A program made the position numbers and the translations under genes. Positions 1-64,000 of a stretch of 64,000 bases of DNA are shown one piece after another. The notes under the pieces are model-generated. The model did not search any database, was not told the origin of the DNA, and was given only the letters and a program-made list of their open reading frames with translations. How positions within the stretch are numbered: the first letter of the stretch is position 1; the number at the start of each line of letters is the position of its first letter. The stretch is from sequence record NC_020851.1, one strand, 5' to 3'.

Positions 1-1226
1 TAAATTATTCCTGGTGCTGATGTAGTCTCATTAGAGAAATCAAGACGGTCGATTGTGTTGACATTAGGTGGAGCATAACCACCACCAAAGTAACCATAAG
101 AACTATTTGAGACTGCTGCTAAACCTCGTCTTGCTTGAGGTAAATTATTTCCTGGTAATGATAAAGTTTCATTTGAGAAATCTAAACGGTCGATTGTGTT
201 GACAAAAGGTGGAGTCTCACCACCACCAAAGTAACCATAAGTTCTTGAACCTTTTATTCTCTCTGATGCTCCTCCAGAGACTGCTGCTAAATCACGTCTT
301 GCTTGAGGTAAATTATTTCCTGGTAATGATAAAGTTTCATTTGAGAAATCTAAACGGTCGATTGTGGCAGCATAAGGTGGAGCAAAACCACCACCAAAGT
401 AACCATAAGAACTACTTGAGACTGCTGCTAAACCAATTCTTGCTTGAGTTAAATTATTACCTGGTGCTGATGTGGTCTCATTTGAGAAGTCAATACGGTC
501 TATTGTGTTAACAAAAGGTGTAGCATAACCACCACCAAAGTAACCATAAGAACTACTTGAGACTGCTGCTAAACCAAATCTTCCTTGAGGTAAAGTAGCA
601 GTTACTGGTGATGTAGTTTCATTAGAAAAATCAATACGGTCTATTACAAAGTCTGGTGATAATCCACCACCAAAGTAACCATAAGAACTACTTGAGAGTG
701 CTGCTAAACTATGTCTTGCTTGAGTTAAATTATTACCTGGTGCTGATGTAGTTTCATTGGAGAAATCTAAACGGTCGATTGTGTTAACAGTAGATGGACT
801 TTCTGCTGGACTTTGACCACCACCAAAGTAACCATAAGAACTACTTGAGACTGCTGCTAAAAAAGCTCTTACTTGAGGTAGATTATTACCTGGTGCTGAT
901 GTGGTCTCATTTGAGAAGTCAATACGGTCTACTGTGTTAACATAAGATGGTGATAATCCTAGATCTCTACCACCACCAAAGTAACCATAAGAACTACTTG
1001 AGACTGCTGCTAAAGTATATTTAACTAGAGATAGATTATTACCTGGTGTTGATGTAGTCTCATTAGAGAAATCAATACGGTCTATTGTGTCAACCGAAGG
1101 TGGAGCATTACCACCACCAAAGTAACCATAAGTAGCACTCTCTGGCCAACTTTCAAAGTTATCGTCCTTTATGTTTTGAACTTGCTTTTTATATACTCTA
1201 TCAAGACCAAAAATTCCTCTTGCCAT
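1..1226 (-). CDS. Kelch-like beta-propeller repeat protein (5' part; runs off the left edge)
   Basis: Not in the ORF track. ATG at 1226 reads MARGIFGLDRVYKK..., then at least 8 repeats of about 47-50 aa (YGYFGGG...TIDRxDFSNETxSxPGNNLxQAR..LAAVSSSS). The Gly-Gly motif with a preceding aromatic residue is kelch-like. No stop was seen before position 1. Confidence 0.85.
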   Translation of the reverse strand, partial: MARGIFGLDRVYKKQVQNIKDDNFESWPESATYGYFGGGNAPPSVDTIDRIDFSNETTSTPGNNLSLVKYTLAAVSSSSYGYFGGGRDLGLSPSYVNTVDRIDFSNETTSAPGNNLPQVRAFLAAVSSSSYGYFGGGQSPAESPSTVNTIDRLDFSNETTSAPGNNLTQARHSLAALSSSSYGYFGGGLSPDFVIDRIDFSNETTSPVTATLPQGRFGLAAVSSSSYGYFGGGYATPFVNTIDRIDFSNETTSAPGNNLTQARIGLAAVSSSSYGYFGGGFAPPYAATIDRLDFSNETLSLPGNNLPQARRDLAAVSGGASERIKGSRTYGYFGGGETPPFVNTIDRLDFSNETLSLPGNNLPQARRGLAAVSNSSYGYFGGGYAPPNVNTIDRLDFSNETTSAPGII

Positions 1227-1271
1227 TTATCTACTTTTAATCTTATAATACTATTTAACAAAGTAATAATA

Positions 1272-1853
1272 CTATACTATCAGTTCAACATTAAATGAAA
1301 TTGAAATTCTATTTTGATCTGATGTATTTGGTGTAACAAAGTGAGGTAACCATGAAGGAAACAAAAGTAATTCTCCAACCTTAGGATAATGTGAAAAATA
1401 TTCATCCTTGATTAAAGAACTTCTCTGAAAGTCCATCATTCTTGCTGATCTTGGATCCTGAAAAACAATTTCATTATTTTTTTCGGGCAATTGTATATAA
1501 TAAACTCCACTTAACCATCCACTAGGATGAACATGAGTAAAATTAAATCCACCTTTTGGATTGATATTTCCCCACATTGCCCTCACAACCATTTGAGGAA
1601 GTTCTTTATTCGATAAATTATTAGCAATTATTTTTGAAGCATTAAGTGTTTCATCTAAAAGAGGTTTGAAAATATTTTCTTTCCATAAAAAAGTGTCACT
1701 CTGCCAACCATTACGATTACTTCTCCTCTCACCTTCTGTTCTCTTAGAAAGTTCCATTAAAAAATTTTTATACTTTTGATTCTGATGTTCATTGAACAAA
1801 TCAGCAATATAAAAATTAGTCGGAAAAATAATACCTTCCTTCAATTGTGCCAT
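1272..1853 (-). CDS. 2OG-Fe(II) oxygenase (TIGR02466-like)
   Basis: HVHPSGWLSGVYY, LFPSWLPHFV and RISISFN motifs of the double-stranded beta-helix oxygenases common in cyanophages. Confidence 0.85.
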   Translation of the reverse strand: MAQLKEGIIFPTNFYIADLFNEHQNQKYKNFLMELSKRTEGERRSNRNGWQSDTFLWKENIFKPLLDETLNASKIIANNLSNKELPQMVVRAMWGNINPKGGFNFTHVHPSGWLSGVYYIQLPEKNNEIVFQDPRSARMMDFQRSSLIKDEYFSHYPKVGELLLFPSWLPHFVTPNTSDQNRISISFNVELIV

Positions 1854-1869
1854 AATAAATTCAATTCTT

Positions 1870-2976
1870 CTATGTTATATATTTACCCGATAAAGTAGCA
1901 GAAAGACTATCCGTAAGAGTGGTTCCGGCAATACCTACGACAATAGTATCATTTGCCGCAAGATACTTTGGTCTTTCCAAAATCTCAATAACACTATTCT
2001 TAGGTACTGTCATATTATATACTAAGTATCCCTGTCTAACACCTGTAGTCAGAATACCTCCAACACTTCCTCCACGATAGATAGATACTGATGCATCAAC
2101 ATCAATATTTAAATCATAATTACACAATCGAATTGATTGAATAACTGATGGATTTGTATTTGATGTGAACATTTCTGTTCCGGCTGGTGTAGTAACTGTT
2201 ACTCCAGTTCCAATGTAATCAGTATCAGTTTTTTCGGAATAGATTATGAAGGAATCCAATCCATTATTAACTCCTGTTGCCGTTGTTCCTACTCCATTAA
2301 GTGCTTGGAAACTTAAAACATCTGATGGTTTTGCAATAATTGGTTCTTCTAAAAGTTCCAAAGAACCTTGATAAGGAACTACAACTCTTTGTGTAGTCGG
2401 AACATTTTGTCCGCCATTAAAATCATGTCTTGATGTGAAATAAAGATTTGTATTATAAATGTTCGTTACATGAATAGACTCAATTACATAACTCTTACCT
2501 GCAGTTGATGGGAATTGCGTTGCAATTCCAGGACCAATAAAGATGTCATTATTTGCTGCAACTGTAGAAAGTCCTGCTTGTGCAGTTCCAATACCACCAG
2601 TAACTGAAATATAAACTGATGTTGTAATTCCAGTATCAAAAGTTCCTGAACCACCTCCACCACCACCAGAAATAGTAACACTACTGATACCAGTAATTCT
2701 GCCATCAGCATCTACTACGATTTGAGCAACATTTGATGCATCACCATAAGTACCATTAGCAGCACCGGTTAAATTAGTTAGATATTGACCATCACCATAA
2801 TAAGTAACGATACCAGAAGTGGCAGTGATAATACCAGTAGTTAAATTAACATCACCAGCAACAGTTAGTTGTGCTGTTGGAACTATTGTTCCAATACCAA
2901 CACGATCATTAACAATATCTACAAATATATTATTATCAGATACTAAATCACCAGTTCGTCTTGTTTTATCTGCCAT
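1870..2976 (-). CDS. Virion/tail-fibre-associated structural protein
   Basis: G/T-rich. RVGIGT and SGIVTYYGDGQYL motifs are shared with the 9990-15173 fibre. Late promoter upstream. Confidence 0.7.
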   Translation of the reverse strand: MADKTRRTGDLVSDNNIFVDIVNDRVGIGTIVPTAQLTVAGDVNLTTGIITATSGIVTYYGDGQYLTNLTGAANGTYGDASNVAQIVVDADGRITGISSVTISGGGGGGSGTFDTGITTSVYISVTGGIGTAQAGLSTVAANNDIFIGPGIATQFPSTAGKSYVIESIHVTNIYNTNLYFTSRHDFNGGQNVPTTQRVVVPYQGSLELLEEPIIAKPSDVLSFQALNGVGTTATGVNNGLDSFIIYSEKTDTDYIGTGVTVTTPAGTEMFTSNTNPSVIQSIRLCNYDLNIDVDASVSIYRGGSVGGILTTGVRQGYLVYNMTVPKNSVIEILERPKYLAANDTIVVGIAGTTLTDSLSATLSGKYIT

Positions 2977-2992
2977 CTTAAGACTTTTTAGT

Positions 2993-3000
2993 TATTTATA
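2993..3000 (-). promoter_or_regulatory. T4-type late promoter TATAAATA
   Basis: Exact TATAAATA on the minus strand, 17 nt upstream of the ATG at 2976. Confidence 0.75.
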
Positions 3001-3030
3001 CTTCAGAACCGTCAGGTTCCTCATCAACAA

Positions 3031-3282
3031 CTACTGATTATTGTCACTTTCTGTCCATTCATCAGTGTTTAGAATATTTAAGATCTCTGCATGAGTATAA
3101 GGTCCTTCAAGTGTTGTGAGTGTTGAAACAAACTCTGGTTGTTCTCCATCCCATTTTACAAAAGTTTTGTCTCCAGATACACTACGCCTTAAACTATTAG
3201 CACTTGTTTCACATACTAATGAGAAATCAACCTGATCAATTTCGGTTGTGGAGAAAATTGCGAAACTTCTATTTTCGTACAT
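3031..3282 (-). CDS. Hypothetical protein (small tail-fibre-locus protein)
   Basis: 83-aa ORF tightly packed between structural genes. Confidence 0.7.
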   Translation of the reverse strand: MYENRSFAIFSTTEIDQVDFSLVCETSANSLRRSVSGDKTFVKWDGEQPEFVSTLTTLEGPYTHAEILNILNTDEWTESDNNQ

Positions 3283-3312
3283 TGTCTTATACTCCTGTAT
3301 ATTTTTAATTAT

Positions 3313-6195
3313 TTAGAGTCCATAACGACTCTTATGAGCATTAAAGTTTTGAGTAATTTCTGATTGAGTTAATGAATCTTTGTAAATCTTTAAGTTTGAT
3401 AATGCACCATTAAAGGGATTTGTATTACCTATTCCTGATGCACCAAATTTTAATGATGCCTGATTATTTTTAATTTTTGTACGGTCTGGTGGAACAAAAT
3501 CATCTGTGTATTTTGCGACTCCTTTGGTAACACGGAAGTCGTCTATATAGGCATTTATAAAATTACTTATACTCCCAGATAAGTTTCTTCCACCAATTAT
3601 AATTTGGTCTCCTTCGTATGGTTGCCTATAGGCAGTTATTAGACTAGGAGCAAGAACACCATTAAAGAAAAGTCTATGATAAGTTCCATCACAAGAAATA
3701 GCAATGTGTCCCCAGTTATCATGGAAGAAGGCACCTCTACTTACATAATCAGGCACACCGAAACCAGTGCCATTCGATCCAGAGTTGTCTCTTTGAGTAA
3801 AATAGAAGGAAGCAAATGGTTGTCCAATGTTTGGATCATTAAATCCATATCCTATTCTTGCTTCAAGTTCAATTCCACCATAAATGAACTGATTAAATTG
3901 CCCATAATCTCTAGTTGTAGTAAAAATGCTTCTTTGAACAGTATGAAAGAAAGAAGTATTTACACGCATCCAAAACTCAATCGTAAAAGGATCATTACCG
4001 AAACTATAATCAGAACTAATTCCACAATCAATATAATCATTAGTGCCATCAAAGTATAATGATGATCCACCAAACTTATATTCTGATGTAGAAATACCAG
4101 CACCATTATAAGCAGTGATAATACCAGTATGATTATATGAACTGGAATCTATAATGCTTGTACTTAAGTTTTGTCCATTACCCTGAAGTAGTATTGATAA
4201 GTTATCATAGTTTGGATCATTACTATAGTATGATGCCTGATTCGGTGGTGTAAAGTCTGATGTATATTTTGCGACTCCTTTGGTAATACGGAAGTCGTCT
4301 ATGTATCCATTGAAAAAATCCACGTAAGAATCATTATTATTAAAATCTATCCGGTAGTTACATCCTACAATTAATCTACTTTCATTATATGGACTCCGAG
4401 TGTCTGTACCTGTTGTTGAATATGATAATGTACCATTAATGAAGAAATAGTAACTATCACCTTCTCTGGTCCATGCTATATGATTCCACTGCCCTCCAGT
4501 TATGCTTACACCATTTGCATTAATACTACCACCCCTTTTTCTCTCAAATGTAATACTTCCACTACCCCCAGATCCAGTATTTGCATAAACTGCAAGACTA
4601 CCATCGGGAACAGTGTTGTCAAAATGATCGGATTGTGGACCAGTTCTAAATACATATTTAGCAAAATTAGATTGATCAGTATACATCCAAAACTCAATCG
4701 TAAAGTCTTCATCCTCCATAGCATAAGAGGAATCAGTTCCACAATCAATATAATCATTAGTGCCATCAAAGTATAATGATGATCCACCAAACTTATATTC
4801 TGCTGTAGAAATACTAGCACCATTATAAGCAGTGATAATACCAGTATGATTATTTTTACTGGAGTCTATAATGTTCGTACTACCATCATTACCATTTGCA
4901 TTTAGAATAATAGAAGCATTATCAAAATATAAGTCTCTGTTCAAGTCTGCACTATAATCATAACTAGGATTTCTAGGAACAGCATTTACATAAGGAGTAT
5001 AAACATTTCCAGAACGAACTAAAGCATAATGATTCCAAGTGTTAGTTGTGATTCCTGATGAGAAGTCTGCGTTTTCTGCAATACCAAAAATATCTAAAGG
5101 ATCTAAAGGTGATGGTGATGTATATCTTCCTTTTAGAGCATTATAGTTTCTTTGGATTTCTGATGCTGTGAGTGCTTTATTGTAAACTAAAGTCTGAGAT
5201 ATTTTACCGTCAAATCTATTAGTTGTTCCACTTGCTGTTGCACCTATATCGAAGTTGTTGGTTTGCTTTGAAGCACTACCAACTGCAAGATTTGTTGCAA
5301 AAACACCGTTCAAGTATGACTTAGATGTTGATCCGTCCCAAGTTACAGTCACTTCGTACCATGTATTTGCAGAGATAGAAGAAACTGTAGTAACAGTTCC
5401 TCCTCTTAGTCTTACCTTAAGATTGTTCCCATCCCTATAAGTAACATAAGTAGCAGCTGCTCCTAGTCCTCCTCCCTTTCCAGTAATTGCATCTTGCCCT
5501 GATCCTACAGTATCACTATTAAACCATGAAGTTACTGACCAAGCACTAGTAGAGTTAGCAAATAGCCCATCAGCATCCGGATCTAGTTGGTTGCCTGTTG
5601 TAACGTAATCATCAGTCCCATCAAAAACAATAGAACCACCATCAGCAGAACTATAAGTTGGTCCATTAGTTAAAGTTCCATTATTACCCTGACCACTCAA
5701 ATCAGTCCAAGTAGTTCCAGAACCAGGATATGAGTCAGTATCCCCAGCATCAAGGTGCAATACAAGACCACTAGTAACTATTCCCGCAACAGCAGCAGTA
5801 GGATGAGTGACAAAACCAACAGAATACTGAAGTTTATTTGTAGCAGTCTTGATTGCCCAACCACCAACAGTACTAGTATTACCATAAGATACTAATACAT
5901 CACTTGTTTGGTCACTGAAAGAGTTCATCCAAAAATCAATCGTAAAATCACCATCAGTTAAGTTTACAGATTCATCATAAGGAATCTCCATATAATGATT
6001 AATTCCATTAAAGGTAAAATAACCTACATTAGAACTTGTATATCCAACACCATTATATAAAGTTGCTGTATTGTTATTGAGACTTATATCTGTTACAGAA
6101 GTCGTAACACCAGTATAAGACTTTGGATTAGCAGCATCTAATGCCAATGAAAGATTCTTATTTGTAGTGATTTTTGGATTATGATATCTTGACAT
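3313..6195 (-). CDS. Multi-LamG (concanavalin A-like lectin) tail-fibre/receptor-binding protein
   Basis: LHLDAG...[14 protein letters not shown], FDGTxDY, DFTIEFW, WxHxA and IDDFRxTKGVAKYT motifs; internal duplication of a roughly 230-aa LamG unit. Confidence 0.85.
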   Translation of the reverse strand: MSRYHNPKITTNKNLSLALDAANPKSYTGVTTSVTDISLNNNTATLYNGVGYTSSNVGYFTFNGINHYMEIPYDESVNLTDGDFTIDFWMNSFSDQTSDVLVSYGNTSTVGGWAIKTATNKLQYSVGFVTHPTAAVAGIVTSGLVLHLDAGDTDSYPGSGTTWTDLSGQGNNGTLTNGPTYSSADGGSIVFDGTDDYVTTGNQLDPDADGLFANSTSAWSVTSWFNSDTVGSGQDAITGKGGGLGAAATYVTYRDGNNLKVRLRGGTVTTVSSISANTWYEVTVTWDGSTSKSYLNGVFATNLAVGSASKQTNNFDIGATASGTTNRFDGKISQTLVYNKALTASEIQRNYNALKGRYTSPSPLDPLDIFGIAENADFSSGITTNTWNHYALVRSGNVYTPYVNAVPRNPSYDYSADLNRDLYFDNASIILNANGNDGSTNIIDSSKNNHTGIITAYNGASISTAEYKFGGSSLYFDGTNDYIDCGTDSSYAMEDEDFTIEFWMYTDQSNFAKYVFRTGPQSDHFDNTVPDGSLAVYANTGSGGSGSITFERKRGGSINANGVSITGGQWNHIAWTREGDSYYFFINGTLSYSTTGTDTRSPYNESRLIVGCNYRIDFNNNDSYVDFFNGYIDDFRITKGVAKYTSDFTPPNQASYYSNDPNYDNLSILLQGNGQNLSTSIIDSSSYNHTGIITAYNGAGISTSEYKFGGSSLYFDGTNDYIDCGISSDYSFGNDPFTIEFWMRVNTSFFHTVQRSIFTTTRDYGQFNQFIYGGIELEARIGYGFNDPNIGQPFASFYFTQRDNSGSNGTGFGVPDYVSRGAFFHDNWGHIAISCDGTYHRLFFNGVLAPSLITAYRQPYEGDQIIIGGRNLSGSISNFINAYIDDFRVTKGVAKYTDDFVPPDRTKIKNNQASLKFGASGIGNTNPFNGALSNLKIYKDSLTQSEITQNFNAHKSRYGL

Positions 6196-6205
6196 TTAAC
6201 TAAAT

Positions 6206-6715
6206 CTAATTTATAGAAGTTCCAGAACCATCAGCAATATCTATAACTTCTTCTACAGAAGTTCCAGAACCATCACTAATATCTATAACTTCTTCTGATT
6301 CATTAGAAGGCATTATGGGCCAGGTAATCACAAAAGGATTTGATTGTGATGTAATATCTCTCAGTTCTTGTCGGTATGATTTCCATTCTTCTGTGTTTGT
6401 AATCTCAAAATTATAATCACTTACCTGTGTATAATCACTTTCTTTTAATACATTATCTCTTTGATTGCGAATTACACTCCATTGATTCTCAATCTCTTGA
6501 TCGTTGTATGGTCTTGCGGTAAATCCAACTCCAACCCATTCCATTTTTTCTATTGTTGAATCATAAGATGGGTATGTATAGGGACCAGTATACTCTGCAC
6601 TGATGATTTCTTCTTCAGTAAAAGTAGAAGCATCAGTTCTTGTGAATCCGTTTGGCAGACGAATACGATTTGGTAATGATTTTGGATATTGATTTTTATA
6701 TGAGTATAATGCCAT
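6206..6715 (-). CDS. Tail-fibre assembly chaperone
   Basis: WSVIRNQRDNVLKESDYTQ...WKSYRQELRDIT...ITWP signature of phage tail assembly chaperones. Confidence 0.8.
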   Translation of the reverse strand: MALYSYKNQYPKSLPNRIRLPNGFTRTDASTFTEEEIISAEYTGPYTYPSYDSTIEKMEWVGVGFTARPYNDQEIENQWSVIRNQRDNVLKESDYTQVSDYNFEITNTEEWKSYRQELRDITSQSNPFVITWPIMPSNESEEVIDISDGSGTSVEEVIDIADGSGTSIN

Positions 6716-6731
6716 TGTTTTTTCTAATTAT

Positions 6732-8144
6732 TTATAGACCATATCTTCCTTTGAGGGCATCAAAGTTTTGAGTGACTTCTGATGCTGTTAATATTCGATT
6801 ATAGACCAAAACAACTCCAATTTCACAATCAGCATATTCTCCCCATTGGCCTGATCTTGCTAGGTTTATTGTATTTGGTCCTTGAGAACCACCTGCATTT
6901 GGACCCACAAAAGAAGTACCATTTTTATATAATTCCCATTGATCGGCACTATAATTTCCTGTTGCCGCATAACAAATCCAATCAGTAGTTCCCGTTGAAC
7001 CTGAAGTAGAACTAACCCACCCCTCAGCATAATACTTATCTATAGTGTTCGCGTGCCACCCCATAAGCCAATTGTTATTTGCAGAAATCACTCTTCCATT
7101 AGAACTAGTATTAGTATATCTTGCAAATGCTATAACAGTGCTTGTAGTAGTGCTATAGTTTCCAGGAATTACGGCATATTCACTCTGCGATTTATTAAAG
7201 GAAAATATGCCACCATTAGTGCTTGCATTATGTGTTGGAGTATTATAAAGAGTTGCATCATTCCCATTACCACTCAAATCAGTCCAAGTAGTACCAGAAC
7301 CAGGATATGAAGCACTATCGCCAGCATCAAGGTGTAATACAAGACCATCGGTGACGATTGATGGTACAAGTCCAGTCCATACCTCTCTACGAACAGCATC
7401 ACATTGCTCCAGTCCAGTCCAAAGACCTGATGCAAAAGTTCCAGTCTCTCCACCAGGAAGTTGTGCTGTTGGTGGTGTGAAGTTACTGGTGTATCTTGCG
7501 ACTCCTACAGTAAACCTGAGATCATCAATATATCCAATTCCCCTATAGTTACTTCCCTCTGCTGCTCCAACATAAAAAGCAGAATTGTTTGTTAAGTTTG
7601 TGGAATCCGTATGAGTGCTTTCTAGGTTTCCATTAACAAATAAATATCCAGTTACACTAGATCTACAATATGCTACATGTGCCCACGCCCCATTTGCAAC
7701 ACTTGTTGTAGAAGTCATATTGTTATTAGAATTGCTTCCATTAGAAAAATTTTGGATTACTAACTTGTTGCTACCATTAATCCAAAAAGTAAATCCACCT
7801 CCAGTAAGACTTGGGTGGTTGTGTGCTATTCCTCTTGTTCCAGAATTTTGAGGATAAACCCACGCTTCAATTGTATAGTCACCAGAGCCAATATTAAAAC
7901 TTGAATCGTGTGGGAATGTGCCGTAAGCACTAGTGCTGAAATATAAAGATCCAGTTCCGTATTTTCTTGTAGTGGTATTTACTGTGATATTGGTGTTGCT
8001 CAACGCATGAGCATGACTACTGCCATCAGTTAGGTCATTACCATTCAATAGTGATGAGACATTAGAATAGTTGGGGTCATCACTTTTAGTTCCAGTAAAT
8101 GGATCATTATTAGAACCAATTCTTCCTCCGTTATACAATGGCAT
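6732..8144 (-). CDS. Two-LamG-domain tail-fibre protein
   Basis: LamG motifs; paralogue of 8157-9626 with near-identical DNA blocks. Confidence 0.85.
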
Positions 8145-8156
8145 TCTTATAACTCC

Positions 8157-9626
8157 TTATAAACCATATCTTCCTTTGAGAGCATCAAAGTTTTGAGTGA
8201 CTTCTGATGATGTGAGTGCTTTGTTGTATATTGTGACTTGTGATATAAAACCATCGTGAACTTGAGTAGTAGATGCCCAGTGTCTCCCAACATAGTATGA
8301 GGAGTGAGAGGACATATTCCAATATAAACTACCACTATTAGTTAATAATGACCCATCCTTATAAGCATAGACATTTACAGCACTTCCATTAGAAACTCCA
8401 CCAAATGTTATTACACCATAAATCCACTTATTAAGATGGTCTGCTCCCAAATCAACTGCTGCTACCGAAGTTGCATTAATACCCGATTGGTTAATTCCTA
8501 AAGAATTTGACGTATCAATAAAAGTTAATATAGAACAAGAAGTTGTATTTACATTATTTGAAAACAAAGCAGACCACTGTTTCACGGTTTGTCTATAAAA
8601 CCAGCAACAAATACTATGTGGTCCAGTGAAAGTAGATGATGAAATAGTTCCTTGAACATAATCACTAGACCCATCAAAATCTAAATATCCACCATTAGCA
8701 CTACTATAATTATTACCATCCATACTGACGAGTGTTCCATTATTCCCATTACCACTCAAATCAGTCCAAGTAGTACCAGAACCAGGATATGAAGCACTAT
8801 CGCCAGCATCAAGGTGTAATACAAGACCATCGGTGACGATTGATGGTACAAATCCAGGCCACAATTCATTACGAATTTGTTTGATATGATCGGAAGATGT
8901 CCAAAGACCTGATGCGAAAGTTCCAGTTTCTCTACCAGGAAGTTGTGCTGTTGGTGGTGTGAAGTTACTTGTGTATCTTGCGACTCCTTTTGTGAGACGG
9001 AGGTCGTCTATGTAAGTATTTGAACTGTTACCATTAATATTTGATCCTACTCTTGCACCCTCTGCAGTCAAATCTCTTGATGAAGTAGCAGTACCGTCCA
9101 AAACACCATTTACAAAAACTCTTACAGTTGTTCCTTGCCTACAAAAAGCAACATGATACCATGTATTTGTGGAATATGTATTTGTAGAATTGTAAAGATA
9201 TGCTCCCTCTGTTCCGTCCCAAATTTTAGGTCCAGAAGTCTTAAATTCATAACCGAACCCAGCATTAAACAAACTTGTTCTTGTTTCAAAAATAGCTGAT
9301 GAAACTACAGGGTATACCCATGCTTCAACAGTAAAATCTCCAGTTCCAAATGCAAATTCACTACTGTTCGCAGCGTCTACCCAATCACCACTACCATCAA
9401 AATACATTGACGCACCACCAAACTTACTTTGCGTGGTGGAGATTTGTGCATTACCGTTAGCAGTTACGGTATGACTATAACTACTGCTATCAGTAAAAGT
9501 AGTACTACCATTGGTTCCATTACCATTCAACAGTAATGAAACACTAGAATAGTTGGGGTCATCACTTTTAGTTCCGGTAAATACTGTATTTGCTATACCA
9601 ATAGTGCCACCATTGAATCCAAGCAT
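8157..9626 (-). CDS. Two-LamG-domain tail-fibre protein
   Basis: LamG motifs; ends [15 protein letters not shown] like 6732-8144. Confidence 0.85.
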   Translation of the reverse strand: MLGFNGGTIGIANTVFTGTKSDDPNYSSVSLLLNGNGTNGSTTFTDSSSYSHTVTANGNAQISTTQSKFGGASMYFDGSGDWVDAANSSEFAFGTGDFTVEAWVYPVVSSAIFETRTSLFNAGFGYEFKTSGPKIWDGTEGAYLYNSTNTYSTNTWYHVAFCRQGTTVRVFVNGVLDGTATSSRDLTAEGARVGSNINGNSSNTYIDDLRLTKGVARYTSNFTPPTAQLPGRETGTFASGLWTSSDHIKQIRNELWPGFVPSIVTDGLVLHLDAGDSASYPGSGTTWTDLSGNGNNGTLVSMDGNNYSSANGGYLDFDGSSDYVQGTISSSTFTGPHSICCWFYRQTVKQWSALFSNNVNTTSCSILTFIDTSNSLGINQSGINATSVAAVDLGADHLNKWIYGVITFGGVSNGSAVNVYAYKDGSLLTNSGSLYWNMSSHSSYYVGRHWASTTQVHDGFISQVTIYNKALTSSEVTQNFDALKGRYGL

Positions 9627-9988
9627 TATGAAATCTCTTCGTATCCTATTGTAATATGAATATCATCAGCAGCACTTGCCTGTGCTCTGATTCCTACAGT
9701 CTCTTCCAGATAAAAGTAAATATCTTTAGAGCATAAAATTTGTGTTGCATCGGCAGGAACACTTACTGTCTTTGCAAGATAATAATCTACTCCACCTCTC
9801 AAGACACTCACACTTACATCTGCAGCAGATGTTCCATCAACATTTGCGGCAAGTATTGTATTAATCTTTAATACCTTACCACTTGCCGACGAATTCGTCA
9901 GGATTCCAGTAATTCCAGTCGTGCTAAGATTAACAACTGTCGTGATTCCTGTAATCGTGGTCGGATTTTTTAAGTTAGGTGCTGCCAT
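9626..9988 (-). CDS. Conserved small tail-fibre-locus protein
   Basis: 120-aa beta-rich ORF translationally coupled to both neighbours. Confidence 0.7.
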   Translation of the reverse strand: MAAPNLKNPTTITGITTVVNLSTTGITGILTNSSASGKVLKINTILAANVDGTSAADVSVSVLRGGVDYYLAKTVSVPADATQILCSKDIYFYLEETVGIRAQASAADDIHITIGYEEIS

Positions 9989-9989
9989 T

Positions 9990-12900
9990 TTAGAATATCA
10001 TTCCCATCATTATTGGACTTATATCTGGAGTTGATCCTGATATATTTATATTACTATAACCTACCACTTCCACAATATCATTTAATGATGCTCCAGTATC
10101 TAGTACAATAGATGTTCCATTTGTTGCCGTGTATTCATTTTCACTCAACTTAACACCATTCAAGAAGACATCAACATAACCAACATTATAAGTTGCAGAG
10201 AATGTTGTTTGAGCAGATGTTGCAGTATAAGTATTTACAGTTCTTGTAGTATCGCTGGTAACAATACTAATATCAACTGTATTTCCATTAAGAGCAAAAG
10301 TATTTCCTGCACCAACAAAGTTTAATGTCGTGATTCCAGTTCCAATGACAGTACCACCGGATTGAATACCAACACCAGATACTGCAGCATCTTGCCAAGA
10401 AATACCAGAACCAGTTGATGTTAATACCTGATTAGTAGCACCAATACCATTAGAATTATCATATAGTGCTCCACGAAGTCTAATGTTTCCATTAACATCA
10501 AGTTTTTGTGTTGGATTTGTGGTTCCGATTCCAACATATTCAGTGCTACCAAAAGGTGCTAGTTGAATAGTCCCATCAGCATCTACATCAATACTTGGAA
10601 TACCTGATACATCATTGACTGAGAAGATACTTCCAGAAGTCAGATTGTTAGTAATAGAGAATAATTGACCTTCAGATCCTTCTATATTAAGTGCAGTCAG
10701 TCCAGTTCCAACATTAATATCAAGTTTTGCCTGTGGCAATGTCTGACCAATACCCATCCTTCCAGTGAAAGGATTAAAGACAAGACCTTCTGTAGTGACA
10801 CCCAGTCCAGTTGTATTTCCTGTTGATACTGCGTATGTTAAGTATTGTGATTGGTCTAATGTATTATTAGAGATTGTTATAGAACTTATACCACCACTAC
10901 TACTAATATTCTGAAGGTATTGACCATCACCATAATAAGTAACGATACCAGAAGTAGCAGTTACAATACCAGCATTAATTTGAACACTTCCAATCGTTGC
11001 TATACCAGTTGTGAAAAGATTTACATCAGATGCAATACCTGCATTTACAATGTAAATCTTACCTCCCATTCCACCGTGTCCACCAGTGGTACATTGATAA
11101 TAAAGAATGTCTGGAGAATCAAACTGAACATTCCACAATAAAGTTGTTCCGTTTCCAGCATTATTATTAGTGATGCCATCATTATATTGTGTTCCTACAG
11201 ATCCATTTGGAGTACTTTGAATCCTAAAAGGATGCCCACCGGTATTATTAGTAAACTTATATTGTTCTCCTCTTGTCAAGTAAAAAGTAGGATCATTTTC
11301 AGTTCCTGTCAATCCAGGTCCACTAATTCCATAATCACTACCGTTTCCAGTTTCCAGAATCCATTCGGAAGTATAAGTTGCTATACCTGCTGTTTGTGCA
11401 AAGGCAACATTAAGATTTGATTCTACAAAACCATCAAGATTAAATGCAGTAGTCGCAAAAGATGCAGTAGAAGCAGTACCAGTGATGTCAATATCATAAG
11501 AACCAGTTAATCTATCAGAAGAAATAGTTCCTGTAGTGATATTAGCAGCATTAGATAAGTTAGTAGCAGTTGTAGCAGTACCAGTGATGTCAATATCATA
11601 AGAACCAGTTAATCTATCAGAAGAAATAGTTCCTGTAGTGATATTAGCAGCATTAGATAAGTTAGTAGCAGTAGTAGCAGTTGCAACATTAAGATCACTT
11701 TCGACTACACCATTAAGATTAAATGCAGTGGTAGCAAAAGATGCTGTTGATGCAGTACCAGTTAAGTTTCCTTCAAATCCGACAGAAGCAGTAACAATAC
11801 CAGAAGAATTAATATTTCTTACTGCTGCTAAATCATTCTCAGTAAACTGAACGCTTCCAGCAGCAAGTCTTGTTCCTGTTGGAAATTGTGTAGATCCAAT
11901 ACCAATCGCATAATTACTTAACCAGGCATCAGTTCCAAGTCCAGAGAAACTTCCAGACTTAAACCACATAATTTTCTTATATGTGGAAGGAAGTGTTTCA
12001 CCAGCACCAGGATTTGTAAGTGTAATTAATGGATTTCCTTCAGTTGATGCAATTGCAATACCACCGTGATTTGCAGTATTATCGGTAGAAATATCATTAC
12101 CAAGTGCATCCGTTCTTACTCCAAGAATAAGGTCAGGGTCAGCAACAGTTAATGTCTGGGTGAATAATGTTGCGGATGTACCCCCAATAGTAATATTTCC
12201 ATTGACATTCAGGTTACGATTAATCTCAACATCTCTTGTAACTGTTAAATCTTGACCGATTGTTACATCACTAGGAAGTCCAATCTGTGGGGTAGAACCT
12301 TCACCGGAAGTAACTGATACTGTGACTTCATTTGAAGTTCCCGTTATTGATTTTACATAATCACCAAAAGTATCTGTGCCAAGTCCAACACTGTTAGGTT
12401 GAATTGTTGCTGCGAGTGATACATTACCAGTGCCATCAAAAGTGATTGGTGAGGCAACGACATCACCAGTAATCTCAAAAGTTCTTGAAGTTTGAAGTTT
12501 TGTTGTTTCGGTAGATAATCCTGCTGTTTGTGCAAAGGCAACATTAAGATTTGATGCCACAACACCATTAAGATTAAATGCTGTGGTAGCAAATGATGCA
12601 GTAGAAGCAGTCCCAGCATTGCCAGTGATGTCAATATCATAAGAACCAGTTAATCTATCAGAAGAAATAGTTCCTGTAGTGATATTAGCAGCATTAGATA
12701 AGTTAGTAGCAGTAGTTGCTGTTCCGGTAATATCAATCCCATAAGAACCAGTTAATCTATCACTACTAATAGTTCCTGTGGTTATGTTAGCAGCATCTGC
12801 TAAGTTAGTAGCAGTATTAGCAATACCACCAGAACCATCAACACTTTGACTAATAGTGATTGTGGCAATATTTCCACCGGCAGTTGCAGTTGCTATGACT

Positions 12901-15173
12901 CCATTACCTTTAAAGTTTAATGTAGAAATACTACCAGAACCTCCTACAATTGAACCTTCATCTCTGACGGTTATGCCTTCAATTGCCGAAGCAGATCCAA
13001 CAGCAGTCCATATAGGTGCTATCCCAGGACCCTGAGAAGTTAATACTTGATTTGATGGTCCTGTTGTTAAGAATCCAGTAACATTAGGTGCGGTTTGATA
13101 AGATATTTGACCTGCTACTCCACCAACAAGATTAGTTGCTATACCTGCTGTTTGAGCAAAGGCAACATTAAGATTTGATGCCACAACACCATTAAGATTA
13201 AATGCAGTAGTCGCAAAAGATGCAGTAGAAGCAGTACCAGTGATGTCAATAGAATAAGAACCAGTTAATCTATCAGAAGAAATAGTTCCTGTAGTGATAT
13301 TAGCAGCATTAGATAAGTTAGTAGCAGTTGTAGCAGTACCAGTGATGTCAATAGCATAAGAACCAGTTAATCTATCACTACTAATAGTTCCTGTGGTTAT
13401 GTTAGCAGCATCTGCTAAGTTAGTAGCAGTTGTAGCAGTACCAGTAATATCAATATCATAAGAACCAGTTAATCTATCAGAAGAAATAGTTCCTGTGGTT
13501 ATGTTAGCAGCATCTGCTAAGTTAGTAGCAGTAGTTGCTGTTCCGGTAATATCAATATCATAAGAACCAGTTAATCTATCACTACTAATAGTTCCTGTAG
13601 TGATATTTGCCGCATCTGCTAAGTTAGTAGCAGTTGTAGCAGTACCAGTGATGTCAATATCATAAGAACCAGTTAATCTATCACTACTAATAGTTCCTGT
13701 AGTGATATTAGCAGCATCAGATAAGTTGAATGCAGTTGTAGCAGTGCCAGTAATATCAATATCATAAGAACCAGTTAATCTATCACTACTAATAGTTCCT
13801 GTAGTGATATTAGCAGCATTAGATAAGTTGAATGCAGTTGTAGCAAAAGATGCCGTTGATGCAGTTCCAGTTAAGTTTCCTACAAAAGTTGGTGCAGTTA
13901 TTTCATCTTCGGTAAAATTAATACTATTGCCAACAGCAAAAAGTTGTCCATTTTGAATTTGTGTTCTACCAATACTTATTGGTTGATTACTTATAAATGC
14001 ATCAGTGCCTTGTCCAACAAATGTTCCATTCTTAAACCACTTAATTTGTTTATAGGTATTAGGTGTGGTATTAATTCCAGGAACTTGTAAATCTACAAGA
14101 AAATAACCCTCTGTTGATGCAACTGCAATACCCGCAGCATTTGCCGTAGTATCATTTGGAGTAATTGTTGTAGTGAATCCAATTAATAGTTCCTTACCCT
14201 CAATACGAATAGTTTCAGTGTCTAATGTAACTCCTGTTCCTCCAACAGAAATATTACCAGAAACAAATAGGTCATCAAATATATTAACTTCACTATTAAA
14301 TCTTGCAATATCTCCAAATGTAGAAAATCCAGATACATTAAGATTATCTAATTCAAGATTTGTAAAATCTCCCGTTGTAGCACTTACAATACCATTACCA
14401 ATAGTAACTGCACTGCCAACAGTTAGTAAATTATTAACATCAAGACTTGCTCCAATACTTACGTTCTTATCAATCCCTACTCCACCATCAATTTGGACAA
14501 TACCAGTATTAGTATCTCCTATTACATTATCAGTATTACCATTAAATGAGGCAATACCTGATACATTAAGATCTTGTGTATCAACATTAAACTCACCAAT
14601 AAAAGATGATGCGCTTATAATACCAGAGAATATCGCATCTCCAAGAACATCCAGTTTTACATCAGTAAGAACTCCAACATTTCCAAGTCTAGGTTGTGTG
14701 AGACCAATACCAACTGTTCCTGTAGTGTAAATTCCTCCTCCACCACCAGGCGTTCTATCCCTATACCATCTAGGGTCAATTCTTATATCAGCAAAACCAG
14801 GATTATCAGGATTAGTTGTTATTCCCAACAACTGATCGGATATAAAATTAAGTCCAGTATAAGTTTGTAATCCAATATTGTTTAAAATATCCCCATCTTC
14901 AGCAAGAAAGATAGAATTATTACCAAGTGGGGGAACATTTGTCCAAGTTAATCCTTCTACATCCTTCGTAAGGAAGTATCCCATTGACCCGATGACTCCT
15001 CTGGAGTCAATAATATTATCCCTAATTCTAATTTGATTTGTATCAATATCGGTAGTTGCCGAAGTTCCAATACCTACAGCAATTCTTCCATCTACATTGA
15101 CTACCGTGTCATTTGTAGTAATACCAGGAACACCGAAATCCTGATTAATTTTTCTTCCTGATACGTATTGCAT
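9990..15173 (-). CDS. Long tail-fibre protein with tandem repeats
   Basis: 1727 aa, T/G/A-rich, ten copies of a 34-aa repeat, GIGTTNPTQKLDVNGNI fibre motif. Confidence 0.85.
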   Translation of the reverse strand: MQYVSGRKINQDFGVPGITTNDTVVNVDGRIAVGIGTSATTDIDTNQIRIRDNIIDSRGVIGSMGYFLTKDVEGLTWTNVPPLGNNSIFLAEDGDILNNIGLQTYTGLNFISDQLLGITTNPDNPGFADIRIDPRWYRDRTPGGGGGIYTTGTVGIGLTQPRLGNVGVLTDVKLDVLGDAIFSGIISASSFIGEFNVDTQDLNVSGIASFNGNTDNVIGDTNTGIVQIDGGVGIDKNVSIGASLDVNNLLTVGSAVTIGNGIVSATTGDFTNLELDNLNVSGFSTFGDIARFNSEVNIFDDLFVSGNISVGGTGVTLDTETIRIEGKELLIGFTTTITPNDTTANAAGIAVASTEGYFLVDLQVPGINTTPNTYKQIKWFKNGTFVGQGTDAFISNQPISIGRTQIQNGQLFAVGNSINFTEDEITAPTFVGNLTGTASTASFATTAFNLSNAANITTGTISSDRLTGSYDIDITGTATTAFNLSDAANITTGTISSDRLTGSYDIDITGTATTATNLADAANITTGTISSDRLTGSYDIDITGTATTATNLADAANITTGTISSDRLTGSYDIDITGTATTATNLADAANITTGTISSDRLTGSYAIDITGTATTATNLSNAANITTGTISSDRLTGSYSIDITGTASTASFATTAFNLNGVVASNLNVAFAQTAGIATNLVGGVAGQISYQTAPNVTGFLTTGPSNQVLTSQGPGIAPIWTAVGSASAIEGITVRDEGSIVGGSGSISTLNFKGNGVIATATAGGNIATITISQSVDGSGGIANTATNLADAANITTGTISSDRLTGSYGIDITGTATTATNLSNAANITTGTISSDRLTGSYDIDITGNAGTASTASFATTAFNLNGVVASNLNVAFAQTAGLSTETTKLQTSRTFEITGDVVASPITFDGTGNVSLAATIQPNSVGLGTDTFGDYVKSITGTSNEVTVSVTSGEGSTPQIGLPSDVTIGQDLTVTRDVEINRNLNVNGNITIGGTSATLFTQTLTVADPDLILGVRTDALGNDISTDNTANHGGIAIASTEGNPLITLTNPGAGETLPSTYKKIMWFKSGSFSGLGTDAWLSNYAIGIGSTQFPTGTRLAAGSVQFTENDLAAVRNINSSGIVTASVGFEGNLTGTASTASFATTAFNLNGVVESDLNVATATTATNLSNAANITTGTISSDRLTGSYDIDITGTATTATNLSNAANITTGTISSDRLTGSYDIDITGTASTASFATTAFNLDGFVESNLNVAFAQTAGIATYTSEWILETGNGSDYGISGPGLTGTENDPTFYLTRGEQYKFTNNTGGHPFRIQSTPNGSVGTQYNDGITNNNAGNGTTLLWNVQFDSPDILYYQCTTGGHGGMGGKIYIVNAGIASDVNLFTTGIATIGSVQINAGIVTATSGIVTYYGDGQYLQNISSSGGISSITISNNTLDQSQYLTYAVSTGNTTGLGVTTEGLVFNPFTGRMGIGQTLPQAKLDINVGTGLTALNIEGSEGQLFSITNNLTSGSIFSVNDVSGIPSIDVDADGTIQLAPFGSTEYVGIGTTNPTQKLDVNGNIRLRGALYDNSNGIGATNQVLTSTGSGISWQDAAVSGVGIQSGGTVIGTGITTLNFVGAGNTFALNGNTVDISIVTSDTTRTVNTYTATSAQTTFSATYNVGYVDVFLNGVKLSENEYTATNGTSIVLDTGASLNDIVEVVGYSNINISGSTPDISPIMMGMIF
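13200..13860 (-). repeat. Six tandem 102-bp (34-aa) coding repeats; four more copies at about 11460-11670 and 12600-12810
   Basis: agaaccagttaatctatc recurs at 102-bp spacing (13461, 13563, 13665); unit NLADAANITTGTISSDRLTGSYDIDITGTATTAT. Boundaries approximate. Confidence 0.9.
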
Positions 15174-15181
15174 TTTTTAAA

Positions 15182-15526
15182 TCAACCCTTTGCTGTTTCT
15201 AATACACTCATAGTAATTTGGAGAACACCGTTCTCATTTGAACTCACTCGAATTTCATCATCAGTTTCTAAAACTAAACGACCCGTAAGAGGACTTAATG
15301 CATCCTTTACAGGAATGCCCCCATCTTTTATCAGGTCAAATTGTCCACCTTCAGTTCTAAAATGAGAAAATGTTGCGAGGTAAGTGGTATTTCCAGTAGA
15401 TATGTTTGCAATCTGTGCTGAAACAATAATACTAGCAACTCCAATTGGAGCAGTGTAAATTCCAACAGTAGAGTTAGTAAGATTGTGTCGTATAGTCTTA
15501 AAAGTATTAAGTGCTACTGCTGCCAT
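15182..15526 (-). CDS. Conserved small structural protein
   Basis: 114-aa beta-rich ORF with architecture similar to 9626-9988. Confidence 0.65.
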   Translation of the reverse strand: MAAVALNTFKTIRHNLTNSTVGIYTAPIGVASIIVSAQIANISTGNTTYLATFSHFRTEGGQFDLIKDGGIPVKDALSPLTGRLVLETDDEIRVSSNENGVLQITMSVLETAKG

Positions 15527-15530
15527 TTTT

Positions 15531-18317
15531 TTATCCTAGTGCGATAATTAGGGGATTTACTTTATTTATGATACTCTGATCGAACGATCTACCAGAGATA
15601 GTTCCTGTTAATTGATTTGCAACCAATCCATCACCAATTCTGAAGTTTCCTGCCTGGTCAGTGCTTGTGTAAACAACCTGACCACCTCCAACTTCTATCA
15701 CTTCATTTTCAGGAATAACAACACCACCAAGAGCAGGTTTTGCAGGATTTATTGTATTACCAGATCCGACCCACTCAAATGAATGAGAAGATGTAATCTG
15801 TAAACTGACACGACTAAAGAATATCGTAGTGCCTGCACCTATAGTATTATTCAATCTTTGATTTAAAATGATTGTAGAAATACCAGCAGATGGTTTTGTT
15901 GCACTCTCAATAGAATAATAAATTGGAAACAATTCTACTTCTGCTGTTGCAGTTGTTCCTGCTCCAGTAGGCCCATCAATTACAACTTGAGTATTATCAG
16001 TAAGACGATACTGACTTCCATCGGCAATAATATCAATTGAAGTAACCTGACCCGAAGAATCAATATTTGAAGATCCTTCTGCAGTAGCTCCTTGTGGTCC
16101 ACTTGGACTATCAATCGTTAATCTTGGTGGTTTTGTATACCCAGAACCAGGATTAGTAACTTTAAGTCCTTTTACAAAGTAGAAGAGTTCACCAAAATAA
16201 AGTGCCTGACCATCATAAGGTCTTTGTTGTCCAAGACCTGATACGACAAGAACATCATTTTCAATTAAGGATTCTGTATTTGCAATTCCAGTATAACGAT
16301 AAATTGATTTAGAAGTTTCATCACCAACACCTTCAGAATATAATCCAAAAGTTCCGAATGATGCATTAGAGTTCGTCAAATCACATTGTCCACCATCATT
16401 TGTGTAAATAGCAATCTGATCACAAATTGTGAAGATAGAAACTAACTGAGCATAAGCACCATTCGTAATCGAAACTCCAATTCCACCCTGATTAAATTGA
16501 GTAAATGAGTCAACACTCATCGAACCAGTAACACCAATATCTTCTTGGTCTGCTGGTTCAGCATCAAATCCATTAATTCTCATTCCAATACTCTTTGGAA
16601 TAAAATTGGTACAGTTTCTTACATAAGGACCTTGTGTGATCGGTCCAACACCAGGTGAGTATGGAGGTCTTACAATACCATCAGAAACATAAGTGTGTGG
16701 AAGAGTTGATGTTCCGACATTCACCGAGAAAGTATTTCCGGCACCGGTCAGAACTTTAAAGTCATATCCATTTTTACCTGAAGGAAATTCTTGAGTTGTT
16801 GTTCCAATCCCTGCTCCAGAGTCACAAGAGAATATTAAATCTCTTAAAGTAATAAATTCATTTACTTTTAATTTAGCACCAGGTGAAGTGAATGTAATAA
16901 TGCCACTTACATTATCATATGATGCTGTCGTTATTGCAACAGAACGATCAACAATAAATCCACCAGAAACATAAGTATGCGGAAGAGTTGATGTTCCAAC
17001 ATTTACAACAAAGGATTCGTCAGCATTTACTCTATCAACATAAAACTCATTTCCGTATTTACCGGAAGGGAAGAATTGAGTTGTGGTTCCAATTCCTGCT
17101 CCAGAATCACAAGAGAATATTAAATCACGAATCTCAAATCTATCTCCTTTAACTACAGAAATTCCTGGTGCCTCAAGATAAAGATTACCTGTTCTCTCAT
17201 TATATAATGCACTTGTAACTCCAATGGTTCCAGTAAACCCAACTCCAGCATTACCAGGATAATTTGTTGTTAATCCAGTTGTTGATGGATTTCCATCAAT
17301 ACCATTCTGAATAATGTTAGTTACAATTCCTACACAAGTAAAAATTGCAGAATGAACATTTGCACAAGAACCATAATCACTATTTGATCCTGTCGCACCA
17401 TCTGCTTGTATACTTAAATCTCTAAGTTGAGAAAATTCTGATTGATAATTTCCAGTCCATAAAATATTATTAACACAGGAACGAGCAATACCAATAGAAT
17501 AATTGAATGCATCAATTGTAGTAGAACCAAATCCTACAATATGATCTAAGTTTCCATTAATATCAAAATACTTTTTACCTGCATCGATACACTTAGAATT
17601 TCCACCTCTTGTTATGTCATGACAAATTGCACGATAAACATCTTTAATATCATCGGCACAATTAGTTGAGTCAATACTAATGGCAGGATTTTTATAATCT
17701 GTGCTTGTAAGATATCCTACCGTTTCATTCGCAATATAATCTAAATTATAACGAATCATTCTTGCGGCATCAAAAAATCTATCTGATGTTACACCAACTA
17801 ATGGTTCAAAAGAAAGCACTGCTGCTCCATCGGTCATATCACGACCATCATCCAATCTAAAACTCATGTCAGTGACATGAACACTATTGTTTACATAAAA
17901 TAAATCTCTATCAACATTCTTTGGTGTTACAATACAGTTACGAAGTTCTGTTCCCTCTAATGAAACACTCCTATCAAGAATGATTGGATTATCTTCGACA
18001 TAGATACCAGGATAAACTTTAATCGTATCACCAGGAAGTGAAATAGCAGCGGCACCTTTAATAGTTGCCTTGGAATCAATCTCATTCAATCCACTATTTT
18101 CATCATTACCAGTAGCAGTAACAAAAATAGTCTTCCCTAAAACAGAACCAGCACCTACTTCAATAACACGAGTGCTAATTCCTAACTTACCTTGATCTTG
18201 CTTTAAGAATACTCTTCCATCAAAAGTATTAAGACCCAATTCAGCAAAAAGTAAATCACTATTTGTCGGGACTTTTGCGGGAACTGGAGACCTTCTGATT
18301 CTAATGGGTGTTGCCAT
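15531..18317 (-). CDS. Virion structural/tail-fibre protein, possible beta-helix
   Basis: TIFVTATGND...TIKGAA...PGDTIKVYPGIYVE pectin-lyase-like start; duplicated RDLIFSCDSGAGIGTTTQ...GTSTLPHTYVS module; late promoter upstream. Confidence 0.75.
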   Translation of the reverse strand: MATPIRIRRSPVPAKVPTNSDLLFAELGLNTFDGRVFLKQDQGKLGISTRVIEVGAGSVLGKTIFVTATGNDENSGLNEIDSKATIKGAAAISLPGDTIKVYPGIYVEDNPIILDRSVSLEGTELRNCIVTPKNVDRDLFYVNNSVHVTDMSFRLDDGRDMTDGAAVLSFEPLVGVTSDRFFDAARMIRYNLDYIANETVGYLTSTDYKNPAISIDSTNCADDIKDVYRAICHDITRGGNSKCIDAGKKYFDINGNLDHIVGFGSTTIDAFNYSIGIARSCVNNILWTGNYQSEFSQLRDLSIQADGATGSNSDYGSCANVHSAIFTCVGIVTNIIQNGIDGNPSTTGLTTNYPGNAGVGFTGTIGVTSALYNERTGNLYLEAPGISVVKGDRFEIRDLIFSCDSGAGIGTTTQFFPSGKYGNEFYVDRVNADESFVVNVGTSTLPHTYVSGGFIVDRSVAITTASYDNVSGIITFTSPGAKLKVNEFITLRDLIFSCDSGAGIGTTTQEFPSGKNGYDFKVLTGAGNTFSVNVGTSTLPHTYVSDGIVRPPYSPGVGPITQGPYVRNCTNFIPKSIGMRINGFDAEPADQEDIGVTGSMSVDSFTQFNQGGIGVSITNGAYAQLVSIFTICDQIAIYTNDGGQCDLTNSNASFGTFGLYSEGVGDETSKSIYRYTGIANTESLIENDVLVVSGLGQQRPYDGQALYFGELFYFVKGLKVTNPGSGYTKPPRLTIDSPSGPQGATAEGSSNIDSSGQVTSIDIIADGSQYRLTDNTQVVIDGPTGAGTTATAEVELFPIYYSIESATKPSAGISTIILNQRLNNTIGAGTTIFFSRVSLQITSSHSFEWVGSGNTINPAKPALGGVVIPENEVIEVGGGQVVYTSTDQAGNFRIGDGLVANQLTGTISGRSFDQSIINKVNPLIIALG

Positions 18318-18355
18318 TTATTCTATTCCAGATTCTTTACATTTTCTCTTCAAAT

Positions 18356-18363
18356 TATTTATA
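18356..18363 (-). promoter_or_regulatory. T4-type late promoter TATAAATA
   Basis: Exact match upstream of the structural operon that starts at 18317. Confidence 0.75.
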
Positions 18364-18369
18364 ATAAAT

Positions 18370-18741
18370 TCAAAAGACCTTATTTGTCCTTGAACCATAT
18401 CGATAAAGGTTTACTGCTGGTTCTGGTTCCATCCACTTCTTAATTTTCTCATATCGATCAACATTAAAAAACTCCTGCGAAAGATACCAATCTTCCATAG
18501 GAGAATATGCTTTATCTTGATTACAATCATGGCAGGCACATAAAAGATTTTTTGTAAAATCTGGTCCACCCTTTGCCTTTGGAATAATATGGTCTATCGT
18601 AAGTTTATCTTGCGATCCACAATACGCACACTCATAACCCCATTCTTCCTTTATCTGTGTCCTCCATAACCTTTTTGCTTCTGCAGAACTTGTTGTTTGG
18701 AGGTTGAAGACATAGGCTTGTGGAGAATTATAGAGAGGCAT
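18370..18741 (-). CDS. HNH endonuclease
   Basis: CAYCG...LTIDHIIPKAKGG...NLLCACHDCN. Confidence 0.9.
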   Translation of the reverse strand: MPLYNSPQAYVFNLQTTSSAEAKRLWRTQIKEEWGYECAYCGSQDKLTIDHIIPKAKGGPDFTKNLLCACHDCNQDKAYSPMEDWYLSQEFFNVDRYEKIKKWMEPEPAVNLYRYGSRTNKVF

Positions 18742-18764
18742 AAAAGATTGCGTCTTACCATTAT

Positions 18765-19265
18765 TTAGATAAACTCACCCATATCATAGATATACATTCT
18801 TCCCATCATAATCCAATAAGAAGTAAATACATCCTCAAAATGTTCTGCGAAAAATCTAAACTTCTCATCAATAAGTTGACGACCTAATACTTGAAAGTGT
18901 GCCTTAGATAATGCAAAGAATTCATCCAGTGCTTCTTCATCTCCTTGCTTAAATCCACGAACATATAAATCCCTTGCAGTATTCATAATCTCATGACATT
19001 CTTCTGGAAGTATCACCTTCGTTCTTCCATCAGGTAATGGCAATACTTTATTTTTAATTGTTCCCATCGAAAGTTTCATACACTCTCGACTTTGTTCTAC
19101 AGATAGTGCTCTCTCATCACCATCTCTAAATGCATGTTGTATACATCCATTCGTGCATTCCACAACACGAATAAGTGCAGTCGCATCTAATACTTCTTGA
19201 GATTGAGAACACCAAATGTCCTTCCAATACTTATAATACTGTTGATTAACTTCCATAATATTCAC
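18765..19265 (-). CDS. Hypothetical protein
   Basis: 166-aa ORF coupled to the purM stop. Confidence 0.7.
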   Translation of the reverse strand: MNIMEVNQQYYKYWKDIWCSQSQEVLDATALIRVVECTNGCIQHAFRDGDERALSVEQSRECMKLSMGTIKNKVLPLPDGRTKVILPEECHEIMNTARDLYVRGFKQGDEEALDEFFALSKAHFQVLGRQLIDEKFRFFAEHFEDVFTSYWIMMGRMYIYDMGEFI

Positions 19266-20201
19266 TCATTTGTTTTTAACAGTTCCAATGACCCATGATC
19301 TCATACCAAATGGAGTATCGGCAATAAAATTCTGGACCAATTCTACTGCATCTGGTGGCACAACTAAACAGAATCCAATACCACAGTTGAATACATTTCT
19401 CATCTCTTCCTCAGCAATGTCTCCTGCCTCCTGTATCTTGTTAAAGAGTTCTGGTCGTTCCCAGGCAGACCAATCAACATCGACAGTCAGATGCTCTGGA
19501 AGGCATCGTGGGAGGTTCTCAGGCAGTCCTCCTCCAGTAATATGTGCCATTCCTAGGATAGGAACTTCGTCCAACAGGTGCTGAATGAGACGGGCATAGA
19601 TGGTGGTTGGCACCAACAGTTCTGGCATCTCCTTGTAGTAAATATAATTTCTCCACAGCATATCATTGACCAGTGTGTATCCATTACTATGAAGACCACT
19701 ACTCTCAATACCAATGACTACATCACCAGGTCTGATGTTACTACCATCAACAATCTCATTCTTCTCTACAATACCAGTGCAGAAACCAGCAAGGTCATAG
19801 TCAGTTGCTCTGAAATGCTCTGCCGTTTCTCCACCTAAGAGTTCCATACCAGCCATTACACAACCAACATTAACTCCATACACAATGTCACTGACATTAG
19901 CATCAAGTGATTTAGTAGAGACATAATCTAGAAAATATAATGGTTCAGCACCAGAACATATAACGTCATTGACGCACATAGCAACGAGATCCTGACCAAT
20001 AGTGGTGTAATCATTAGCAATCCTACAGATATTAATTTTAGTTCCGACACCATCGGCACCAGATACTAATACAGGGTTCTTATAGTGTGATGGGATCTCC
20101 ATCCTTCCACTGAACCCACCAACACTAGGTGCTAGTGCTTTGATATACTCTACAAAAGATCTACCCTTGATAATGTCAACACCAGAAGTTTTGTAGTCCA
20201 T
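19266..20201 (-). CDS. purM: Phosphoribosylformylglycinamidine cyclo-ligase (AIR synthetase)
   Basis: MDYKTSGVDI, ADGVGTK, GQDLVAMCVND, GGETAEH, SSGLHSNGY, HITGGG, FNCGIG. Confidence 0.97.
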   Translation of the reverse strand: MDYKTSGVDIIKGRSFVEYIKALAPSVGGFSGRMEIPSHYKNPVLVSGADGVGTKINICRIANDYTTIGQDLVAMCVNDVICSGAEPLYFLDYVSTKSLDANVSDIVYGVNVGCVMAGMELLGGETAEHFRATDYDLAGFCTGIVEKNEIVDGSNIRPGDVVIGIESSGLHSNGYTLVNDMLWRNYIYYKEMPELLVPTTIYARLIQHLLDEVPILGMAHITGGGLPENLPRCLPEHLTVDVDWSAWERPELFNKIQEAGDIAEEEMRNVFNCGIGFCLVVPPDAVELVQNFIADTPFGMRSWVIGTVKNK

Positions 20202-20419
20202 CAGTCTCTTCCTAAACGAATGTATAAAGTAATCAATGATTGAGAGATTAGATCACAAGAATAAGTGAATCCAATCTTATCTTCCTTGTCCCAGTGTTCT
20301 CTTTGACTTTTAAGAATAGCAGAGAACTCTTTGATCTTAGATCTCATCTCTTCTTTAGATAATTTATCCAACGATTTCACCTTTTGCGATTTGTTCGTGA
20401 TATCGAGACGTGACATCAC
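20201..20419 (-). CDS. Hypothetical protein
   Basis: Short ORF coupled to the purM start; true start uncertain. Confidence 0.55.
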   Translation of the reverse strand: MMSRLDITNKSQKVKSLDKLSKEEMRSKIKEFSAILKSQREHWDKEDKIGFTYSCDLISQSLITLYIRLGRD

Positions 20420-20687
20420 GCAAGTATTTTTCTGCTTTTCTTTTACTAAAACCTGCTAGTTTCCATACGATGTAGTCCATCGTTGGAATACAAATAGGAT
20501 TCCAACCTACAAATCCATGTGTCTCTCCAGAATTCATAACCCAACAGGGAGCATCATCATTCTCAAGGTCTAATGACTTACGATACTCTTCCTCACCAAA
20601 CATAACAACTGCTCTCTCTGCTTCATTCAAACTCTTGAAGCAATCAAAGCAATTCTTTCTAATGATATCAGGGATTTCGTGTTTCAT
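20364..20687 (-). CDS. Hypothetical protein
   Basis: Likely start ATG at 20687 (MKHEIPD...), within ORF-track entry 20364-20792. Confidence 0.6.
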   Translation of the reverse strand: MKHEIPDIIRKNCFDCFKSLNEAERAVVMFGEEEYRKSLDLENDDAPCWVMNSGETHGFVGWNPICIPTMDYIVWKLAGFSKRKAEKYLRDVTSRYHEQIAKGEIVG

Positions 20688-20904
20688 TTTGAATCTCAAG
20701 TTTAAGTTTACGAATACCAGTGATGAAATAACCAAAGTCCCTGGTTTCTGTGATGGGTTTTGTCTCACCACATACACCACACTTTGATTCATACACAGAT
20801 GAACATCCTACAGAATAAACTCCATACTTATGTCCACAATCAAAACAAGTGTTGTAGGCATTCTCAAGTGTTTTAATAAGTGCTTTCTTTTCTTTGATGG
20901 TCAT
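20668..20904 (-). CDS. Hypothetical protein with CxxC...CxxC zinc-ribbon motif
   Basis: CFDCG...CGVCG; overlaps the purC stop. Confidence 0.65.
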   Translation of the reverse strand: MTIKEKKALIKTLENAYNTCFDCGHKYGVYSVGCSSVYESKCGVCGETKPITETRDFGYFITGIRKLKLEIQNETRNP

Positions 20905-21599
20905 TGGATTGCCAAGGGTTGTAGTCGGTCGAGAATCTCACGATAGGCAGGAACAATATCCCCCTCATCGTTTCTGAATAAATCTTTATCAAATCTTTCG
21001 TCACTACCAATCTTCCATAGTCTCATACTATCAGGACTAATCTCATCAGCAAGTAGCAATTCACCATGAGCAGTATATCCATACTCAATCTTAAAGTCAA
21101 CCAGATCAATACCCATGATGTAGAACATCTGACGAAGATGATCATTAATTCTTAATGTCATCTCAATAAAAGGTTCAGGATCATATCCCATCAGACGCAC
21201 ACGATCTGGTGTCAGTAGAGGATCATGCTTCGTATCATCCTTTAAAAAGAATTCAACAATTGGTTGTGGTAGTGGTTGTCCTTCTTTAAGAGTTGTTTCT
21301 CTTACAATAGATCCAGCAGCACGATTCCTACAAATCACTTCCAGTGGAACAATTTCTACCTTAGTACAAATCATTTTGTTTGCACCAACCATACAATCAT
21401 AGTGAGTCGGAATACCTGCTTCAGCAAGTTTCTCAAAGATAAGAGATGAAATACTACAACAGAGAGATCCTTTTCCTAAAGGGTAATCTTCCTTTTCTCC
21501 ATTACCAGCAGTCACCTTATCATGATACTCAATAATGACTTGCTGTGCATGATTACCTGAGTATACCGTCTTCACCTTTCCTTCGGTAATTATTTCCAT
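20901..21599 (-). CDS. purC: SAICAR synthetase
   Basis: EGKVK, IPTHY, PLEVICRNRAAGS, EFFLKDD, DLVDFKIEYG, LADEISPDSMRLW, FDKDLFR. Confidence 0.97.
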   Translation of the reverse strand: MEIITEGKVKTVYSGNHAQQVIIEYHDKVTAGNGEKEDYPLGKGSLCCSISSLIFEKLAEAGIPTHYDCMVGANKMICTKVEIVPLEVICRNRAAGSIVRETTLKEGQPLPQPIVEFFLKDDTKHDPLLTPDRVRLMGYDPEPFIEMTLRINDHLRQMFYIMGIDLVDFKIEYGYTAHGELLLADEISPDSMRLWKIGSDERFDKDLFRNDEGDIVPAYREILDRLQPLAIQ

Positions 21600-21630
21600 A
21601 AAAAAGAGGGTTTCTAACCCTCATAGTATA

Positions 21631-21948
21631 TCACTCTTCGTCCTGCTTGTAAAGGATACTATGAATTTTATTTAGAGACCTCTGCATGTTTGCGCGTCCT
21701 ACTGGATTGTCTGTGTGAAATGTGATGATTGGAAAGTCGTCTTTGGTATATTCACCAACGAAAACTGCCTCTTCTAACCAATTCATAAAATCATATCCAG
21801 TATGATCTGGGTCTGTATCTCCAAGGTCATGATCCAAAGAGATGTGAGTAGGATTCTCAGTTGCTGTTAAGAACATCATATCCTTTACATTTGATACGAG
21901 AGTCCAACTTTCTGGTGGAGTTCTTACATCATCAAGATACAATTTCAT
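21631..21948 (-). CDS. Cyclic-phosphate-processing receiver-like domain protein
   Basis: MKLYLDDVRTPP...ISLDHDLG...TGYDFMNWL...HTDNPVGRANM family signature. Confidence 0.75.
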   Translation of the reverse strand: MKLYLDDVRTPPESWTLVSNVKDMMFLTATENPTHISLDHDLGDTDPDHTGYDFMNWLEEAVFVGEYTKDDFPIITFHTDNPVGRANMQRSLNKIHSILYKQDEE

Positions 21949-21973
21949 TTGCTATCTCCTTTCGAACAAAGAT

Positions 21974-22018
21974 ATTATACAATAAAAAAGCACCCCGTGC
22001 AAGGAGTGCTGTGACGGT
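21974..22018 (-). promoter_or_regulatory. Stem-loop sigma70 early promoter cassette (terminator plus promoter), copy 1
   Basis: TTGCAC-17-TATAAT, with the -35 box in the loop of a hairpin followed by T6. Confidence 0.75.
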
Positions 22019-22029
22019 TTAGGGAGTGG

Positions 22030-22293
22030 TCAGTCATTCATTTTCCCGTTAAGAATTTCGTAATAATCTGGGGAAGGACGTTTACCATTCTTCCATACAG
22101 ATTGTGTTGAATCTCTTCCAGTTAGATTATAAGGGTCAACACCTTCGGGGATTGGTTTATCCCAGTCATCTATCTCACTGATAGATTTGACAAGATCAAT
22201 AATAGTTGCATTCTTATCTTTGTTATTTACAAACACATCGTCCCACCAATCTGCAATTACATCGTAAAGTTTTTGTTCGTATTCAGTCATCAT
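22030..22293 (-). CDS. Hypothetical protein
   Basis: 87-aa ORF coupled to the upstream gene. Confidence 0.65.
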   Translation of the reverse strand: MMTEYEQKLYDVIADWWDDVFVNNKDKNATIIDLVKSISEIDDWDKPIPEGVDPYNLTGRDSTQSVWKNGKRPSPDYYEILNGKMND

Positions 22294-22757
22294 ACTACTC
22301 CATTAGCACTATCTTCAACTGTACCCATTGGACCTTTGTGACTATTCATCAGAATCTCAACCTCAGCATCACGAATCTTCCATTCCTCATACTTCTTATC
22401 AAGGTCTTCATTCATCGTTAGATCATACTCTTCACAGATCTTACGCTGCTCTTCTTCACTTATCCAGTCATTGAAGACTAATGACATAGCACCAGTATAA
22501 ATGCTCTTGGGAGACATGCCCACACAGAGCATGAACTTCTCAAATAATTTGAAGTATTGATTGGCATTGAGATCACCAGCAGGAGCAGTGATCAGGTAAT
22601 GCTCTTCAGGAATGAAGTCATCAATGACCCCTACAGTAGACCCACTACCATAGGTGGGCGTGTAGGTAGCATCAAATTTTAACTGGACGGTTGCTTCGTA
22701 GGTCATGGTGTCTGATGTGTATGAATGTAGTATACAATAAAAAAGCACCCCAGTCAA
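22290..22757 (-). CDS. Hypothetical protein
   Basis: Probable start at MTYEATVQ, downstream of the promoter at 22729-22775. Confidence 0.65.
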   Translation of the reverse strand: MTGVLFYCILHSYTSDTMTYEATVQLKFDATYTPTYGSGSTVGVIDDFIPEEHYLITAPAGDLNANQYFKLFEKFMLCVGMSPKSIYTGAMSLVFNDWISEEEQRKICEEYDLTMNEDLDKKYEEWKIRDAEVEILMNSHKGPMGTVEDSANGVV

Positions 22758-22775
22758 TGAGGTGCTGTGACGGTT
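22729..22775 (-). promoter_or_regulatory. Stem-loop sigma70 early promoter cassette, copy 2
   Basis: TTGACT-17-TATACT; shares accgtcacagcac...ggggtgcttttttattgtata with copy 1. Confidence 0.75.
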
Positions 22776-22786
22776 GTGGAAGTGGT

Positions 22787-23326
22787 TTAGAGTGCTTCCA
22801 AATTTTCTACCAGTATTTTGAGTTCTTGTAGGGTGGCATCATTTTTGAGTGTGTTGGCTCTGTTACTGATGACCCACACATTACCTTTGATGTATCCTTT
22901 CTCTGGAATAATTTTATCCAGTGAAGGATTGTTTGGGGAGTTTCTAACCTCCGTGCTTTCAATTTTTATACCAAGCAACGGACATCTCTCTGGAATAATA
23001 ATATCAGAAAGTTCAATATTAAAGGCAAGATTATTTTTCTTTGCCCTATTTTTTGCTCTTGCTAACATTTTATATTCTGTTGTCTTTGAGATTGCGTTGG
23101 GGTCAAATCTTTTCTTATTTGTCTCAACAGATCTTTCTCTACGAAGACATCCACAGGATTGAGTTTTGCCAGAAACTATTTCGTGTCTTCTGGTTGTAGA
23201 AGTGCTCCCACCACAAGAGCAAGAGCATTCACATAGAACATACTTTTTACAAGGAGATTGATACTCTCGTAAGATAGTCAATCTCCCATAAGTATTACCA
23301 ACTAAACTTTTCCTTTTATAAGACAT
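22787..23326 (-). CDS. Free-standing HNH-type homing endonuclease downstream of psbD
   Basis: N-terminal GRLTIL...CECSCSCGG...SGKTQSCGC; C-terminal CPLLG...PSLDKIIPEKGYIKGNVWVISNRANTLKN. Confidence 0.8.
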   Translation of the reverse strand: MSYKRKSLVGNTYGRLTILREYQSPCKKYVLCECSCSCGGSTSTTRRHEIVSGKTQSCGCLRRERSVETNKKRFDPNAISKTTEYKMLARAKNRAKKNNLAFNIELSDIIIPERCPLLGIKIESTEVRNSPNNPSLDKIIPEKGYIKGNVWVISNRANTLKNDATLQELKILVENLEAL

Positions 23327-23330
23327 ACTA

Positions 23331-23381
23331 TACCTTCGTTAGTTACTATTATTTATACAAATAAATACTTCAACGAAGGTA
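23331..23381 (-). promoter_or_regulatory. RBS-sequestering hairpin with a late promoter in its loop
   Basis: 10-bp arms taccttcgtt/aacgaaggta at 23331-23340 and 23372-23381; TATAAATA at 23350-23357. Confidence 0.75.
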
Positions 23382-23386
23382 ATAAA

Positions 23387-24442
23387 TCAAAGAGCATTAC
23401 CTCTTGGAAGGATTTCCTCAATTACAGGAAAGTTTTCGTGTGGTTGGTCAATAGTCATCATCCATTCACGGAGGCCATTGTTCAACAAAATATTTTTCGT
23501 GTAGAAGGTCTCATACGAACCATCTTCAGCAGCACGAATCTCTTGACTCACAAAATCATAAGCACGAAGATTAAGAGCAAGCCCAATGATGCCAATAGAA
23601 GAGACCCAAAGACCCATGACAGGAACAAACAACATAAAGAAGTGCAACCAACGCTTATTGCTAAACGCAACCCCGAAGATTTGTGACCAAAAACGATTTG
23701 CTGTAACCATCGAATAGGTCTCCTCCTCCTGAGTGGAATCGAACGCTTTAAAAGTGTTTGCCTGTTCTCCATCTTCATACAGTGTATTCTCGACAGTAAC
23801 TCCATGAATAGCAGAGAGAAGTGCTCCTCCCAGTATACCAGCAACTCCCATCATATGGAAGGGGTTGAGCGTCCAGTTATGAAAGCCCTGGAGGAAGAGA
23901 AGGAACCTGAAAATCGCCGCAACACCGAAACTCGGCGCAAAGAACCAAGATGACTGTCCCAAAGGATAGATGAGGAATACAGACACGAATACAGCAATAG
24001 GACCAGAAAAAGCAATCGCATTGTAGGGACGGATTCCAATTAGACGTGCCAGTTCAAACTGACGTAACATAAAACCTATAAGTGCAAAGGCACCGTGGAG
24101 AGCAACAAAGGACCAAAGCCCTCCAAGTTGGAGCCACCGTTGAAAGTCCCCTTGAGACTCAGGACCCCAAAGTAGAAGAAGAGAATGACCCATAGCGTCA
24201 GCAGGCGTCGAGACAGCTGCCGTAAGAAAGTTAGCACCCTCAAGATAGGAACTAGCAAGTCCATGGGTGTACCAACTCGTAACAAAAGCTGTGCCAGTAA
24301 GCCAACCGCCAATGGCAAGATAAGCAGTGGGAAGAAGTAGGAGTCCAGACCAACCCACAAAGACAAAGCGATCCCGTTTAACCCAGTCGTCCAAGATGTC
24401 AAACCATCCCCTCCCTGATTGTTGTAATGTTGAAGTAGTCAT
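23387..24442 (-). CDS. psbD: Photosystem II D2 protein
   Basis: [27 protein letters not shown], ends PRGNAL; C-terminal lumenal segment unusually divergent. Confidence 0.98.
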
Positions 24443-24468
24443 AACTCCGTAATAAACTTATGCTATTT

Positions 24469-24497
24469 AGTTTACACTTCTTTACAATCGGTGTCAA
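24469..24497 (-). promoter_or_regulatory. sigma70-type promoter of psbD
   Basis: TTGACA-17-TAAACT. Confidence 0.7.
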
Positions 24498-24592
24498 TGA
24501 GAAGTTATACCTACTTTATGTTTCCGGTAGAGTTGAGGCCAAGTGTCCCGAATAATCTCTGCCAACTTATCGGGTGTGGATGAACTAATCAC
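24494..24592 (-). CDS. Small hypothetical protein (32 aa)
   Basis: GTG start overlapping the talC stop; MISSSTPDKLAEIIRDTWPQLYRKHKVGITSH. Confidence 0.5.
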   Translation of the reverse strand: MISSSTPDKLAEIIRDTWPQLYRKHKVGITSH

Positions 24593-25254
24593 AGACCCTT
24601 GACAGAGTTCCAATCTTTCTGGAACTTCTCAAGACCTTGATCTGTTAGAACATGATTATACATTCCCCAAAATACATGAGGTGGAATTGTACAGATTTCT
24701 GCACCGGCATCAAAACATCTTCCTACTTGATGAACATCACGAACTGATGCGGCAATAATCTTAGTAGTACTAAAGTGTTGATTATAGAGACTAGCAATAG
24801 TCTGAACGAGTGCTACTCCAGAAAGAGAGTTATCGTTCATTCTCCCTACAAAAGGAGAAATATATGCGGCACCAGCACGACGTGCAAGAATTGCCTGTGC
24901 TGCAGAAAATATAAGAGTTACATTAACCTTTCTTCCCACAGAAGCAAGTGCTGTACATGCCTTCAATCCTTCTACAGTACAAGGAACTTTGATTGTGACA
25001 TTCCATAGTCCTTCAAATTCCATTGCCTGGTCAATCATTTCTTCGGCAGTATCGGCAACAACTTCTGCCGATACAGATTCGAATTGATTACTCATAGAAG
25101 AAATCTCTTTGATAACTTCTACAGGATCCATACCACTTGCTTTAATCAGAGTAGGATTGGTTGTAATACCCTCAATCATTCCTGTTGTGTTTGCTTCACT
25201 GATTGCATCAACATCAGCAGTGTCTAAAAATAGTTTCATTAGTTTGCAATTCAA
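24589..25254 (-). CDS. talC: Transaldolase (TalC family)
   Basis: LFLDTA, GITTNPTLI, SAEV (catalytic Glu), TIKVP (Schiff-base Lys), NVTLIFS, YISPFVGR. Likely start at MKLFLDT. Confidence 0.95.
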   Translation of the reverse strand: MNCKLMKLFLDTADVDAISEANTTGMIEGITTNPTLIKASGMDPVEVIKEISSMSNQFESVSAEVVADTAEEMIDQAMEFEGLWNVTIKVPCTVEGLKACTALASVGRKVNVTLIFSAAQAILARRAGAAYISPFVGRMNDNSLSGVALVQTIASLYNQHFSTTKIIAASVRDVHQVGRCFDAGAEICTIPPHVFWGMYNHVLTDQGLEKFQKDWNSVKGL

Positions 25255-25328
25255 AATTGTGGTTGACCATTAAAAAAGGACTCATTCAGAGTCCTTATTA
25301 CATTAATATTTAGATAAGACCATATGCA

Positions 25329-25514
25329 TTATTCTCTAAGAACCTCCCGACATATACGTTTGCATGATGACTGATTATCATCACACTCAATTAGACAATT
25401 GTAATAATCATTGATTAGATCCGATTCCTCTATACTTTTATCTAGGGTTTTACCAAATCTTTTAAAACTTTCTTTCCATCCTGCTAATTGATTATAGGAT
25501 ATAAGATTATGCAC
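25329..25514 (-). CDS. Small Cys-motif hypothetical protein
   Basis: GGAGG RBS then GTG at 25514; C-x3-C-x6-C-x3-C near the C-terminus; not CP12. Confidence 0.65.
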   Translation of the reverse strand: MHNLISYNQLAGWKESFKRFGKTLDKSIEESDLINDYYNCLIECDDNQSSCKRICREVLRE

Positions 25515-25708
25515 AATAACCTCCACGAATAAATTTACTCATAATAAAAATCGACTTAGTTACACTTTGCTCAACTCCTCAATTCTACCACTATATAGAT
25601 GATTTGTGTGTAAATCAATACAATTCAGAAACAAAAATTTATGCCTACGAGTTTATACTTACACATAAAAAAAGAGAGGTTTCTTAATTACTTTGATTAA
25701 AACTGCTT

Positions 25709-26218
25709 TTATTTGAATTTTTCTTTTTTCAATATTCTATATCCAGAAGCAGATTTATTATAATTTTTTAATGTGCTTTGAGTCCTCCATAAATTCCCAG
25801 TTATTACTCCATTTTCTCTACACCACTTTCTCAAATTAATACATTCATAAATCGTTCCACTATTAATATTCTCTATTGTCCAAATCCATCTGCAAATAGA
25901 ATGCTCACTATTTTTTTGATTATTTGTCCATTCTAGATTGCAAACTCTATTATCATCTTTTATTTCATTAATATGATTTACTTGAGGAAAATTATTTGGA
26001 TTTGGAATAAAAGTTTCTGCAACCAATCTATGAATTCTTTTATTATAATGTTTGTTATTTTTCATTAATCCCACAAATAAATAACCCTTTTGATGGTAAC
26101 GCAATTTCAATTCACGGAAAGTTATATTCCTATTATCACCCGGTCCCGTGATTTTATCACTAAAAACTTTACCATCCTCAGTAATATAATATCCTGGAAA
26201 ATCTTTTAGTTCTTTCAT
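25709..26218 (-). CDS. NUMOD4-HNH homing endonuclease
   Basis: YYITEDGKV..., KGYLFVGL, IHRLVAETFIPNPNNFPQVNHINEIKDDNRVCNLEW. Confidence 0.88.
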   Translation of the reverse strand: MKELKDFPGYYITEDGKVFSDKITGPGDNRNITFRELKLRYHQKGYLFVGLMKNNKHYNKRIHRLVAETFIPNPNNFPQVNHINEIKDDNRVCNLEWTNNQKNSEHSICRWIWTIENINSGTIYECINLRKWCRENGVITGNLWRTQSTLKNYNKSASGYRILKKEKFK

Positions 26219-26222
26219 GATC

Positions 26223-26588
26223 TTAGTGTTCTTGTAGATATTCTATCATACTTTGGAGAGTTTGGGTGTTGTCTCCTACCAGCCCCAGTGCAGTGTTGCA
26301 GTTGTTGCAGAGCACACCCCGTATCTTATTTGTTGAGTGGCAGTGGTCAATACATTTCTTGGTTAGTTCTGCATCACATATTTGGCAGTTTGTATTAGAC
26401 ATCAAGTTATTATATTGGTCTTCTGTGAGCCTAAACTTTCTTCGTGCAACCTCATGGGGTTTATAGTATTGTCTACGAACTTCTCTTTCACAGTCCTTAC
26501 ACTTTGATTGGACACCAGAAGGTCTGCTGCTCCTTTTAGAAAAACAAGAAAGTTCTTTTGTTTCTCCACATCTGCTACAAGTTTTCAT
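26223..26588 (-). CDS. Endonuclease VII-family free-standing homing endonuclease (F-CphI-like position and family)
   Basis: CSRCG...CKDC, CQICD...CIDHCHSTNKIRGVLCNNCNTALG; immediately downstream of psbA; late promoter at 26615-26622. Confidence 0.85.
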   Translation of the reverse strand: MKTCSRCGETKELSCFSKRSSRPSGVQSKCKDCEREVRRQYYKPHEVARRKFRLTEDQYNNLMSNTNCQICDAELTKKCIDHCHSTNKIRGVLCNNCNTALGLVGDNTQTLQSMIEYLQEH

Positions 26589-26633
26589 TATGGTATGGAA
26601 GTTTGGTATGGAACTATTTATACATTATAACAT

Positions 26634-26658
26634 AAAAAAGAGACCCGAAGGTCTCTTT
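26634..26658 (-). terminator. Intrinsic terminator of psbA
   Basis: gagacc-TTCG-ggtctc followed by T6. Confidence 0.9.
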
Positions 26659-26684
26659 CTTGTTATTCAGTTTTTCTAACTAAC

Positions 26685-27764
26685 TCAACCGATGGAAGGA
26701 GCAGTAAGTGCTACAGGAGTTGACTCAGCAGCAGCAAGATCCAATGGAAAATTATGGGCGTTCCTTTCGTGAATCACCTCTAATCCAAGACCAGCACGGT
26801 TGAGAACGTCTGCCCAAGTGTTGAGCACACGACCCTGTGAATCAATCACAGACTGATTGAAGTTGAAACCGTTGAGATTGAAAGCCATCGTGGATACACC
26901 AAGTGCGGTGAACCAGATGCCAACAACGGGCCATGCAGCAAGGAAGAAGTGCAAGGAACGTGAGTTGTTGAATGAAGCATATTGGAAGATCAAACGACCG
27001 AAGTAGCCATGTGCTGCGACGATGTTGTAGGTCTCTTCTTCTTGACCGAACTTATAACCATAGTTCTGTGACTCAGTTTCAGTCGTCTCACGGACGAGTG
27101 AAGATGTAACCAGACTTCCGTGCATAGCAGAGAAAAGAGATCCACCGAATACCCCAGCAACACCGAGCATGTGGAACGGGTGCATAAGGATATTGTGTTC
27201 TGCCTGGAATACAAGCATGTAGTTAAAAGTACCAGAGATACCAAGAGGCATAGCATCGGAGAAAGAACCTTGACCGAAAGGATAGACGAGGAATACTGCA
27301 CTCGCAGCAGCGACTGGAGCAGAATATGCTACACAGATCCATGGACGCATACCTAAACGATATGAGAGTTCCCACTCACGTCCCATATAAGCATAGATGC
27401 CGATAAGGAAGTGGAAGACTACCAGTTGGAAAGGACCACCGTTATACAACCACTCATCGAGTGATGCTGCTTCCCAGATTGGGTAGAAGTGGAGACCGAT
27501 TGCATTTGAACTTGGGACAACTGCACCAGAAATGATGTTGTTGCCATACATAAGTGAACCAGCAACGGGTTCACGAATACCGTCAATATCGACGGGTGGT
27601 GCTGCGATGAATGCGACAATGAAGCAGACAGTTGCTGCTAACAGTGTTGGGATCATCAGTACACCGAACCAACCAACATACAAACGGTTGTTAGTTGATG
27701 TCACCCACTCACAGAAATTCTGCCATGGGGATGTAGATTGTTGCCTTGAAAGAGTTGTAGCCAT
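26685..27764 (-). CDS. psbA: Photosystem II D1 protein (no intron)
   Basis: Uninterrupted 359-aa D1 with [37 protein letters not shown]. Confidence 0.99.
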
Positions 27765-27771
27765 TGAATTG

Positions 27772-27885
27772 TACGAAAAAGTAAGACCATCAGGGAATGG
27801 TGGAGTTACTATTTCCCAGACACCCTAAGTCTGGGATATGAAAGACGTGTTTAGACACCCTATAGGTCTTGGTTTGAGGGGTGTT
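27772..27885 (-). ncRNA. PhotoRC-II-like structured psbA leader RNA
   Basis: Hairpins cccagac/gtctggg and accat/atggt, and an aaacacgtctttcatatcc core, directly upstream of psbA. Family call is from recall and position; boundaries approximate. Confidence 0.7.
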
Positions 27886-27932
27886 ACAAACAGTTAAGAA
27901 ATGTGTTGATTCCTTAACTTGCTGATGTATTT

Positions 27933-27961
27933 AGTGTATCACGATTTACAGTCCCTGTCAA
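27933..27961 (-). promoter_or_regulatory. sigma70-type promoter of psbA
   Basis: TTGACA-17-TACACT; a second stem-loop promoter cassette lies at 28008-28043. Confidence 0.7.
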
Positions 27962-28077
27962 CTCCCGTGTTGAGAGTGTTTTGAGGTGGTGTCCCGAATA
28001 CCTTAGTATTATAAGGCATAAAAAAGACCCGTCAAGGGTCTTTTGCCAGTTATGTGATTGGAACGTTATTATACCAG

Positions 28078-31000
28078 TCAAGTAGATAACTGTTTAATCA
28101 TTACTCTACAAGTATCAGCTATAGTAATTGCGGTTCCAGTATTGATATTAGTTCGTCTCAACGTAAATCTAAAATTATCACCAGTAGTAAAACTTTCAAT
28201 TGTATTAAGGTTAAATGCAGTTTGATTTGCATTAGAGGTACGACGAATATATCCATCATGAACTCTAGCCAATAATGTTCCAGTATCTGAGTTCAGACGC
28301 ATATCTAATTCTCCTGTGTATCTATAGTTACTTCCTGTAGTACCGTTAAGGCAAAACTCAATATTAACTTCATACACTCCCGTTTCATTTATCGTGTAAA
28401 CACCACCACTTTCCGAAAAAATTGCATCATTAAAAGATGCTGCATCATCAATATTTGAGATTCTGGTGGCAGTTGTGGCGTTAAAGTTTTCACCACCAGT
28501 AGCGTCTTTATAAATCGCACATTTTATTGCTGTTGCACCTCCACCACCAGATCCATTAGAGGCAGCAGTAATACGACCCTGAGCATCAACAGTAATATCT
28601 GAGTTAGTATAAGAACCTGCAGAGACAGATGTATTAGCAAGTTGAGCAGCTGAAATTGTACCTGATAGAGATGAAGTAGGATAGTTAGTGGCATCACTTA
28701 AATCAAATGCTGGAGTAGCATCAGAAGCACCAAGATCTAGTGATACTCCACCATAGGAAACACTGTCGTTTGCTAACTTAGAGTTGGCAATAGACCCGGC
28801 AAGTTGAGCATTCGTAATGGTTCCTGTTAAATCTGTTGTTGGTAGATTTCCACTGAATGTTGTTGCCTTAACAGTTCCAATTACATCAAGTTTTTCTGAT
28901 GGAGAAGTGCTATTGATGCCAACATTACCAGTAGAAGTTATACGAAGTCTTTCTGTTGCATTTGTGTAACCGTTTGTAGTTCCTGTAGCAAAAACAATTG
29001 CAGCATCTCCGCTTGATGTAGCGAGATATAATGCATTACTGGGACCAATTGAACTTGAATTAGTAAGGTTCATCCCGATTGAACCTAAATCCAATGCACC
29101 ATCTTGCCTAAACACTATGTTTGGATTATCAGTTTCATCATTATTGTCAGTGTCTGCTTCAAGAATTAACGTTGCATCTCCAGAAGTTCCTGATGAAACG
29201 TGCAATATCCCTTGTGGATTATCAGTTCCGATACCAACATTGCCAGCAGAAGTTATACGAAGTCTTTCTGCTCCAGCAGTCTCTACCGCAACTGTATCAG
29301 CAGCAGGGAATCTAATCGCAGTATCAGTATCACCATCATGAATTATCTTATCTGCTATGGATAGATCACCACCTACAGTAAGAGCACTAAGTGTTCCAAC
29401 GGAAGTCAGAGAAGAATTAACAACACTAGATCCTAATGTTGTTGCATTCAATACTTCAACTTGATTAACCTGATATCCTTTTCCTGTGAGAACATTTAAG
29501 TTTTCACTAGATTTAAGTGAGGGATTAGTTCCACTATTAAACTCATATAAGAATGTTTTATCACTACCAATTCCAATACCAGCACCATCAGTCAGAAGAT
29601 TGGAAGTACAAGTAGTAGCAATACCAATAACTTTATCTGCAATCTCAACTGTCGTAGAATTTACAAAAGTTTCAGTACCATCGACATATAAATCACCTTT
29701 AATTCTAACAATACCAGTATTATCACCAACAACACCTGGATCAATAATTAAATTAGATGGTCCAGCAATCGTTGCGGTATCACTAGCACCATTAAAAACA
29801 GATATACCAATACCAGTCGTTTCAAGTTTTTTGGCGTTGCTATAGTAAAGTTCTATTTGACCTCCATCCCTATAAGCACGTAAAAGACTATGAGTATTAG
29901 ATGATTTTTGGATGGATAGATAATCACCATTTGTGTAATATGCTAATTCTAGTCCATCAATACTACTATCTTTGAATATTACTTTTTGAGTACCATTACT
30001 GTCTAATATTAAATTTCCAGTACTTGTTATTGTCACATCACCAGAGAATGTAGAGACACCAGAAATATTTAAATTGCCAGTTCCAGTTATGCTGTTATTA
30101 TTAGAATCTAATACAATTGAAGATGTACCTATGCTTAAAATTCCAGTAACTCTTCCGTTACCAACAACAACTAAATCTTCACTATAAGTAACACCTGAAC
30201 CAACAGGATCTACATGAAGTTTGGTAGAAGTAACAACACCAACACTCATTCCTCTGGTAGAAGTATCTCCTAGTTGTAAAGTTTCATCGAGTGTTTGAGA
30301 ACCACCACCTCCACCACTAACAGTTACAAATTCAAATTTCTCAATACTATGATCATACTTTAAAAATTTACCATTATAAGCAGAAGCATTCGTAGCAATA
30401 CCAACAATATCATCAAGATACTTTAATTTAGTTTCACCACCACCACCAAGTGATGAAAGTTGTTGTTGAATACGATTTACAAATAGCCTATAGTGACTCT
30501 GGAGTTGATCCAAAGTTACAAATTTTTGATCTAATGGTGTTAATGGATCACTATTATCTGAAGAACTAGGTTCTGTAATAATACTTTCATTAAGAATTTC
30601 TTTCTCGTTAAATTTCTCAAATACTTCTTCAATATATTTTACTTTACTTGCAAGTCTTGAGTTATTCTTTTGTATTTCCTCAATACTTAACTTATCAATC
30701 GCAGATTTAACATCTTCATGAATAGTTTCAATACTTTTATTTTGATTTTCAATATGTGATTCATTTCTAAGAATCTCAATTTTTAAATCTACAACTTTTT
30801 TATCTAGTTCATCTCTAGTAGTTTCACTCTTTTCAATATCCTCAAGCATCAGATCATGAATCTGATTAACTTCACTAACTTTAGAATTTAAAGTATCAAA
30901 AATTTCAGTATTATCTTCTTTTACAAGTTCAATTTTAGATACAACATCATTTACAGTATTATCTAAAAATTCCGCAAACTCTTTAATTTTTGAATCTGTT

Positions 31001-31641
31001 TTTATTTCAGAGTCAACAATTAAATTTTTGTATTTTGGTATATCATTCTTCTTTATTCTACCAAGTTCTTCATTGAGAGAATTAAAATCCTGAACATATT
31101 TTTCATCAACAACATCTTTTATATTATCTAAAGTTTCTTTCAGTTCTTCTTCTAATACTTCACATCTATTAGTAAGTCTAATTTCAGAATCAGAAACTAA
31201 TTTTTCATATCTTGGAAGTTCATCATCAATAAAAGTATTGACGGTTTCAGACAAACTAGAAACATCTAGTTTAACTTGAGTCAGATTTTTTTGATTTATA
31301 CCTTTAACTTTTTCTTGAACATCACGAATACATTCCTCAAGAAACAAAAGTTGAGATACTAATGCCTTGTCCAAATCTTCTTTCGTAAGAAGATTTTTAA
31401 TATCACCGTCTATCTCATCAATTTTTTCTGAGAGATGATTTACCTTTTCTATATTAGATTGATAGTTCCCTAATGTTTCAGAAAAATCAGTTAGAACATC
31501 AACCTTACTTAAATTTCTTTTGAATGCATCATAGGCATCAGAAATAGTATTCAGTTCAGGATTTTCAATACTCCCCTGAATTACATTTTCAACAGATGCT
31601 TTTTCTCTATCAAAGTATTCTGATGGTTTTCTGATTGCCAC
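28078..31641 (-). CDS. Large virion protein: N-terminal coiled coil plus tail-fibre-like C-terminus
   Basis: About 400 aa of E/K/L-rich heptads, then GGGG linkers and ERLRITSxGNVGI fibre motifs; GTG start with ATAAATA upstream. Confidence 0.75.
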   Translation of the reverse strand: MAIRKPSEYFDREKASVENVIQGSIENPELNTISDAYDAFKRNLSKVDVLTDFSETLGNYQSNIEKVNHLSEKIDEIDGDIKNLLTKEDLDKALVSQLLFLEECIRDVQEKVKGINQKNLTQVKLDVSSLSETVNTFIDDELPRYEKLVSDSEIRLTNRCEVLEEELKETLDNIKDVVDEKYVQDFNSLNEELGRIKKNDIPKYKNLIVDSEIKTDSKIKEFAEFLDNTVNDVVSKIELVKEDNTEIFDTLNSKVSEVNQIHDLMLEDIEKSETTRDELDKKVVDLKIEILRNESHIENQNKSIETIHEDVKSAIDKLSIEEIQKNNSRLASKVKYIEEVFEKFNEKEILNESIITEPSSSDNSDPLTPLDQKFVTLDQLQSHYRLFVNRIQQQLSSLGGGGETKLKYLDDIVGIATNASAYNGKFLKYDHSIEKFEFVTVSGGGGGSQTLDETLQLGDTSTRGMSVGVVTSTKLHVDPVGSGVTYSEDLVVVGNGRVTGILSIGTSSIVLDSNNNSITGTGNLNISGVSTFSGDVTITSTGNLILDSNGTQKVIFKDSSIDGLELAYYTNGDYLSIQKSSNTHSLLRAYRDGGQIELYYSNAKKLETTGIGISVFNGASDTATIAGPSNLIIDPGVVGDNTGIVRIKGDLYVDGTETFVNSTTVEIADKVIGIATTCTSNLLTDGAGIGIGSDKTFLYEFNSGTNPSLKSSENLNVLTGKGYQVNQVEVLNATTLGSSVVNSSLTSVGTLSALTVGGDLSIADKIIHDGDTDTAIRFPAADTVAVETAGAERLRITSAGNVGIGTDNPQGILHVSSGTSGDATLILEADTDNNDETDNPNIVFRQDGALDLGSIGMNLTNSSSIGPSNALYLATSSGDAAIVFATGTTNGYTNATERLRITSTGNVGINSTSPSEKLDVIGTVKATTFSGNLPTTDLTGTITNAQLAGSIANSKLANDSVSYGGVSLDLGASDATPAFDLSDATNYPTSSLSGTISAAQLANTSVSAGSYTNSDITVDAQGRITAASNGSGGGGATAIKCAIYKDATGGENFNATTATRISNIDDAASFNDAIFSESGGVYTINETGVYEVNIEFCLNGTTGSNYRYTGELDMRLNSDTGTLLARVHDGYIRRTSNANQTAFNLNTIESFTTGDNFRFTLRRTNINTGTAITIADTCRVMIKQLST

Positions 31642-31705
31642 TATTATTACAAATCCTTATGTATAGATATTTATTATATTCCCAGGAAGACAAATTGTCA
31701 AATAA

Positions 31706-31867
31706 TCAATAACGATATTCTTGGATTCTATCCAACACCTTGTTAAGATATTTATGTGCTAAATCTTTTTCTTTCTGCCAGACTACTTTAGATTCTGTAT
31801 CGACTTCATGCTTGAGTTTAAGAACATGGCATATTAGTTCATCCTTGTTCAATTGATTCTTCGGCAT
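31706..31867 (-). CDS. Small hypothetical protein (53 aa)
   Basis: Hand-translated: MPKNQLNKDELICHVLKLKHEV...QEYRY. Confidence 0.6.
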   Translation of the reverse strand: MPKNQLNKDELICHVLKLKHEVDTESKVVWQKEKDLAHKYLNKVLDRIQEYRY

Positions 31868-31917
31868 ATCATAAAAAAGACTCTACTCAGTATATAGAGT
31901 AAAGTCTTTCTTGTCTA

Positions 31918-32043
31918 TTATTGAATTGGGTTTTGTGCTGGTATCAACATACCACCACCTGGTCCATCATCATCATCAATATTTTCCGTGAGTACAGAAT
32001 GAATTATAAAAGCACCCAACATAAAGGTTGCTAATAACATCAT
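31918..32043 (-). CDS. Small membrane protein with DDDDGPGGG motif (41 aa)
   Basis: Hand-translated: MMLLATFMLGAFIIHSVLTENIDDDDGPGGGMLIPAQNPIQ; coupled to hli. Confidence 0.65.
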   Translation of the reverse strand: MMLLATFMLGAFIIHSVLTENIDDDDGPGGGMLIPAQNPIQ

Positions 32044-32044
32044 C

Positions 32045-32152
32045 TTACCATACTCCAGGAATTAGGTCGCCGGTTAGAGCATAGGATCCCATTGCGGCAA
32101 TGACACCAATCATTGCTGCCCAACCATTAATACGTTCTGCTCTTTCGTTCAT
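32045..32152 (-). CDS. hli: High-light inducible protein (35 aa)
   Basis: MNERAERINGWAAMIGVIAAMGSYALTGDLIPGVW; AERxNGxxAMxG motif. Confidence 0.92.
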   Translation of the reverse strand: MNERAERINGWAAMIGVIAAMGSYALTGDLIPGVW

Positions 32153-32298
32153 TGTTCTTGCTCCTGTGTTTTGTTGTAAATAATGACTCTACCATTTTCA
32201 TGAGTGAATACTAATTCATCATCATGTGCCCAGCAGAGTTCTTCGTATAGGGCATTTAATCTCTCCATATCATCATAGAGTTGATTTGGATTAAACAT
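32149..32298 (-). CDS. Small hypothetical protein (49 aa)
   Basis: MFNPNQLYDDMERLNALYEELCW...; ATGA overlap with hli. Confidence 0.6.
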   Translation of the reverse strand: MFNPNQLYDDMERLNALYEELCWAHDDELVFTHENGRVIIYNKTQEQEQ

Positions 32299-32608
32299 TC
32301 TTTACTGGTTCATATGAATGTTGAGGTTTGTGCTCTCTATCCATAGGTTGAGAAGGAGTCCATGGGTCTCGTGAAAGATTTTTGATAACAATGAATGCTT
32401 CTTTGTTATATTTACGAGTGCCGATAGGTGACTGCCACTTTTTGTTATAGACTTCACCGACATCAATACCAGAAACTTGAGTTCCTGCCATTTCAACTAC
32501 GATGTTATCACCTTCTTCCCACCCATATTTTTGGGCAAGAGAAGAAACTTGTTCATAAACAGATGGAGCATCCATTACTCGATCTTCTGGTTCAAGACTT
32601 CCGTGCAT
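32291..32608 (-). CDS. Conserved cyanophage hypothetical protein
   Basis: 105 aa, coupled to petF. Confidence 0.7.
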   Translation of the reverse strand: MHGSLEPEDRVMDAPSVYEQVSSLAQKYGWEEGDNIVVEMAGTQVSGIDVGEVYNKKWQSPIGTRKYNKEAFIVIKNLSRDPWTPSQPMDREHKPQHSYEPVKNV

Positions 32609-32901
32609 CAGTAGAGTTTCTCTTCTTGTTCAGTTTCAATTATAACATCAGAAGTTGGATATGCAACACAAGTGAGCACAAACCCTTCTTCAATTTGATC
32701 ATCATCCAAGAACGACTGATCACTTTGGTCTACTGTACCAGATACAATCTTACCTGCACAAGATGAACAGGCACCTGCACGACAAGAGTAGTTTAAATCA
32801 ACCCCACCTTCCTCTGCTGCATCAAGGATGTATTGATCATCAGCACAAGTAACAGTGGTTTCTGCACCATCAGGAGTGCGGAGAGTAATATTAAAAGACA
32901 T
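32608..32901 (-). CDS. petF: Plant-type [2Fe-2S] ferredoxin
   Basis: [14 protein letters not shown]...[13 protein letters not shown]. Confidence 0.97.
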
Positions 32902-32987
32902 TAGTAAGTTTCAGAAAGATTTTGTACAGAGTATGCCAACAATACAAGGAAGGCAATACTGGTGATTGTAAACAAGATTTGATGCAT
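32901..32987 (-). CDS. 28-aa single-helix membrane peptide
   Basis: [28 protein letters not shown]; TAATG overlap with petF. Confidence 0.5.
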
Positions 32988-32997
32988 TGTCAAGTAA

Positions 32998-33255
32998 TCA
33001 GAATCCGAAAAGTCCAAAAAAGAACACACTACCAGTCGTAGCATAAGAAACCAGGGCAGCAGCAAATCCAATCATTGCTGTGCGACCATTGAGTTTCTCT
33101 GCACGTTCTGCATATGTCTCAAGACCATACGTCTCAGTATAGGATGGATCAACGTACATGCGGGGTTCAGTAGCCCACATGTTTGTGCGTCCACCGTCTT
33201 CGGTTGTTACAGTCATTTGAGTTTTGTGAAGAAACATTACAGTATTATATAGCAA
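32998..33255 (-). CDS. hli: High-light inducible protein (longer type); likely start at MTVTTEDGG
   Basis: AERAEKLNGRTAMIGFAA motif. Confidence 0.9.
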   Translation of the reverse strand: MLYNTVMFLHKTQMTVTTEDGGRTNMWATEPRMYVDPSYTETYGLETYAERAEKLNGRTAMIGFAAALVSYATTGSVFFFGLFGF

Positions 33256-33280
33256 AAATAAAGAGGGGTCAAGCCCCTCT
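33244..33280 (-). promoter_or_regulatory. Stem-loop sigma70 promoter cassette upstream of hli/petF
   Basis: agagggg-c-TTGACC-cctct hairpin; TTGACC-17-TATAAT. Confidence 0.7.
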
Positions 33281-33285
33281 CTGTG

Positions 33286-33996
33286 TTATTCACCACTTTT
33301 TTGTATAATGTATGCCCTACCTTGATCATCAAAACCATCAATATCAATATGAACTGGTTTCCCCGAAAAATTATCCACAGGAGCAATTAGTAAGTACGGA
33401 CCAGGAACTCTATCAGTTCTTACATCATAAGTTCTAAAGTTAGTAGGATGAAAATGAATCGTAACTACTTTCTTACCAGGATTACGACAAGTATATCCAA
33501 GTTCTCTCATATGATATGTAATCTTATTATCACAACCAGGTTTACCCATTGTATAATTCATACCATCACATGTTGGTATTGGAGTTTTAAAAATCCAAGA
33601 GTCTTGTGATGCTGAATTATCATATGGTTCAACCTCCCAGTTCTTACCATCTGTAGTAGATATTTCCCATCGACTCAATGCATAAAATTGTTTTTCCATA
33701 TTAGGACTCTTGAAGAATCGAAGAGTATCATCAAAAATAATATCTGCATTTGCAACTACACAAATTTGTTCTTTTAGACTCTCATTACAAAAATCAAAAA
33801 GATCTTTATATGATGGTCTTTCTTTTCTCACTATTCTATTAATTTTAGGAGAGTTGAAATTAAGTTCAGCATCATCTTCCATAAAAATATAAACCTTATC
33901 AATATATTCATTGGCAAGATTTTGATGCAGACAATACAAATACTCCCCGTTTCTCATATGATTACGAGAGTTAAAATATTCTATAATGAGATTCAT
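33286..33996 (-). CDS. Hypothetical glycosyltransferase-like protein
   Basis: VVANADIIFD (DxD-like), ALSRW, SQDSWIF, GKPGCDN; last gene of the glycan island. Confidence 0.55.
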   Translation of the reverse strand: MNLIIEYFNSRNHMRNGEYLYCLHQNLANEYIDKVYIFMEDDAELNFNSPKINRIVRKERPSYKDLFDFCNESLKEQICVVANADIIFDDTLRFFKSPNMEKQFYALSRWEISTTDGKNWEVEPYDNSASQDSWIFKTPIPTCDGMNYTMGKPGCDNKITYHMRELGYTCRNPGKKVVTIHFHPTNFRTYDVRTDRVPGPYLLIAPVDNFSGKPVHIDIDGFDDQGRAYIIQKSGE

Positions 33997-34886
33997 TGTT
34001 CAGAGATCCAATCCATTAAGTTTACTTTTGGTTCCCAACCAAATGTTCTTTTTAATTTATCATTTTTAGCAAGGGTAATTCTAGACTCACCAATTCTTGA
34101 GGGAATATTGACTTGATTGTCAGAAATTACATTAGCAATTTCATTAATAGAATAGTTTACACCATTACCCACATTATATAATTGACCATAATTCATATCA
34201 TGAACTTCGTTTGTTGCCGCAAGAATGTTTGCTTGTACAACATCAGATACGTGAGTAAAGTCTCTACGTTGCTCTCCATCACCAACAATAGTAAGTGCTT
34301 CTTCTGAATCACGTTGACGTAAAAAGATGCCTATTACAGGAGCATACTGACCCTTCAGAGGTTGCCTTTCCCCATATACATTAAAGTATCTGAGGAAAAC
34401 TGTTTTGAGTCCCCACAAGTCATTGTACATCTTACAAAGTTTTTCACCAGCAACCTTCGATACTGAATATGGATTTAAACAGTCATCATTCTGAAGTTCA
34501 TCATTAGGTGGTTCATTGAACCCATAACCTGATGAAGTAGAAGAGTAGATTACTTTCTTTACACCTACCTCTCGGGCACACTGAAGAACAGTAACCGTAC
34601 CTACACAGTTTACACTGACTGCCTCAATAGGATTTAAGATAGCAGGTTGAATTCTAGATTCGGCAGCAAGATGAAAAACATAGTCAACACCAGTCATAGA
34701 GTTTTTCAATAACTGGTAGTCTCTAATATCACCTTTTATATTGTAAGCTTTAGGATTCCTATAAAAATCTTCATTAGATTCTGCACTCTCATTATCATAG
34801 CAGACAACTTCATGACCCATTTCGAGAAGTTTGTCTACAATGTGAGACCCGATAAATCCTGCCCCACCTGTTACTAATGATTTCAT
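33993..34886 (-). CDS. NAD-dependent nucleotide-sugar epimerase/dehydratase
   Basis: VTGGAGFIGSH, YSSTSS, PYSVSK, LRYFNVYG, GDGEQRRDFTHVSDV. Confidence 0.92.
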   Translation of the reverse strand: MKSLVTGGAGFIGSHIVDKLLEMGHEVVCYDNESAESNEDFYRNPKAYNIKGDIRDYQLLKNSMTGVDYVFHLAAESRIQPAILNPIEAVSVNCVGTVTVLQCAREVGVKKVIYSSTSSGYGFNEPPNDELQNDDCLNPYSVSKVAGEKLCKMYNDLWGLKTVFLRYFNVYGERQPLKGQYAPVIGIFLRQRDSEEALTIVGDGEQRRDFTHVSDVVQANILAATNEVHDMNYGQLYNVGNGVNYSINEIANVISDNQVNIPSRIGESRITLAKNDKLKRTFGWEPKVNLMDWISEQ

Positions 34887-35011
34887 AAATCTCCTCCAGA
34901 AAAAATAACATCAACTTGAAACACATCACCCTTCCTTAAACTATCAGTGTCTTCATCCATCCAGATGTTTTCACCAATAATTTCATAATTGTCAAATCCA
35001 ATACTATTCAT
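34883..35011 (-). pseudogene. 42-aa ORF resembling the C-terminal tail of an FkbM-type methyltransferase
   Basis: MNSIGFDNYEIIGENIWMD...DVFQVDVIF; ATGA-coupled on both sides. Confidence 0.4.
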
Positions 35012-35958
35012 AAGTATACTTCCTTAAATTTTTGGCAGACTTTTTCTGGAGTGTAGTCTTGATAACAATTCCATTCTAAAGAATTTATTTCCTTCTTATC
35101 CAAATTTCTTAAGATATGAAGAATATCGGAATAATTTTCATAATAAATTCCTTTTTCTCCAAGTGTATCTATATGGTTTCTTTCTGGAGATTTTTCATAA
35201 GTAATCACAGGTTTATTTCTAATTGAGAACTCTGCACATGATAGACCAAATGATTCTCCAATATACCTAGCATGGAGCATAGCATCACATGTATTAATAA
35301 ATTTTACCTTAGTGTTCATATCAGAGGTGCCTGGTAAATGAATCACTCGTTCATGCTGAATAAAAGGTTCTGTAAACTGAAAAACAAACCAGATATCAGA
35401 TCTCTCAGACAATACTTGTTGTATTGCTTGTTTTACAAAAGGCAAATCAAAAGTTTCCCATCCACCATTTCTACCAAGAACTAAAGCATTCTTAGGAATA
35501 GATAACTCTTCTCTCATATCTTCCTCAATCTCAGGAAGATGCACTATGTAAGGAACATATGGGATAGTATAATTCGTTATTTTAGATAACCATTTAGATC
35601 CCATAGCATAGATATCACCATGAACCCAATTCGATTGCCAATTACCAGAAATAGCATTAACAAGATTTTTACTAACCGAAGATATAACTCCATCCGGATC
35701 TCCACCTTTTTCCATTAAGAAATAATCACATTTATTTTTATCCAAAATAGAATCTATCCCACTGACAGTATCATAAGAAAAAACCGAAAACTCTTTTTCA
35801 AATTTTTTCAAAGCATCGATACTATTAGCAGGATGAGTAGAGGGATACATGATAATTGGATCGACACCAAGGTAATATCTGGTCCAATATGCCCAATCAT
35901 AAATTGCTACAGTAGTCCCTCTCAAAGAGAGGGAATTGTCATGAAAAGCTATCTTCAT
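35008..35958 (-). CDS. GT-B fold glycosyltransferase-like protein
   Basis: RGTTVAIYD, GRNGGWETF, CDAMLHARYIGESFGLSCAEF. Confidence 0.75.
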   Translation of the reverse strand: MKIAFHDNSLSLRGTTVAIYDWAYWTRYYLGVDPIIMYPSTHPANSIDALKKFEKEFSVFSYDTVSGIDSILDKNKCDYFLMEKGGDPDGVISSVSKNLVNAISGNWQSNWVHGDIYAMGSKWLSKITNYTIPYVPYIVHLPEIEEDMREELSIPKNALVLGRNGGWETFDLPFVKQAIQQVLSERSDIWFVFQFTEPFIQHERVIHLPGTSDMNTKVKFINTCDAMLHARYIGESFGLSCAEFSIRNKPVITYEKSPERNHIDTLGEKGIYYENYSDILHILRNLDKKEINSLEWNCYQDYTPEKVCQKFKEVYL

Positions 35959-36764
35959 TTAGAAATTTTTTGTTCCAAATCTTTACGGGCAGTATCTCCA
36001 AGTCCATCCATTTGTTCAAAGAAGGCAAGAGATAGATTGATGTTGTCATCAGTAATTGTTGGACTAAAAGGACCAACTGGTTTGTAACCATACTCCATAT
36101 TCAGAATACGTTGGAAGTTATCTCCTTGGAAAATATCTGCCCAACACTTCTCACCGATGGTAGGAACTGTATCAAGATAGAATGAATAAATGATTTGTTC
36201 GGTGGTTCTCTGACTACCAGTAATAATTTCAGTATTTCCAAAATTGCACTGATTTACAAACGCAATAGCAGACTGTGCATCAATACCAACCTCTTCCATA
36301 CGACCAGGAATGATACTAATATATCCAACATCGTAAGTGCAACACTTCAGTGCAGTTGAAGAATCAGCAAGGCCAGTAACATTAGTAATTACATATTCAT
36401 TGAACTGATCGACATACTCTAATGCTTTCTGGTAGGGAGGAATCTTCATACCAACCTTACAGGTTCCTTGAGTTGCATCAGTAATGATCTTTGCATATTC
36501 AAGGATTATTTCGGGATCAAGATGAGAATAAGGTGCTTGAATATGAACTTCACCTTCATTGTCTCCACGAATATCTGCAACCAACTTACCCATGACTACA
36601 GCATGATCTAACCACTCATCAAGATGATACTTATCAATCTTACTAAATGCATTTGGATTTGTAGTTACACCACGAACCCATTTTGGATTGATATCAGATC
36701 CATACTTATCCATAGTAGATTTTATAAAATCCACATTTGCAGTATCAAAGAAAAAGTCTCTCAT
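35955..36764 (-). CDS. Divergent transaldolase/FSA-family class I aldolase
   Basis: FFFDTA, GVTTNP, GMKIPP (Schiff-base Lys), TNVT, YISIIPGR; Gln (HIQ) at the position of the transaldolase catalytic Glu. Confidence 0.8.
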   Translation of the reverse strand: MRDFFFDTANVDFIKSTMDKYGSDINPKWVRGVTTNPNAFSKIDKYHLDEWLDHAVVMGKLVADIRGDNEGEVHIQAPYSHLDPEIILEYAKIITDATQGTCKVGMKIPPYQKALEYVDQFNEYVITNVTGLADSSTALKCCTYDVGYISIIPGRMEEVGIDAQSAIAFVNQCNFGNTEIITGSQRTTEQIIYSFYLDTVPTIGEKCWADIFQGDNFQRILNMEYGYKPVGPFSPTITDDNINLSLAFFEQMDGLGDTARKDLEQKISK

Positions 36765-37117
36765 AATTGTTTCAAAGTTTCGTTAAAAGTTTTCCAGTTT
36801 TCTAGTCTGACTGCTTTATCGTCAACATAAAAATCTGCAACCGGTTTTCCAAAGTGAAGTTCATCATAAGGAATACCGTGTCTATCTAGCCATTCTACCA
36901 CAATGGGTGATTGATTGGCAATAATTTTACCCAGATTATTATTGTGGGTAACCATGTTTCTAGCAGTCATTATGATAATGTAATGACCTTCTTCTTTTAG
37001 TTTCTGAAGAGTCTCTATTGCACCAGGAATAGGTTTTACATCACTATAATGTTCACCTTCTTTTCTTATATAACAGAGAGTTCCGTCAAGATCAAAACAA
37101 AATTTATAATGTTTCAT
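36761..37117 (-). CDS. Small HAD phosphatase (capsule-biosynthesis type)
   Basis: FDLDGT, MTARNM, FGKPVADFYVDDKA. Confidence 0.88.
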   Translation of the reverse strand: MKHYKFCFDLDGTLCYIRKEGEHYSDVKPIPGAIETLQKLKEEGHYIIIMTARNMVTHNNNLGKIIANQSPIVVEWLDRHGIPYDELHFGKPVADFYVDDKAVRLENWKTFNETLKQL

Positions 37118-38069
37118 AAATTTGATTTAAGATATCCAATCCAGTAATGAACATTGCTTTCTGTCTCTCTAGACTATCATAATGTCTAGCACACATACCA
37201 ATAAAAATACATCCCTCAATCAATATTATCTTTTGATAATCAAAACCAAATCGATTAACCAGATCTACAAACTTCTTATTGATGTTTTGTTTGTTGGATT
37301 CATTCTCAAACTTAAGATCAAACTGATTGCCATTTACATTTACATCAAACTTATCGTAAATGAAATACTCATACCCACCATTGCATGAGTGAGAGATTTT
37401 TGCTAAGTCATAATAAGGATCACCATAATATTTGGTTTCACCAAACATGCCTCTAGGATCAATCATTTTAAGAATTAGATCATTTGTGATGGAATTTACT
37501 CCATACAAAATATTACTAAAACAGAGATCACCATGGATGAAATAGAACTTATCTTCAATTAATTTTGTTTCAATAAATTCTTTTATCTTTCCCCAAATAC
37601 TATCAAAAGATTTAAGTGTCTTTCCATTCAGAACAAATTCATCAACGTTCATCAGTTCTCTGAAGAAATCAAAGTTATACATCAGATTAACATATTCATT
37701 TTCAGTCTTATCAATGAACATCAAAAGAGAATCTCTCCGATTAGCATCGATTGATTGGGAATTCTTATAACAGTTAATATATCCTAAAAGAAAATCAAAT
37801 GCATTTTCCCAAAAGGTATCATCATAATCAGATGATACCATTACATTTCCAAGATTATTATAAGCGTAATATTCCAACTCCAAAGAGTATGGATTTTTTA
37901 AATTACAATCAATTAGTCTTGGAAAAAATACTTTTAGATTACTAGGGAGATCCAAATAATAATTTGCTTCTCCCTTTAATCTATCTTCCTCACTTGTTTT
38001 AATAACACTAGCTTTGGTTTGAGGATTCAGAGTAAATCTATTATATGCTCTAGTCGTAAATTCCATCAA
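37104..38069 (-). CDS. APH/choline-kinase-fold sugar kinase-like protein
   Basis: HGDLCFSNIL, MIDPRG, GDPYYDLAKISHS. Confidence 0.82.
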   Translation of the reverse strand: MMEFTTRAYNRFTLNPQTKASVIKTSEEDRLKGEANYYLDLPSNLKVFFPRLIDCNLKNPYSLELEYYAYNNLGNVMVSSDYDDTFWENAFDFLLGYINCYKNSQSIDANRRDSLLMFIDKTENEYVNLMYNFDFFRELMNVDEFVLNGKTLKSFDSIWGKIKEFIETKLIEDKFYFIHGDLCFSNILYGVNSITNDLILKMIDPRGMFGETKYYGDPYYDLAKISHSCNGGYEYFIYDKFDVNVNGNQFDLKFENESNKQNINKKFVDLVNRFGFDYQKIILIEGCIFIGMCARHYDSLERQKAMFITGLDILNQIYETL

Positions 38070-39493
38070 ACTTTTGCCATAGACTCAAGTGTTGCCTCAT
38101 CAACAGCAGACAATGGAACACTACCTTCAGAATCTTTATTGTAGACTTCATCATGAAGTTCTTCAATAGAAACAAATGTGAGGTTATAAATGTCAGCAAA
38201 TTGCTTAAGATCATCTCCCTTGATCATTTTGCCATACTCATCCATAATCTCAATGATCACCCCAACTTGCTTCATGCCAGCAAGTTTCAAAATTTCCACA
38301 CAACCCTCAGTGTGTCCACGTCTTTCACTCAGAAGTCCTGGACGTGCACGAAGTGGGAACAAGTGACCTGGTTGAGCAAGAGAATCTGGTTTAGAAGAAT
38401 CAGACAGGAAAGTGGAGATAGTTGCTACACGATCATTAACAGACATGCCAGTTGTTGCACCTTCAACAGCATCAATACTGGTGGCAAAGGGAGTTCCAAA
38501 CTCATCACATCCGTTCGAATGCATCATTGGAATACCAAACTGATCCAGTTTTTCCTGTGTGCAGGGAAGGCACATCAAACCACGAGCATGACGCATAGCA
38601 AACAGAAGGTTTTCTGCAGTTGCTTTTTCTGCTGCTAGAACAATATCACCCTCAAACTCACGGTCATAATCATCAACCATGACAATAGGTTTACCATTAC
38701 GAAGATCTTCAACTGCTTGCATTACATTTTGACGTTTAATGTGAAGCATAATATCATTTGGACTACCGAGAGAAACAAACTCATCATCTGCCATATGATA
38801 ATTCATAACTTTTTTGCCTTCAGAAATTAAATAGTTGTAAGTGAGAGATACATACTTTTCCTTAACACAAGACATTTTGCCAGTAGACCATCCAGCGTCC
38901 GTATCATCAGACATTAACTGCTGAGAACTTTCAATAAAATAATTTCCTTCTTTCCAATAGAAAATTCCATTCAGTGCTAGAGGAGAAATTGCAACTTTTT
39001 CGGCAAGACGTGTTGCATATCCATTATCATTGAGTTGAATATGACTGTAAGGACTGTCGGATCCCACTTCAATACCTAAATGATCGTAAGTACTCACAAC
39101 TCCATCAGGATCATTATCTCTAATAAAACTGAGGAACTTATTAGAGTTCCAAGGAGTATACTGATCACAATTGGTGACAACTAGTGGTTCAGAGGTATCA
39201 ATGTTTGCTTTTTGAATTCCCAACAAACAAGTTTCTGCTTGACCAAGTGTTGACTTTCCAATGTCAACGATTTCCAAATTCAGATAGTATTTTTCCTTAA
39301 TACTATTGAGGATATTGATATAGTCTTGTTCTAATCCATTAACAATAACAAAATATTTGCCCGTAAGTTTCAAAGAAGAAAGAGCCCACTCAATCAAAGG
39401 TTTACCTTTGAACTTCACAAATGGTTTGGGATCGATATATCCATTATTTTTAAACCTGGTCCCAAGACCGGCAATTGGAAATAAAATGTTCAT
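38066..39493 (-). CDS. ribB: Fusion of a sugar nucleotidyltransferase and 3,4-dihydroxy-2-butanone-4-phosphate synthase (RibB)
   Basis: N-terminus ILFPIAGLGTRF...PKPF, TLGQAETC, NCDQ, LGSP; C-terminus DDYDREFEGDI, GLMCLP, TTGMSVNDR, PGHLFPL, RRGHTEG, IIEIM. Confidence 0.88.
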   Translation of the reverse strand: MNILFPIAGLGTRFKNNGYIDPKPFVKFKGKPLIEWALSSLKLTGKYFVIVNGLEQDYINILNSIKEKYYLNLEIVDIGKSTLGQAETCLLGIQKANIDTSEPLVVTNCDQYTPWNSNKFLSFIRDNDPDGVVSTYDHLGIEVGSDSPYSHIQLNDNGYATRLAEKVAISPLALNGIFYWKEGNYFIESSQQLMSDDTDAGWSTGKMSCVKEKYVSLTYNYLISEGKKVMNYHMADDEFVSLGSPNDIMLHIKRQNVMQAVEDLRNGKPIVMVDDYDREFEGDIVLAAEKATAENLLFAMRHARGLMCLPCTQEKLDQFGIPMMHSNGCDEFGTPFATSIDAVEGATTGMSVNDRVATISTFLSDSSKPDSLAQPGHLFPLRARPGLLSERRGHTEGCVEILKLAGMKQVGVIIEIMDEYGKMIKGDDLKQFADIYNLTFVSIEELHDEVYNKDSEGSVPLSAVDEATLESMAKV

Positions 39494-39506
39494 GTTGACG
39501 TAGCAA

Positions 39507-40178
39507 TTAAATTTCTGAGGTCGTTTTGTTTCTTAAAAATACCCAACCACCATTTGAGGCAGATGGATTTACACATACCATATTCATCTTTTCACGATAT
39601 TCTCTCAGACTATGAAAAAATAATCTGTGATGGCACAAAGGTATCTTATCACTTTGTAGATAGTTTGTCAAATTGTCATATATTTCACAGATCTTTAAAA
39701 TTTTATCTGCTGAAGCACAGAACCATTTGGCATCTAGATGTGTATTTAACCATTCAATACCTTTGACGTATGAAAAATAAAGTTCATCTTTATCCATTTT
39801 ATACTCTTTTATTGATTCATCACAAATACATCCAGCATCTGTTCTGGTGACAATAACAAAATCATATTCATCATCAAACTTTTTTATAATTTCACCAACT
39901 TTTTTCAATGAGTATATTGGTGAAATTGTTTGAAATACACTTTTTGTTATCTTAGATAAATCTGTCTGTTCCGGTATATCGCAAAAATCTTCCTTTTGTT
40001 TTTCTATAATTACTTCCTTGAAATTAAATTCAGAAAGCAATTCATCTTTATCTAAATCAGGGTCCTCCCAAAAATGAGCATAAAAATCTACATCACATCC
40101 ATCATAAAAATTTTCAAAGTTATCTTTCCATAGATCATAGAATCTAGGATATCCAAAAAAACAAATAGCAATTTTCAT
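39507..40178 (-). CDS. Putative glycosyltransferase-like protein (paralogue 1 of 3)
   Basis: MKIAICFFGYPR...YDFVIVTRTD; same pattern as 40182 and 42010. Confidence 0.6.
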   Translation of the reverse strand: MKIAICFFGYPRFYDLWKDNFENFYDGCDVDFYAHFWEDPDLDKDELLSEFNFKEVIIEKQKEDFCDIPEQTDLSKITKSVFQTISPIYSLKKVGEIIKKFDDEYDFVIVTRTDAGCICDESIKEYKMDKDELYFSYVKGIEWLNTHLDAKWFCASADKILKICEIYDNLTNYLQSDKIPLCHHRLFFHSLREYREKMNMVCVNPSASNGGWVFLRNKTTSEI

Positions 40179-40181
40179 AAT

Positions 40182-40910
40182 TTACCAAGAATGTCTGTCA
40201 GGGTCCATTACAAACCAACCAGATCTATTGGGTTGTTTTGCAATGGGATCTATCCCACCATTAACCGGGATTCTTATTAATCCCATTCTATGTATATGAA
40301 TTCCATTATAGGTTTCTGGGTGAAATGCATTTCCTTCATCAAAATATTGATCAACATAATCAATACAAGATGAATACTTATTCATAGTTTCAGAATTACA
40401 TAGAACAGAAGTATCGGATACACCAAGCTTGTTTACAGATTTAAAATCCCATGCAGTTGGAATTAAAATATTCTCATCAATCTTTGCTCTTTCCAATTCG
40501 GTATCTGTTATTGAGGTGTGCCACAAAGCATCAGCTCTAGCCTTTAAACATAAGTCATAAGTAAAATCATTTTCTTTCTCATACTCCAGTTTCAACTCGT
40601 TCACCTTCTTTAGATTATACATTCCAGACAACCAAGTATGAGGTGTTGTTTCTGGTCTTTTTCTCGCATTAAACTTTTCATCATTTGAATGAACTTCCTT
40701 TCTAACTTCTTCAGTATACTCTCTGAGAATATACTTCTTAGGATTCCAGAGTTCTCTAACTTTCTGATCACAATAATCCATGCCCATTTTATTAGGATGT
40801 CCTGAGAAAAAAATATCAGGAGATAGTTTATCAAGAACTACCTCCTTTAGAGAATCATAATCATTTACAAAACTGTCTAATCTACCAATTATAAGTAAAG
40901 CTATTTTCAT
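40182..40910 (-). CDS. Putative glycosyltransferase-like protein (paralogue 2 of 3)
   Basis: MKIALLIIGRLDSF...YDLCLKARAD...HPET. Confidence 0.6.
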   Translation of the reverse strand: MKIALLIIGRLDSFVNDYDSLKEVVLDKLSPDIFFSGHPNKMGMDYCDQKVRELWNPKKYILREYTEEVRKEVHSNDEKFNARKRPETTPHTWLSGMYNLKKVNELKLEYEKENDFTYDLCLKARADALWHTSITDTELERAKIDENILIPTAWDFKSVNKLGVSDTSVLCNSETMNKYSSCIDYVDQYFDEGNAFHPETYNGIHIHRMGLIRIPVNGGIDPIAKQPNRSGWFVMDPDRHSW

Positions 40911-42009
40911 ACAAATCTTGTTGTTGAATTTATATTTAATATCTGATCCTTTATTTCTTCAGTATATACTCCTGCACGAAGAATTACAGTTGGACTATCT
41001 ATATCTCTCAAAACTTCTGGTGATTGAATTGTCAGATCAGTTCCATATAATCTTTTGCCCTGCTTCTTTGTATCATTATCTAATATGGATACAATTAAAT
41101 TTTCATCTATTCCAAAATTCAGAAGGGTTTGAGAAAACACATGGGCACCAAAAAGGTAAACATTATCTTCTATATCATCAAGTATATTAGATACATCACT
41201 TTTTAATTTGTAAATATAATCTAAAAACAAATCTTTTGAATATTCAAAGTTTACATCAACTTTGCCAATGTCACTAGATTTAACTGCTTTTACAAAAATA
41301 GAATGAGTATCAACTACTTTTTTGTCGATAGAAAATCCTGCTCTTGCTAACACATGTTCCAAAACAAACTCATCAAGATAGTAAGTGTGTTCGAAATTTA
41401 TAGTGTTTGTATATCCCCGTTTCAACCAATGCCTCATATTTGGTATTGAGATAAACTGAACACCATCATCAGTAAGATCCTCAAATATTTTTTTAAGAAA
41501 CTCTATGGGATTGTACGCATGTTCAAAAACATGAGAGTGAATAATACATTTATATTTCTCATCAAAAGATTGTGTTTCATAGAATCCTCTAACATATTTC
41601 AATCTAGAATCAGAGGATTCCTGATGTGATGGTTCAATGATTTCATAACTGAACTGAGAATCTAGAGTAGAAAAGTTTTTCCACAAACTTCCAGATGCTC
41701 CACCTATTTCAAGATACCGATCAATGTTATCAGAGTTTTCGATAATAAAATCAAAAAATCTTTTGTGATGTTGTTTCCATATCTTTCCAACACTTCCAGG
41801 AGTATGAGAATTTTCATACAGGATATTAGGATCAATTAAAGTCTTCAGTTGAACTAATCCATTCTCAGAAACACCCCAATCTTGATCAAAAAAGATATCG
41901 TCTTCTACAGGTGTATCAACGCATCCCATAAAGACAGGAAACTTCTCTAAGGTGTATAATTTTTTACGGATGTTTTATTATCTAAAATACAATTGTTTCT
42001 TTCAGTCAT
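40907..42009 (-). CDS. SAM-dependent sugar (C-)methyltransferase-like protein, frameshifted near the N-terminus
   Basis: LEIGGASG, HSHVFEH, SIPN, FEHTYY, FGAH...ILDND..KQGKRLYGT. Coupled ATG at 42009 joins LYTLEKFPVFMGC only if the A6 at 41960-41965 is read as A7. Confidence 0.75.
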
Positions 42010-42801
42010 TTATGAATACCAGTTTTTAAAAAATTCGTAATCACTATAGTTTTCAAGTCTAAAACAGTCTCCAAGAACTCTATGAAAACTTTGAATCCTA
42101 ATTTGATTCTCAATGCATTGTGCGTACATCATTCTACATGCATCATATTTACCATAATTAATATAATGATTTGTTTCTGCTAGTTTGCCATAATCTTCCC
42201 AACAATTACAGAGAATATCCATTGTTTTGGAATTTCCCAACAAGAACATAGAGTAAATTCTATTGGGAGAATATGTTTTTCCAGTGTTAATATGATAACA
42301 CACATTCTCCAGATCATCAAAATATTCTTCAATATCAGTATGTAAATGTAAAAAGTCAGGACGACTTCTTATTACAGCATCATATGTAAATAAATTATCA
42401 CTTTCATATTTTCTCTTCATCTGAGCAGCAAGATGCATTGTATAGAATTCTGGACTACTGCTTGCCACCAAACCATACTCTTTATTATTATACCATCTAT
42501 GCAATAAAGATTTTATTTCATCGGAGCAAAGATTATCAAGATACTCATCATAATCTGATATCACATAGTCCTTTACATTTACAAACTTTTCAATATCACT
42601 AGTGGTTATAACATCATCAACGTCATCTTTGTATAATTCAGGATTCTGAGATCTAACACTCCACATAGAAACACCACGATTTTTCCATGTAGATATGAAG
42701 ACATCACAGTTAAATTTTTCACTCAATCTATTAGTGTTCTCTAGAACCTTTGGATGATCAAAGGTCCTCATTTGTCCACAAAGTAGTAGTGCTGTTCTCA
42801 T
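42010..42801 (-). CDS. Putative glycosyltransferase-like protein (paralogue 3 of 3)
   Basis: MRTALLLCGQMRTF...YDAVIRSRPD. Confidence 0.6.
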   Translation of the reverse strand: MRTALLLCGQMRTFDHPKVLENTNRLSEKFNCDVFISTWKNRGVSMWSVRSQNPELYKDDVDDVITTSDIEKFVNVKDYVISDYDEYLDNLCSDEIKSLLHRWYNNKEYGLVASSSPEFYTMHLAAQMKRKYESDNLFTYDAVIRSRPDFLHLHTDIEEYFDDLENVCYHINTGKTYSPNRIYSMFLLGNSKTMDILCNCWEDYGKLAETNHYINYGKYDACRMMYAQCIENQIRIQSFHRVLGDCFRLENYSDYEFFKNWYS

Positions 42802-42809
42802 TTTAGATT

Positions 42810-43537
42810 TTAAAATTTGTTTCTAGTAGCCCATATTGGATAATCTTTTCCTGCAATAGTCCAGGCAGGTGCCCAATATGTTTCGTCAGGAATACAATAG
42901 AATTTATACTTCTTACTCATGAGGGAAAAAACTGATTGATCGTGCCTATGATCTTTAAACTCTTTATGGTTCTGTTCTTGTGATGGAGCATCATTAATGT
43001 AAAAATGATCATTTTCTATAGAGATATTTTTTATCTCTTGAATGATATTTCTATTCTCTTGAGTATTCTTAAGAATGAATGTAGTTGCACATCTCTGTCC
43101 AGTGTTCAAGTGATCAAGGGTTTCTGGAAATATTTTTTATATGTATCCATCTTAGTATATGATCTTTCCAAATGTCCAAGATCAAAACACAATGAACCAT
43201 ACTCTGATGTCAGGTTACAATATTCTTTAAATCTTTTAACTCCATCATTATTAAAAGTGCATCCAATATCAGCATAACATATCAAATCATCATCCGGGAC
43301 TAACTCCATAATTTTAGAAATTAAAAAAGACTTCCACATCCAATGCCCATAACCTTTGGTTGATGATAAAAATTTTTCATAAGGAGTTATTTCAGGACAA
43401 AAATCAAATATATTATTTTCCGAAAATAAATTTATAGTAGAAAACTGACCAAAATTATTAGCACCTTGTAAAACTCTCTGATGTGCTCTATGAAAAATAT
43501 TAAATGGTGCACCAAAAGAAACTAAATGAATATTCAT
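42810..43537 (-). CDS. Putative glycosyltransferase-like protein split by a frameshift
   Basis: YGHWMWK...YADIGC in the upstream frame joins KIFPETLDHLNTGQ...HRHDQSVFS if the A6 at 43133-43138 is A7. Confidence 0.7.
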
Positions 43538-44390
43538 GATAAAGATTTAAACAAAAAGTCTTTGATATTATCCAAAGATACTTTCTCAGTAAAAATTGGT
43601 TCTTTTGCCATTTTATTATACAAATTATCTGATTGATCCAATTCAATAATTTTTTGAATTAATTCTTCATCAGACATATCAACTGCATTAATAAAGCAAT
43701 CTGGATTAAAATCTTCACCTATACTTTTATCTCCATAATAAATTGGAATATTTCCTGCAACTTTTCCGTGGAGTAACTTCTCCGTGTGATATCCAGGAGT
43801 TACAGAGTTCTCATAACACAATGAAAACTTATAATTAGAAATCAAATCTAACTTATATTTTTCACCGTCTGGCAAATAGTAATTAGGATTTGCTTTCCCA
43901 AAAACATCTATCTGTTTGTAGTTAGAACATATATTTTGAATTGCATTAATTCTAGATTCAATTTGTTTACCATAAACTATGGAACAAAATTTATCTTTCT
44001 TCTTTTGTGTAAATTCATTATCATTGTATAGATATGATTCTGGAATCAACCAATCAGGATTATCATAACTATTAACTTCAAACCAATCAATGTAAAGATA
44101 CCACAAAGGAAGTCTAAAATTTTTACCTTCATGCTCATCAACATCAAAAGTTAAAGAGTAATCACACCTCTTGAAATTGGGTCTTACATTTTCACCCGTA
44201 AAAAATATTTTTTACAATCTTTGTATCGACCACTCTCATTCCCAAATAAACTGAAGAACATTACATCAGCATCTTCAGGTTCTACAACCTCAACATCCTC
44301 AAACAAATCACGAATGATGTGAATAAAGAAATTGTTATTTGGATCAAATGCTTTTGGATATTGCCAGAAGTCAGAGAATGTTATTTTCAT
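43534..44390 (-). CDS. Alpha-1,3/4-fucosyltransferase (GT10-like) split by a frameshift
   Basis: Adding one A at 44208-44213 gives KKIFFTGENVRPNF...DYSLTFD...RLPLW, continuous with KFCS...YKFSLCYENSVTPGYHTEKL. Confidence 0.82.
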
Positions 44391-45076
44391 GATTGAATAA
44401 AAGATTTATCTAAATTTAAGTGAGATGCTTGTTGTAGTGATGGTTCAGTCCAACCAACTTTTAAATTTTCTTTAATAATAATTTCATTTAATTTGAAATC
44501 TATTGGCCAGTTTATTGGATAAAGATTCTGTATTATCTTCTTAGCAGCATCCAGAGAAAACATCATTGCATGAGTACATCTTGTCAATTGATTTTCTCCA
44601 TAATGAACAAGTCTATTCTCTTTAATATAAGGAGATGTAAAACCAAAACAACTACCCAACATTACACAATCTAATTTTGGATTATAATTATCAAACTCTT
44701 CATAACAGACATTTAAATATTCTTCAAAGTTATCCGGAAGCATAATATCATCTTCCAAAATAACTATTGTTTCATATTCATTTTCAATCTGTTTTTCAAA
44801 ACAATATTGATGTTTCAAATATAATGAAAGTTCTGGAATAGAAACTCTTTTACCAGCATTCTCATACAATGTATACTGATTCTGCTGAACACCAGGAACA
44901 TTAGGATTAATGAATAAGTCTTTCGTTCCTATTACTTCATCATAACTTTCAACAATTTCTTCTGGAGAGAAATTTTCAACCCATTCCACTTCAATATTTT
45001 TAGATAAAAAGAAATTAATTAGATATTCCTTTCTATGTGTCAGTGGTGAATGATGACAAACAAAAATTTTATTCAT
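44387..45076 (-). CDS. GT25-like glycosyltransferase
   Basis: SLYLKH, IVILEDD, RCTHAMMFS...PID. Confidence 0.75.
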   Translation of the reverse strand: MNKIFVCHHSPLTHRKEYLINFFLSKNIEVEWVENFSPEEIVESYDEVIGTKDLFINPNVPGVQQNQYTLYENAGKRVSIPELSLYLKHQYCFEKQIENEYETIVILEDDIMLPDNFEEYLNVCYEEFDNYNPKLDCVMLGSCFGFTSPYIKENRLVHYGENQLTRCTHAMMFSLDAAKKIIQNLYPINWPIDFKLNEIIIKENLKVGWTEPSLQQASHLNLDKSFIQS

Positions 45077-45930
45077 TACACTCTTTTAATAATATTCTCA
45101 AATACACCTTGAAGTGAAAAGTAATCTTGATAGAGTTCCTTACCTTTCTTTAACATCTCATTGTATGTATCGTCAGAAATACTCTTTAAAATATCATATG
45201 CATTTCCGATATTATCATCATCAATTATAACACAGAACTCTTCCCAATCCAATTCGTCAGACCAAGGAAGTGCATGGTCATCAGAAATATAAACAGGAAC
45301 AGTATTCAATTGGAAGGATTCATAGAGTCTGAAACTTGTCGTTCCATATCCCCTGGGACATAGAGAGAACTTAGAAGCAGACATAACATCAAGGAAGTTA
45401 TTCAGTTTTTCTTCTCCAACATTGATATCCCAGTTTCCTGCTTTGACGAGACAATCATCCTTTCCACGGAATGCTTTCATCATATCAGTTCTCACCCAAT
45501 AAGTATTGGATCCAATAAAAGAAGCAAAGTATTTTTGTTCTTGTTTAGGAGTTTCCGGAATAGAAGAACATACCAATGGAATGGGAATTACATTTCCTTT
45601 TTTACGATTACCTCCTGCACAAAAGATCATTGTATCTTCAGGAAAATCTTCAAATGGACCATCATCTTGTTGACAAATAGTAAAGTAAGATCCATCTGAA
45701 CTTAGTGTATCATACATAAGGTTTTGCAGATCAGGATATGGTTGTCCTGCCCAAATCTTATTACAAAAAATATTTGACCAGAAGATATCAATATATTCTC
45801 TTTCTGGTTTATCTTCTAATTGTTGATAATGACTATAAAAATATTCTTCTAGATATTCTCCTTGATGATAGGGAGGATATGTTGGTGTAAGAGACTTTGG
45901 TCTTAGATAATCTTCCTTCAAATAAACCAC
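45076..45930 (-). CDS. Exostosin (GT47)-like glycosyltransferase
   Basis: SKFSLCPRGYGTTSFRLYESFQLNTVPVYISD...LPW. Confidence 0.8.
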   Translation of the reverse strand: MVYLKEDYLRPKSLTPTYPPYHQGEYLEEYFYSHYQQLEDKPEREYIDIFWSNIFCNKIWAGQPYPDLQNLMYDTLSSDGSYFTICQQDDGPFEDFPEDTMIFCAGGNRKKGNVIPIPLVCSSIPETPKQEQKYFASFIGSNTYWVRTDMMKAFRGKDDCLVKAGNWDINVGEEKLNNFLDVMSASKFSLCPRGYGTTSFRLYESFQLNTVPVYISDDHALPWSDELDWEEFCVIIDDDNIGNAYDILKSISDDTYNEMLKKGKELYQDYFSLQGVFENIIKRV

Positions 45931-46589
45931 AGTCCTTCCTCCTTAAACTTATTGATTTTGGTTTCTACACCAACCATCCAATTATTATGAACGATCATAG
46001 CGTTTTCTTTTTTACCTTGTTGATAATACACATTACCATTAGGAAATAAATCCTCAGATAGTAATGCTATATTATCATTATATTTTGTAAGTGCAATACG
46101 ATTCATGATTAGTTGATCATCATCAGAATCATCCACACCACATTCTTCTACTAACTGACGACATTCGAGTGTCTCATTAAATACCATAAAGCCAGTGCAG
46201 ATTGTAGACCCAGGAGCATCAGTTTGAAATAGTACTTCTTCATGACCAGTCAGAATCTCAACAGGATTTTCTTTGAATACAATATCAGTATCAACCCACA
46301 TCAGATTAGGATATTCTTTGTGAACCTGATTAATGATCTTCCACTTGTGACGAACCACATTTCTAAATCCACTATTACTATCAAAAGTCCAATCCTGATA
46401 TTCTTTTAAGTTACTATCCATATAAAGAAAAGCACCTTTATAACCGTCAAGAATAAAAGACTTATAAACGTCTTCATCCATACATGCAATAATAAAGTCA
46501 TCCATATCAATGCCCACTTTTTCAGCAGACCTTAACATATTCAGACAAATATCATGACATCCAGAATTTAAGAATGTAAGAAATTTCAT
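45918..46589 (-). CDS. Nucleotide-diphospho-sugar transferase (GT77-like)
   Basis: LMWVDTDIVF, ICTGFM, DDQLIMN, FPNG, VHNNW...K. Confidence 0.75.
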   Translation of the reverse strand: MKFLTFLNSGCHDICLNMLRSAEKVGIDMDDFIIACMDEDVYKSFILDGYKGAFLYMDSNLKEYQDWTFDSNSGFRNVVRHKWKIINQVHKEYPNLMWVDTDIVFKENPVEILTGHEEVLFQTDAPGSTICTGFMVFNETLECRQLVEECGVDDSDDDQLIMNRIALTKYNDNIALLSEDLFPNGNVYYQQGKKENAMIVHNNWMVGVETKINKFKEEGLWFI

Positions 46590-47536
46590 CGATCTTTATA
46601 CCATTCGTAAGTTGATTTAATACCCTCTTTCAAATCAATCTTTGGTTCCCATCCAAGAGATTTAATTTTAGTTACGCCCAAAAGTTTTCTTGGTGTTCCA
46701 TTTGGTTTAGAAGTGTCCCATGTTGTTTCACCAGGATATCCCACAATACCAGAAATCATATTTGAAAGTTCTTTGATTGTAATGTCTTCACCGGTTCCCA
46801 CATTGATAATATCAGGATCATTATAATCCCTCATACAAGTATAACATGCTTCAGCAAGATCATCAACATGAAGAAATTCTCTCCTTGCCGAACCGTCACC
46901 CCATAGTTCTACATCTGGCCACCAAGGACCTCCCATATCAACACTATAACCATCAGTTGTAGCATGATGATATTTTGCAATCATCGCGGGAAGAACATGC
47001 GAACTTTCTAGGTCAAAATTATCATTTGGACCATATAGGTTTGTAGGCATCAAAGAGATAGCATTAAATCCATACTGCTGATGGTATGCCTGACACATCT
47101 TGATACCAGCAATCTTTGCAATAGCATAAGAATCATTACTAGGTTCAAGAGGACCACTCATTAGATATTCTTCCCTAATAGGTTGTTCACATAATTTTGG
47201 ATAAATGCAGGAAGAACCAAGAAATAAAAGTTTCTTAACACCAAACTTACGTGCAGAATGAATGATGTTTGATTGAATCATCAAATTATCATAGATGAAG
47301 TGTCCGGGATAATCCTTATTAGCACCAATACCACCCACCTTTGCAGCAGCAAGATAAACGTACTCAGGTTCATTGATTTGAAAAAACCTTTCAACATCTT
47401 CCTGACGACGTAAATCCCAATGAGAAGATGGTGATGAAAGAATATTAGTGTATCCTTTCCAATGAAGCATACGGACAATTGCTGATCCTACAAGTCCAGT
47501 ATTACCAGCAACATAAATTCGACTCTGACTATTCAT
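46586..47536 (-). CDS. fcl: GDP-L-fucose synthase
   Basis: [56 protein letters not shown]; start at MNSQSRIY. Confidence 0.95.
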
Positions 47537-48524
47537 GGATACACATGTCCTCAACCAATTGTTTAAAAGAAGTTTTAGGTTCCCAACCCAATTTTTTCTT
47601 TGCCTTAGAGGCATCACCTAATAAGGTCTCTACTTCAGCAGGACGGAAATATTTAGAGTCAATTCTGATAACCGTTTTACCATCAGAATCAATACCAACT
47701 TCATCAAGACCAGAACCTTCCCATCTAATATTCATATCAAAATAAGGTGCAGATTCCTCAACAAACTGACGGACAGAATATTGATTTCCTGTGGCAATAA
47801 CAAAATCATCAGGTTCTTCTTGTTGAAGCATTAACCACATAGCCTCGACATAATCTCTGGCATGTCCCCAGTCACGAAGTGCATCAAGATTTCCTAGATA
47901 TAAACAGTCTTGCTTACCTTCAGAGATTGCTTTTAATGCTCTTGTAATCTTACGAGTTACAAAAGTTTCACCACGTCTTGGAGATTCATGATTAAAAAGA
48001 ATACCACTACAGGCATACATTCCGTATGATTCACGATAGTTCTTTACTATCCAGTACCCATAGAGTTTTGCAACACCATAAGGAGAACGTGGATAGAAAG
48101 GTGTGGTCTCTGTCTGTGGAGTCTCTTGCACCTTACCATAAAGTTCACTGGTGGATGCTTGATAGATACGAACCCTATCTTCCATCTCAAGCAAACGGAC
48201 TGCCTCAAGCACTCTCAGGGTGCCTATGGCATCTGTCTGACCAGTATACTCGGGCATCTCAAACGAAACCTTTACATGACTCTGTGCCCCAAGATTATAA
48301 ATCTCATCTGGTTGAACCTGCTGAATAACCCTCACTAAATTTGTAGAGTCTGTTAAGTCTCCATAATGCAATTTTAATTGATCATAAATGTGATCAATTC
48401 TATGTGTATTAATTAAAGAAGCCCGACGGACAATACCATGAACCTCATACCCCTTTTCAAGAAGAAGTTCTGCTAAGTATGAACCATCTTGTCCTGTAAT
48501 ACCAGTGATTAAAGCAACTTTCAT
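47529..48524 (-). CDS. gmd: GDP-mannose 4,6-dehydratase
   Basis: [59 protein letters not shown]. Confidence 0.97.
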
Positions 48525-48553
48525 AAACTATAATATCGTAATTACATTATACC

Positions 48554-48579
48554 AAAAAGGAGAGTTTATGCAACTCTCC
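48554..48579 (-). terminator. Intrinsic terminator between the wcaG-like RNA and gmd
   Basis: ggagagtt-gcata-aactctcc followed by T5. Confidence 0.8.
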
Positions 48580-48582
48580 TCA

Positions 48583-48662
48583 TAAGGTCTTGCCATGCAC
48601 GCCACTTGCTCTTTAACCAGAAGCAAGAAACTGGACGGTAGTAACTTCCACCCGCACCAACG
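48583..48662 (-). ncRNA. wcaG-like RNA motif
   Basis: ttggtgcgg...gtggcgtgcatggcaagacctta directly upstream of gmd/fcl; matches my recollection of the cyanophage wcaG motif and its usual context. Confidence 0.7.
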
Positions 48663-48715
48663 GCATTTGAGAGATGCCGTAAACTCATAAGAGGGTCATA
48701 ATGACTCCACCAGGT

Positions 48716-48976
48716 CTAGTTTTCAGACGATACCGAGTCTCTAACATAACAAGGAACACCATCCGGATCTAACCAGCAAGTGTATTCATAATCCTCCATA
48801 GCAGTCATCAATTGCATTTCATTATCACAAAGATACATATCACGATAACGACCGGTATATGAATCTGCTTTTTGAATGCGACAATCTGGTTTACCATTAA
48901 TTTCCAAAGTGCCAACTTGGATATAACGATAAGGAGACCGTTCAAGAAGAACGGTTGGTTTTTGCACAACTTTCAT
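48716..48976 (-). CDS. Conserved cyanophage hypothetical protein
   Basis: 86 aa, coupled to the upstream ORF. Confidence 0.7.
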   Translation of the reverse strand: MKVVQKPTVLLERSPYRYIQVGTLEINGKPDCRIQKADSYTGRYRDMYLCDNEMQLMTAMEDYEYTCWLDPDGVPCYVRDSVSSEN

Positions 48977-49197
48977 CAGGCAACCTCAACAGAAATTTCT
49001 AAATCAGAATACAAACAGTCCATCATGATTTCATAATCATCAAGTGGATCACCAGAAAAAATTACTCCATTAGATTCATAATATTTACGAACCTTCTTAA
49101 ATAATTTTGGACTTTTTACATCTAAGAAAATTTCACCTTTTGCAGCATTACGAAGAGTTTCTAAATCCTTACTCTTGAATTTTTCAGTCAGTGCCAT
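48976..49197 (-). CDS. Conserved cyanophage hypothetical protein
   Basis: 73 aa; promoter TTGACT-17-TATAAT at 49220-49248. Confidence 0.7.
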   Translation of the reverse strand: MALTEKFKSKDLETLRNAAKGEIFLDVKSPKLFKKVRKYYESNGVIFSGDPLDDYEIMMDCLYSDLEISVEVA

Positions 49198-49250
49198 TGT
49201 CCGTTTTGATTACCTGTGTATTATAAGGTGTTGTGATTATGTAGTCAAGT

Positions 49251-49322
49251 AAAAGTAGGTTCCTATCGCCGCTGCTCCTGAACCTACTGAAGGGGAGCAC
49301 CGCAGTTGATTTCTCAACTCAT
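49251..49322 (-). ncRNA. Candidate small pseudoknotted RNA
   Basis: Own TTGACA-17-TATAAT promoter (49325-49353), hairpin plus H-type pseudoknot, then a T-tract and the next promoter. Confidence 0.55.
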
Positions 49323-49330
49323 ATATTATA

Positions 49331-49492
49331 CTACCTCTGGTGCCCTCTGTCAAATGGTGCCCAATGTTGCCAATTGTATTTGTGGACTGCCCACATTCCT
49401 ATGATAGGAACAAAGACAAGACACCATGCTAAGAAACCGCAACCCCATGGATTGTTTAATACCGTTCCGCAAAACCTAGCAAACTGTAACAT
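49331..49492 (-). CDS. Small membrane protein (53 aa)
   Basis: MLQFARFCGTVLNNPWGCGFLAWCLVFVPIIGMWAVHKYNWQHWAPF... Confidence 0.6.
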   Translation of the reverse strand: MLQFARFCGTVLNNPWGCGFLAWCLVFVPIIGMWAVHKYNWQHWAPFDRGHQR

Positions 49493-49547
49493 TACTCTTG
49501 TAAAATTGAAAGGATAAAAAGAAATAAACCTAGTGAAGAATAAAATA

Positions 49548-49853
49548 CTATGAAGGCAATGACCATGTTTTCCATAGTTCTAAAAAGTAACGATCAACTT
49601 GATATAAGTCTTTAGCAGGTGGTATTTCATCAATATTTTCAGACCACTCTCTACAAAGTGCTCTCATCTCACATATAATATTATTGGGTCTAAACATTCT
49701 ACCAAATGAGGACATGGCAAACGCATACCTCATCTTAATGCGCTGTTCCATTTCCGTCATATTTGTCACTTTCATAGTAGATATTTTCACCTTTTCTGTG
49801 CCCGAAATAGATGGTGGCACATAGAAAGGGTAGTGTTCCCCAGAGTAAGACAT
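49548..49853 (-). CDS. Hypothetical protein
   Basis: ORF track; true start probably internal. Confidence 0.55.
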   Translation of the reverse strand: MSYSGEHYPFYVPPSISGTEKVKISTMKVTNMTEMEQRIKMRYAFAMSSFGRMFRPNNIICEMRALCREWSENIDEIPPAKDLYQVDRYFLELWKTWSLPS

Positions 49854-49862
49854 CTGCTAAAG

Positions 49863-50333
49863 TCATATGACATTTCCTGGTGATAAAGATTGAAAAATTT
49901 TAGAACAAGTATCAATAGCAACATGTGCTCCATATACCCCAGAGAAAATATATAAGATACCTAACTTAGAACAGTACAGTTCCAGTTCCTGACATTTTCT
50001 TATATCTGTGGTACTGTAATCAATAATAATATCACCCTCCTCAAGTAAAGGTAGCAACTCATCAAGTGTGTCTTCTGTCTTTTGCTCTGGAAGTGTAATC
50101 TGAAAGATGCCAGGAACTTTTCCGGCACTAGTGTATCTAAGACCATCAGATTTAACTGCCTGAACAAGATACTCTAATGAAGTTACACATCCACTAATAT
50201 ATCCTGCTTCATATTGTCCACAGGCATTCTCATAACTACTGCTACTGTAACCCCAAACTTCCATTCCCTTTTCAATCATACGACGGGACATACCTTCACC
50301 AGTACGACCTAAACCAATCATTCCAACTTTCAT
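49863..50333 (-). CDS. gnd: Truncated, degenerate 6-phosphogluconate dehydrogenase (NAD(P)-binding domain only)
   Basis: MKVGMIGLGRTGEGMSRR, PGIFQ, LLPLLEEGDIIID; the GNS motif and whole catalytic C-terminal domain are missing. Confidence 0.75.
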   Translation of the reverse strand: MKVGMIGLGRTGEGMSRRMIEKGMEVWGYSSSSYENACGQYEAGYISGCVTSLEYLVQAVKSDGLRYTSAGKVPGIFQITLPEQKTEDTLDELLPLLEEGDIIIDYSTTDIRKCQELELYCSKLGILYIFSGVYGAHVAIDTCSKIFQSLSPGNVI

Positions 50334-50342
50334 AAAATTCTC

Positions 50343-50558
50343 CTACAATTTAATCTGTAACCATGGTAATAGTGGAGGAATAACTCCAATCAATCTGAGA
50401 AGGCCCTCAGCAAATAAGCATAAGACAACCCACCCAACACACATGCTGATAATACCTGCGTTTCTATTGTGTCTCCGAATAGCATCATCGATCATCTCCT
50501 GACACTCTTTTTGAGTGACATAATGTTCTGATTTTATTTCATCCATCCGATGGTTCAT
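50343..50558 (-). CDS. Small membrane protein
   Basis: C-terminal hydrophobic helix. Confidence 0.6.
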   Translation of the reverse strand: MNHRMDEIKSEHYVTQKECQEMIDDAIRRHNRNAGIISMCVGWVVLCLFAEGLLRLIGVIPPLLPWLQIKL

Positions 50559-50697
50559 TTTTCATCATTTTATCAATAGGATCTGGCGATCCACCAACTA
50601 TAGCACATGCTCTCTGATAGAAAAAGTTGTTGGTATTCCCAGATGACTCAAAAGTCTCTTTGACTTTCACCCAGTTATTATAGGTGTGCTCGTCCAT
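50539..50697 (-). CDS. Small hypothetical protein (52 aa)
   Basis: MDEHTYNNWVKVKETFESSGNTNNFFYQRACAIVGG... Confidence 0.6.
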   Translation of the reverse strand: MDEHTYNNWVKVKETFESSGNTNNFFYQRACAIVGGSPDPIDKMMKNEPSDG

Positions 50698-50773
50698 GGT
50701 TTTTAAATTGAAATACATATTAGCTATAATAGTTACTAATTTGTATTCATCAACTTATTTTGATTTCCTAATA

Positions 50774-51030
50774 TTACCTAGTCTCAAAATTTATTTTACG
50801 AACTTTGCGTTGCTTTCTTTGTTCTTGCCATAAGATATCTTCTGATGAAAGAACTCCTTTTTATTTTTAGTCTGATAAGAGTTTACCATAACAACATTTG
50901 ATAAGTCAACTGCTGAAATCTTATCACCACGAATGGTTGCCATGTTAGGACAACCACAAGAAACTGTCTTACTTGGGTGCCCTTCCAATTCCTTTCCGCA
51001 GGAACGACACCTAATCTTTATATTTTCCAT
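50774..51030 (-). CDS. Zn-ribbon hypothetical protein with a probable frameshift
   Basis: CRSCG...SCGCPN; adding one A at 50858-50862 gives KKGVLSSEDILWQEQRKQRKVRKINFETR-stop. Confidence 0.6.
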
Positions 51031-51066
51031 TGTATAATTCTTTATACGTCTTCAGTTTTCAGTTAT

Positions 51067-51243
51067 TTATAATTTTTCTTCTAACATATACTCTACCGTA
51101 TTGGCAACATCATTCATTGCATCTCGCAATTCCTCACGTTGTCCGGCATGTTGCTCTACTTTCGTAACACCATTTCTAAATTCTTCACAGAGAGTCCATC
51201 TCCACTGACTCATACTCTTAGAGTACCAAAGATTAATTTTCAT
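51067..51243 (-). CDS. Small hypothetical protein (58 aa)
   Basis: MKINLWYSKSMSQWRWTL... Confidence 0.6.
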   Translation of the reverse strand: MKINLWYSKSMSQWRWTLCEEFRNGVTKVEQHAGQREELRDAMNDVANTVEYMLEEKL

Positions 51244-51409
51244 TTGTAGAAAAGTCGTCTACGCGACTATTTAGTTCTCCCATCTTACGAATCAATTGCG
51301 TGTGTTCATTTTCTATTTCCTCAATACGACACTGTAGTATCTCAATCATATCGTAGATGTTATCGCAGTCTGCAATTTTTTGTTCCGACTTTTTTATTTT
51401 CTTTTTCAT
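51233..51409 (-). CDS. Small coiled-coil hypothetical protein (58 aa)
   Basis: MKKKIKKSEQKIADCDNIYDMIEILQCRIEEIE... Confidence 0.55.
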   Translation of the reverse strand: MKKKIKKSEQKIADCDNIYDMIEILQCRIEEIENEHTQLIRKMGELNSRVDDFSTNEN

Positions 51410-51445
51410 GAAAAAGGGGGACTACTGTCCCCCACTATACTTATA

Positions 51446-52402
51446 TTATTCGATACTGTCAACAGCAGCAAGTGCTTTCTGTCTCAAGTCTTCAGGCAGT
51501 GGAACATAACCAAGACCATCAGACATTGCCTGTGCCTTCTCACTCAACATATAACGAAGAGTTTCTTTCACACCAGTCTTAGACTCAGGGTATGCTAGGA
51601 TCCAAGTAAGGGAGACAATAGGATATGCGTTGACACCAGCAGGATTAGCATCAGCACCACGAAGCTGATCGTCAAGGATGATTCTCGATAGACCTGCCGC
51701 AGATGTTTCAGCATTTGCTTTGACATAGTTACCTGCCTTGTTTTGTAGTGATACTTGTTGAAACTTATCACCATTCACATAACCATAGTTCAGGTAACCA
51801 ATAGCACCAGGAACTTGCTTCACTTGTGCGGCAACACCAGAGTTACCTTTACCACCAACACCAGCAGGCCACTTTACTGCCTTACCTGTGCCTACATTCT
51901 CTTTCCATTCAGAAGAGAATGCTGATAGTGAGTTAGTGAAACCTTTTGTGGTGCCACTACCATCAGAACGGAATACAGGAACAATAGTTTTACTCTCACA
52001 TCCAAAAGTAGACCAGTTAGTAATCTTACCAAGATATACATCAGCAAGTTGTGTCTGTGTCATCTTAACATCACAACCAGGCATGTTGTAAGTAGGAACA
52101 ATAGCACCACCAGTCATAGGAATGTGAAGCATCGGAAGCTTCTGCTTCTCATCACTTACAGCACCATCACTGGCACCAAAATCAACTGTGCCAGCCATAT
52201 ACTGACGGACACCAGAACCACTACCAACTGCTTGATAGTTTACTTGGTTTCCAGTTTCACTTGCCATGGTTTGAAACCATGCTTGATATAACGGAGCAGG
52301 GAATGTAGCACCTGCTCCATCTAATCTAAATGTGGTTGATGTACCACCACATGCCACCATCAGTGGAGCAATAGAGATTGTTGCGAGTGCTTTGAGTTTC
52401 AT
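51446..52402 (-). CDS. pstS: Phosphate ABC transporter substrate-binding lipoprotein
   Basis: Lipobox MVAC, GAGATFPAPLY, GSGSG, DFGASD, RSDGSGTT, AIGY. Confidence 0.96.
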   Translation of the reverse strand: MKLKALATISIAPLMVACGGTSTTFRLDGAGATFPAPLYQAWFQTMASETGNQVNYQAVGSGSGVRQYMAGTVDFGASDGAVSDEKQKLPMLHIPMTGGAIVPTYNMPGCDVKMTQTQLADVYLGKITNWSTFGCESKTIVPVFRSDGSGTTKGFTNSLSAFSSEWKENVGTGKAVKWPAGVGGKGNSGVAAQVKQVPGAIGYLNYGYVNGDKFQQVSLQNKAGNYVKANAETSAAGLSRIILDDQLRGADANPAGVNAYPIVSLTWILAYPESKTGVKETLRYMLSEKAQAMSDGLGYVPLPEDLRQKALAAVDSIE

Positions 52403-52426
52403 AAATTTACGATATTAGTTAACCAT

Positions 52427-52450
52427 AAAAAAGGACTCTCGTCAGAGTCC
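52427..52450 (-). terminator. Intrinsic terminator between the OMP gene and pstS
   Basis: ggactct-gacg-agagtcc followed by T6. Confidence 0.85.
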
Positions 52451-52483
52451 CCGAACATCTAGATGTTTATTTTATATGGAAGA

Positions 52484-52858
52484 TCAGAAGGAGTACTTCA
52501 GACCCAATTTGGTTCCGTATCCACGGTCGATGTCAGAATCACCTGAACCGACGAAGGAGACTTCACCATAAGCACCCAGTGCGTCGGTCAGTGCAAGACC
52601 GAGACCTGCCTTACCAGAAGGAACAGTGTCACTTTCAGCACCATCAGGGGAGACTACAGTAGCACCACCTTGGACGTAGTAGGATGCAGACTCACCCAGT
52701 TCACCTTCATATCCTACGTGAAGGTCTGTGGCAGTTCCACCATAATCAGATCCCGTCCAACCGGAGTTAGCTTCGACGTTGACGTAGGGTCCGGCTAGGG
52801 CGGCAGCAGGGGCAAGAGCAATTGCAGCAGCAGCTGCAGCGATAGTCGTTTTGAACAT
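52484..52858 (-). CDS. Small outer-membrane beta-barrel-like protein
   Basis: Ala-rich signal peptide, alternating beta strands, C-terminal LGLKYSF beta-signal; higher GC than its neighbours. Confidence 0.75.
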   Translation of the reverse strand: MFKTTIAAAAAAIALAPAAALAGPYVNVEANSGWTGSDYGGTATDLHVGYEGELGESASYYVQGGATVVSPDGAESDTVPSGKAGLGLALTDALGAYGEVSFVGSGDSDIDRGYGTKLGLKYSF

Positions 52859-52995
52859 TTGTTTTCCTCGTTTTTTACTTGCGGAATGGTTACCCGCAGA
52901 TGTTAAGAACCTCGACTGGTTCTGTTGTAAATCGTTACTTACAGTAACAGAGTATATATACTCATTTTGTTTTTCGGGTATTCGGATAACCCGAA

Positions 52996-53066
52996 AGCGG
53001 AATACCAGAATCGAACTGGTGACGAAAGGTTGGAAACCTTTAGTTTTGCCTCTAAACTAATTCCGC
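52996..53066 (-). tRNA. tRNA-Gly(TCC)
   Basis: Cloverleaf; anticodon loop TTTCCAA. Confidence 0.92.
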
Positions 53067-53112
53067 AGAGTGGGAGATTGCTCCCCCATCACACTTCCTT
53101 CACACAAGAAGT

Positions 53113-53141
53113 ATTATAAGACAAGATTTGATTCTTGTCAA
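53113..53141 (-). promoter_or_regulatory. sigma70 promoter upstream of tRNA-Gly
   Basis: TTGACA-17-TATAAT with an internal inverted repeat gacaaga/tcttgtc. Confidence 0.75.
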
Positions 53142-53142
53142 G

Positions 53143-53215
53143 TGGGTTTAGTCAGGCTCGAACTGACGACTTGCAGGTTAAAAGCCCGATACTCTACCAA
53201 CTGAGTTATAAACCC
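53143..53215 (-). tRNA. tRNA-Lys(TTT)
   Basis: Cloverleaf; loop CTTTTAA. Confidence 0.9.
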
Positions 53216-53238
53216 AAATCTACTTATTAAAAGTAGAA

Positions 53239-53310
53239 AGCCTTCGACAAGATTTGAACTTGCGACCTGAGCTTTACAAAAGCCCTGCTCTACCACTGAG
53301 CTACAAAGGC
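53239..53310 (-). tRNA. tRNA-Thr(TGT)
   Basis: Cloverleaf; loop TTTGTAA. Confidence 0.92.
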
Positions 53311-53314
53311 AAGA

Positions 53315-53401
53315 CGGAGGATGTTGGATTCGAACCAACGGAAGATTTACACCTTCGACAATTTAGCAAACTGTTGCTTTCGACCACTCAGCCAATCCTC
53401 C
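53315..53401 (-). tRNA. tRNA-Ser(GCT)
   Basis: Long variable arm; loop TTGCTAA. Confidence 0.92.
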
Positions 53402-53406
53402 GTGAA

Positions 53407-53480
53407 TGCCCGAATCCGGACTCGAACCAGAGACCTCACCGTTATCAGCGGTGTGCTCTAACCATCTGAGCTATTCGGGC
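53407..53480 (-). tRNA. tRNA-Ile(GAT)
   Basis: Cloverleaf; loop CTGATAA. Confidence 0.93.
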
Positions 53481-53484
53481 AAAG

Positions 53485-53569
53485 CGGAGAGGGTGAGATT
53501 CGAACTCACGGAGGCTTTCACCTCGCTGGTTTTCAAGACCAGAGCCATAAACCACTCGACCACCTCTCC
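53485..53569 (-). tRNA. tRNA-Ser(TGA)
   Basis: Long variable arm; loop CTTGAAA. Confidence 0.93.
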
Positions 53570-53575
53570 AGGTTT

Positions 53576-53702
53576 AAGAGAAGGGCAGATTCGAACTGCC
53601 ATTTGCCAAAGGACTAACTTAAACGTTTCGTCTCGGACGGGAGGTAATCCGTCTCTGCCACCTTGAATTCTAGGCGACCACCATCCTAATAGGTGCTTCT
53701 CT
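53576..53702 (-). ncRNA. 127-nt tRNA-like RNA with no canonical anticodon arm
   Basis: Perfect acceptor stem AGAGAAG/CTTCTCT and T-arm GGCAG-TTCGAAT-CTGCC enclosing several extra hairpins. Confidence 0.7.
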
Positions 53703-53711
53703 TATGCGACA

Positions 53712-53740
53712 ATCATACCAGAAGTGGTGATGATTGCCAA
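53712..53740 (-). promoter_or_regulatory. Promoter cassette of the tRNA-like RNA; near-duplicate at 53899-53926
   Basis: TTGGCA-17-TATGAT and TTGACA-16-TATGAT, sharing caatcat...ttctggtatgattgtc. Confidence 0.65.
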
Positions 53741-53813
53741 TGGAGAATAACGGACTCGAACCGTTGACATCCTACTTGCAAAGCAGGCGCTCTACCAACT
53801 GAGCTAATTCCCC
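53741..53813 (-). tRNA. tRNA-Ala(TGC)
   Basis: G3:U70 pair; loop TTTGCAA. Confidence 0.93.
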
Positions 53814-53815
53814 AA

Positions 53816-53887
53816 TCGGGGTGGCAGGGATCGAACCTGCGACCCTCGCTTCCCAAAAACGATGCGCTACCTCTGCGCTACACCCCG
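53816..53887 (-). tRNA. tRNA-Pro(TGG)
   Basis: Cloverleaf; loop TTTGGGA. Confidence 0.92.
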
Positions 53888-53926
53888 AAGATGAGACAAT
53901 CATACCAGAAAGGTAATGATTGTCAA

Positions 53927-53998
53927 CTCCCCCGGCAAGATTCGAACTTGCGACAAAGTGATTAACAGTCACCGACTCTACCGCTGAGCTACAGGGGA
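53927..53998 (-). tRNA. tRNA-Asn(GTT)
   Basis: Cloverleaf; loop CTGTTAA. Confidence 0.93.
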
Positions 53999-54003
53999 TC
54001 AGG

Positions 54004-54077
54004 CAGGCAAGGAGGGACTCGAACCCCCGACCAACGCATTAGAAGTGCGTGGCTCTGTCCATCTGAGCTACTTGCCC
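54004..54077 (-). tRNA. tRNA-Arg(TCT)
   Basis: Cloverleaf; loop CTTCTAA. Confidence 0.92.
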
Positions 54078-54116
54078 TTGCTGACCTTCATATTATAATG
54101 CCTTCTGGTCTATGCG

Positions 54117-54332
54117 TCAACCCTCTTCTACGACTTCCGTCTCAGACACTTCTGCTTCTGGTTCAGGTTCCGGCAATTTGACACCGGTTGCTTCCAAATA
54201 CTCAATAGCACCTTGAGTCTTAAACATCAGTTCTCTTGTTCTTGTAGATTGTGTTTGGATTCCTTCCAACTTTTGCGACAGTGTTACTCTTTGTTCGATT
54301 AATTGTGAAAGGTGATTTTGCTGCTCGTTCAT
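54117..54332 (-). CDS. Small coiled-coil hypothetical protein
   Basis: 71 aa; TATAAATA at 54356-54363. Confidence 0.7.
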   Translation of the reverse strand: MNEQQNHLSQLIEQRVTLSQKLEGIQTQSTRTRELMFKTQGAIEYLEATGVKLPEPEPEAEVSETEVVEEG

Positions 54333-54383
54333 TTCAAATCATTAATGTTTCACATTATTTATAACTAAATAATTACAAACAAA

Positions 54384-54899
54384 TTGCATCGAAAAATGAA
54401 AAAATCACTGCTGTTTTTTGGTATGATGTTTTTGATGGCACCTTCAGCACATGCCGATATTACAAGTAGATTGTCTTCAAGCGTTCAATTAACCGTTGAT
54501 GCAGCAGCATCACAAGCAACAAGAATTGGAAGTTCATACTCCGTAAGTGGTAGTAATGTTTCAGCAACTCTTGGTGGTCTTACAGCACCCGCAAGTGCCA
54601 CCTCTGCAGCAACGATGAATGCTGGCACATATACACAAACAACTGATGGAGCAGCAATCACCTTCACAGAGGCATTTACGCAAGGTGATGCCGTTAATGT
54701 AATCAACTCCGGAACAGATATTACTTCAGGTGTTGTAGGTTCTCTCCCTGCTTATGGAGAAGTCACTACAACTGCTGGTGGTGTAGCAGGAACTCTTGCA
54801 GGTTCTATTGATTCTGCAGGTACTATCGGACCTCTAACTGCCGGTGGTGCAGGAACAAGTGCAACAGGACAATTCGTATCTGAAATTACAGTAAGATAA
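54384..54899 (+). CDS. Signal-peptide-bearing Ser/Thr/Ala-rich protein
   Basis: First of three consecutive plus-strand genes; MKKSLL...SAHA signal sequence. Confidence 0.7.
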   Translation: MHRKMKKSLLFFGMMFLMAPSAHADITSRLSSSVQLTVDAAASQATRIGSSYSVSGSNVSATLGGLTAPASATSAATMNAGTYTQTTDGAAITFTEAFTQGDAVNVINSGTDITSGVVGSLPAYGEVTTTAGGVAGTLAGSIDSAGTIGPLTAGGAGTSATGQFVSEITVR

Positions 54900-55342
54900 T
54901 GAAAGAATCTATTGGATTGGGTTTATTTTTAGGTATTCTACATGGACTGCTTCAACCAGTAGGAGCAGTTCCAGTTGTTCCCAATTTCACACAAGGATCT
55001 CAAACATCTACCACAGAAACAAAAACTAAAGTAAGTGAAACTATAAACTCTATAAATTATAATACAGGATACCAATATAGTGTAACTGGAACAAATGTCC
55101 AAATGGATGGTTCTAGTATAACACCAGGAACTAATTCTACATCAAATAATATCGATGGGGTGACTTCATCATGGACGAATCTAAATCTGAACAACAAACC
55201 CAACTGGTCAGTAACAAAACCAGGACAGGCATTTCAATTTACAGAAACTTATCAAGGTCCTGGAATTTCAAATCAAACAATTATACAAAGAACAACGGAA
55301 TTAGACAGCGTTACAACTACTACAAGTATCTTCTCCCAATAA
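54899..55342 (+). CDS. Signal-peptide-bearing Thr-rich protein
   Basis: AVPVVPNF after a hydrophobic leader; coupled start. Confidence 0.7.
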   Translation: MKESIGLGLFLGILHGLLQPVGAVPVVPNFTQGSQTSTTETKTKVSETINSINYNTGYQYSVTGTNVQMDGSSITPGTNSTSNNIDGVTSSWTNLNLNNKPNWSVTKPGQAFQFTETYQGPGISNQTIIQRTTELDSVTTTTSIFSQ

Positions 55343-56019
55343 TTACATTATTATTTGCTTCTCCGTCTTATGCTGAAACTGTTGGTGGTGTCTCTGCTAC
55401 TGCTGCTCCTGTTGCTAACTCTTCAGGTTCCGTTACAAACCAGGCTATACAAGTCCTTCAGGGACCTTACATTACGAACACCTACGGTGGAGGTATACAA
55501 TGTCAAGGTCCCACTCTCAACTTTACACCCTATGTAACAGGTGCCGTATCAGCACAAAAACCATTTGAAGATTTTTATAATGACCCAGTATATGATTTAA
55601 GAGATCTTGATGAAGATGGTTCTTTAGATAATCCAGGAGATATATTATATCGAGTTCCAATAAGAACAGGTCAAAAAGATAATTATAGTTTGAGTCTTGG
55701 ATTTTCTGCCACTTGGTCTAAACCATTAGATACTAAATTACAAGAACAATGTAAACAAGCAGCAGCAACTCAAATAGAATTACAACAACAATTAATTGCC
55801 AATAAAAGATTAGATTTTGAAATTGCCAGACTTAAGAATTGTGGAGAACTTAAGAAACAAGGAATTTATTTTCACCCCAAGTCTCCATATTATTCAGTAT
55901 GTGCGGATATTATAGTCACTAATCCAGGTGGTGTAATTCCACAACATAGACATTCTATTCCAACACCAGTATCAAAGAAAGCAGAAGACCTTGGTGGTGT
56001 TATATCAACGACCCCTTAA
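55171..56019 (+). CDS. Secreted/membrane hypothetical protein; true start near YKYLLPII
   Basis: Signal peptide LLFASPSYA, Cys pairs, third plus-strand gene. Confidence 0.7.
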   Translation: MDESKSEQQTQLVSNKTRTGISIYRNLSRSWNFKSNNYTKNNGIRQRYNYYKYLLPIITLLFASPSYAETVGGVSATAAPVANSSGSVTNQAIQVLQGPYITNTYGGGIQCQGPTLNFTPYVTGAVSAQKPFEDFYNDPVYDLRDLDEDGSLDNPGDILYRVPIRTGQKDNYSLSLGFSATWSKPLDTKLQEQCKQAAATQIELQQQLIANKRLDFEIARLKNCGELKKQGIYFHPKSPYYSVCADIIVTNPGGVIPQHRHSIPTPVSKKAEDLGGVISTTP

Positions 56020-56706
56020 TTTCCTAATTGCCCTTACTGCTTCAGTTTTCTCTCTTTGTATTTCTCTTCGTTCATTAATACTTAATACAATTTCTTCTTT
56101 ACCAAATTTATTAGAAACTTTTTTAATTACTTTTTTCATAACAGGTCTAATAAGTTTTAAAAGCAAATTTGCTAATGGTCTAGCAACTAATGCACCAGAT
56201 GCCGCAGCAGCAGCAATAACAGTAGTTGATACGACTGCTTCTACTGGAGGTAGGTAATCTACAATATTAATAGTTTCTTCTATTATAGGATCTTCCTTTT
56301 CCTCAGTTCTAATTACAGGTATTTCAGTTTTAGGTATAGTAGGTGGTTTAATTTGCGGTGATTTAAAATCTGTCTCTGGAGGTTTATAAGGAGGGACAGG
56401 TGCTTTTGATGGTTGAAGATAATCTTCAGCATTAAAGTCTATAGGATTAAACGATGGTAATGACCCATCACAAAATGTCAATGTTCCATTTGGATCATCT
56501 TGAAGTAGAGCAGTATTTTTTGGATTGTTCTCCTTATTAGATTCTACACATCCAGGAAGATTAACAATAGGAAAACCAAGTTGAACTGTCACAGGAGGAG
56601 CAGTTGGTATTGATCGTGAGGGTGCTATCACATACTTAGGAATATCCAAAGATCTAATCGGACTTATGGATATTGGTCGTATTTCAATATTAGGAATATT
56701 CTCCAT
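56005..56706 (-). CDS. Pro-rich membrane-anchored hypothetical protein
   Basis: 233 aa with a hydrophobic AAAAASGAL segment. Confidence 0.7.
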   Translation of the reverse strand: MENIPNIEIRPISISPIRSLDIPKYVIAPSRSIPTAPPVTVQLGFPIVNLPGCVESNKENNPKNTALLQDDPNGTLTFCDGSLPSFNPIDFNAEDYLQPSKAPVPPYKPPETDFKSPQIKPPTIPKTEIPVIRTEEKEDPIIEETINIVDYLPPVEAVVSTTVIAAAAASGALVARPLANLLLKLIRPVMKKVIKKVSNKFGKEEIVLSINERREIQREKTEAVRAIRKLRGR

Positions 56707-56837
56707 TAATCATTCTTAAAAATTCCAGCAATACCGGTGAACAAATGATAAAAAATCACATAAAGAAAAAATCTATTCTCAGTATCAGATTTTTTCTTTA
56801 TATTAGACCTCCTTCTCTTTGCATTAGAAACAGACAT
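56706..56837 (-). CDS. Small membrane protein (43 aa)
   Basis: MSVSNAKRRRSNIKKKSDTENRFFLYVIFYHLFTGIAGIFKND. Confidence 0.55.
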   Translation of the reverse strand: MSVSNAKRRRSNIKKKSDTENRFFLYVIFYHLFTGIAGIFKND

Positions 56838-56884
56838 AAGAATTCACATTTACTATTATATATTTAACAAATCTCATAAAGTTT

Positions 56885-57202
56885 TCAGAAAGGCAGTGCT
56901 CCACCCGTCATCGAAGGAACTGATTGTGTAGATTCCGGAAGGACATTACCAGTCATACTAGGCATTTCAGGTAATGAAGAATTAATCATACCAGGAAGTG
57001 CTTCCGTAATTGCTTTAGTAATTTGTTCTGTTGCTTGTTCCTTTACTTGCTCAATCATTGCATCCTTATTAAGATAAAGATATGCTCCGGCACCGACAAT
57101 GGATAGTGTTACAAGTCCTGAGAGTAATGCGATTCCGTTAACTAATTTTTGCATTTTAATTTTACCTTTTTTATAGGCCATGTAATATGTAGACCATAAC
57201 AA
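56885..57202 (-). CDS. Membrane-anchored hypothetical protein; likely start MQKLVNG
   Basis: N-terminal TM helix, Pro-rich tail. Confidence 0.65.
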   Translation of the reverse strand: MLWSTYYMAYKKGKIKMQKLVNGIALLSGLVTLSIVGAGAYLYLNKDAMIEQVKEQATEQITKAITEALPGMINSSLPEMPSMTGNVLPESTQSVPSMTGGALPF

Positions 57203-57239
57203 AGTAAAGTAATAAATCCAAATACGAATAAACCGATCA

Positions 57240-57701
57240 TCATTCTACCAACGTACCATGTTGTCTACGAATTTCTCGTAGTGCCTCTAAGTTCATATCC
57301 TTGGTGCCACCATCATATGCGTGAGCATAACCTTCAGTGATCATTTGCTCGTTAAGGGACACACTGTCGTCCCCAATGTAAAGCCAACCCAGAAGACGCC
57401 CGTATTTGCCAGTGCCACCAACAAGTTCAGTCCTAACAGACAACTCATCATCACCAGCCAAAGTGCCTTCGAGTTTCTCTTTGAGCCAGTTGGTTGCGTC
57501 GATTCCAAGTGCTTTCTCCTCTAAATTTTTGGTCCTCTTCTCTGGCGTATCCACACCCGCTACCCTTACTCTCTCCTTTTTGTATAAGTCAAATCCAAGA
57601 TCAATTGTTATATCCAGCGTATCTCCATCAAGAACACGATTTACCTCCACTACTCTAAAATTGTAACAGGACTTCCTGCTCGGTGGTTTCATAGCACCCA
57701 T
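57240..57701 (-). CDS. Thermonuclease (staphylococcal nuclease) family
   Basis: RVLDGDT, RVRVAGVDTPE, GKYGRLLG, NEQMITEGYA. Confidence 0.92.
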   Translation of the reverse strand: MGAMKPPSRKSCYNFRVVEVNRVLDGDTLDITIDLGFDLYKKERVRVAGVDTPEKRTKNLEEKALGIDATNWLKEKLEGTLAGDDELSVRTELVGGTGKYGRLLGWLYIGDDSVSLNEQMITEGYAHAYDGGTKDMNLEALREIRRQHGTLVE

Positions 57702-57713
57702 AACTATTCCTCA

Positions 57714-58148
57714 TTATTTTTTATTTATTTGGGATTTACTCATCTTTGCTTTACTTTCTTCCGAGTGCTTGGCACCTTTCCTATTAGGTGGTTTTACATT
57801 AGGACTATTTCTTAAAGTTTCCTTATATTCTTCGGACATTTTCTTGCCTTTATTCCAGGGAATTCTTCCTTTTGCGGCAAGACCCATTTTTCTACCAGAT
57901 TCTCTTTGTGCTTCTTTATTCACCCTTCCACTTTTTTTACCTGCTTCACTTAATATTCTTTTGATAATTTCTTCTTTACCTATTTGCCCAGATAATCCTA
58001 ACCAAGCAATCTCATCTTCTTCTTTACCATATTCTTCGTAGAGTTTCTTATGTGCCTCTGCGTGTTCTTCAATAGACAACTCAATAAGATTGGAAGGATC
58101 ATCAGTTCCTCCCATATGTTTAGGAACAATATGGTGAATATGTTTCAT
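57714..58148 (-). CDS. HNH-NUMOD3 homing endonuclease
   Basis: HIHHIVPKHMGGTDDPSNLIELSIEEHAEAH, then GRIPWNKGKKMSEE and KHSEESKAKMS repeats. Confidence 0.88.
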   Translation of the reverse strand: MKHIHHIVPKHMGGTDDPSNLIELSIEEHAEAHKKLYEEYGKEEDEIAWLGLSGQIGKEEIIKRILSEAGKKSGRVNKEAQRESGRKMGLAAKGRIPWNKGKKMSEEYKETLRNSPNVKPPNRKGAKHSEESKAKMSKSQINKK

Positions 58149-58171
58149 ATAAGATGGGAGCAATGATAAAA

Positions 58172-58333
58172 CTATTTATCATTTTCAATGCTCCCATCTC
58201 CTATTTCCTCAAATGCTTCTCCTATTATGTATACAACATAACCTAATGCTAATCCAACAGCAATAAATACTAAAATAATTACCGACCATACAGGATCAGT
58301 AACATTATCAAGTGGACGTAATAATAAATTCAT
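58172..58333 (-). CDS. Small membrane protein (53 aa)
   Basis: MNLLLRPLDNVTDPVWSVIILVF... Confidence 0.6.
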   Translation of the reverse strand: MNLLLRPLDNVTDPVWSVIILVFIAVGLALGYVVYIIGEAFEEIGDGSIENDK

Positions 58334-58336
58334 TTG

Positions 58337-58793
58337 TTATAAAGAATAAGGTGGTTTAGGAGGATCCGTTGGTACAGGTTTAATTATCGTTTCACTATTT
58401 TCAAATCTAATTGGACCTTGCTCAACTCTTATAGTTTGGGAAGGTGCAGTTTGTGCAGCAGAATCAATTAATTTCTGTAAGTCTTCTTTACTAATTCCAC
58501 CACCATTACTATTATTCTCTCCCGATTTTTTTGCTGCCTGTACACCGAAAGTGGCTAAAACACCAGTAAATACTGATGCGATAAAAGTAGGATCAAGTTT
58601 CTGTTCAGGAACACCTAAAGCAGGAGGTAACTTAATATATGCAAGTGTGAGTATTCCACCACTCCATACTAAAATAGCAAGACGAACAAAAGTTGATAAT
58701 ATTTCTAATTGTTCTTCTTTGTCGTCAACAGAATTTTTAATTTTACCAAAAATATTTTATTTTTAAATCTCGATTCTTAACCTCTTCTTCCAT
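58337..58793 (-). CDS. Membrane protein with apparent frameshift(s) near the N-terminus
   Basis: Long open frame (GKIKNSVDDKEEQLEILSTFVRLAILVWSGGILTLAY...) with no start; ATG at 58793 joins it if two A-runs near 58755-58765 are each one base longer. Confidence 0.55.
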
Positions 58794-58816
58794 TAAAAAC
58801 CAGCAGGTTTATATAT

Positions 58817-59047
58817 TTATGGTTTAAGAAGGTCAACTGTGATACTTGTTTTCTCTATTTGATTAAATTTTTGACACAATCTATCACTGGATTCATGTTC
58901 CCATTTATGATAGGTTTTTTGCAATTGTTCTTTATAATCAGAACTATCGCACAGTTTCATTTCTTCGGCAACGATAGTCTTGATTAGTATATCTCTAGTT
59001 AAAGATGTCATACTTGATTTTTTGTTATCCAACAAAGAGTTCACCAT
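58817..59047 (-). CDS. Hypothetical protein
   Basis: ORF track; likely start MTSLTRD. Confidence 0.6.
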   Translation of the reverse strand: MVNSLLDNKKSSMTSLTRDILIKTIVAEEMKLCDSSDYKEQLQKTYHKWEHESSDRLCQKFNQIEKTSITVDLLKP

Positions 59048-59104
59048 TATAACACAAGAGGTTTCACAGAACTCTTCTTGGTAGGTTATCTGTTTAGGAT
59101 GTTA

Positions 59105-59776
59105 TTATTTAGTAATGTAACCTTCCTTAACCAAATACTTACGTGTCAAGGGAGTGGGAGGATACATTTCCCACATTTTACCATTGGCACATGCCATAAG
59201 TGCTTTGGAAGTCATCCCTTCTGTCTTACCTGCCCATGTTGCTTCTTTCTCCCATGGCCATACTGATTCCGGATAAGTGCGCTCTACCATCTCACTCCAC
59301 AACGTAGGCACTTGATCTTCGGGTTTGATAATAGCAATCACGCTATTATCAATAGTACCCGCCATACAATCTTGTGCTGCGTGCCATCCTTCATGACGCA
59401 TGACACTCATCAATACATTCGGACGACCCATAAATTCTTTATTAAGAAAGAAATTATTTCCTACAGTATGATAAACACCACGATGTCCTACAGGAAAATA
59501 TTTTTGATCTGCTAAAAATACCTTAACCCCTATCATCTCAAGAGAATTGAGCATATTATTAAATTCTGTAGCAACAGAATAAAAAGAATCAGTGTTAGAA
59601 TATTGACTAGAAATATCAAGAATATTATAAACTTGTTTTACTTCATCTGTACACTCTCGCAGAAGCATACACCCCATAGAATGCATAGTGAAGTACTCAC
59701 TATCTTTAATCGGATCTGCAGAAACAGGAGTAAATAATGCCGCAGATGCTAATAAACCTGCAATAATTTTTTTCAT
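59105..59776 (-). CDS. Signal-peptide protein with an HExxH zincin-like motif
   Basis: MKKIIAGLL...VSA leader; VMRHEGWHAAQDC. Confidence 0.7.
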   Translation of the reverse strand: MKKIIAGLLASAALFTPVSADPIKDSEYFTMHSMGCMLLRECTDEVKQVYNILDISSQYSNTDSFYSVATEFNNMLNSLEMIGVKVFLADQKYFPVGHRGVYHTVGNNFFLNKEFMGRPNVLMSVMRHEGWHAAQDCMAGTIDNSVIAIIKPEDQVPTLWSEMVERTYPESVWPWEKEATWAGKTEGMTSKALMACANGKMWEMYPPTPLTRKYLVKEGYITK

Positions 59777-60015
59777 TTGTAATATGCCTCAAAATATTTA
59801 ATAATACCATTAGTATTTACATTACCCTGAGATACCCAATCATGAGCACATTCATACATCGATTGATTACTATACTCAGGTAATGATTCTTTTAGTTGAC
59901 TACCATATTTAGTAAGAAGAACTTTAAGTGCCGACTCACGAAGTTTTAACTTCTGTTCACTGTAACGCCAATCTTCAATCATATAAATTGCCCCAAACAA
60001 ATTCCAGATTGCCAA
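59773..60015 (-). CDS. Hypothetical protein; likely start MIEDWRY
   Basis: Coupled to neighbours. Confidence 0.6.
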   Translation of the reverse strand: MAIWNLFGAIYMIEDWRYSEQKLKLRESALKVLLTKYGSQLKESLPEYSNQSMYECAHDWVSQGNVNTNGIIKYFEAYYK

Positions 60016-60335
60016 CCACCAACACCAGTCGGATTCAGTTGTGTAGTAGTTTTACCACTACTTGTAGCAATACGATAGATAGTCTCATGAATATCTTTAG
60101 GTTCTACTATATCATCCTCATGCAGTAATTGCCTTTCGGATACTGCATGTTCATATGCTTCTTTAATAGTCATTTGTTTTTCAGATAAAACAGCCGGACC
60201 AAACCAAGAGTCATCATCCAAATAATCCGGAGCAAGAATTCCTACAAAAGAACCATATCCTTGAGTGAAATGCCCAGAACCACATTCAAATAACGGTGCT
60301 TCTAAGTTATCAATCAAATCTAAAGTCATGCCCAT
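59979..60335 (-). CDS. Hypothetical protein
   Basis: 118-aa acidic ORF. Confidence 0.6.
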   Translation of the reverse strand: MGMTLDLIDNLEAPLFECGSGHFTQGYGSFVGILAPDYLDDDSWFGPAVLSEKQMTIKEAYEHAVSERQLLHEDDIVEPKDIHETIYRIATSSGKTTTQLNPTGVGGWQSGICLGQFI

Positions 60336-60946
60336 ACCATTTTCTTAGTGTAGTCATATGCATAGATTTCCCTATTACCTTTGATACCCCATCCTAACCA
60401 GTAGTATGCAGGTCTCATGTAATAAGATACTGTTTGACCACCACCTTCAAATTGTGGAAGAACTTTTTGAAATATAGGTTCATTAATCATCCAACGAACT
60501 TGACAATCTAATTCACTTGGATTGCAACTATACTTCACTGCAAAGTTTCCAAGTCCTTTATAACGATTGATAGAAGTCCACTGAATCAATCCATAACCAC
60601 CTCTCAAACAATTTTCATAAGTAACACGAGCACCACCTTCACAGATGTTAGAGATGAATTTAGATTCTTGCTGAATGTTTCCCATGATTGTTGCAAGTGC
60701 ATTACGATCAGAGATCTTTGTGTGCTCTTGTAGTGCTGCTAGAACAACTTTTTCATTAGGAGTACAACTAGGACACTTCCAAGTCTCTTCCTCTATAAGA
60801 ATTTCTTCTACAGGTTCTGGTTCTAATTTTACTTTGACTTGTTCAGGTTCTGGTGGGGAAGGGATTGCAAATACACTTGCAAGAACTCCAATTCCAAAAA
60901 GTGATTTAATCATTGTCTCCAAGATATTCAAGTGAGTAGATTTCAT
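60326..60946 (-). CDS. Phage tail-type lysozyme domain protein
   Basis: ALATIMGNIQQES...GGYGLIQWT. Confidence 0.8.
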   Translation of the reverse strand: MKSTHLNILETMIKSLFGIGVLASVFAIPSPPEPEQVKVKLEPEPVEEILIEEETWKCPSCTPNEKVVLAALQEHTKISDRNALATIMGNIQQESKFISNICEGGARVTYENCLRGGYGLIQWTSINRYKGLGNFAVKYSCNPSELDCQVRWMINEPIFQKVLPQFEGGGQTVSYYMRPAYYWLGWGIKGNREIYAYDYTKKMVWA

Positions 60947-61109
60947 GATCCTCGGTATTAGGGTCTAACCATTCGGCAAACTCTGACTGGATCGCATGAG
61001 CATCTTCTACAGATTTTAGCACATCATCTGTCTTCATGTCACAGAGGATGTGCAGTCTGTCAACTGCCCAGTCGTGAGTCACCTGCAGGGTCTTTTCCAA
61101 AGTTTCCAT
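60906..61109 (-). CDS. Hypothetical protein
   Basis: Likely start METLEKT at 61109. Confidence 0.55.
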   Translation of the reverse strand: METLEKTLQVTHDWAVDRLHILCDMKTDDVLKSVEDAHAIQSEFAEWLDPNTEDHEIYSLEYLGDND

Positions 61110-61521
61110 AATCTTTCCGCATGTAACGGCCGAGAATGTTGCTATTATAGTATGCCGGTGCTCCGTTGTCAAGTGCCTCTGATAGCACATTATTTAGAAA
61201 CAACTGCTTGGTCTCCTCAAAGTTACAATCTCCCTTCTTCTCATGAAGACTTAGTATTACTCTACTGAAGAACTCTTTTCCGTATCTTTTTATATCTTCC
61301 TTCAACTCAGGACAAGAACCATAATACTTCTTCCAATCAGATTCTTGTTTTACTTTTCTCTTTTTTCCTGGTGGGGTTCTGAATGACCAAAAGTATTTCC
61401 TTCCAAGGTATTTTCTACCGGTGGTCTTATTGGTAATACAGTAAACAAAACCAAAGTAGTTCCCAATAGCATCAGACTCAAAAGGTTCATTATTGTATAT
61501 CCAAGAATTCTCATAACTCAT
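61060..61521 (-). CDS. GIY-YIG-like endonuclease
   Basis: FGFVYCITNKTTGRKYLGRK...YYGS...E...YYN pattern. Confidence 0.7.
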   Translation of the reverse strand: MSYENSWIYNNEPFESDAIGNYFGFVYCITNKTTGRKYLGRKYFWSFRTPPGKKRKVKQESDWKKYYGSCPELKEDIKRYGKEFFSRVILSLHEKKGDCNFEETKQLFLNNVLSEALDNGAPAYYNSNILGRYMRKDYGNFGKDPAGDSRLGS

Positions 61522-61628
61522 GATATAGTATCTTATGAGCTATTATTTATCTTTAACGGGGACAAACCTAGTCTACATAAAAAAGGAGACTTGTCAAGCC
61601 CCCCTTAGAATATTATGTGAGTTTTATA

Positions 61629-63677
61629 TTACTTTTTTCCACGAGCACGACGGGCAGCAGCTGCAACTTTATCACCCACTTCTTTCTTAGCTCTCAGCAT
61701 TTCTTCTCGATCTGCTTTTGTAAAACGAGCAGTAGGTTTAGAATCAGAATGTCCTGGATTCTCCTTTTCAAATGGAGTCTTCTTTTGCTTCTTGGGTTTC
61801 ACCTCGGGGTGTCCACCATAACGATTTAAGTATTCAATATTAGGTTGTTCACCCTCACTCAATGAGATTTCATCAAGATGCTCACCCCCATTACTTATAG
61901 AGAGGTATGCCTGTCGGAGAGATTCAAGTTCTTCTTTCCTAGTAAGTTTACCAACAGCACGACCGATACCTTTCTGCCTCCTATCAATCTTCTTATCTTT
62001 AGGTGTTTGACCTGGATAACCGATTTCGGCATCTTCAGCATCAGTTGAACCTTGAGAATAGGATCTTTTCTCAACATCCTTAGATGCTTTCTTTACATAA
62101 GAACCCATAGTTCCTTTGGAAAGTTCGTCAAGTTGCTCAAATTCTTCATTCTTAGCACCTGACTTATGACGAACGGTTCCTTTCTCGTCAGTATAAGTTT
62201 CTTTCTCCCTTCTAGGGGTTACATAACCAACACCAGGAACTACACCAGTCTTACCAGCAGCTCTCGCAGCATTTCTATCTGCTGCTCTTTGTGCTGCTCT
62301 CTTACGGTTTTTATCATAAGAACTCATTGCTTCATCAACATTCTCTGACTCCACAAGTGCTTCAATCTCCTTCATAGTAAAGAGACCGGTTGCTTCGAGT
62401 TCTTCTTGACGAAGCGACTTACGACGACGCTTCTCTGCTTGCTTAGGACTTACGGTAGCACCTTTACCTCTGTTTGCGTCTTTATCCCAGTTGGTAGGTG
62501 GAGTATATTCTATCTTACTATTTTTAAACATTGCGATTCTATCACGAACCCCCTGATCACTCTTACCCATTTCATCAATATACTCTTCTTTCTTCATATT
62601 AGCTTCCCTTCTCTTCGCAACATAGTCATGACCAAAGTCTTTTCCCTTGTCGTTAGTGCCTTCACGTTTTCTTTGTGCGGCAAGACGCTTTTCTCTTCTT
62701 GCTTGCATTGCAGCAAGTGAATCTGCTTCATCAAGTTGCTCAGGTTCTTCTTCTTGATGATTACAAACTTGTCTATAAAGTTCTTTGATTGTTGCGAGTT
62801 CTTTGTTGTAATTCATGTCCTCTTTCCTTGCTCTATCTGTAAGTGAATCAGCACCTGCCTTAACTGCACCAGCAGCAGCAGAAACACCTTTTGTAATGCC
62901 TCTGACGACCTTCTTAAGTCCTCTCTTCAGAAGACCATCCTTTCTCTTTCTAGGTGCCGCAGAAGACGATCCACCACCACTAGAAGAACTGGAAGATGGT
63001 CCAGTGCCTGATGATGAAGAACTTCCACTGTCAGAAGAACTAGAAGAACCAGTGCCTGATGATGAAGAACTTCCACTATCAGAAGAAGAACTTGAAGAAC
63101 CTCCACCAGAACCTTGTCTTCCTCTCTCATATCCTTTCTTAGCAGCACTCTTGACTGCACTACCTGCTCTCACTGCAGTTCCTACTGCTCTTGTAGCAAG
63201 ACCTATACCACCTTTTGCTGCCTGACCTACTTTCTTAACTGCACCTTTAATTTGTGAAAGTTTTGATGCTTTCTTTTCGGGAGAAGCACTTCCAACTTTT
63301 TGCTTAGATACTTTGAGTTTTGCTCTAGCAGCTGCTCCAGCATCTCTGTCTGATTTCTGACCTTCTCCAGATGCTGCAGAGGTTTTATCCCTCATTCTCA
63401 TTGCAGCAACTTGTGCAGGATTTGTAACCTCAGTAAGAATTTCTAACTCGGTATCAACCGACTCACAAATCGTTTGCTCTACAATATCAATATCTAATCC
63501 TTCTTCCAAGCACTCTTCAAAGAATTCTGTTACTTGTTCTTCAATATATTCATCTGTAAGATCATCAAGATCTTCATCAGTAAATTCATCTAAAATACTT
63601 TCTGCAATATCAGGAGCATAAACATCCTGATATAAACTTCGAATTAGTCCATAATCAGACTGCGATAAAGATTTCAT
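61629..63677 (-). CDS. Low-complexity late protein, possible internal head protein
   Basis: Charged segments separated by EEFEQLDE/EQLDE/KEELE motifs, a Ser/Gly tract, and TATAAATA at 63706-63713. Confidence 0.7.
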   Translation of the reverse strand: MKSLSQSDYGLIRSLYQDVYAPDIAESILDEFTDEDLDDLTDEYIEEQVTEFFEECLEEGLDIDIVEQTICESVDTELEILTEVTNPAQVAAMRMRDKTSAASGEGQKSDRDAGAAARAKLKVSKQKVGSASPEKKASKLSQIKGAVKKVGQAAKGGIGLATRAVGTAVRAGSAVKSAAKKGYERGRQGSGGGSSSSSSDSGSSSSSGTGSSSSSDSGSSSSSGTGPSSSSSSGGGSSSAAPRKRKDGLLKRGLKKVVRGITKGVSAAAGAVKAGADSLTDRARKEDMNYNKELATIKELYRQVCNHQEEEPEQLDEADSLAAMQARREKRLAAQRKREGTNDKGKDFGHDYVAKRREANMKKEEYIDEMGKSDQGVRDRIAMFKNSKIEYTPPTNWDKDANRGKGATVSPKQAEKRRRKSLRQEELEATGLFTMKEIEALVESENVDEAMSSYDKNRKRAAQRAADRNAARAAGKTGVVPGVGYVTPRREKETYTDEKGTVRHKSGAKNEEFEQLDELSKGTMGSYVKKASKDVEKRSYSQGSTDAEDAEIGYPGQTPKDKKIDRRQKGIGRAVGKLTRKEELESLRQAYLSISNGGEHLDEISLSEGEQPNIEYLNRYGGHPEVKPKKQKKTPFEKENPGHSDSKPTARFTKADREEMLRAKKEVGDKVAAAARRARGKK

Positions 63678-63711
63678 CTTAATTCTAAATTACCCTTTAT
63701 AAGGATATTTA

Positions 63712-63737
63712 TAAAAAAAGGACTCCCTTAGGAGTCC
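63712..63737 (-). terminator. Intrinsic terminator
   Basis: ggactcc-taag-ggagtcc followed by T7. Confidence 0.85.
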
Positions 63738-63854
63738 TTAGTATATGCTTCATAACCATCATAATCACCAAATAGAAAAGCATCGGATTTTGCTGCTTCT
63801 CTATACATCTCTAAAGCATCTTCAGTTTTTACACAGTTGCACTTACAATTTCCT

Positions 63855-64000
63855 TTACAAGGAGAACCCTGCAAATGTATCTTCGGTAACATCTTGTTTG
63901 ATTCCTCCGACGATGTAGGATTCAACTTCTGTCTCCTGAGGAGCAACTTGAAGACCCTTCGACGAAATCCAATGTTCTGTCCAGGGAAGTGGGTTATTCT
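63855..64000 (-). CDS. nrdB: Ribonucleotide reductase beta subunit, 3' end (partial)
   Basis: NNPLPWTEHWISSKGLQVAPQETEVESYIVGGIKQDV...F-S-L-stop. Confidence 0.9.
   Translation of the reverse strand, partial: NNPLPWTEHWISSKGLQVAPQETEVESYIVGGIKQDVTEDTFAGFSL

Follow-up and report, generated by a model that had tools for sequence, protein, structure and literature searches.

An in-frame nucleotidyltransferase-RibB fusion of Synechococcus phage S-SKS1 and its candidate role in a nucleotide-sugar cassette

We have analysed nucleotides 1-64000 of Synechococcus phage S-SKS1 (NC_020851.1), hereafter the window, in which the gene SWZG_00042 encodes a predicted sugar-phosphate nucleotidyltransferase (NT) joined in frame to a RibB domain. 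The existing label of this gene is DHBP synthase only and leaves the NT half unmentioned. What actually explains the fusion is the three genes downstream of it, coding for a kinase, a HAD phosphatase and an aldolase. On balance, we favour the view that NT-RibB is a bifunctional protein of a nucleotide-sugar cassette with five predicted activities, which would provide a DHBP route to an activated sugar. The features of the cassette are the following.

38066..39493, minus strand: SWZG_00042, NT and RibB fusion, 475 aa (ORF with an ATG start and no internal stops)
38744..39493, minus strand: sugar-phosphate nucleotidyltransferase domain, 4evw-like "NT2", aa 1-250 (PF00483, PF12804, PDB 4evw)
38144..38731, minus strand: RibB (DHBP synthase) domain, aa 255-450 (PF00926, TIGR00506, alignment and fold)
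38069..38143, minus strand: C-terminal tail of the fusion, 25 aa, in the S-SKS1 clade only (alignment of fusions; low-confidence model)
37104..38066, minus strand: APH-like kinase, 320 aa (HGDxxxSN and IDPRG motifs; homologues match Pfam APH)
36761..37117, minus strand: small capless HAD phosphatase, 118 aa (PDB 1xpj, TIGR01689, RB69 ORF051c)
35955..36764, minus strand: divergent transaldolase (TAL)/FSA-like class I aldolase, 269 aa (PF00923, E 2e-12)

In the route that we infer, as regards activities, step order and product alike, the fusion would contribute the first and the last enzymes of a translationally coupled cassette made of NT-RibB, the kinase, the HAD and the TAL/FSA-like aldolase. 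The RibB domain would act on ribulose-5-phosphate supplied by the pentose-phosphate pathway and yield L-3,4-dihydroxy-2-butanone-4-phosphate (DHBP) and formate, and the Schiff-base aldolase would join DHBP and a second carbonyl partner into a cyclisable sugar omega-phosphate. The APH-like kinase would then add a phosphate at the anomeric position, the small HAD would strip the original terminal phosphate, and the NT domain would finally combine the sugar-1-phosphate with an NTP, giving an NDP-sugar for the neighbouring glycosyltransferases. The last three steps would follow the AfhE/AfhF logic of UDP-arabinofuranose synthesis, partly with the same proteins, with RibB and the aldolase replacing the arabinose-5-phosphate isomerase. 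Glyceraldehyde-3-phosphate is the acceptor that transaldolase and FSA naturally use, and DHBP is its methyl-ketone analogue; given this resemblance, the simplest guess at the product is a C-methyl-branched sugar phosphate. Nevertheless, the DHBP made by RibB is L-glycero, opposite to D-glyceraldehyde-3-phosphate, which counts against the proposed route, and we know of no precedent for a class I aldolase with a ketone such as DHBP as acceptor, or with DHBP as donor.

Comparison of homologous sequences indicated that the fusion is real and under selection. A preliminary description of this DNA had placed an in-frame nucleotidyltransferase-RibB fusion at 38066-39493, and the gene was found at exactly these coordinates as an intact 475-aa ORF whose translation runs through the junction as ...FVSLGSPNDIMLHIKRQNVMQAVEDL... 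The NTP_transferase plus DHBP_synthase fusion recurs in more than 100 protein clusters sharing it at full length (38-98% identity, about 446-478 aa; ENA, JGI, Logan, TARA and NCBI assemblies). Across 20 aligned fusions, the motifs of NT and of RibB were both invariant. An assembly or sequencing artefact, such as a frameshift merging adjacent genes, might be suspected from the homopolymer frameshifts noted earlier elsewhere in the window and from the truncation of the nearby gnd gene. However, the recurrence of same-length, uninterrupted fusions in this many clusters from independent marine metagenomes, obtained by many projects and on many platforms and reaching down to 38% identity, excludes a frameshift artefact, and ten near-identical viral contigs hold the identical reading frame. 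The earlier judgement that an artefactual fusion was less likely was thus borne out, and we give this explanation a negligible probability. The AF2 model of the whole fusion had a pTM of 0.63, with pLDDT below 55 from residue 451 onward. The S-SKS1 papers that we found do not discuss the fusion gene, and literature searches yielded no pertinent work on DHBP with nucleotidyltransferase and phage, on ribB as an auxiliary gene of cyanophages, on bcbF or on PDB entry 9iqw.

The RibB domain is complete, with every catalytic residue kept, and is predicted to be functional. It matched Pfam PF00926 (DHBP_synthase) at residues 259-447 (E 5e-65; 218.9 bits, cut-off 26.4) and NCBIfam TIGR00506 (ribB) with 188.1 bits, above the equivalog cut-off of 177.45. 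E. coli RibB residues 15-205 aligned to it without gaps at about 45% identity, the substrate-covering loops included, Y. pestis RibB also aligned gaplessly, and the predicted fold matched known RibB with a TM of 0.87. The motifs quoted previously as evidence of retained catalysis were all present in the ORF (DREFEGD, GLMCL, TTGMSVNDR, PGHLFPL, RRGHTE and the late Glu415). E279 and H394, the counterparts of the V. cholerae RibB metal ligands Glu39 and His154 (PMC9305975), were both invariant, as were D274, R278, E281, D283, C308, T334, F336, T348, G349, H377, R391, T395, E396 and E415. All positions invariant in 142 housekeeping RibBs were kept in 25 cassette RibBs. The replacement of Asn by Phe in the R-E-N-E-G-D loop, also pointed out before, is genuine (Phe280), but it is restricted to the S-SKS1 clade (at least 69% identity), the more distant fusions having the canonical DRENEGD. 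Asn occupies this position in 133/142 housekeeping RibBs (Phe in 0/142) and in 17 of the 25 cassette RibBs. Being confined to one clade, the substitution was rejected as a family hallmark.

The cassette RibBs formed a single separate clade (support 0.958), which predicted one further cassette member that its genomic context then confirmed. They share 40-47% identity with the housekeeping enzymes and carry clade-specific substitutions, namely GGVL to GLLK beside the RxGHTE motif, A352V, I307M and I350M. The GGVL to GLLK change could denote altered specificity, and this counts against the proposed route. RibB might instead act on a 2-ketose phosphate made by the aldolase, not on ribulose-5-phosphate, and produce by the same dehydration, 1,2-shift and deformylation chemistry a longer 1-deoxy-ketose phosphate that is activated later. 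The separate and divergent clade speaks for such a substrate, together with the position of these substitutions near the phosphate- and metal-binding RxGHTE segment and the alteration, in the S-SKS1 clade, of the Asn adjoining the metal-binding Glu. We nevertheless consider it quite improbable, as the housekeeping-invariant residues are all kept, the ribB equivalog threshold is passed and the alignment is gapless over the substrate-covering loops. Moreover, the anomeric hydroxyl of a 1-deoxy-2-ketose can only be tertiary, which is a poor fit to an Afh-type anomeric kinase and NT.

The functional appearance of the RibB domain would also be compatible with an ordinary auxiliary metabolic gene that boosts host riboflavin, FMN and FAD, the fusion having then arisen by chance from the order of the genes. 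Many metabolic genes resembling those of the host are found in cyanophages, and the window contains psbA, talC, purM, purC and gnd. Against this, no other annotated riboflavin gene was found in the window, as had been reported before, nor within nt 1-114000 of the phage, where RibB was linked to none of ribA, ribD, ribH or ribE. RibB lies always within the kinase/HAD/aldolase cassette, in any fusion state and in distant lineages, and the grouping of the cassette RibBs in a clade of their own speaks against host ribBA having been captured repeatedly. A role in riboflavin supply is hence very improbable.

Returning to the nucleotide-sugar cassette, the N-terminal domain of the fusion is predicted to be a 4evw-like sugar-phosphate nucleotidyltransferase. 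Its PF00483 (NTP_transferase) score was marginal (21.6 bits, cut-off 21.2), NTP_transf_3 (PF12804) also matched the N-terminal half, and precomputed PF00483 matches exist on more distant fusions. PDB 4evw, an entry to which no substrate is assigned, was the closest solved structure, both by sequence (E 3e-10) and by fold (TM 0.82). G9, R13, K23-P24, G84-Q85, N108, D110 and E165-K166 were invariant in the NT of 20 fusions, with G11 conserved in at least 90% of them, and a second alignment of seven NT domains had G9, G11, R13, K23, D110, E165 and K166 invariant. The fusion NT has the signature G-x-G-x-R, Lys, Asp and E-K; we take the Asp to be metal-binding and E-K to be the sugar-phosphate motif, presumably with the roles described for RmlA and GlmU. 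BLAST similarity to RB69 ORF053c was absent, and the NT branch differs from that of the Afh NT, which counts against the proposed route. Cellular loci and triple-fusion loci carry two NTs, which makes the role of the 4evw-like NT less firm and is a further point against the proposed route.

By homology, the kinase and the HAD are relatives of the phage AfhE/AfhF pair (RB69 ORF052c/051c). The kinase was 30% identical to RB69 ORF052c over the catalytic core (BLASTP E 1e-14) and, along its entire length, 34-39% identical to the kinase portion of RibB-NT-kinase proteins, and it matched 294 phage records, RB69-type phages among them; searched by sequence against the PDB, the kinase alone had no significant match. 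The HAD, whose RefSeq label "phosphoheptose isomerase" is a mis-annotation, matched PDB 1xpj (E 4e-22), TIGR01689 (EcbF/BcbF-like; 93 bits, under the cut-off) and RB69 ORF051c (30% identity, E 8e-14). Its DxDGT, T-A-R, GKP and DD motifs were invariant in an alignment, and matches were found in 407 records, including Serratia phage 92A1 and Mosigviruses.

The cassette aldolase is distinct from the ordinary pentose-phosphate talC of the phage, a candidate that we rejected because the canonical talC lies at 24589-25254. The presence of this separate, normal talC implies that the cassette enzyme is not simply a pentose-phosphate booster. On TIGR00875 (cut-off 246) it scored 30 bits, the cassette aldolases together ranging from 24 to 45, and the phage talC 221 bits. 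D7, T34, T35, N36, P37, K107, N128, T130, S150, R155, S184 and R186 were invariant in the cassette aldolases. The S-SKS1 enzyme thereby keeps the Schiff-base Lys107, Asp7, TTNP, NVT, GR and GSxRT, and it has Gln76 instead of Glu and Ile152 instead of Phe/Tyr. At these switch positions, located from PDB 4xz9 (E60Q/F132Y) and 4rz6, neither acid/base catalyst was found (the Glu of transaldolase or the Tyr of FSA), which counts against the proposed route. The model had a pLDDT of 92, with TM0295, FSA and sulfofructose transaldolase as the top fold matches. Set beside the FSA/TalC subfamily (TIGR00875), the aldolase has a common fold (TM about 0.8) and retains the Schiff-base Lys, the Asp, TTNP, NVT and the phosphate-binding Arg and Ser-x-Arg; as in FSA, Gln occupies the Glu/Gln switch position. 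The aldolase differs by the Ile that stands in place of the transaldolase Phe and the catalytic Tyr of FSA, and by an additional C-terminal helix of about 50 aa.

The genes of the cassette overlap, by 1 nt between fusion and kinase, 14 nt between kinase and HAD, 4 nt between HAD and aldolase and 4 nt between aldolase and the next gene. The order fusion, kinase, HAD and TAL-like was kept in contigs whose fusions are 38-43% identical to that of S-SKS1, and RibB was accompanied by kinase, HAD and aldolase in every locus complete enough to judge. Among the loci retrieved by way of the HAD gene, RibB, TAL-like and kinase stood together in 27 whose flanks were both present, and no flank-complete locus had RibB without TAL-like or the reverse; these counts are not of independent samples, as the comparison loci were gathered through the HAD alignment or the fusion genes and near-duplicates are included. 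Neither RibB nor TAL-like occurred in the 21 cellular loci carrying kinase, HAD and NT genes; these three genes were found together without RibB both in bacteria and in giant-virus MAGs. The cassette is widespread in marine phage contigs and is present in at least one contig of an NCBI-deposited MAG assembly.

The state of fusion varied among the loci. In L052, L053, L054, L091 and L121, RibB is a stand-alone gene that immediately precedes the kinase gene, and in L054 and L091 the NT lies up to 5 kb away. A further, independent fusion of all three, RibB-NT-kinase (P0242, P0245), adjoins NT2, HAD and TAL-like genes, and the AfhE-like NT-kinase arrangement occurs in these two proteins and in the bacterial locus L013. 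Such alternation between NT-RibB, stand-alone and RibB-NT-kinase forms points to a functional link between RibB, NT and kinase. The link could be more direct than in our route, if the NT acted on DHBP itself and formed an NDP- or CDP-dihydroxybutanone, a C4 keto-diol phosphate serving as a glycan phosphodiester substituent, while the kinase, HAD and aldolase served a parallel branch. LicC, which uses phosphocholine, and TarI/Bcs1, which use ribitol-5-phosphate, are models for this chemistry. However, the strict co-occurrence of RibB with aldolase, kinase and HAD would then be left unexplained. In L054 and L091, RibB stands 5 kb from the NT and still beside the kinase, and kinase, HAD and NT co-occur without RibB in the bacterial and giant-virus loci. 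Besides, fusions of non-consecutive enzymes are normal in this class of pathways, AfhE being an example and HldE another. We therefore regard direct activation of DHBP as unlikely.

The substrate channelling between the fused domains that had been proposed earlier is also unlikely, considering that RibB and NT are separate and up to 5 kb apart in relatives, and that the aldolase, kinase and phosphatase most likely act between them. The purpose of the fusion is probably co-expression or the formation of a complex.

The cassette sits within a cluster of GDP-mannose dehydratase, epimerase, GT10, GT25, GT47-like and methyltransferase genes. The features next to it are the following.

35008..35958, minus strand: gene after the aldolase, weakly GT1-like (Pfam Glycos_transf_1, E 1.6e-4, below threshold)
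39507..40910, minus strand: two paralogous genes just upstream of the fusion, 223 and 242 aa (weak DUF7796 match)
40907..41929, minus strand: methyltransferase with a sugar C-methyltransferase C-terminal domain (PF13489 and PF08484)

The GT1-like gene is conserved in the S-SKS1 clade and syntenic in L034-L043. The methyltransferase belongs to the same co-directional cluster and is syntenic in the S-SKS1 clade. The synteny of the two genes with weak DUF7796 similarity was supported by tblastn, and DUF7796-like genes flank the module also in L009 and in the bacterial locus L016; the two genes may encode transferases using the cassette product, and a literature search on DUF7796 found nothing relevant. 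These surroundings suggest that a glycan, and not DNA, is the acceptor. The co-option of RibB for glycan-precursor synthesis, put forward in the preliminary description, is supported at the sequence level by the gene order, the fusion and adjacency states, the cassette RibB clade and the surrounding cluster of glycosyltransferase, GDP-fucose and methyltransferase genes.

RibB is usually regarded as having vitamin B2 synthesis as its sole purpose, and its viral copies have been classed either with the riboflavin genes or with metabolic genes of no assigned class; here it is an invariable part of a nucleotide-sugar cassette. To our knowledge, DHBP has so far been known essentially as the C4 precursor of riboflavin. 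It is possible, although we remain doubtful, that RibB and the new TAL/FSA-like aldolase form a previously unknown entry to nucleotide sugars, leading to a C-methyl-branched or unusual deoxy sugar for a marine-phage glycan. If so, both the activated sugar and the way of making branched-chain sugars would be new, DHBP would have its first structural, non-cofactor fate, and the route would reveal new aldolase chemistry. The changes that cyanophages typically make to pentose-phosphate metabolism (talC, gnd, zwf) would become linked to glycan synthesis, beyond the supply of NADPH and nucleotides, and the recently described Afh module would be one case of a broader family, "sugar-omega-P to NDP-sugar" converters whose front ends can be exchanged. 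The analysis also corrects the annotations of the fusion ("DHBP synthase" only), of the HAD ("phosphoheptose isomerase") and of the cassette aldolase, which has been counted as a transaldolase.

Compared with housekeeping RibB, the RibB domain is alike in fold, metal ligands, family-invariant residues and equivalog-level score, and differs by its separate clade with its own substitutions and by the absence of riboflavin gene neighbours. In the known RibB fusions the partner is GTP cyclohydrolase II, whereas here it is a nucleotidyltransferase.

In the NDP-heptose pathways (GmhA, HddA or HldE, GmhB, HddC), a sugar omega-phosphate passes through an anomeric kinase, a HAD and a nucleotidyltransferase. 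The cassette shares with them this activation logic and the fusion of non-consecutive steps, as in HldE, but its kinase is APH-like and not GHMP or ribokinase-like, and its front end differs. A GDP-heptose pathway, as the label "phosphoheptose isomerase" would imply, was rejected, since the cassette has neither SIS isomerase nor GHMP kinase, and in L118 a genuine heptose set stands beside it as a separate unit. In the CDP-ribitol synthases Bcs1 and TarI-TarJ, reduction and cytidylylation are consecutive and the NT is IspD-like. These systems resemble ours in the coupling or fusion of an enzyme that consumes ribulose-5-phosphate with a nucleotidyltransferase, towards an activated glycan block; none of them needs a kinase, phosphatase or aldolase.

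The closest comparison is with the Afh set, which has counterparts in phage HY126, in RB69 (ORF055c, 053c:052c and 051c) and in DLP3 (gp81-83). DNA hypermodification as in RB69 was set aside only tentatively, the first 114 kb having held no genes in its support: homologues of RB69 ORF048c and ORF050c (ThyA-like 5-hydroxy-dCMP synthase/DNA glycosylation) were absent from nt 1-114000. An RB69 ORF055c (SIS isomerase) homologue was likewise absent from nt 1-114000, and the cassette contains no SIS domain. AfhE/AfhF of HY126 are reported to convert Araf5P into Araf1,5P2, then Araf1P and finally UDP-Araf (PMC13326640). The two systems would have in common the start from ribulose-5-phosphate, predicted here, as well as a closing nucleotidyltransferase and a compact phage-borne gene order (PMC13326640). 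Homology between them extends to the APH-like anomeric kinase and to the small, 1xpj-like HAD. The entry is by a SIS-type arabinose-5-phosphate isomerase in Afh and would be by RibB and a TAL/FSA-like aldolase in S-SKS1, where, unlike in AfhE, the kinase stands alone and the 4evw-like NT is fused to RibB.

The window was 100% identical in megablast to nt 1-64000 of Synechococcus phage S-SKS1 (NC_020851 / HQ633071), a T4-like cyanophage whose record annotates tail sheath, tail tube and T4-like replication genes. The nucleotidyltransferase (NT)-RibB fusion gene and the four genes downstream of it lie on the same strand, with successive overlaps of 1, 14, 4 and 4 nt:

38066-39493, minus strand: NT-RibB fusion ORF, 475 aa, intact
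Gene 1 downstream of the fusion, minus strand: APH-type kinase, 320 aa, with HxDxxxxN and IDPRG motifs; homologues match Pfam APH
36761-37117, minus strand: capless HAD phosphatase, 118 aa; matches PDB 1xpj (E 4e-22) and, below cut-off, TIGR01689 'capsule biosynthesis phosphatase'
35955-36764, minus strand: TAL/FSA-like protein (TAL-like), 269 aa
Gene 4 downstream of the fusion, minus strand: weak resemblance to GT1-like enzymes

In Pfam searches, residues 259-447 of the fusion matched DHBP_synthase (E 5e-65) and its N-terminal half gave weaker matches to NTP_transferase and NTP_transf_3. The protein passed the NCBIfam ribB equivalog-domain model (188 bits vs 177), its RibB part aligned without gaps to E. 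coli and Y. pestis RibB, and the N-terminal part matched 4evw, a Vibrio cholerae 'nucleoside-diphosphate-sugar pyrophosphorylase'. The AlphaFold model (mean pLDDT 80.5) gave a TM of ~0.87 to RibB structures and of 0.82 to 4evw. The public record labels only the DHBP synthase, and our literature searches found no account of the fusion or of the cassette formed by the fusion, kinase, HAD and TAL-like genes.

A search of 5.8 billion proteins recovered 351 relatives of the fusion. The best 120 of these, from ENA, JGI, Logan, TARA and NCBI assemblies, ranged from 98% down to 38% identity and were essentially all full-length (~446-478 aa), with a few truncated; most had precomputed PF00483 and PF00926 matches. 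The preliminary description had judged an artefactual fusion less likely. Since independent assemblies hold one frame across such divergence, down to 38% identity, a frameshift artefact is excluded, and the explanation of the fusion as a sequencing or assembly error is refuted. The interdomain linker varied by clade, being nearly absent in the S-SKS1 clade and a ~25-aa helix in others. Across 20 aligned fusions, the NT residues G9, R13, K23-P24, G84-Q85, N108, D110 and E165-K166 were invariant or nearly so (G11 at least 90%), and RibB residues D274, R278, E279, E281, D283, C308, T334, F336, T347, T348, G349, P375, G376, H377, R391, G393, H394, T395, E396 and E415 were invariant.

We have then compared the RibB domain with 142 housekeeping RibBs. 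All catalytic motifs quoted in the preliminary description were present in the fusion, including the Phe of D-R-E-F-E-G-D. E279 and H394 correspond to Glu39 and His154 of V. cholerae RibB (PMC9305975). The Asn-to-Phe change adjoins the metal-binding E279 and was confined to the S-SKS1 clade, with housekeeping RibBs having Asn in 133/142 and Phe in 0/142. The cassette clade also showed G-G-V-L replaced by G-L-L-K right before R-x-G-H-T-E, T-A-F by T-P-F, and the changes A352V, I307M and I350M. The active-site columns conserved in at least 90% of the housekeeping proteins were identical across 25 cassette RibBs. This match, taken with the clade-specific differences, is strong evidence that the domain retains RibB-type chemistry; for ribulose-5-P as its substrate the evidence is good, though short of conclusive. 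Action on another ketose substrate appears unlikely. RibB works as a dimer whose active sites lie where the two subunits meet.

When the RibB domain alone was searched against 1.8 billion representatives, its nearest relatives were the NT-RibB fusions, one free-standing RibB (61% identity) and two longer proteins (788 and 762 aa). RibB and RibBA proteins of the ordinary kind showed just 40-47% identity. In a 167-domain RibB tree, a branch with support 0.958 set apart the 25 cassette RibBs together with four extra stand-alone RibBs. One of these four, the protein P0366, is followed by the kinase gene, and therefore the tree predicted gene context correctly. Stand-alone RibBs of 202-213 aa were found directly 5' of the kinase in loci L052, L053, L054 and L091, with the NT gene lying between kinase and HAD in L053 and 5 kb off in L054 and L091. 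Pfam gave the domain order RibB, NT, kinase for the 788- and 762-aa proteins, whose C-terminal parts aligned along the whole S-SKS1 kinase at 34-39% identity. Their loci, L118 and L119 (the latter from an NCBI-deposited MAG assembly), also carry 4evw-like NT, small HAD and TAL-like genes. Thus, RibB was probably recruited a single time. Two or more fusions to members of one pathway, in opposite orientations, have followed.

These two triple-fusion loci contain additional genes. A complete-looking NDP-heptose set (SIS isomerase, GmhB-like HAD, GHMP kinase and NT, plus oxidoreductases) lies beside the cassette as a separate unit in L118 (6429-11082). Upstream of the RibB-NT-kinase gene in L119 (2382-4183) are a split transketolase pair and genes for a methyltransferase, a Zn-dependent alcohol dehydrogenase and an epimerase, which may serve further sugar tailoring.

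The order fusion, kinase, HAD, TAL-like was found again in five unrelated marine contigs. Their fusions were just 38-43% identical to that of S-SKS1, and the contigs also encode PhoH, ribonucleotide reductase, dUTPase or DNA polymerase III. In phage-like contigs, the DNA polymerase III alpha gene (L005 15868-19383, L006 10283-13807) contained an intein with a LAGLIDADG endonuclease domain. We have also gathered 80 viral loci via the HAD gene and mapped the components by tblastn; the counts that follow include near-duplicates and are not independent samples. RibB, TAL-like and kinase were all present in 27 loci having both flanks, and in none of the flank-complete loci among the 80 did RibB or TAL-like occur without the other. 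NT and HAD, with or without the kinase, were present in many phage and giant-virus loci that lacked RibB and TAL-like. Among 21 loci from bacteria and archaea of several phyla, the kinase, HAD and NT genes often formed one operon, and RibB and TAL-like were not found within 8 kb. The neighbour genes account for the NT-RibB fusion; a role of RibB as a riboflavin auxiliary gene is poorly supported.

Some of the loci lacking RibB had arrangements of their own. In giant-virus metagenome bins (GVMAG contigs L056, L058, L066, L071, L074, L076, L079, L081-L083 and L089), the small HAD gene directly follows a 4evw-like NT gene, sometimes near a kinase and a homologue of the S-SKS1 methyltransferase, without RibB and TAL-like. 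In the bacterial loci L013 (5999-7981) and L016 (6331-7998), the kinase carries an N-terminal extension; that of L013 is a further nucleotidyltransferase, which makes the protein an AfhE-like NT-kinase. The kinase gene precedes the HAD gene and a 4evw-like NT gene, and in L016 also genes for a DUF7796 protein and a GT2.

A 2026 paper gives a summary of the UDP-D-arabinofuranose (Afh) pathway in phages that arabinosylate 5-hydroxycytosine (PMC13326640). According to this summary, the route begins with isomerisation of ribulose-5-P to arabinose-5-P; AfhE then forms the 1,5-bisphosphate with its C-terminal kinase domain, the HAD enzyme AfhF takes off the 5-phosphate, and AfhE makes UDP-Araf with its N-terminal NT domain (PMC13326640). 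For DLP3 gp81, the equivalent of AfhF, the best structural match is 1xpj, and the S-SKS1 HAD protein shares this best match. Direct comparisons with RB69 proteins confirmed the homology of the HAD protein (ORF051c, 30% identity, E 8e-14) and of the kinase (ORF052c, 30% across the catalytic core, E 1e-14), and each query matched hundreds of RB69-like, Acinetobacter and Serratia phages. The NT domain of the fusion had no detectable similarity to RB69 ORF053c and belongs to a 4evw-like branch, unlike the Afh NT. In other cyanophages, the fusion partner of the 4evw-like NT is a small HAD (SynMITS9220M01) or a different domain (S-CAM9). Both NT types are present in cellular loci and in the triple-fusion loci. 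Homologues of RB69-type ThyA, A5P isomerase and ORF050c were not found in nt 1-114000 of S-SKS1. The HAD gene (36761-37117, minus strand) is labelled 'phosphoheptose isomerase' in S-SKS1, as are its homologues in P-SSM2, S-SM2, S-CAM1, Acj61, PhAPEC2 and many other phages. Since the protein has HAD motifs and no SIS domain, the label seems to be an annotation error that has spread between records.

RefSeq calls both TAL-family genes of S-SKS1 'transaldolase'. The canonical talC (24589-25254, minus strand) scored 221 bits against TIGR00875, whereas the cassette aldolase (35955-36764, minus strand) scored 30 bits. The cassette family retains the Schiff-base Lys107, Asp7, T-T-N-P, N-V-T, the phosphate-site G-R and G-S-x-R-T. 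It departs from both enzymes at the two switch positions that tell transaldolase and FSA apart: one is Gln, as in FSA (the catalytic Glu in transaldolase), and the other is Ile (Phe in transaldolase, the catalytic Tyr in FSA). A C-terminal helix of ~50 aa is a further feature, and the model of the cassette aldolase (pLDDT 92) was closest to TM0295, FSA and sulfofructose transaldolase (TM ~0.8). The kept motifs, changed switch positions, C-terminal helix and low TIGR00875 score make it a distinct subfamily, which lacks the acid/base residues known from transaldolase and FSA.

In the pathway we propose, the RibB domain would convert ribulose-5-P into L-3,4-dihydroxy-2-butanone-4-phosphate (DHBP) and formate, and the aldolase would, on chemical grounds, turn DHBP into a cyclisable sugar omega-phosphate. 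The kinase would add an anomeric phosphate, the HAD enzyme would remove the original one, and the NT domain would form an NDP-sugar destined for the surrounding glycan cluster; the acceptor of the sugar could be a virion protein, the host envelope or DNA. The rationale for the aldolase step is that DHBP (CH3-CO-CHOH-CH2OP) is glyceraldehyde-3-phosphate, the natural acceptor of transaldolase and FSA, with a methyl in place of the aldehyde H. The kept phosphate site suits an acceptor of this length, and Ile in place of the bulky Phe/Tyr could leave space for the methyl, so that the product would be a C-methyl-branched sugar phosphate. To our knowledge, ketone acceptors are unprecedented in this family, and the L-glycero configuration of the RibB product is a further caveat. 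Direct nucleotidylation of DHBP by the NT domain seems unlikely. The preliminary description had raised possible substrate channelling; as RibB would act first and NT last in the proposed route, co-expression or complex formation is a likelier benefit of the fusion than channelling, and the same is true of AfhE.

The cluster around the cassette comprises GDP-mannose 4,6-dehydratase, epimerase/reductase, GT10, GT25, GT47-like and GT1-like enzymes, DUF7796-like proteins and a sugar C-methyltransferase-like protein. On the minus strand (46586-48524, 43534-44106 and 44387-46589), genes for GDP-mannose 4,6-dehydratase (518 bits) and an epimerase/reductase adjoin a GT10 fucosyltransferase-like gene, in a region that also includes GT25, exostosin/GT47-like and nucleotide-diphospho-sugar transferase genes. 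GDP-fucose or a similar 6-deoxyhexose is probably also synthesised and consumed by the cluster.

Elsewhere in the window, two minus-strand ORFs of 351 and 359 aa (23387-24442 and 26685-27764) are both annotated as photosystem II D1 (psbA), with talC, an HNH endonuclease and an endonuclease VII gene between them; they could be two copies, or a rearranged or intron-bearing locus. The '6-phosphogluconate dehydrogenase' ORF (49863-50333, minus strand, 156 aa) covers the N-terminal 125-138 positions of models of ~300-470 positions and is followed by a 101-aa ORF (49548-49853, minus strand). The gene looks truncated or split, and may be one of the frameshifts noted in the preliminary description. 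Minus-strand auxiliary purM and purC genes (19266-20204 and 20901-21599) and a cluster of ten tRNA genes (52996-54077) were also present, with purN and a purL-like fragment further along the S-SKS1 genome.

The logic by which an omega-phosphate is activated to an NDP-sugar is known from heptose pathways. It is likewise known from the Afh pathway (PMC13326640). The novelty of S-SKS1 lies in the front end placed before this known activation logic, for which RibB and a novel aldolase have been recruited.

Follow-up and report, generated by a model that had tools for sequence, protein, structure and literature searches.

A tRNA-shaped RNA element with its own promoter in the tRNA cluster of Synechococcus phage S-SKS1, an architectural analogue of T4 species 1 RNA

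Known tRNA-shaped RNAs and the S-SKS1 locus

Phage tRNA clusters are now viewed as weapons against host tRNA-targeting defences and tRNA scarcity. In the tRNA cluster of phage T4, the record annotates rnaC (species 1 RNA, 139 nt) and rnaD, two RNAs of which the biological role is still unknown (PMC3014915). When folded, rnaC presents a seven-position acceptor-like stem (Watson-Crick at five positions, U.U at two), an adjoining T-arm (CCGGG-UUCGAAU-CCCGG) and two long non-tRNA hairpins enclosed by them. It reaches 17.5 bits on the tRNA-Sec model (L127, 2409-2547, minus strand), which is below threshold. A T-arm is absent from rnaD, the fold of which is non-significant (z = -0.83). The tRNA-like domain of tmRNA (SsrA), which is processed and CCA-tailed like a tRNA, also stacks an acceptor stem on a T-arm and has its halves separated by a large non-tRNA insert. 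YrlA (RF02553), a bacterial Y RNA of about 110-130 nt bound by Ro60/Rsr, is a non-coding tRNA mimic that imitates both the T-arm and the D-arm (PMC4201824). In marine Synechococcus, tRNA supply can decide the outcome of cyanophage infection (PMC11726456).

The element described here is located in a stretch of 64,000 nt (the window) and corresponds with 100% identity and at identical coordinates to the marine cyanophage Synechococcus phage S-SKS1 (HQ633071/NC_020851). It spans 127 nt on the minus strand (53576-53702; element position i is window coordinate 53703 - i) inside a cluster of 10 tRNA genes called by ARAGORN (52996-54077), all of which are on the minus strand as well. An unannotated gap of 170 nt between tRNA-Ala and tRNA-Ser(TGA) holds the element, and the tRNA-Ser(TGA) gene indeed starts 6 nt downstream of it in the ARAGORN calls, as a preliminary description of the sequence had claimed. 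Together with tRNA-Ile(GAT), tRNA-Ser(GCT), tRNA-Thr(TGT) and tRNA-Lys(TTT), this gene makes up a run of five downstream tRNAs (53142-53569, minus strand) with spacings of 2-23 nt. None of the 10 tRNA genes of the array encodes its CCA. The open reading frames across the region are spurious, being artefacts of read-through of tRNA genes; a short frame, MVVA-stop, lies inside the stems of the element with zero spacing from its Shine-Dalgarno-like AGGA. An exact-protein look-up with the upstream open reading frame returned S-SKS1 itself as the sole match. No annotation is present under the 127-nt match in the records of S-SKS1 and of two S-CAM7 isolates. In the literature, neither a description of the RNA nor a transcriptome of S-SKS1 or S-CAM7 was found. 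The 127-nt RNA gene is a missing annotation in both phages.

Among the described systems, rnaC comes closest. Both RNAs are encoded in a phage tRNA cluster on the strand of the tRNAs, measure 120-140 nt, combine an acceptor-like stem that abuts a T-arm with a non-tRNA interior, and fall outside Rfam. Nonetheless, they share no sequence similarity, and the covariance model R1 finds no match in the T4 tRNA region. The element also differs from rnaC in lacking the two U.U oppositions in the stem and the two long interior arms, and in having a D-arm-like hairpin, which rnaC does not possess. Moreover, rnaC is located at the end of its cluster, whereas the element stands behind its own promoter and heads a transcription unit. 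In architecture and genomic setting, the element is the cyanophage counterpart of rnaC: an analogue, not a homologue. The other systems are more distant. Compared with tmRNA, the element is one third of the size and has neither the G3:U70 alanine identity pair nor pseudoknots nor a credible tag frame. YrlA uses the ends of the RNA for the Ro-binding helix and has a closed acceptor-like stem, while the ends of the element form the acceptor stem itself; the RF02553 model matches only the neighbouring tRNAs and not the element.

A tRNA-type frame around a non-tRNA interior

The acceptor stem recognized in the preliminary description (AGAGAAG/CTTCTCT) consists of seven Watson-Crick pairs and directly adjoins the T-arm (GGCAG-TTCGAAT-CTGCC), as stated there. 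Its 5' strand AGAGAAG (element positions 1-7; 53696-53702, minus strand) is invariant in 20 copies of the element, and its 3' strand CUUCUCU (positions 120-126) occupies 53577-53583 on the same strand. The discriminator position is U53576 and CCA is not encoded. As A53703 and A53575 are both invariant, an eighth pair (A53703 with U53576) and an A discriminator are possible. Across the copies, the T-arm (53584-53600, minus strand) reads GGCAG-UUCRAAU-CUGYC and carries the tRNA-like residues G53, U54, U55, C56, R57, A58 and C61. The acceptor/T-arm unit is of the tRNA type, with 7 bp on a 5-bp T-stem, a T-loop of the form UUCRANY and the G53:C61 pair. A purpose-written scanner, which looks for a T-arm motif with an adjacent 7-bp acceptor lying 40-230 nt upstream, detects 11 sites in the window (the 10 tRNAs plus the element), compared with 0.01 sites per window in composition-matched random windows. 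The acceptor/T-arm pattern is far beyond chance. The folding z-score of the whole molecule is modest (-2.06).

Between the two arms of this unit, a D-arm-like hairpin (H1) is followed by a 78-nt insert with multiple hairpins, which replaces the anticodon arm and the variable loop. All interior hairpins are on the minus strand. H1 (53679-53695) is a D-arm-like CACC/GGUG hairpin with the 9-nt loop URUUAGGAU (UAUUAGGAU in S-SKS1), H2 (53657-53678) has 7 bp (GUCGCCU/AGGUGGC, including two G.U) and the 8-nt loop AGAAUUCR (AGAAUUCA in S-SKS1), and H3 (53636-53653) has 5 bp (GRCGG/CCGUC) and the 8-nt loop AUUACCUC. Their predicted pair probabilities (0.98, 0.94 and 0.83, respectively) are in the range of those of the acceptor stem (0.96) and the T-arm (0.86), while the two distal hairpins only reach 0.43 and 0.31. 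Of the interior hairpins proposed earlier, cacc/ggtg, gtcgcct/aggtggc and gacgg/ccgtc stand, and gacg/cgtt is weak (P = 0.43). RNAalifold, run on the eight distinct alleles, likewise keeps the acceptor stem, the T-arm and hairpins H1 to H3, and draws the weak region (positions 68-102) differently, as a hairpin H4' (53612-53632) formed by 71-73/89-91 and 76-78/85-87, where the single-sequence minimum free energy fold gives other weak pairs.

The loop of H1 contains GG, as D-loops do, and in tRNAs the GG of the D-loop docks on the T-loop. There is no linker between the acceptor stem and H1 (tRNA positions 8 and 9), nor between H1 and H2. With U8, N9 and the linker at position 26 lacking, the RNA need not adopt a true L-shape. 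If the T-arm is stacked on the acceptor stem, as in tRNA, an end-to-end stack of H1 and H2 becomes possible, comparable to that of the D and anticodon stems. Such stacking would bring the GG-containing loop of H1 near the T-loop and the loop of H2 to the far end, and H3 and the weak region would come in the place of an oversized variable arm. The H2 loop also carries the palindrome GAAUUC, which could support loop-loop dimerisation.

The element is neither a normal tRNA nor a tmRNA, as the preliminary description had put forward. With a tRNA defined by at least 29 bits on the Rfam model RF00005 or by a default ARAGORN call, the ten neighbours score 54-71 bits, whereas the element has no match to this model and is not called by ARAGORN at default settings. 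A scan against Rfam returned no match for the element, neither at the gathering threshold nor at E-values up to 10. A tmRNA was rejected since ARAGORN -m reports nothing at a 70% threshold, Rfam gives no match and the third acceptor pair is A3:U70, in agreement with the earlier remark that G3:U70 is absent. The element also lacks an anticodon arm (5-bp stem and 7-nt loop with Y32, U33 and R37): H2 combines 7 bp with the 8-nt loop AGAAUUCA, and H3 combines 5 bp with an 8-nt loop that has a pyrimidine at the place of R37. As no loop resembles that of an anticodon, decoding is unlikely. The roles suggested earlier (a decoy for anticodon nucleases or for sensors of uncharged tRNA, or a ligand of the ribosome or of a synthetase) are conjectural, and among such roles an anticodon-nuclease decoy or an A-site ligand looks unlikely, given that none of the loops obeys the anticodon-loop rules.

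Class II tRNAs (Ser, Leu, Tyr) share the order of the acceptor, D-like and T arms with the element, and the extra hairpins of the latter, between the second arm and the T-arm, take the place of the variable arm. Yet, the extra region of the element amounts to 56 nt compared with 13-21 nt in class II tRNAs, and the element has no 5-bp/7-nt anticodon arm, no U33-type loop, no U8/N9 and no position-26 linker. The T-arm scanner also picked up tRNA genes of 110-130 nt in two viral contigs (L214, 3806-3935; L213, 2920-3029), in which about 35-55 nt are inserted at the anticodon-loop region. These long genes have textbook acceptor, D and T arms, whereas the D-arm of the element is not of the textbook kind.

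Promoter, distribution and conservation

The earlier proposal that the element has a promoter of its own, TTGGCA-17-TATGAT, was borne out. It is a sigma-70-type promoter with a TG extension (53740-53712, minus strand). The -35 hexamer (53735-53740) is TTGGCA in S-SKS1 and the consensus TTGACA in 14 of the 20 relatives; the -10 hexamer TATGAT (53712-53717), extended by a preceding TGG, ends 9 nt before the acceptor stem. The distance from promoter to element is 37 nt in all copies, except for two contigs with 36 nt. Both hexamers are conserved across the copies, and the spacer between them is variable. The next promoter downstream is found only at 53141. As no promoter separates the five tRNAs that follow, these are presumably co-transcribed with the element. 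A reading of the promoter region as an RNA hairpin or terminator was rejected, since natural variants disrupt the hairpin and keep both hexamers.

The promoters before tRNA-Pro (53899-53926) and before the element (53712-53740), both on the minus strand, represent the same module, TTGACAATCAT-N-TATGATTGTC, which is almost perfectly palindromic (GACAATCAT/ATGATTGTC). Several other IMG/VR phage contigs (L170, L171, L173, L175, L188, L204, L222 and L260) have this module upstream of tRNA genes. In L093 and L122, the tRNA-Pro/tRNA-Ala block is absent and the promoter resembles a hybrid of both module copies, as expected from recombination between the two promoter copies. A perfect consensus promoter, TTGACA-17-TATAAT, is present at 53067-53141 (minus strand) upstream of tRNA-Gly(TCC). 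This tRNA gene, preceded by a GGGAG/CUCCC hairpin in a leader of about 45 nt, closes the array as a transcription unit of its own. In L170, L171 and L260, the leaders between the palindromic promoter and tRNA-Gly(TCC) carry hairpin loops with ACCACCACCUCC, similar to the anti-Shine-Dalgarno end of 16S rRNA, for which Rfam gives no match.

Pattern scans and nhmmer recovered at least 20 copies of the element, all at least 96% identical: S-SKS1, two isolates of S-CAM7, three IMG/VR contigs and at least 14 metagenome contigs. S-CAM7, which belongs to a genus other than that of S-SKS1, is 96.1% identical to the query. Eight alleles are represented among the 20 copies; they differ at just eight positions, and every difference is a transition. 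They occupy at least eight different arrangements of the tRNA array, with the same promoter throughout. The upstream neighbour is tRNA-Ala, tRNA-Pro or tRNA-Asn, and the downstream neighbour is tRNA-Ser(TGA), tRNA-Leu(TAG), tRNA-Gln(TTG) or, in four contigs (L011, L051, L067 and L091), an HNH insertion of about 360 nt between the element and tRNA-Ser(TGA). This insert (L011, 1023-1340, minus strand) begins after a duplicated 5' piece of the tRNA-Ser gene and encodes an open reading frame of 105 amino acids with a motif of HNH endonucleases, which Pfam HNH_3 matches at E = 5e-5, narrowly missing the curated cut-off. The insertion recalls segB of the T4 tRNA cluster.

The gene has a fixed boundary. 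Among the 18 length-matched copies, 8 of the 127 sites of the element are variable, compared with 14 of the 42 immediately flanking ones (Fisher p = 3.7e-5), an approximately five-fold lower variability. At the 3' boundary, variability climbs one base past the acceptor/discriminator position; at the 5' boundary, the last four bases upstream of the stem are invariant as well. Conservation of the element equals or exceeds that of the adjacent tRNA-Ser (8/127 versus 17/86 variable sites). Predicted stems contain three to five of its eight variable sites, depending on the model adopted for positions 68-102, and all substitutions in the confidently predicted stems keep pairing: G.U becomes A-U in H2 (G28A), A-U becomes G.U in H3, and G-C becomes G.U in the T-stem. 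In the model of the weak region, the substitution in H4' (A-U to G.U) retains pairing too. The 20 copies, all at least 96% identical, contain no compensatory double change, because no divergent homologue was found.

The search for such homologues was broad. Distant blastn against 50,697 phage records matched only S-SKS1 and S-CAM7. Five pattern scans of IMG/VR (with the loops, the acceptor plus T-loop, and the promoter) yielded only near-identical copies or chance matches, as did a metagenome scan among the matches listed (at least 14 near-identical copies), and a scan of GTDB genomes revealed no divergent homologue. Likewise, covariance model R1 retrieved no homologue from about 1 Mb of phage loci (including 49 loci with 335 tRNAs) and the T4 tRNA region; its best weak matches (13-17 bits) are class II tRNAs. 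Either the family is narrow, or its relatives have diverged beyond recognition by these tools. The element is a new, narrowly distributed family among the tRNA-shaped stable RNAs of phage tRNA clusters.

Alternative readings and a proposed role

The element could be a non-functional relic, i.e., a tRNA gene broken by insertion or rearrangement, of which the apparent conservation reflects young copies spread by recombination. The near-identity of all 20 copies, the lack of compensatory changes, the absence of homologues beyond a narrow phage group (INPHARED, IMG/VR and GTDB, and metagenomes among the matches listed) and the visibly mosaic arrays, which recombine at repeated promoters, are consistent with such a history, and the conservation could partly reflect the recent spread of one allele by recombination between arrays. 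Nonetheless, the element varies five times less than its flanks, with variability rising one base past the 3' end of the acceptor. It has also kept its own consensus promoter and been retained in at least eight array arrangements and two phage genera, its loops and junctions are conserved as much as its stems, and it shows no likeness to any particular tRNA isotype. Since the element is more conserved than its flanks, we do not regard it as a relic, and consider this reading unlikely. A second possibility is a class II tRNA-Leu(UAA) interrupted at the start of the anticodon loop by an intervening sequence of 47 nt, which would be removed to decode UUA. ARAGORN does draw a tRNA-Leu(taa) with a 47-nt intron when the threshold is lowered to 80% and introns are allowed, the weak top matches of the covariance model are class II tRNAs, and none of the 20 arrays contains a tRNA-Leu(TAA). 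Syn9 and other cyanophages carry this tRNA, the supply of which can decide infection (PMC11726456), and in L188 and L222 it is preceded by the same palindromic promoter. However, the model stays below the normal ARAGORN threshold, needs a C.U mismatch in the anticodon stem and, when forced, folds about 11 kcal/mol worse (-30.7 versus -41.5). The natural variant G28A would break this anticodon stem, yet improves H2. A comparison of the 'spliced' sequence with 231 distinct phage tRNAs places it no nearer to tRNA-Leu than to the remaining isotypes, and the 'intron' and 'exons' vary at the same rate (3/47 versus 5/80). Moreover, we know of no splicing route for a 47-nt insert in bacteria. An intron-bearing tRNA-Leu(UAA) was rejected as the main reading in view of the sub-threshold model, the worse fold and the lack of isotype affinity, and it appears highly improbable.

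Other readings retain a functional RNA, and place the function in another fold or in a single loop. If positions 50-57 pair with 112-119, the 3' two-thirds of the element form a long imperfect hairpin atop the acceptor stem, in which a 24-bp rod replaces H3 and the T-arm; the tRNA-like fold would then be ancestral only, or one of two states of a switch. The cloverleaf-like and rod folds are nearly isoenergetic (-41.5 and -38.5 kcal/mol in S-SKS1), with the rod favoured in S-CAM7 (-36.1 and -41.4), L018 (-38.8 and -40.1) and L060 (-40.9 and -42.2). In addition, the sole mismatch of the 8-bp helix, A51.C118, has been repaired independently by A51G (G-C, five copies) and by C118U (A-U, four copies). 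On the contrary, the commonest haplotype (11 of the 20 copies) retains this mismatch, and both substitutions are tolerated as wobble pairs in the tRNA-like fold. It should also be noted that the rod was noticed because stabilising variants favour it, which is a selection bias, and that the energy models take no account of modified bases or of docking between the T-loop and the D-loop. An acceptor stem with a perfect T-arm right beside it, complete with all seven conserved bases of the T-loop and closing pair, cannot be accidental. A rod or switch is doubtful, even more so than a relic. Finally, the H3 loop might imitate the 3' end of 16S rRNA and bind either ribosome-binding sites of mRNAs or a protein that recognizes the 16S tail, with the tRNA-like frame serving stability only. 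The loop sequence GGAUUACCUCC matches the 16S 3' end GGAUCACCUCC, as read from the 16S gene in L287, at 10 of 11 bases, and hairpin loops with ACCACCACCUCC recur in the tRNA-Gly operon leaders of other cyanophage contigs. Yet, the similarity is non-significant, with a shuffle p of about 0.03 and an equal score for 38 of 1998 window tiles. Complementary sites are not enriched in the window (16 versus 13.6 expected), and two of the six core bases lie within the stem. The odds that the element acts as an anti-Shine-Dalgarno mimic are accordingly very small.

In our view, the element is probably a real gene, the product of which is a small and stable RNA that imitates the upper half of a tRNA without decoding. 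RNase P, RNase Z and the CCA-adding enzyme recognize their substrates by the 12-bp minihelix of acceptor stem and T-arm. As the minihelix of the element is of this kind, maturation by tRNA-processing enzymes can reasonably be expected, and a tRNA mimic matured in this manner, as put forward in the preliminary description, is the reading of the nature of the RNA with the best support. Transcription would start from the element's promoter and continue into the five tRNAs, making the 127-nt RNA the first product of a polycistronic transcript. The 5' end may arise through removal of a 2-3-nt leader by RNase P, or through initiation at or next to the mature end, while the 3' end may be freed when RNase P generates the 5' end of tRNA-Ser, with RNase Z or exonucleases contributing. 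Since the tRNAs of S-SKS1 encode no CCA, the host CCA-adding enzyme must supply theirs, and the same enzyme probably adds CCA to the element. Given such a maturation route, the tRNA-like ends would provide processing and stability, and the conserved interior hairpins would carry the function. Our best guess is that the RNA, rather than decoding, binds or titrates a factor of the host or the phage by which the acceptor or elbow of tRNAs is recognized. A more elaborate and tentative scenario is a new family of phage tRNA-shaped riboregulators, in which a self-promoted cassette moves between cyanophage arrays and enters host maturation by means of its tRNA ends. It would then regulate infection either by titrating a tRNA-binding host factor (a tRNA-targeting defence, or a processing or modification enzyme) or by switching between the tRNA-like and rod-like folds. 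An independent, strongly conserved RNA of the rnaC design in abundant marine cyanophages suggests that tRNA-shaped RNAs that do not decode may form a recurring functional class and not just a peculiarity of T4, and the S-SKS1 element offers a second, genetically distinct system for learning their role.

Some other RNA genes were observed along the way. A 'tRNA-Pyl(cta)' is annotated in S-CAM7 (MT586120; L002, 1629-1702) and in L095 (266-341), and ARAGORN agrees with this assignment. The genes align with tRNA-Arg(TCT) genes and have the loop CTTCTAA, and they more likely represent tRNA-Arg(UCU) one base out of register than an amber suppressor. The IMG/VR phage contig L173 (1761-6614) comprises 22 tRNA genes and a permuted tmRNA of the two-piece type with the tag AANKIVKFTRHSAPVAV. 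In the window itself, Rfam identifies two cyanophage-associated motifs on the minus strand, the wcaG RNA at 48591-48688 (89.6 bits) and PhotoRC-II at 27801-27896 (78.8 bits).
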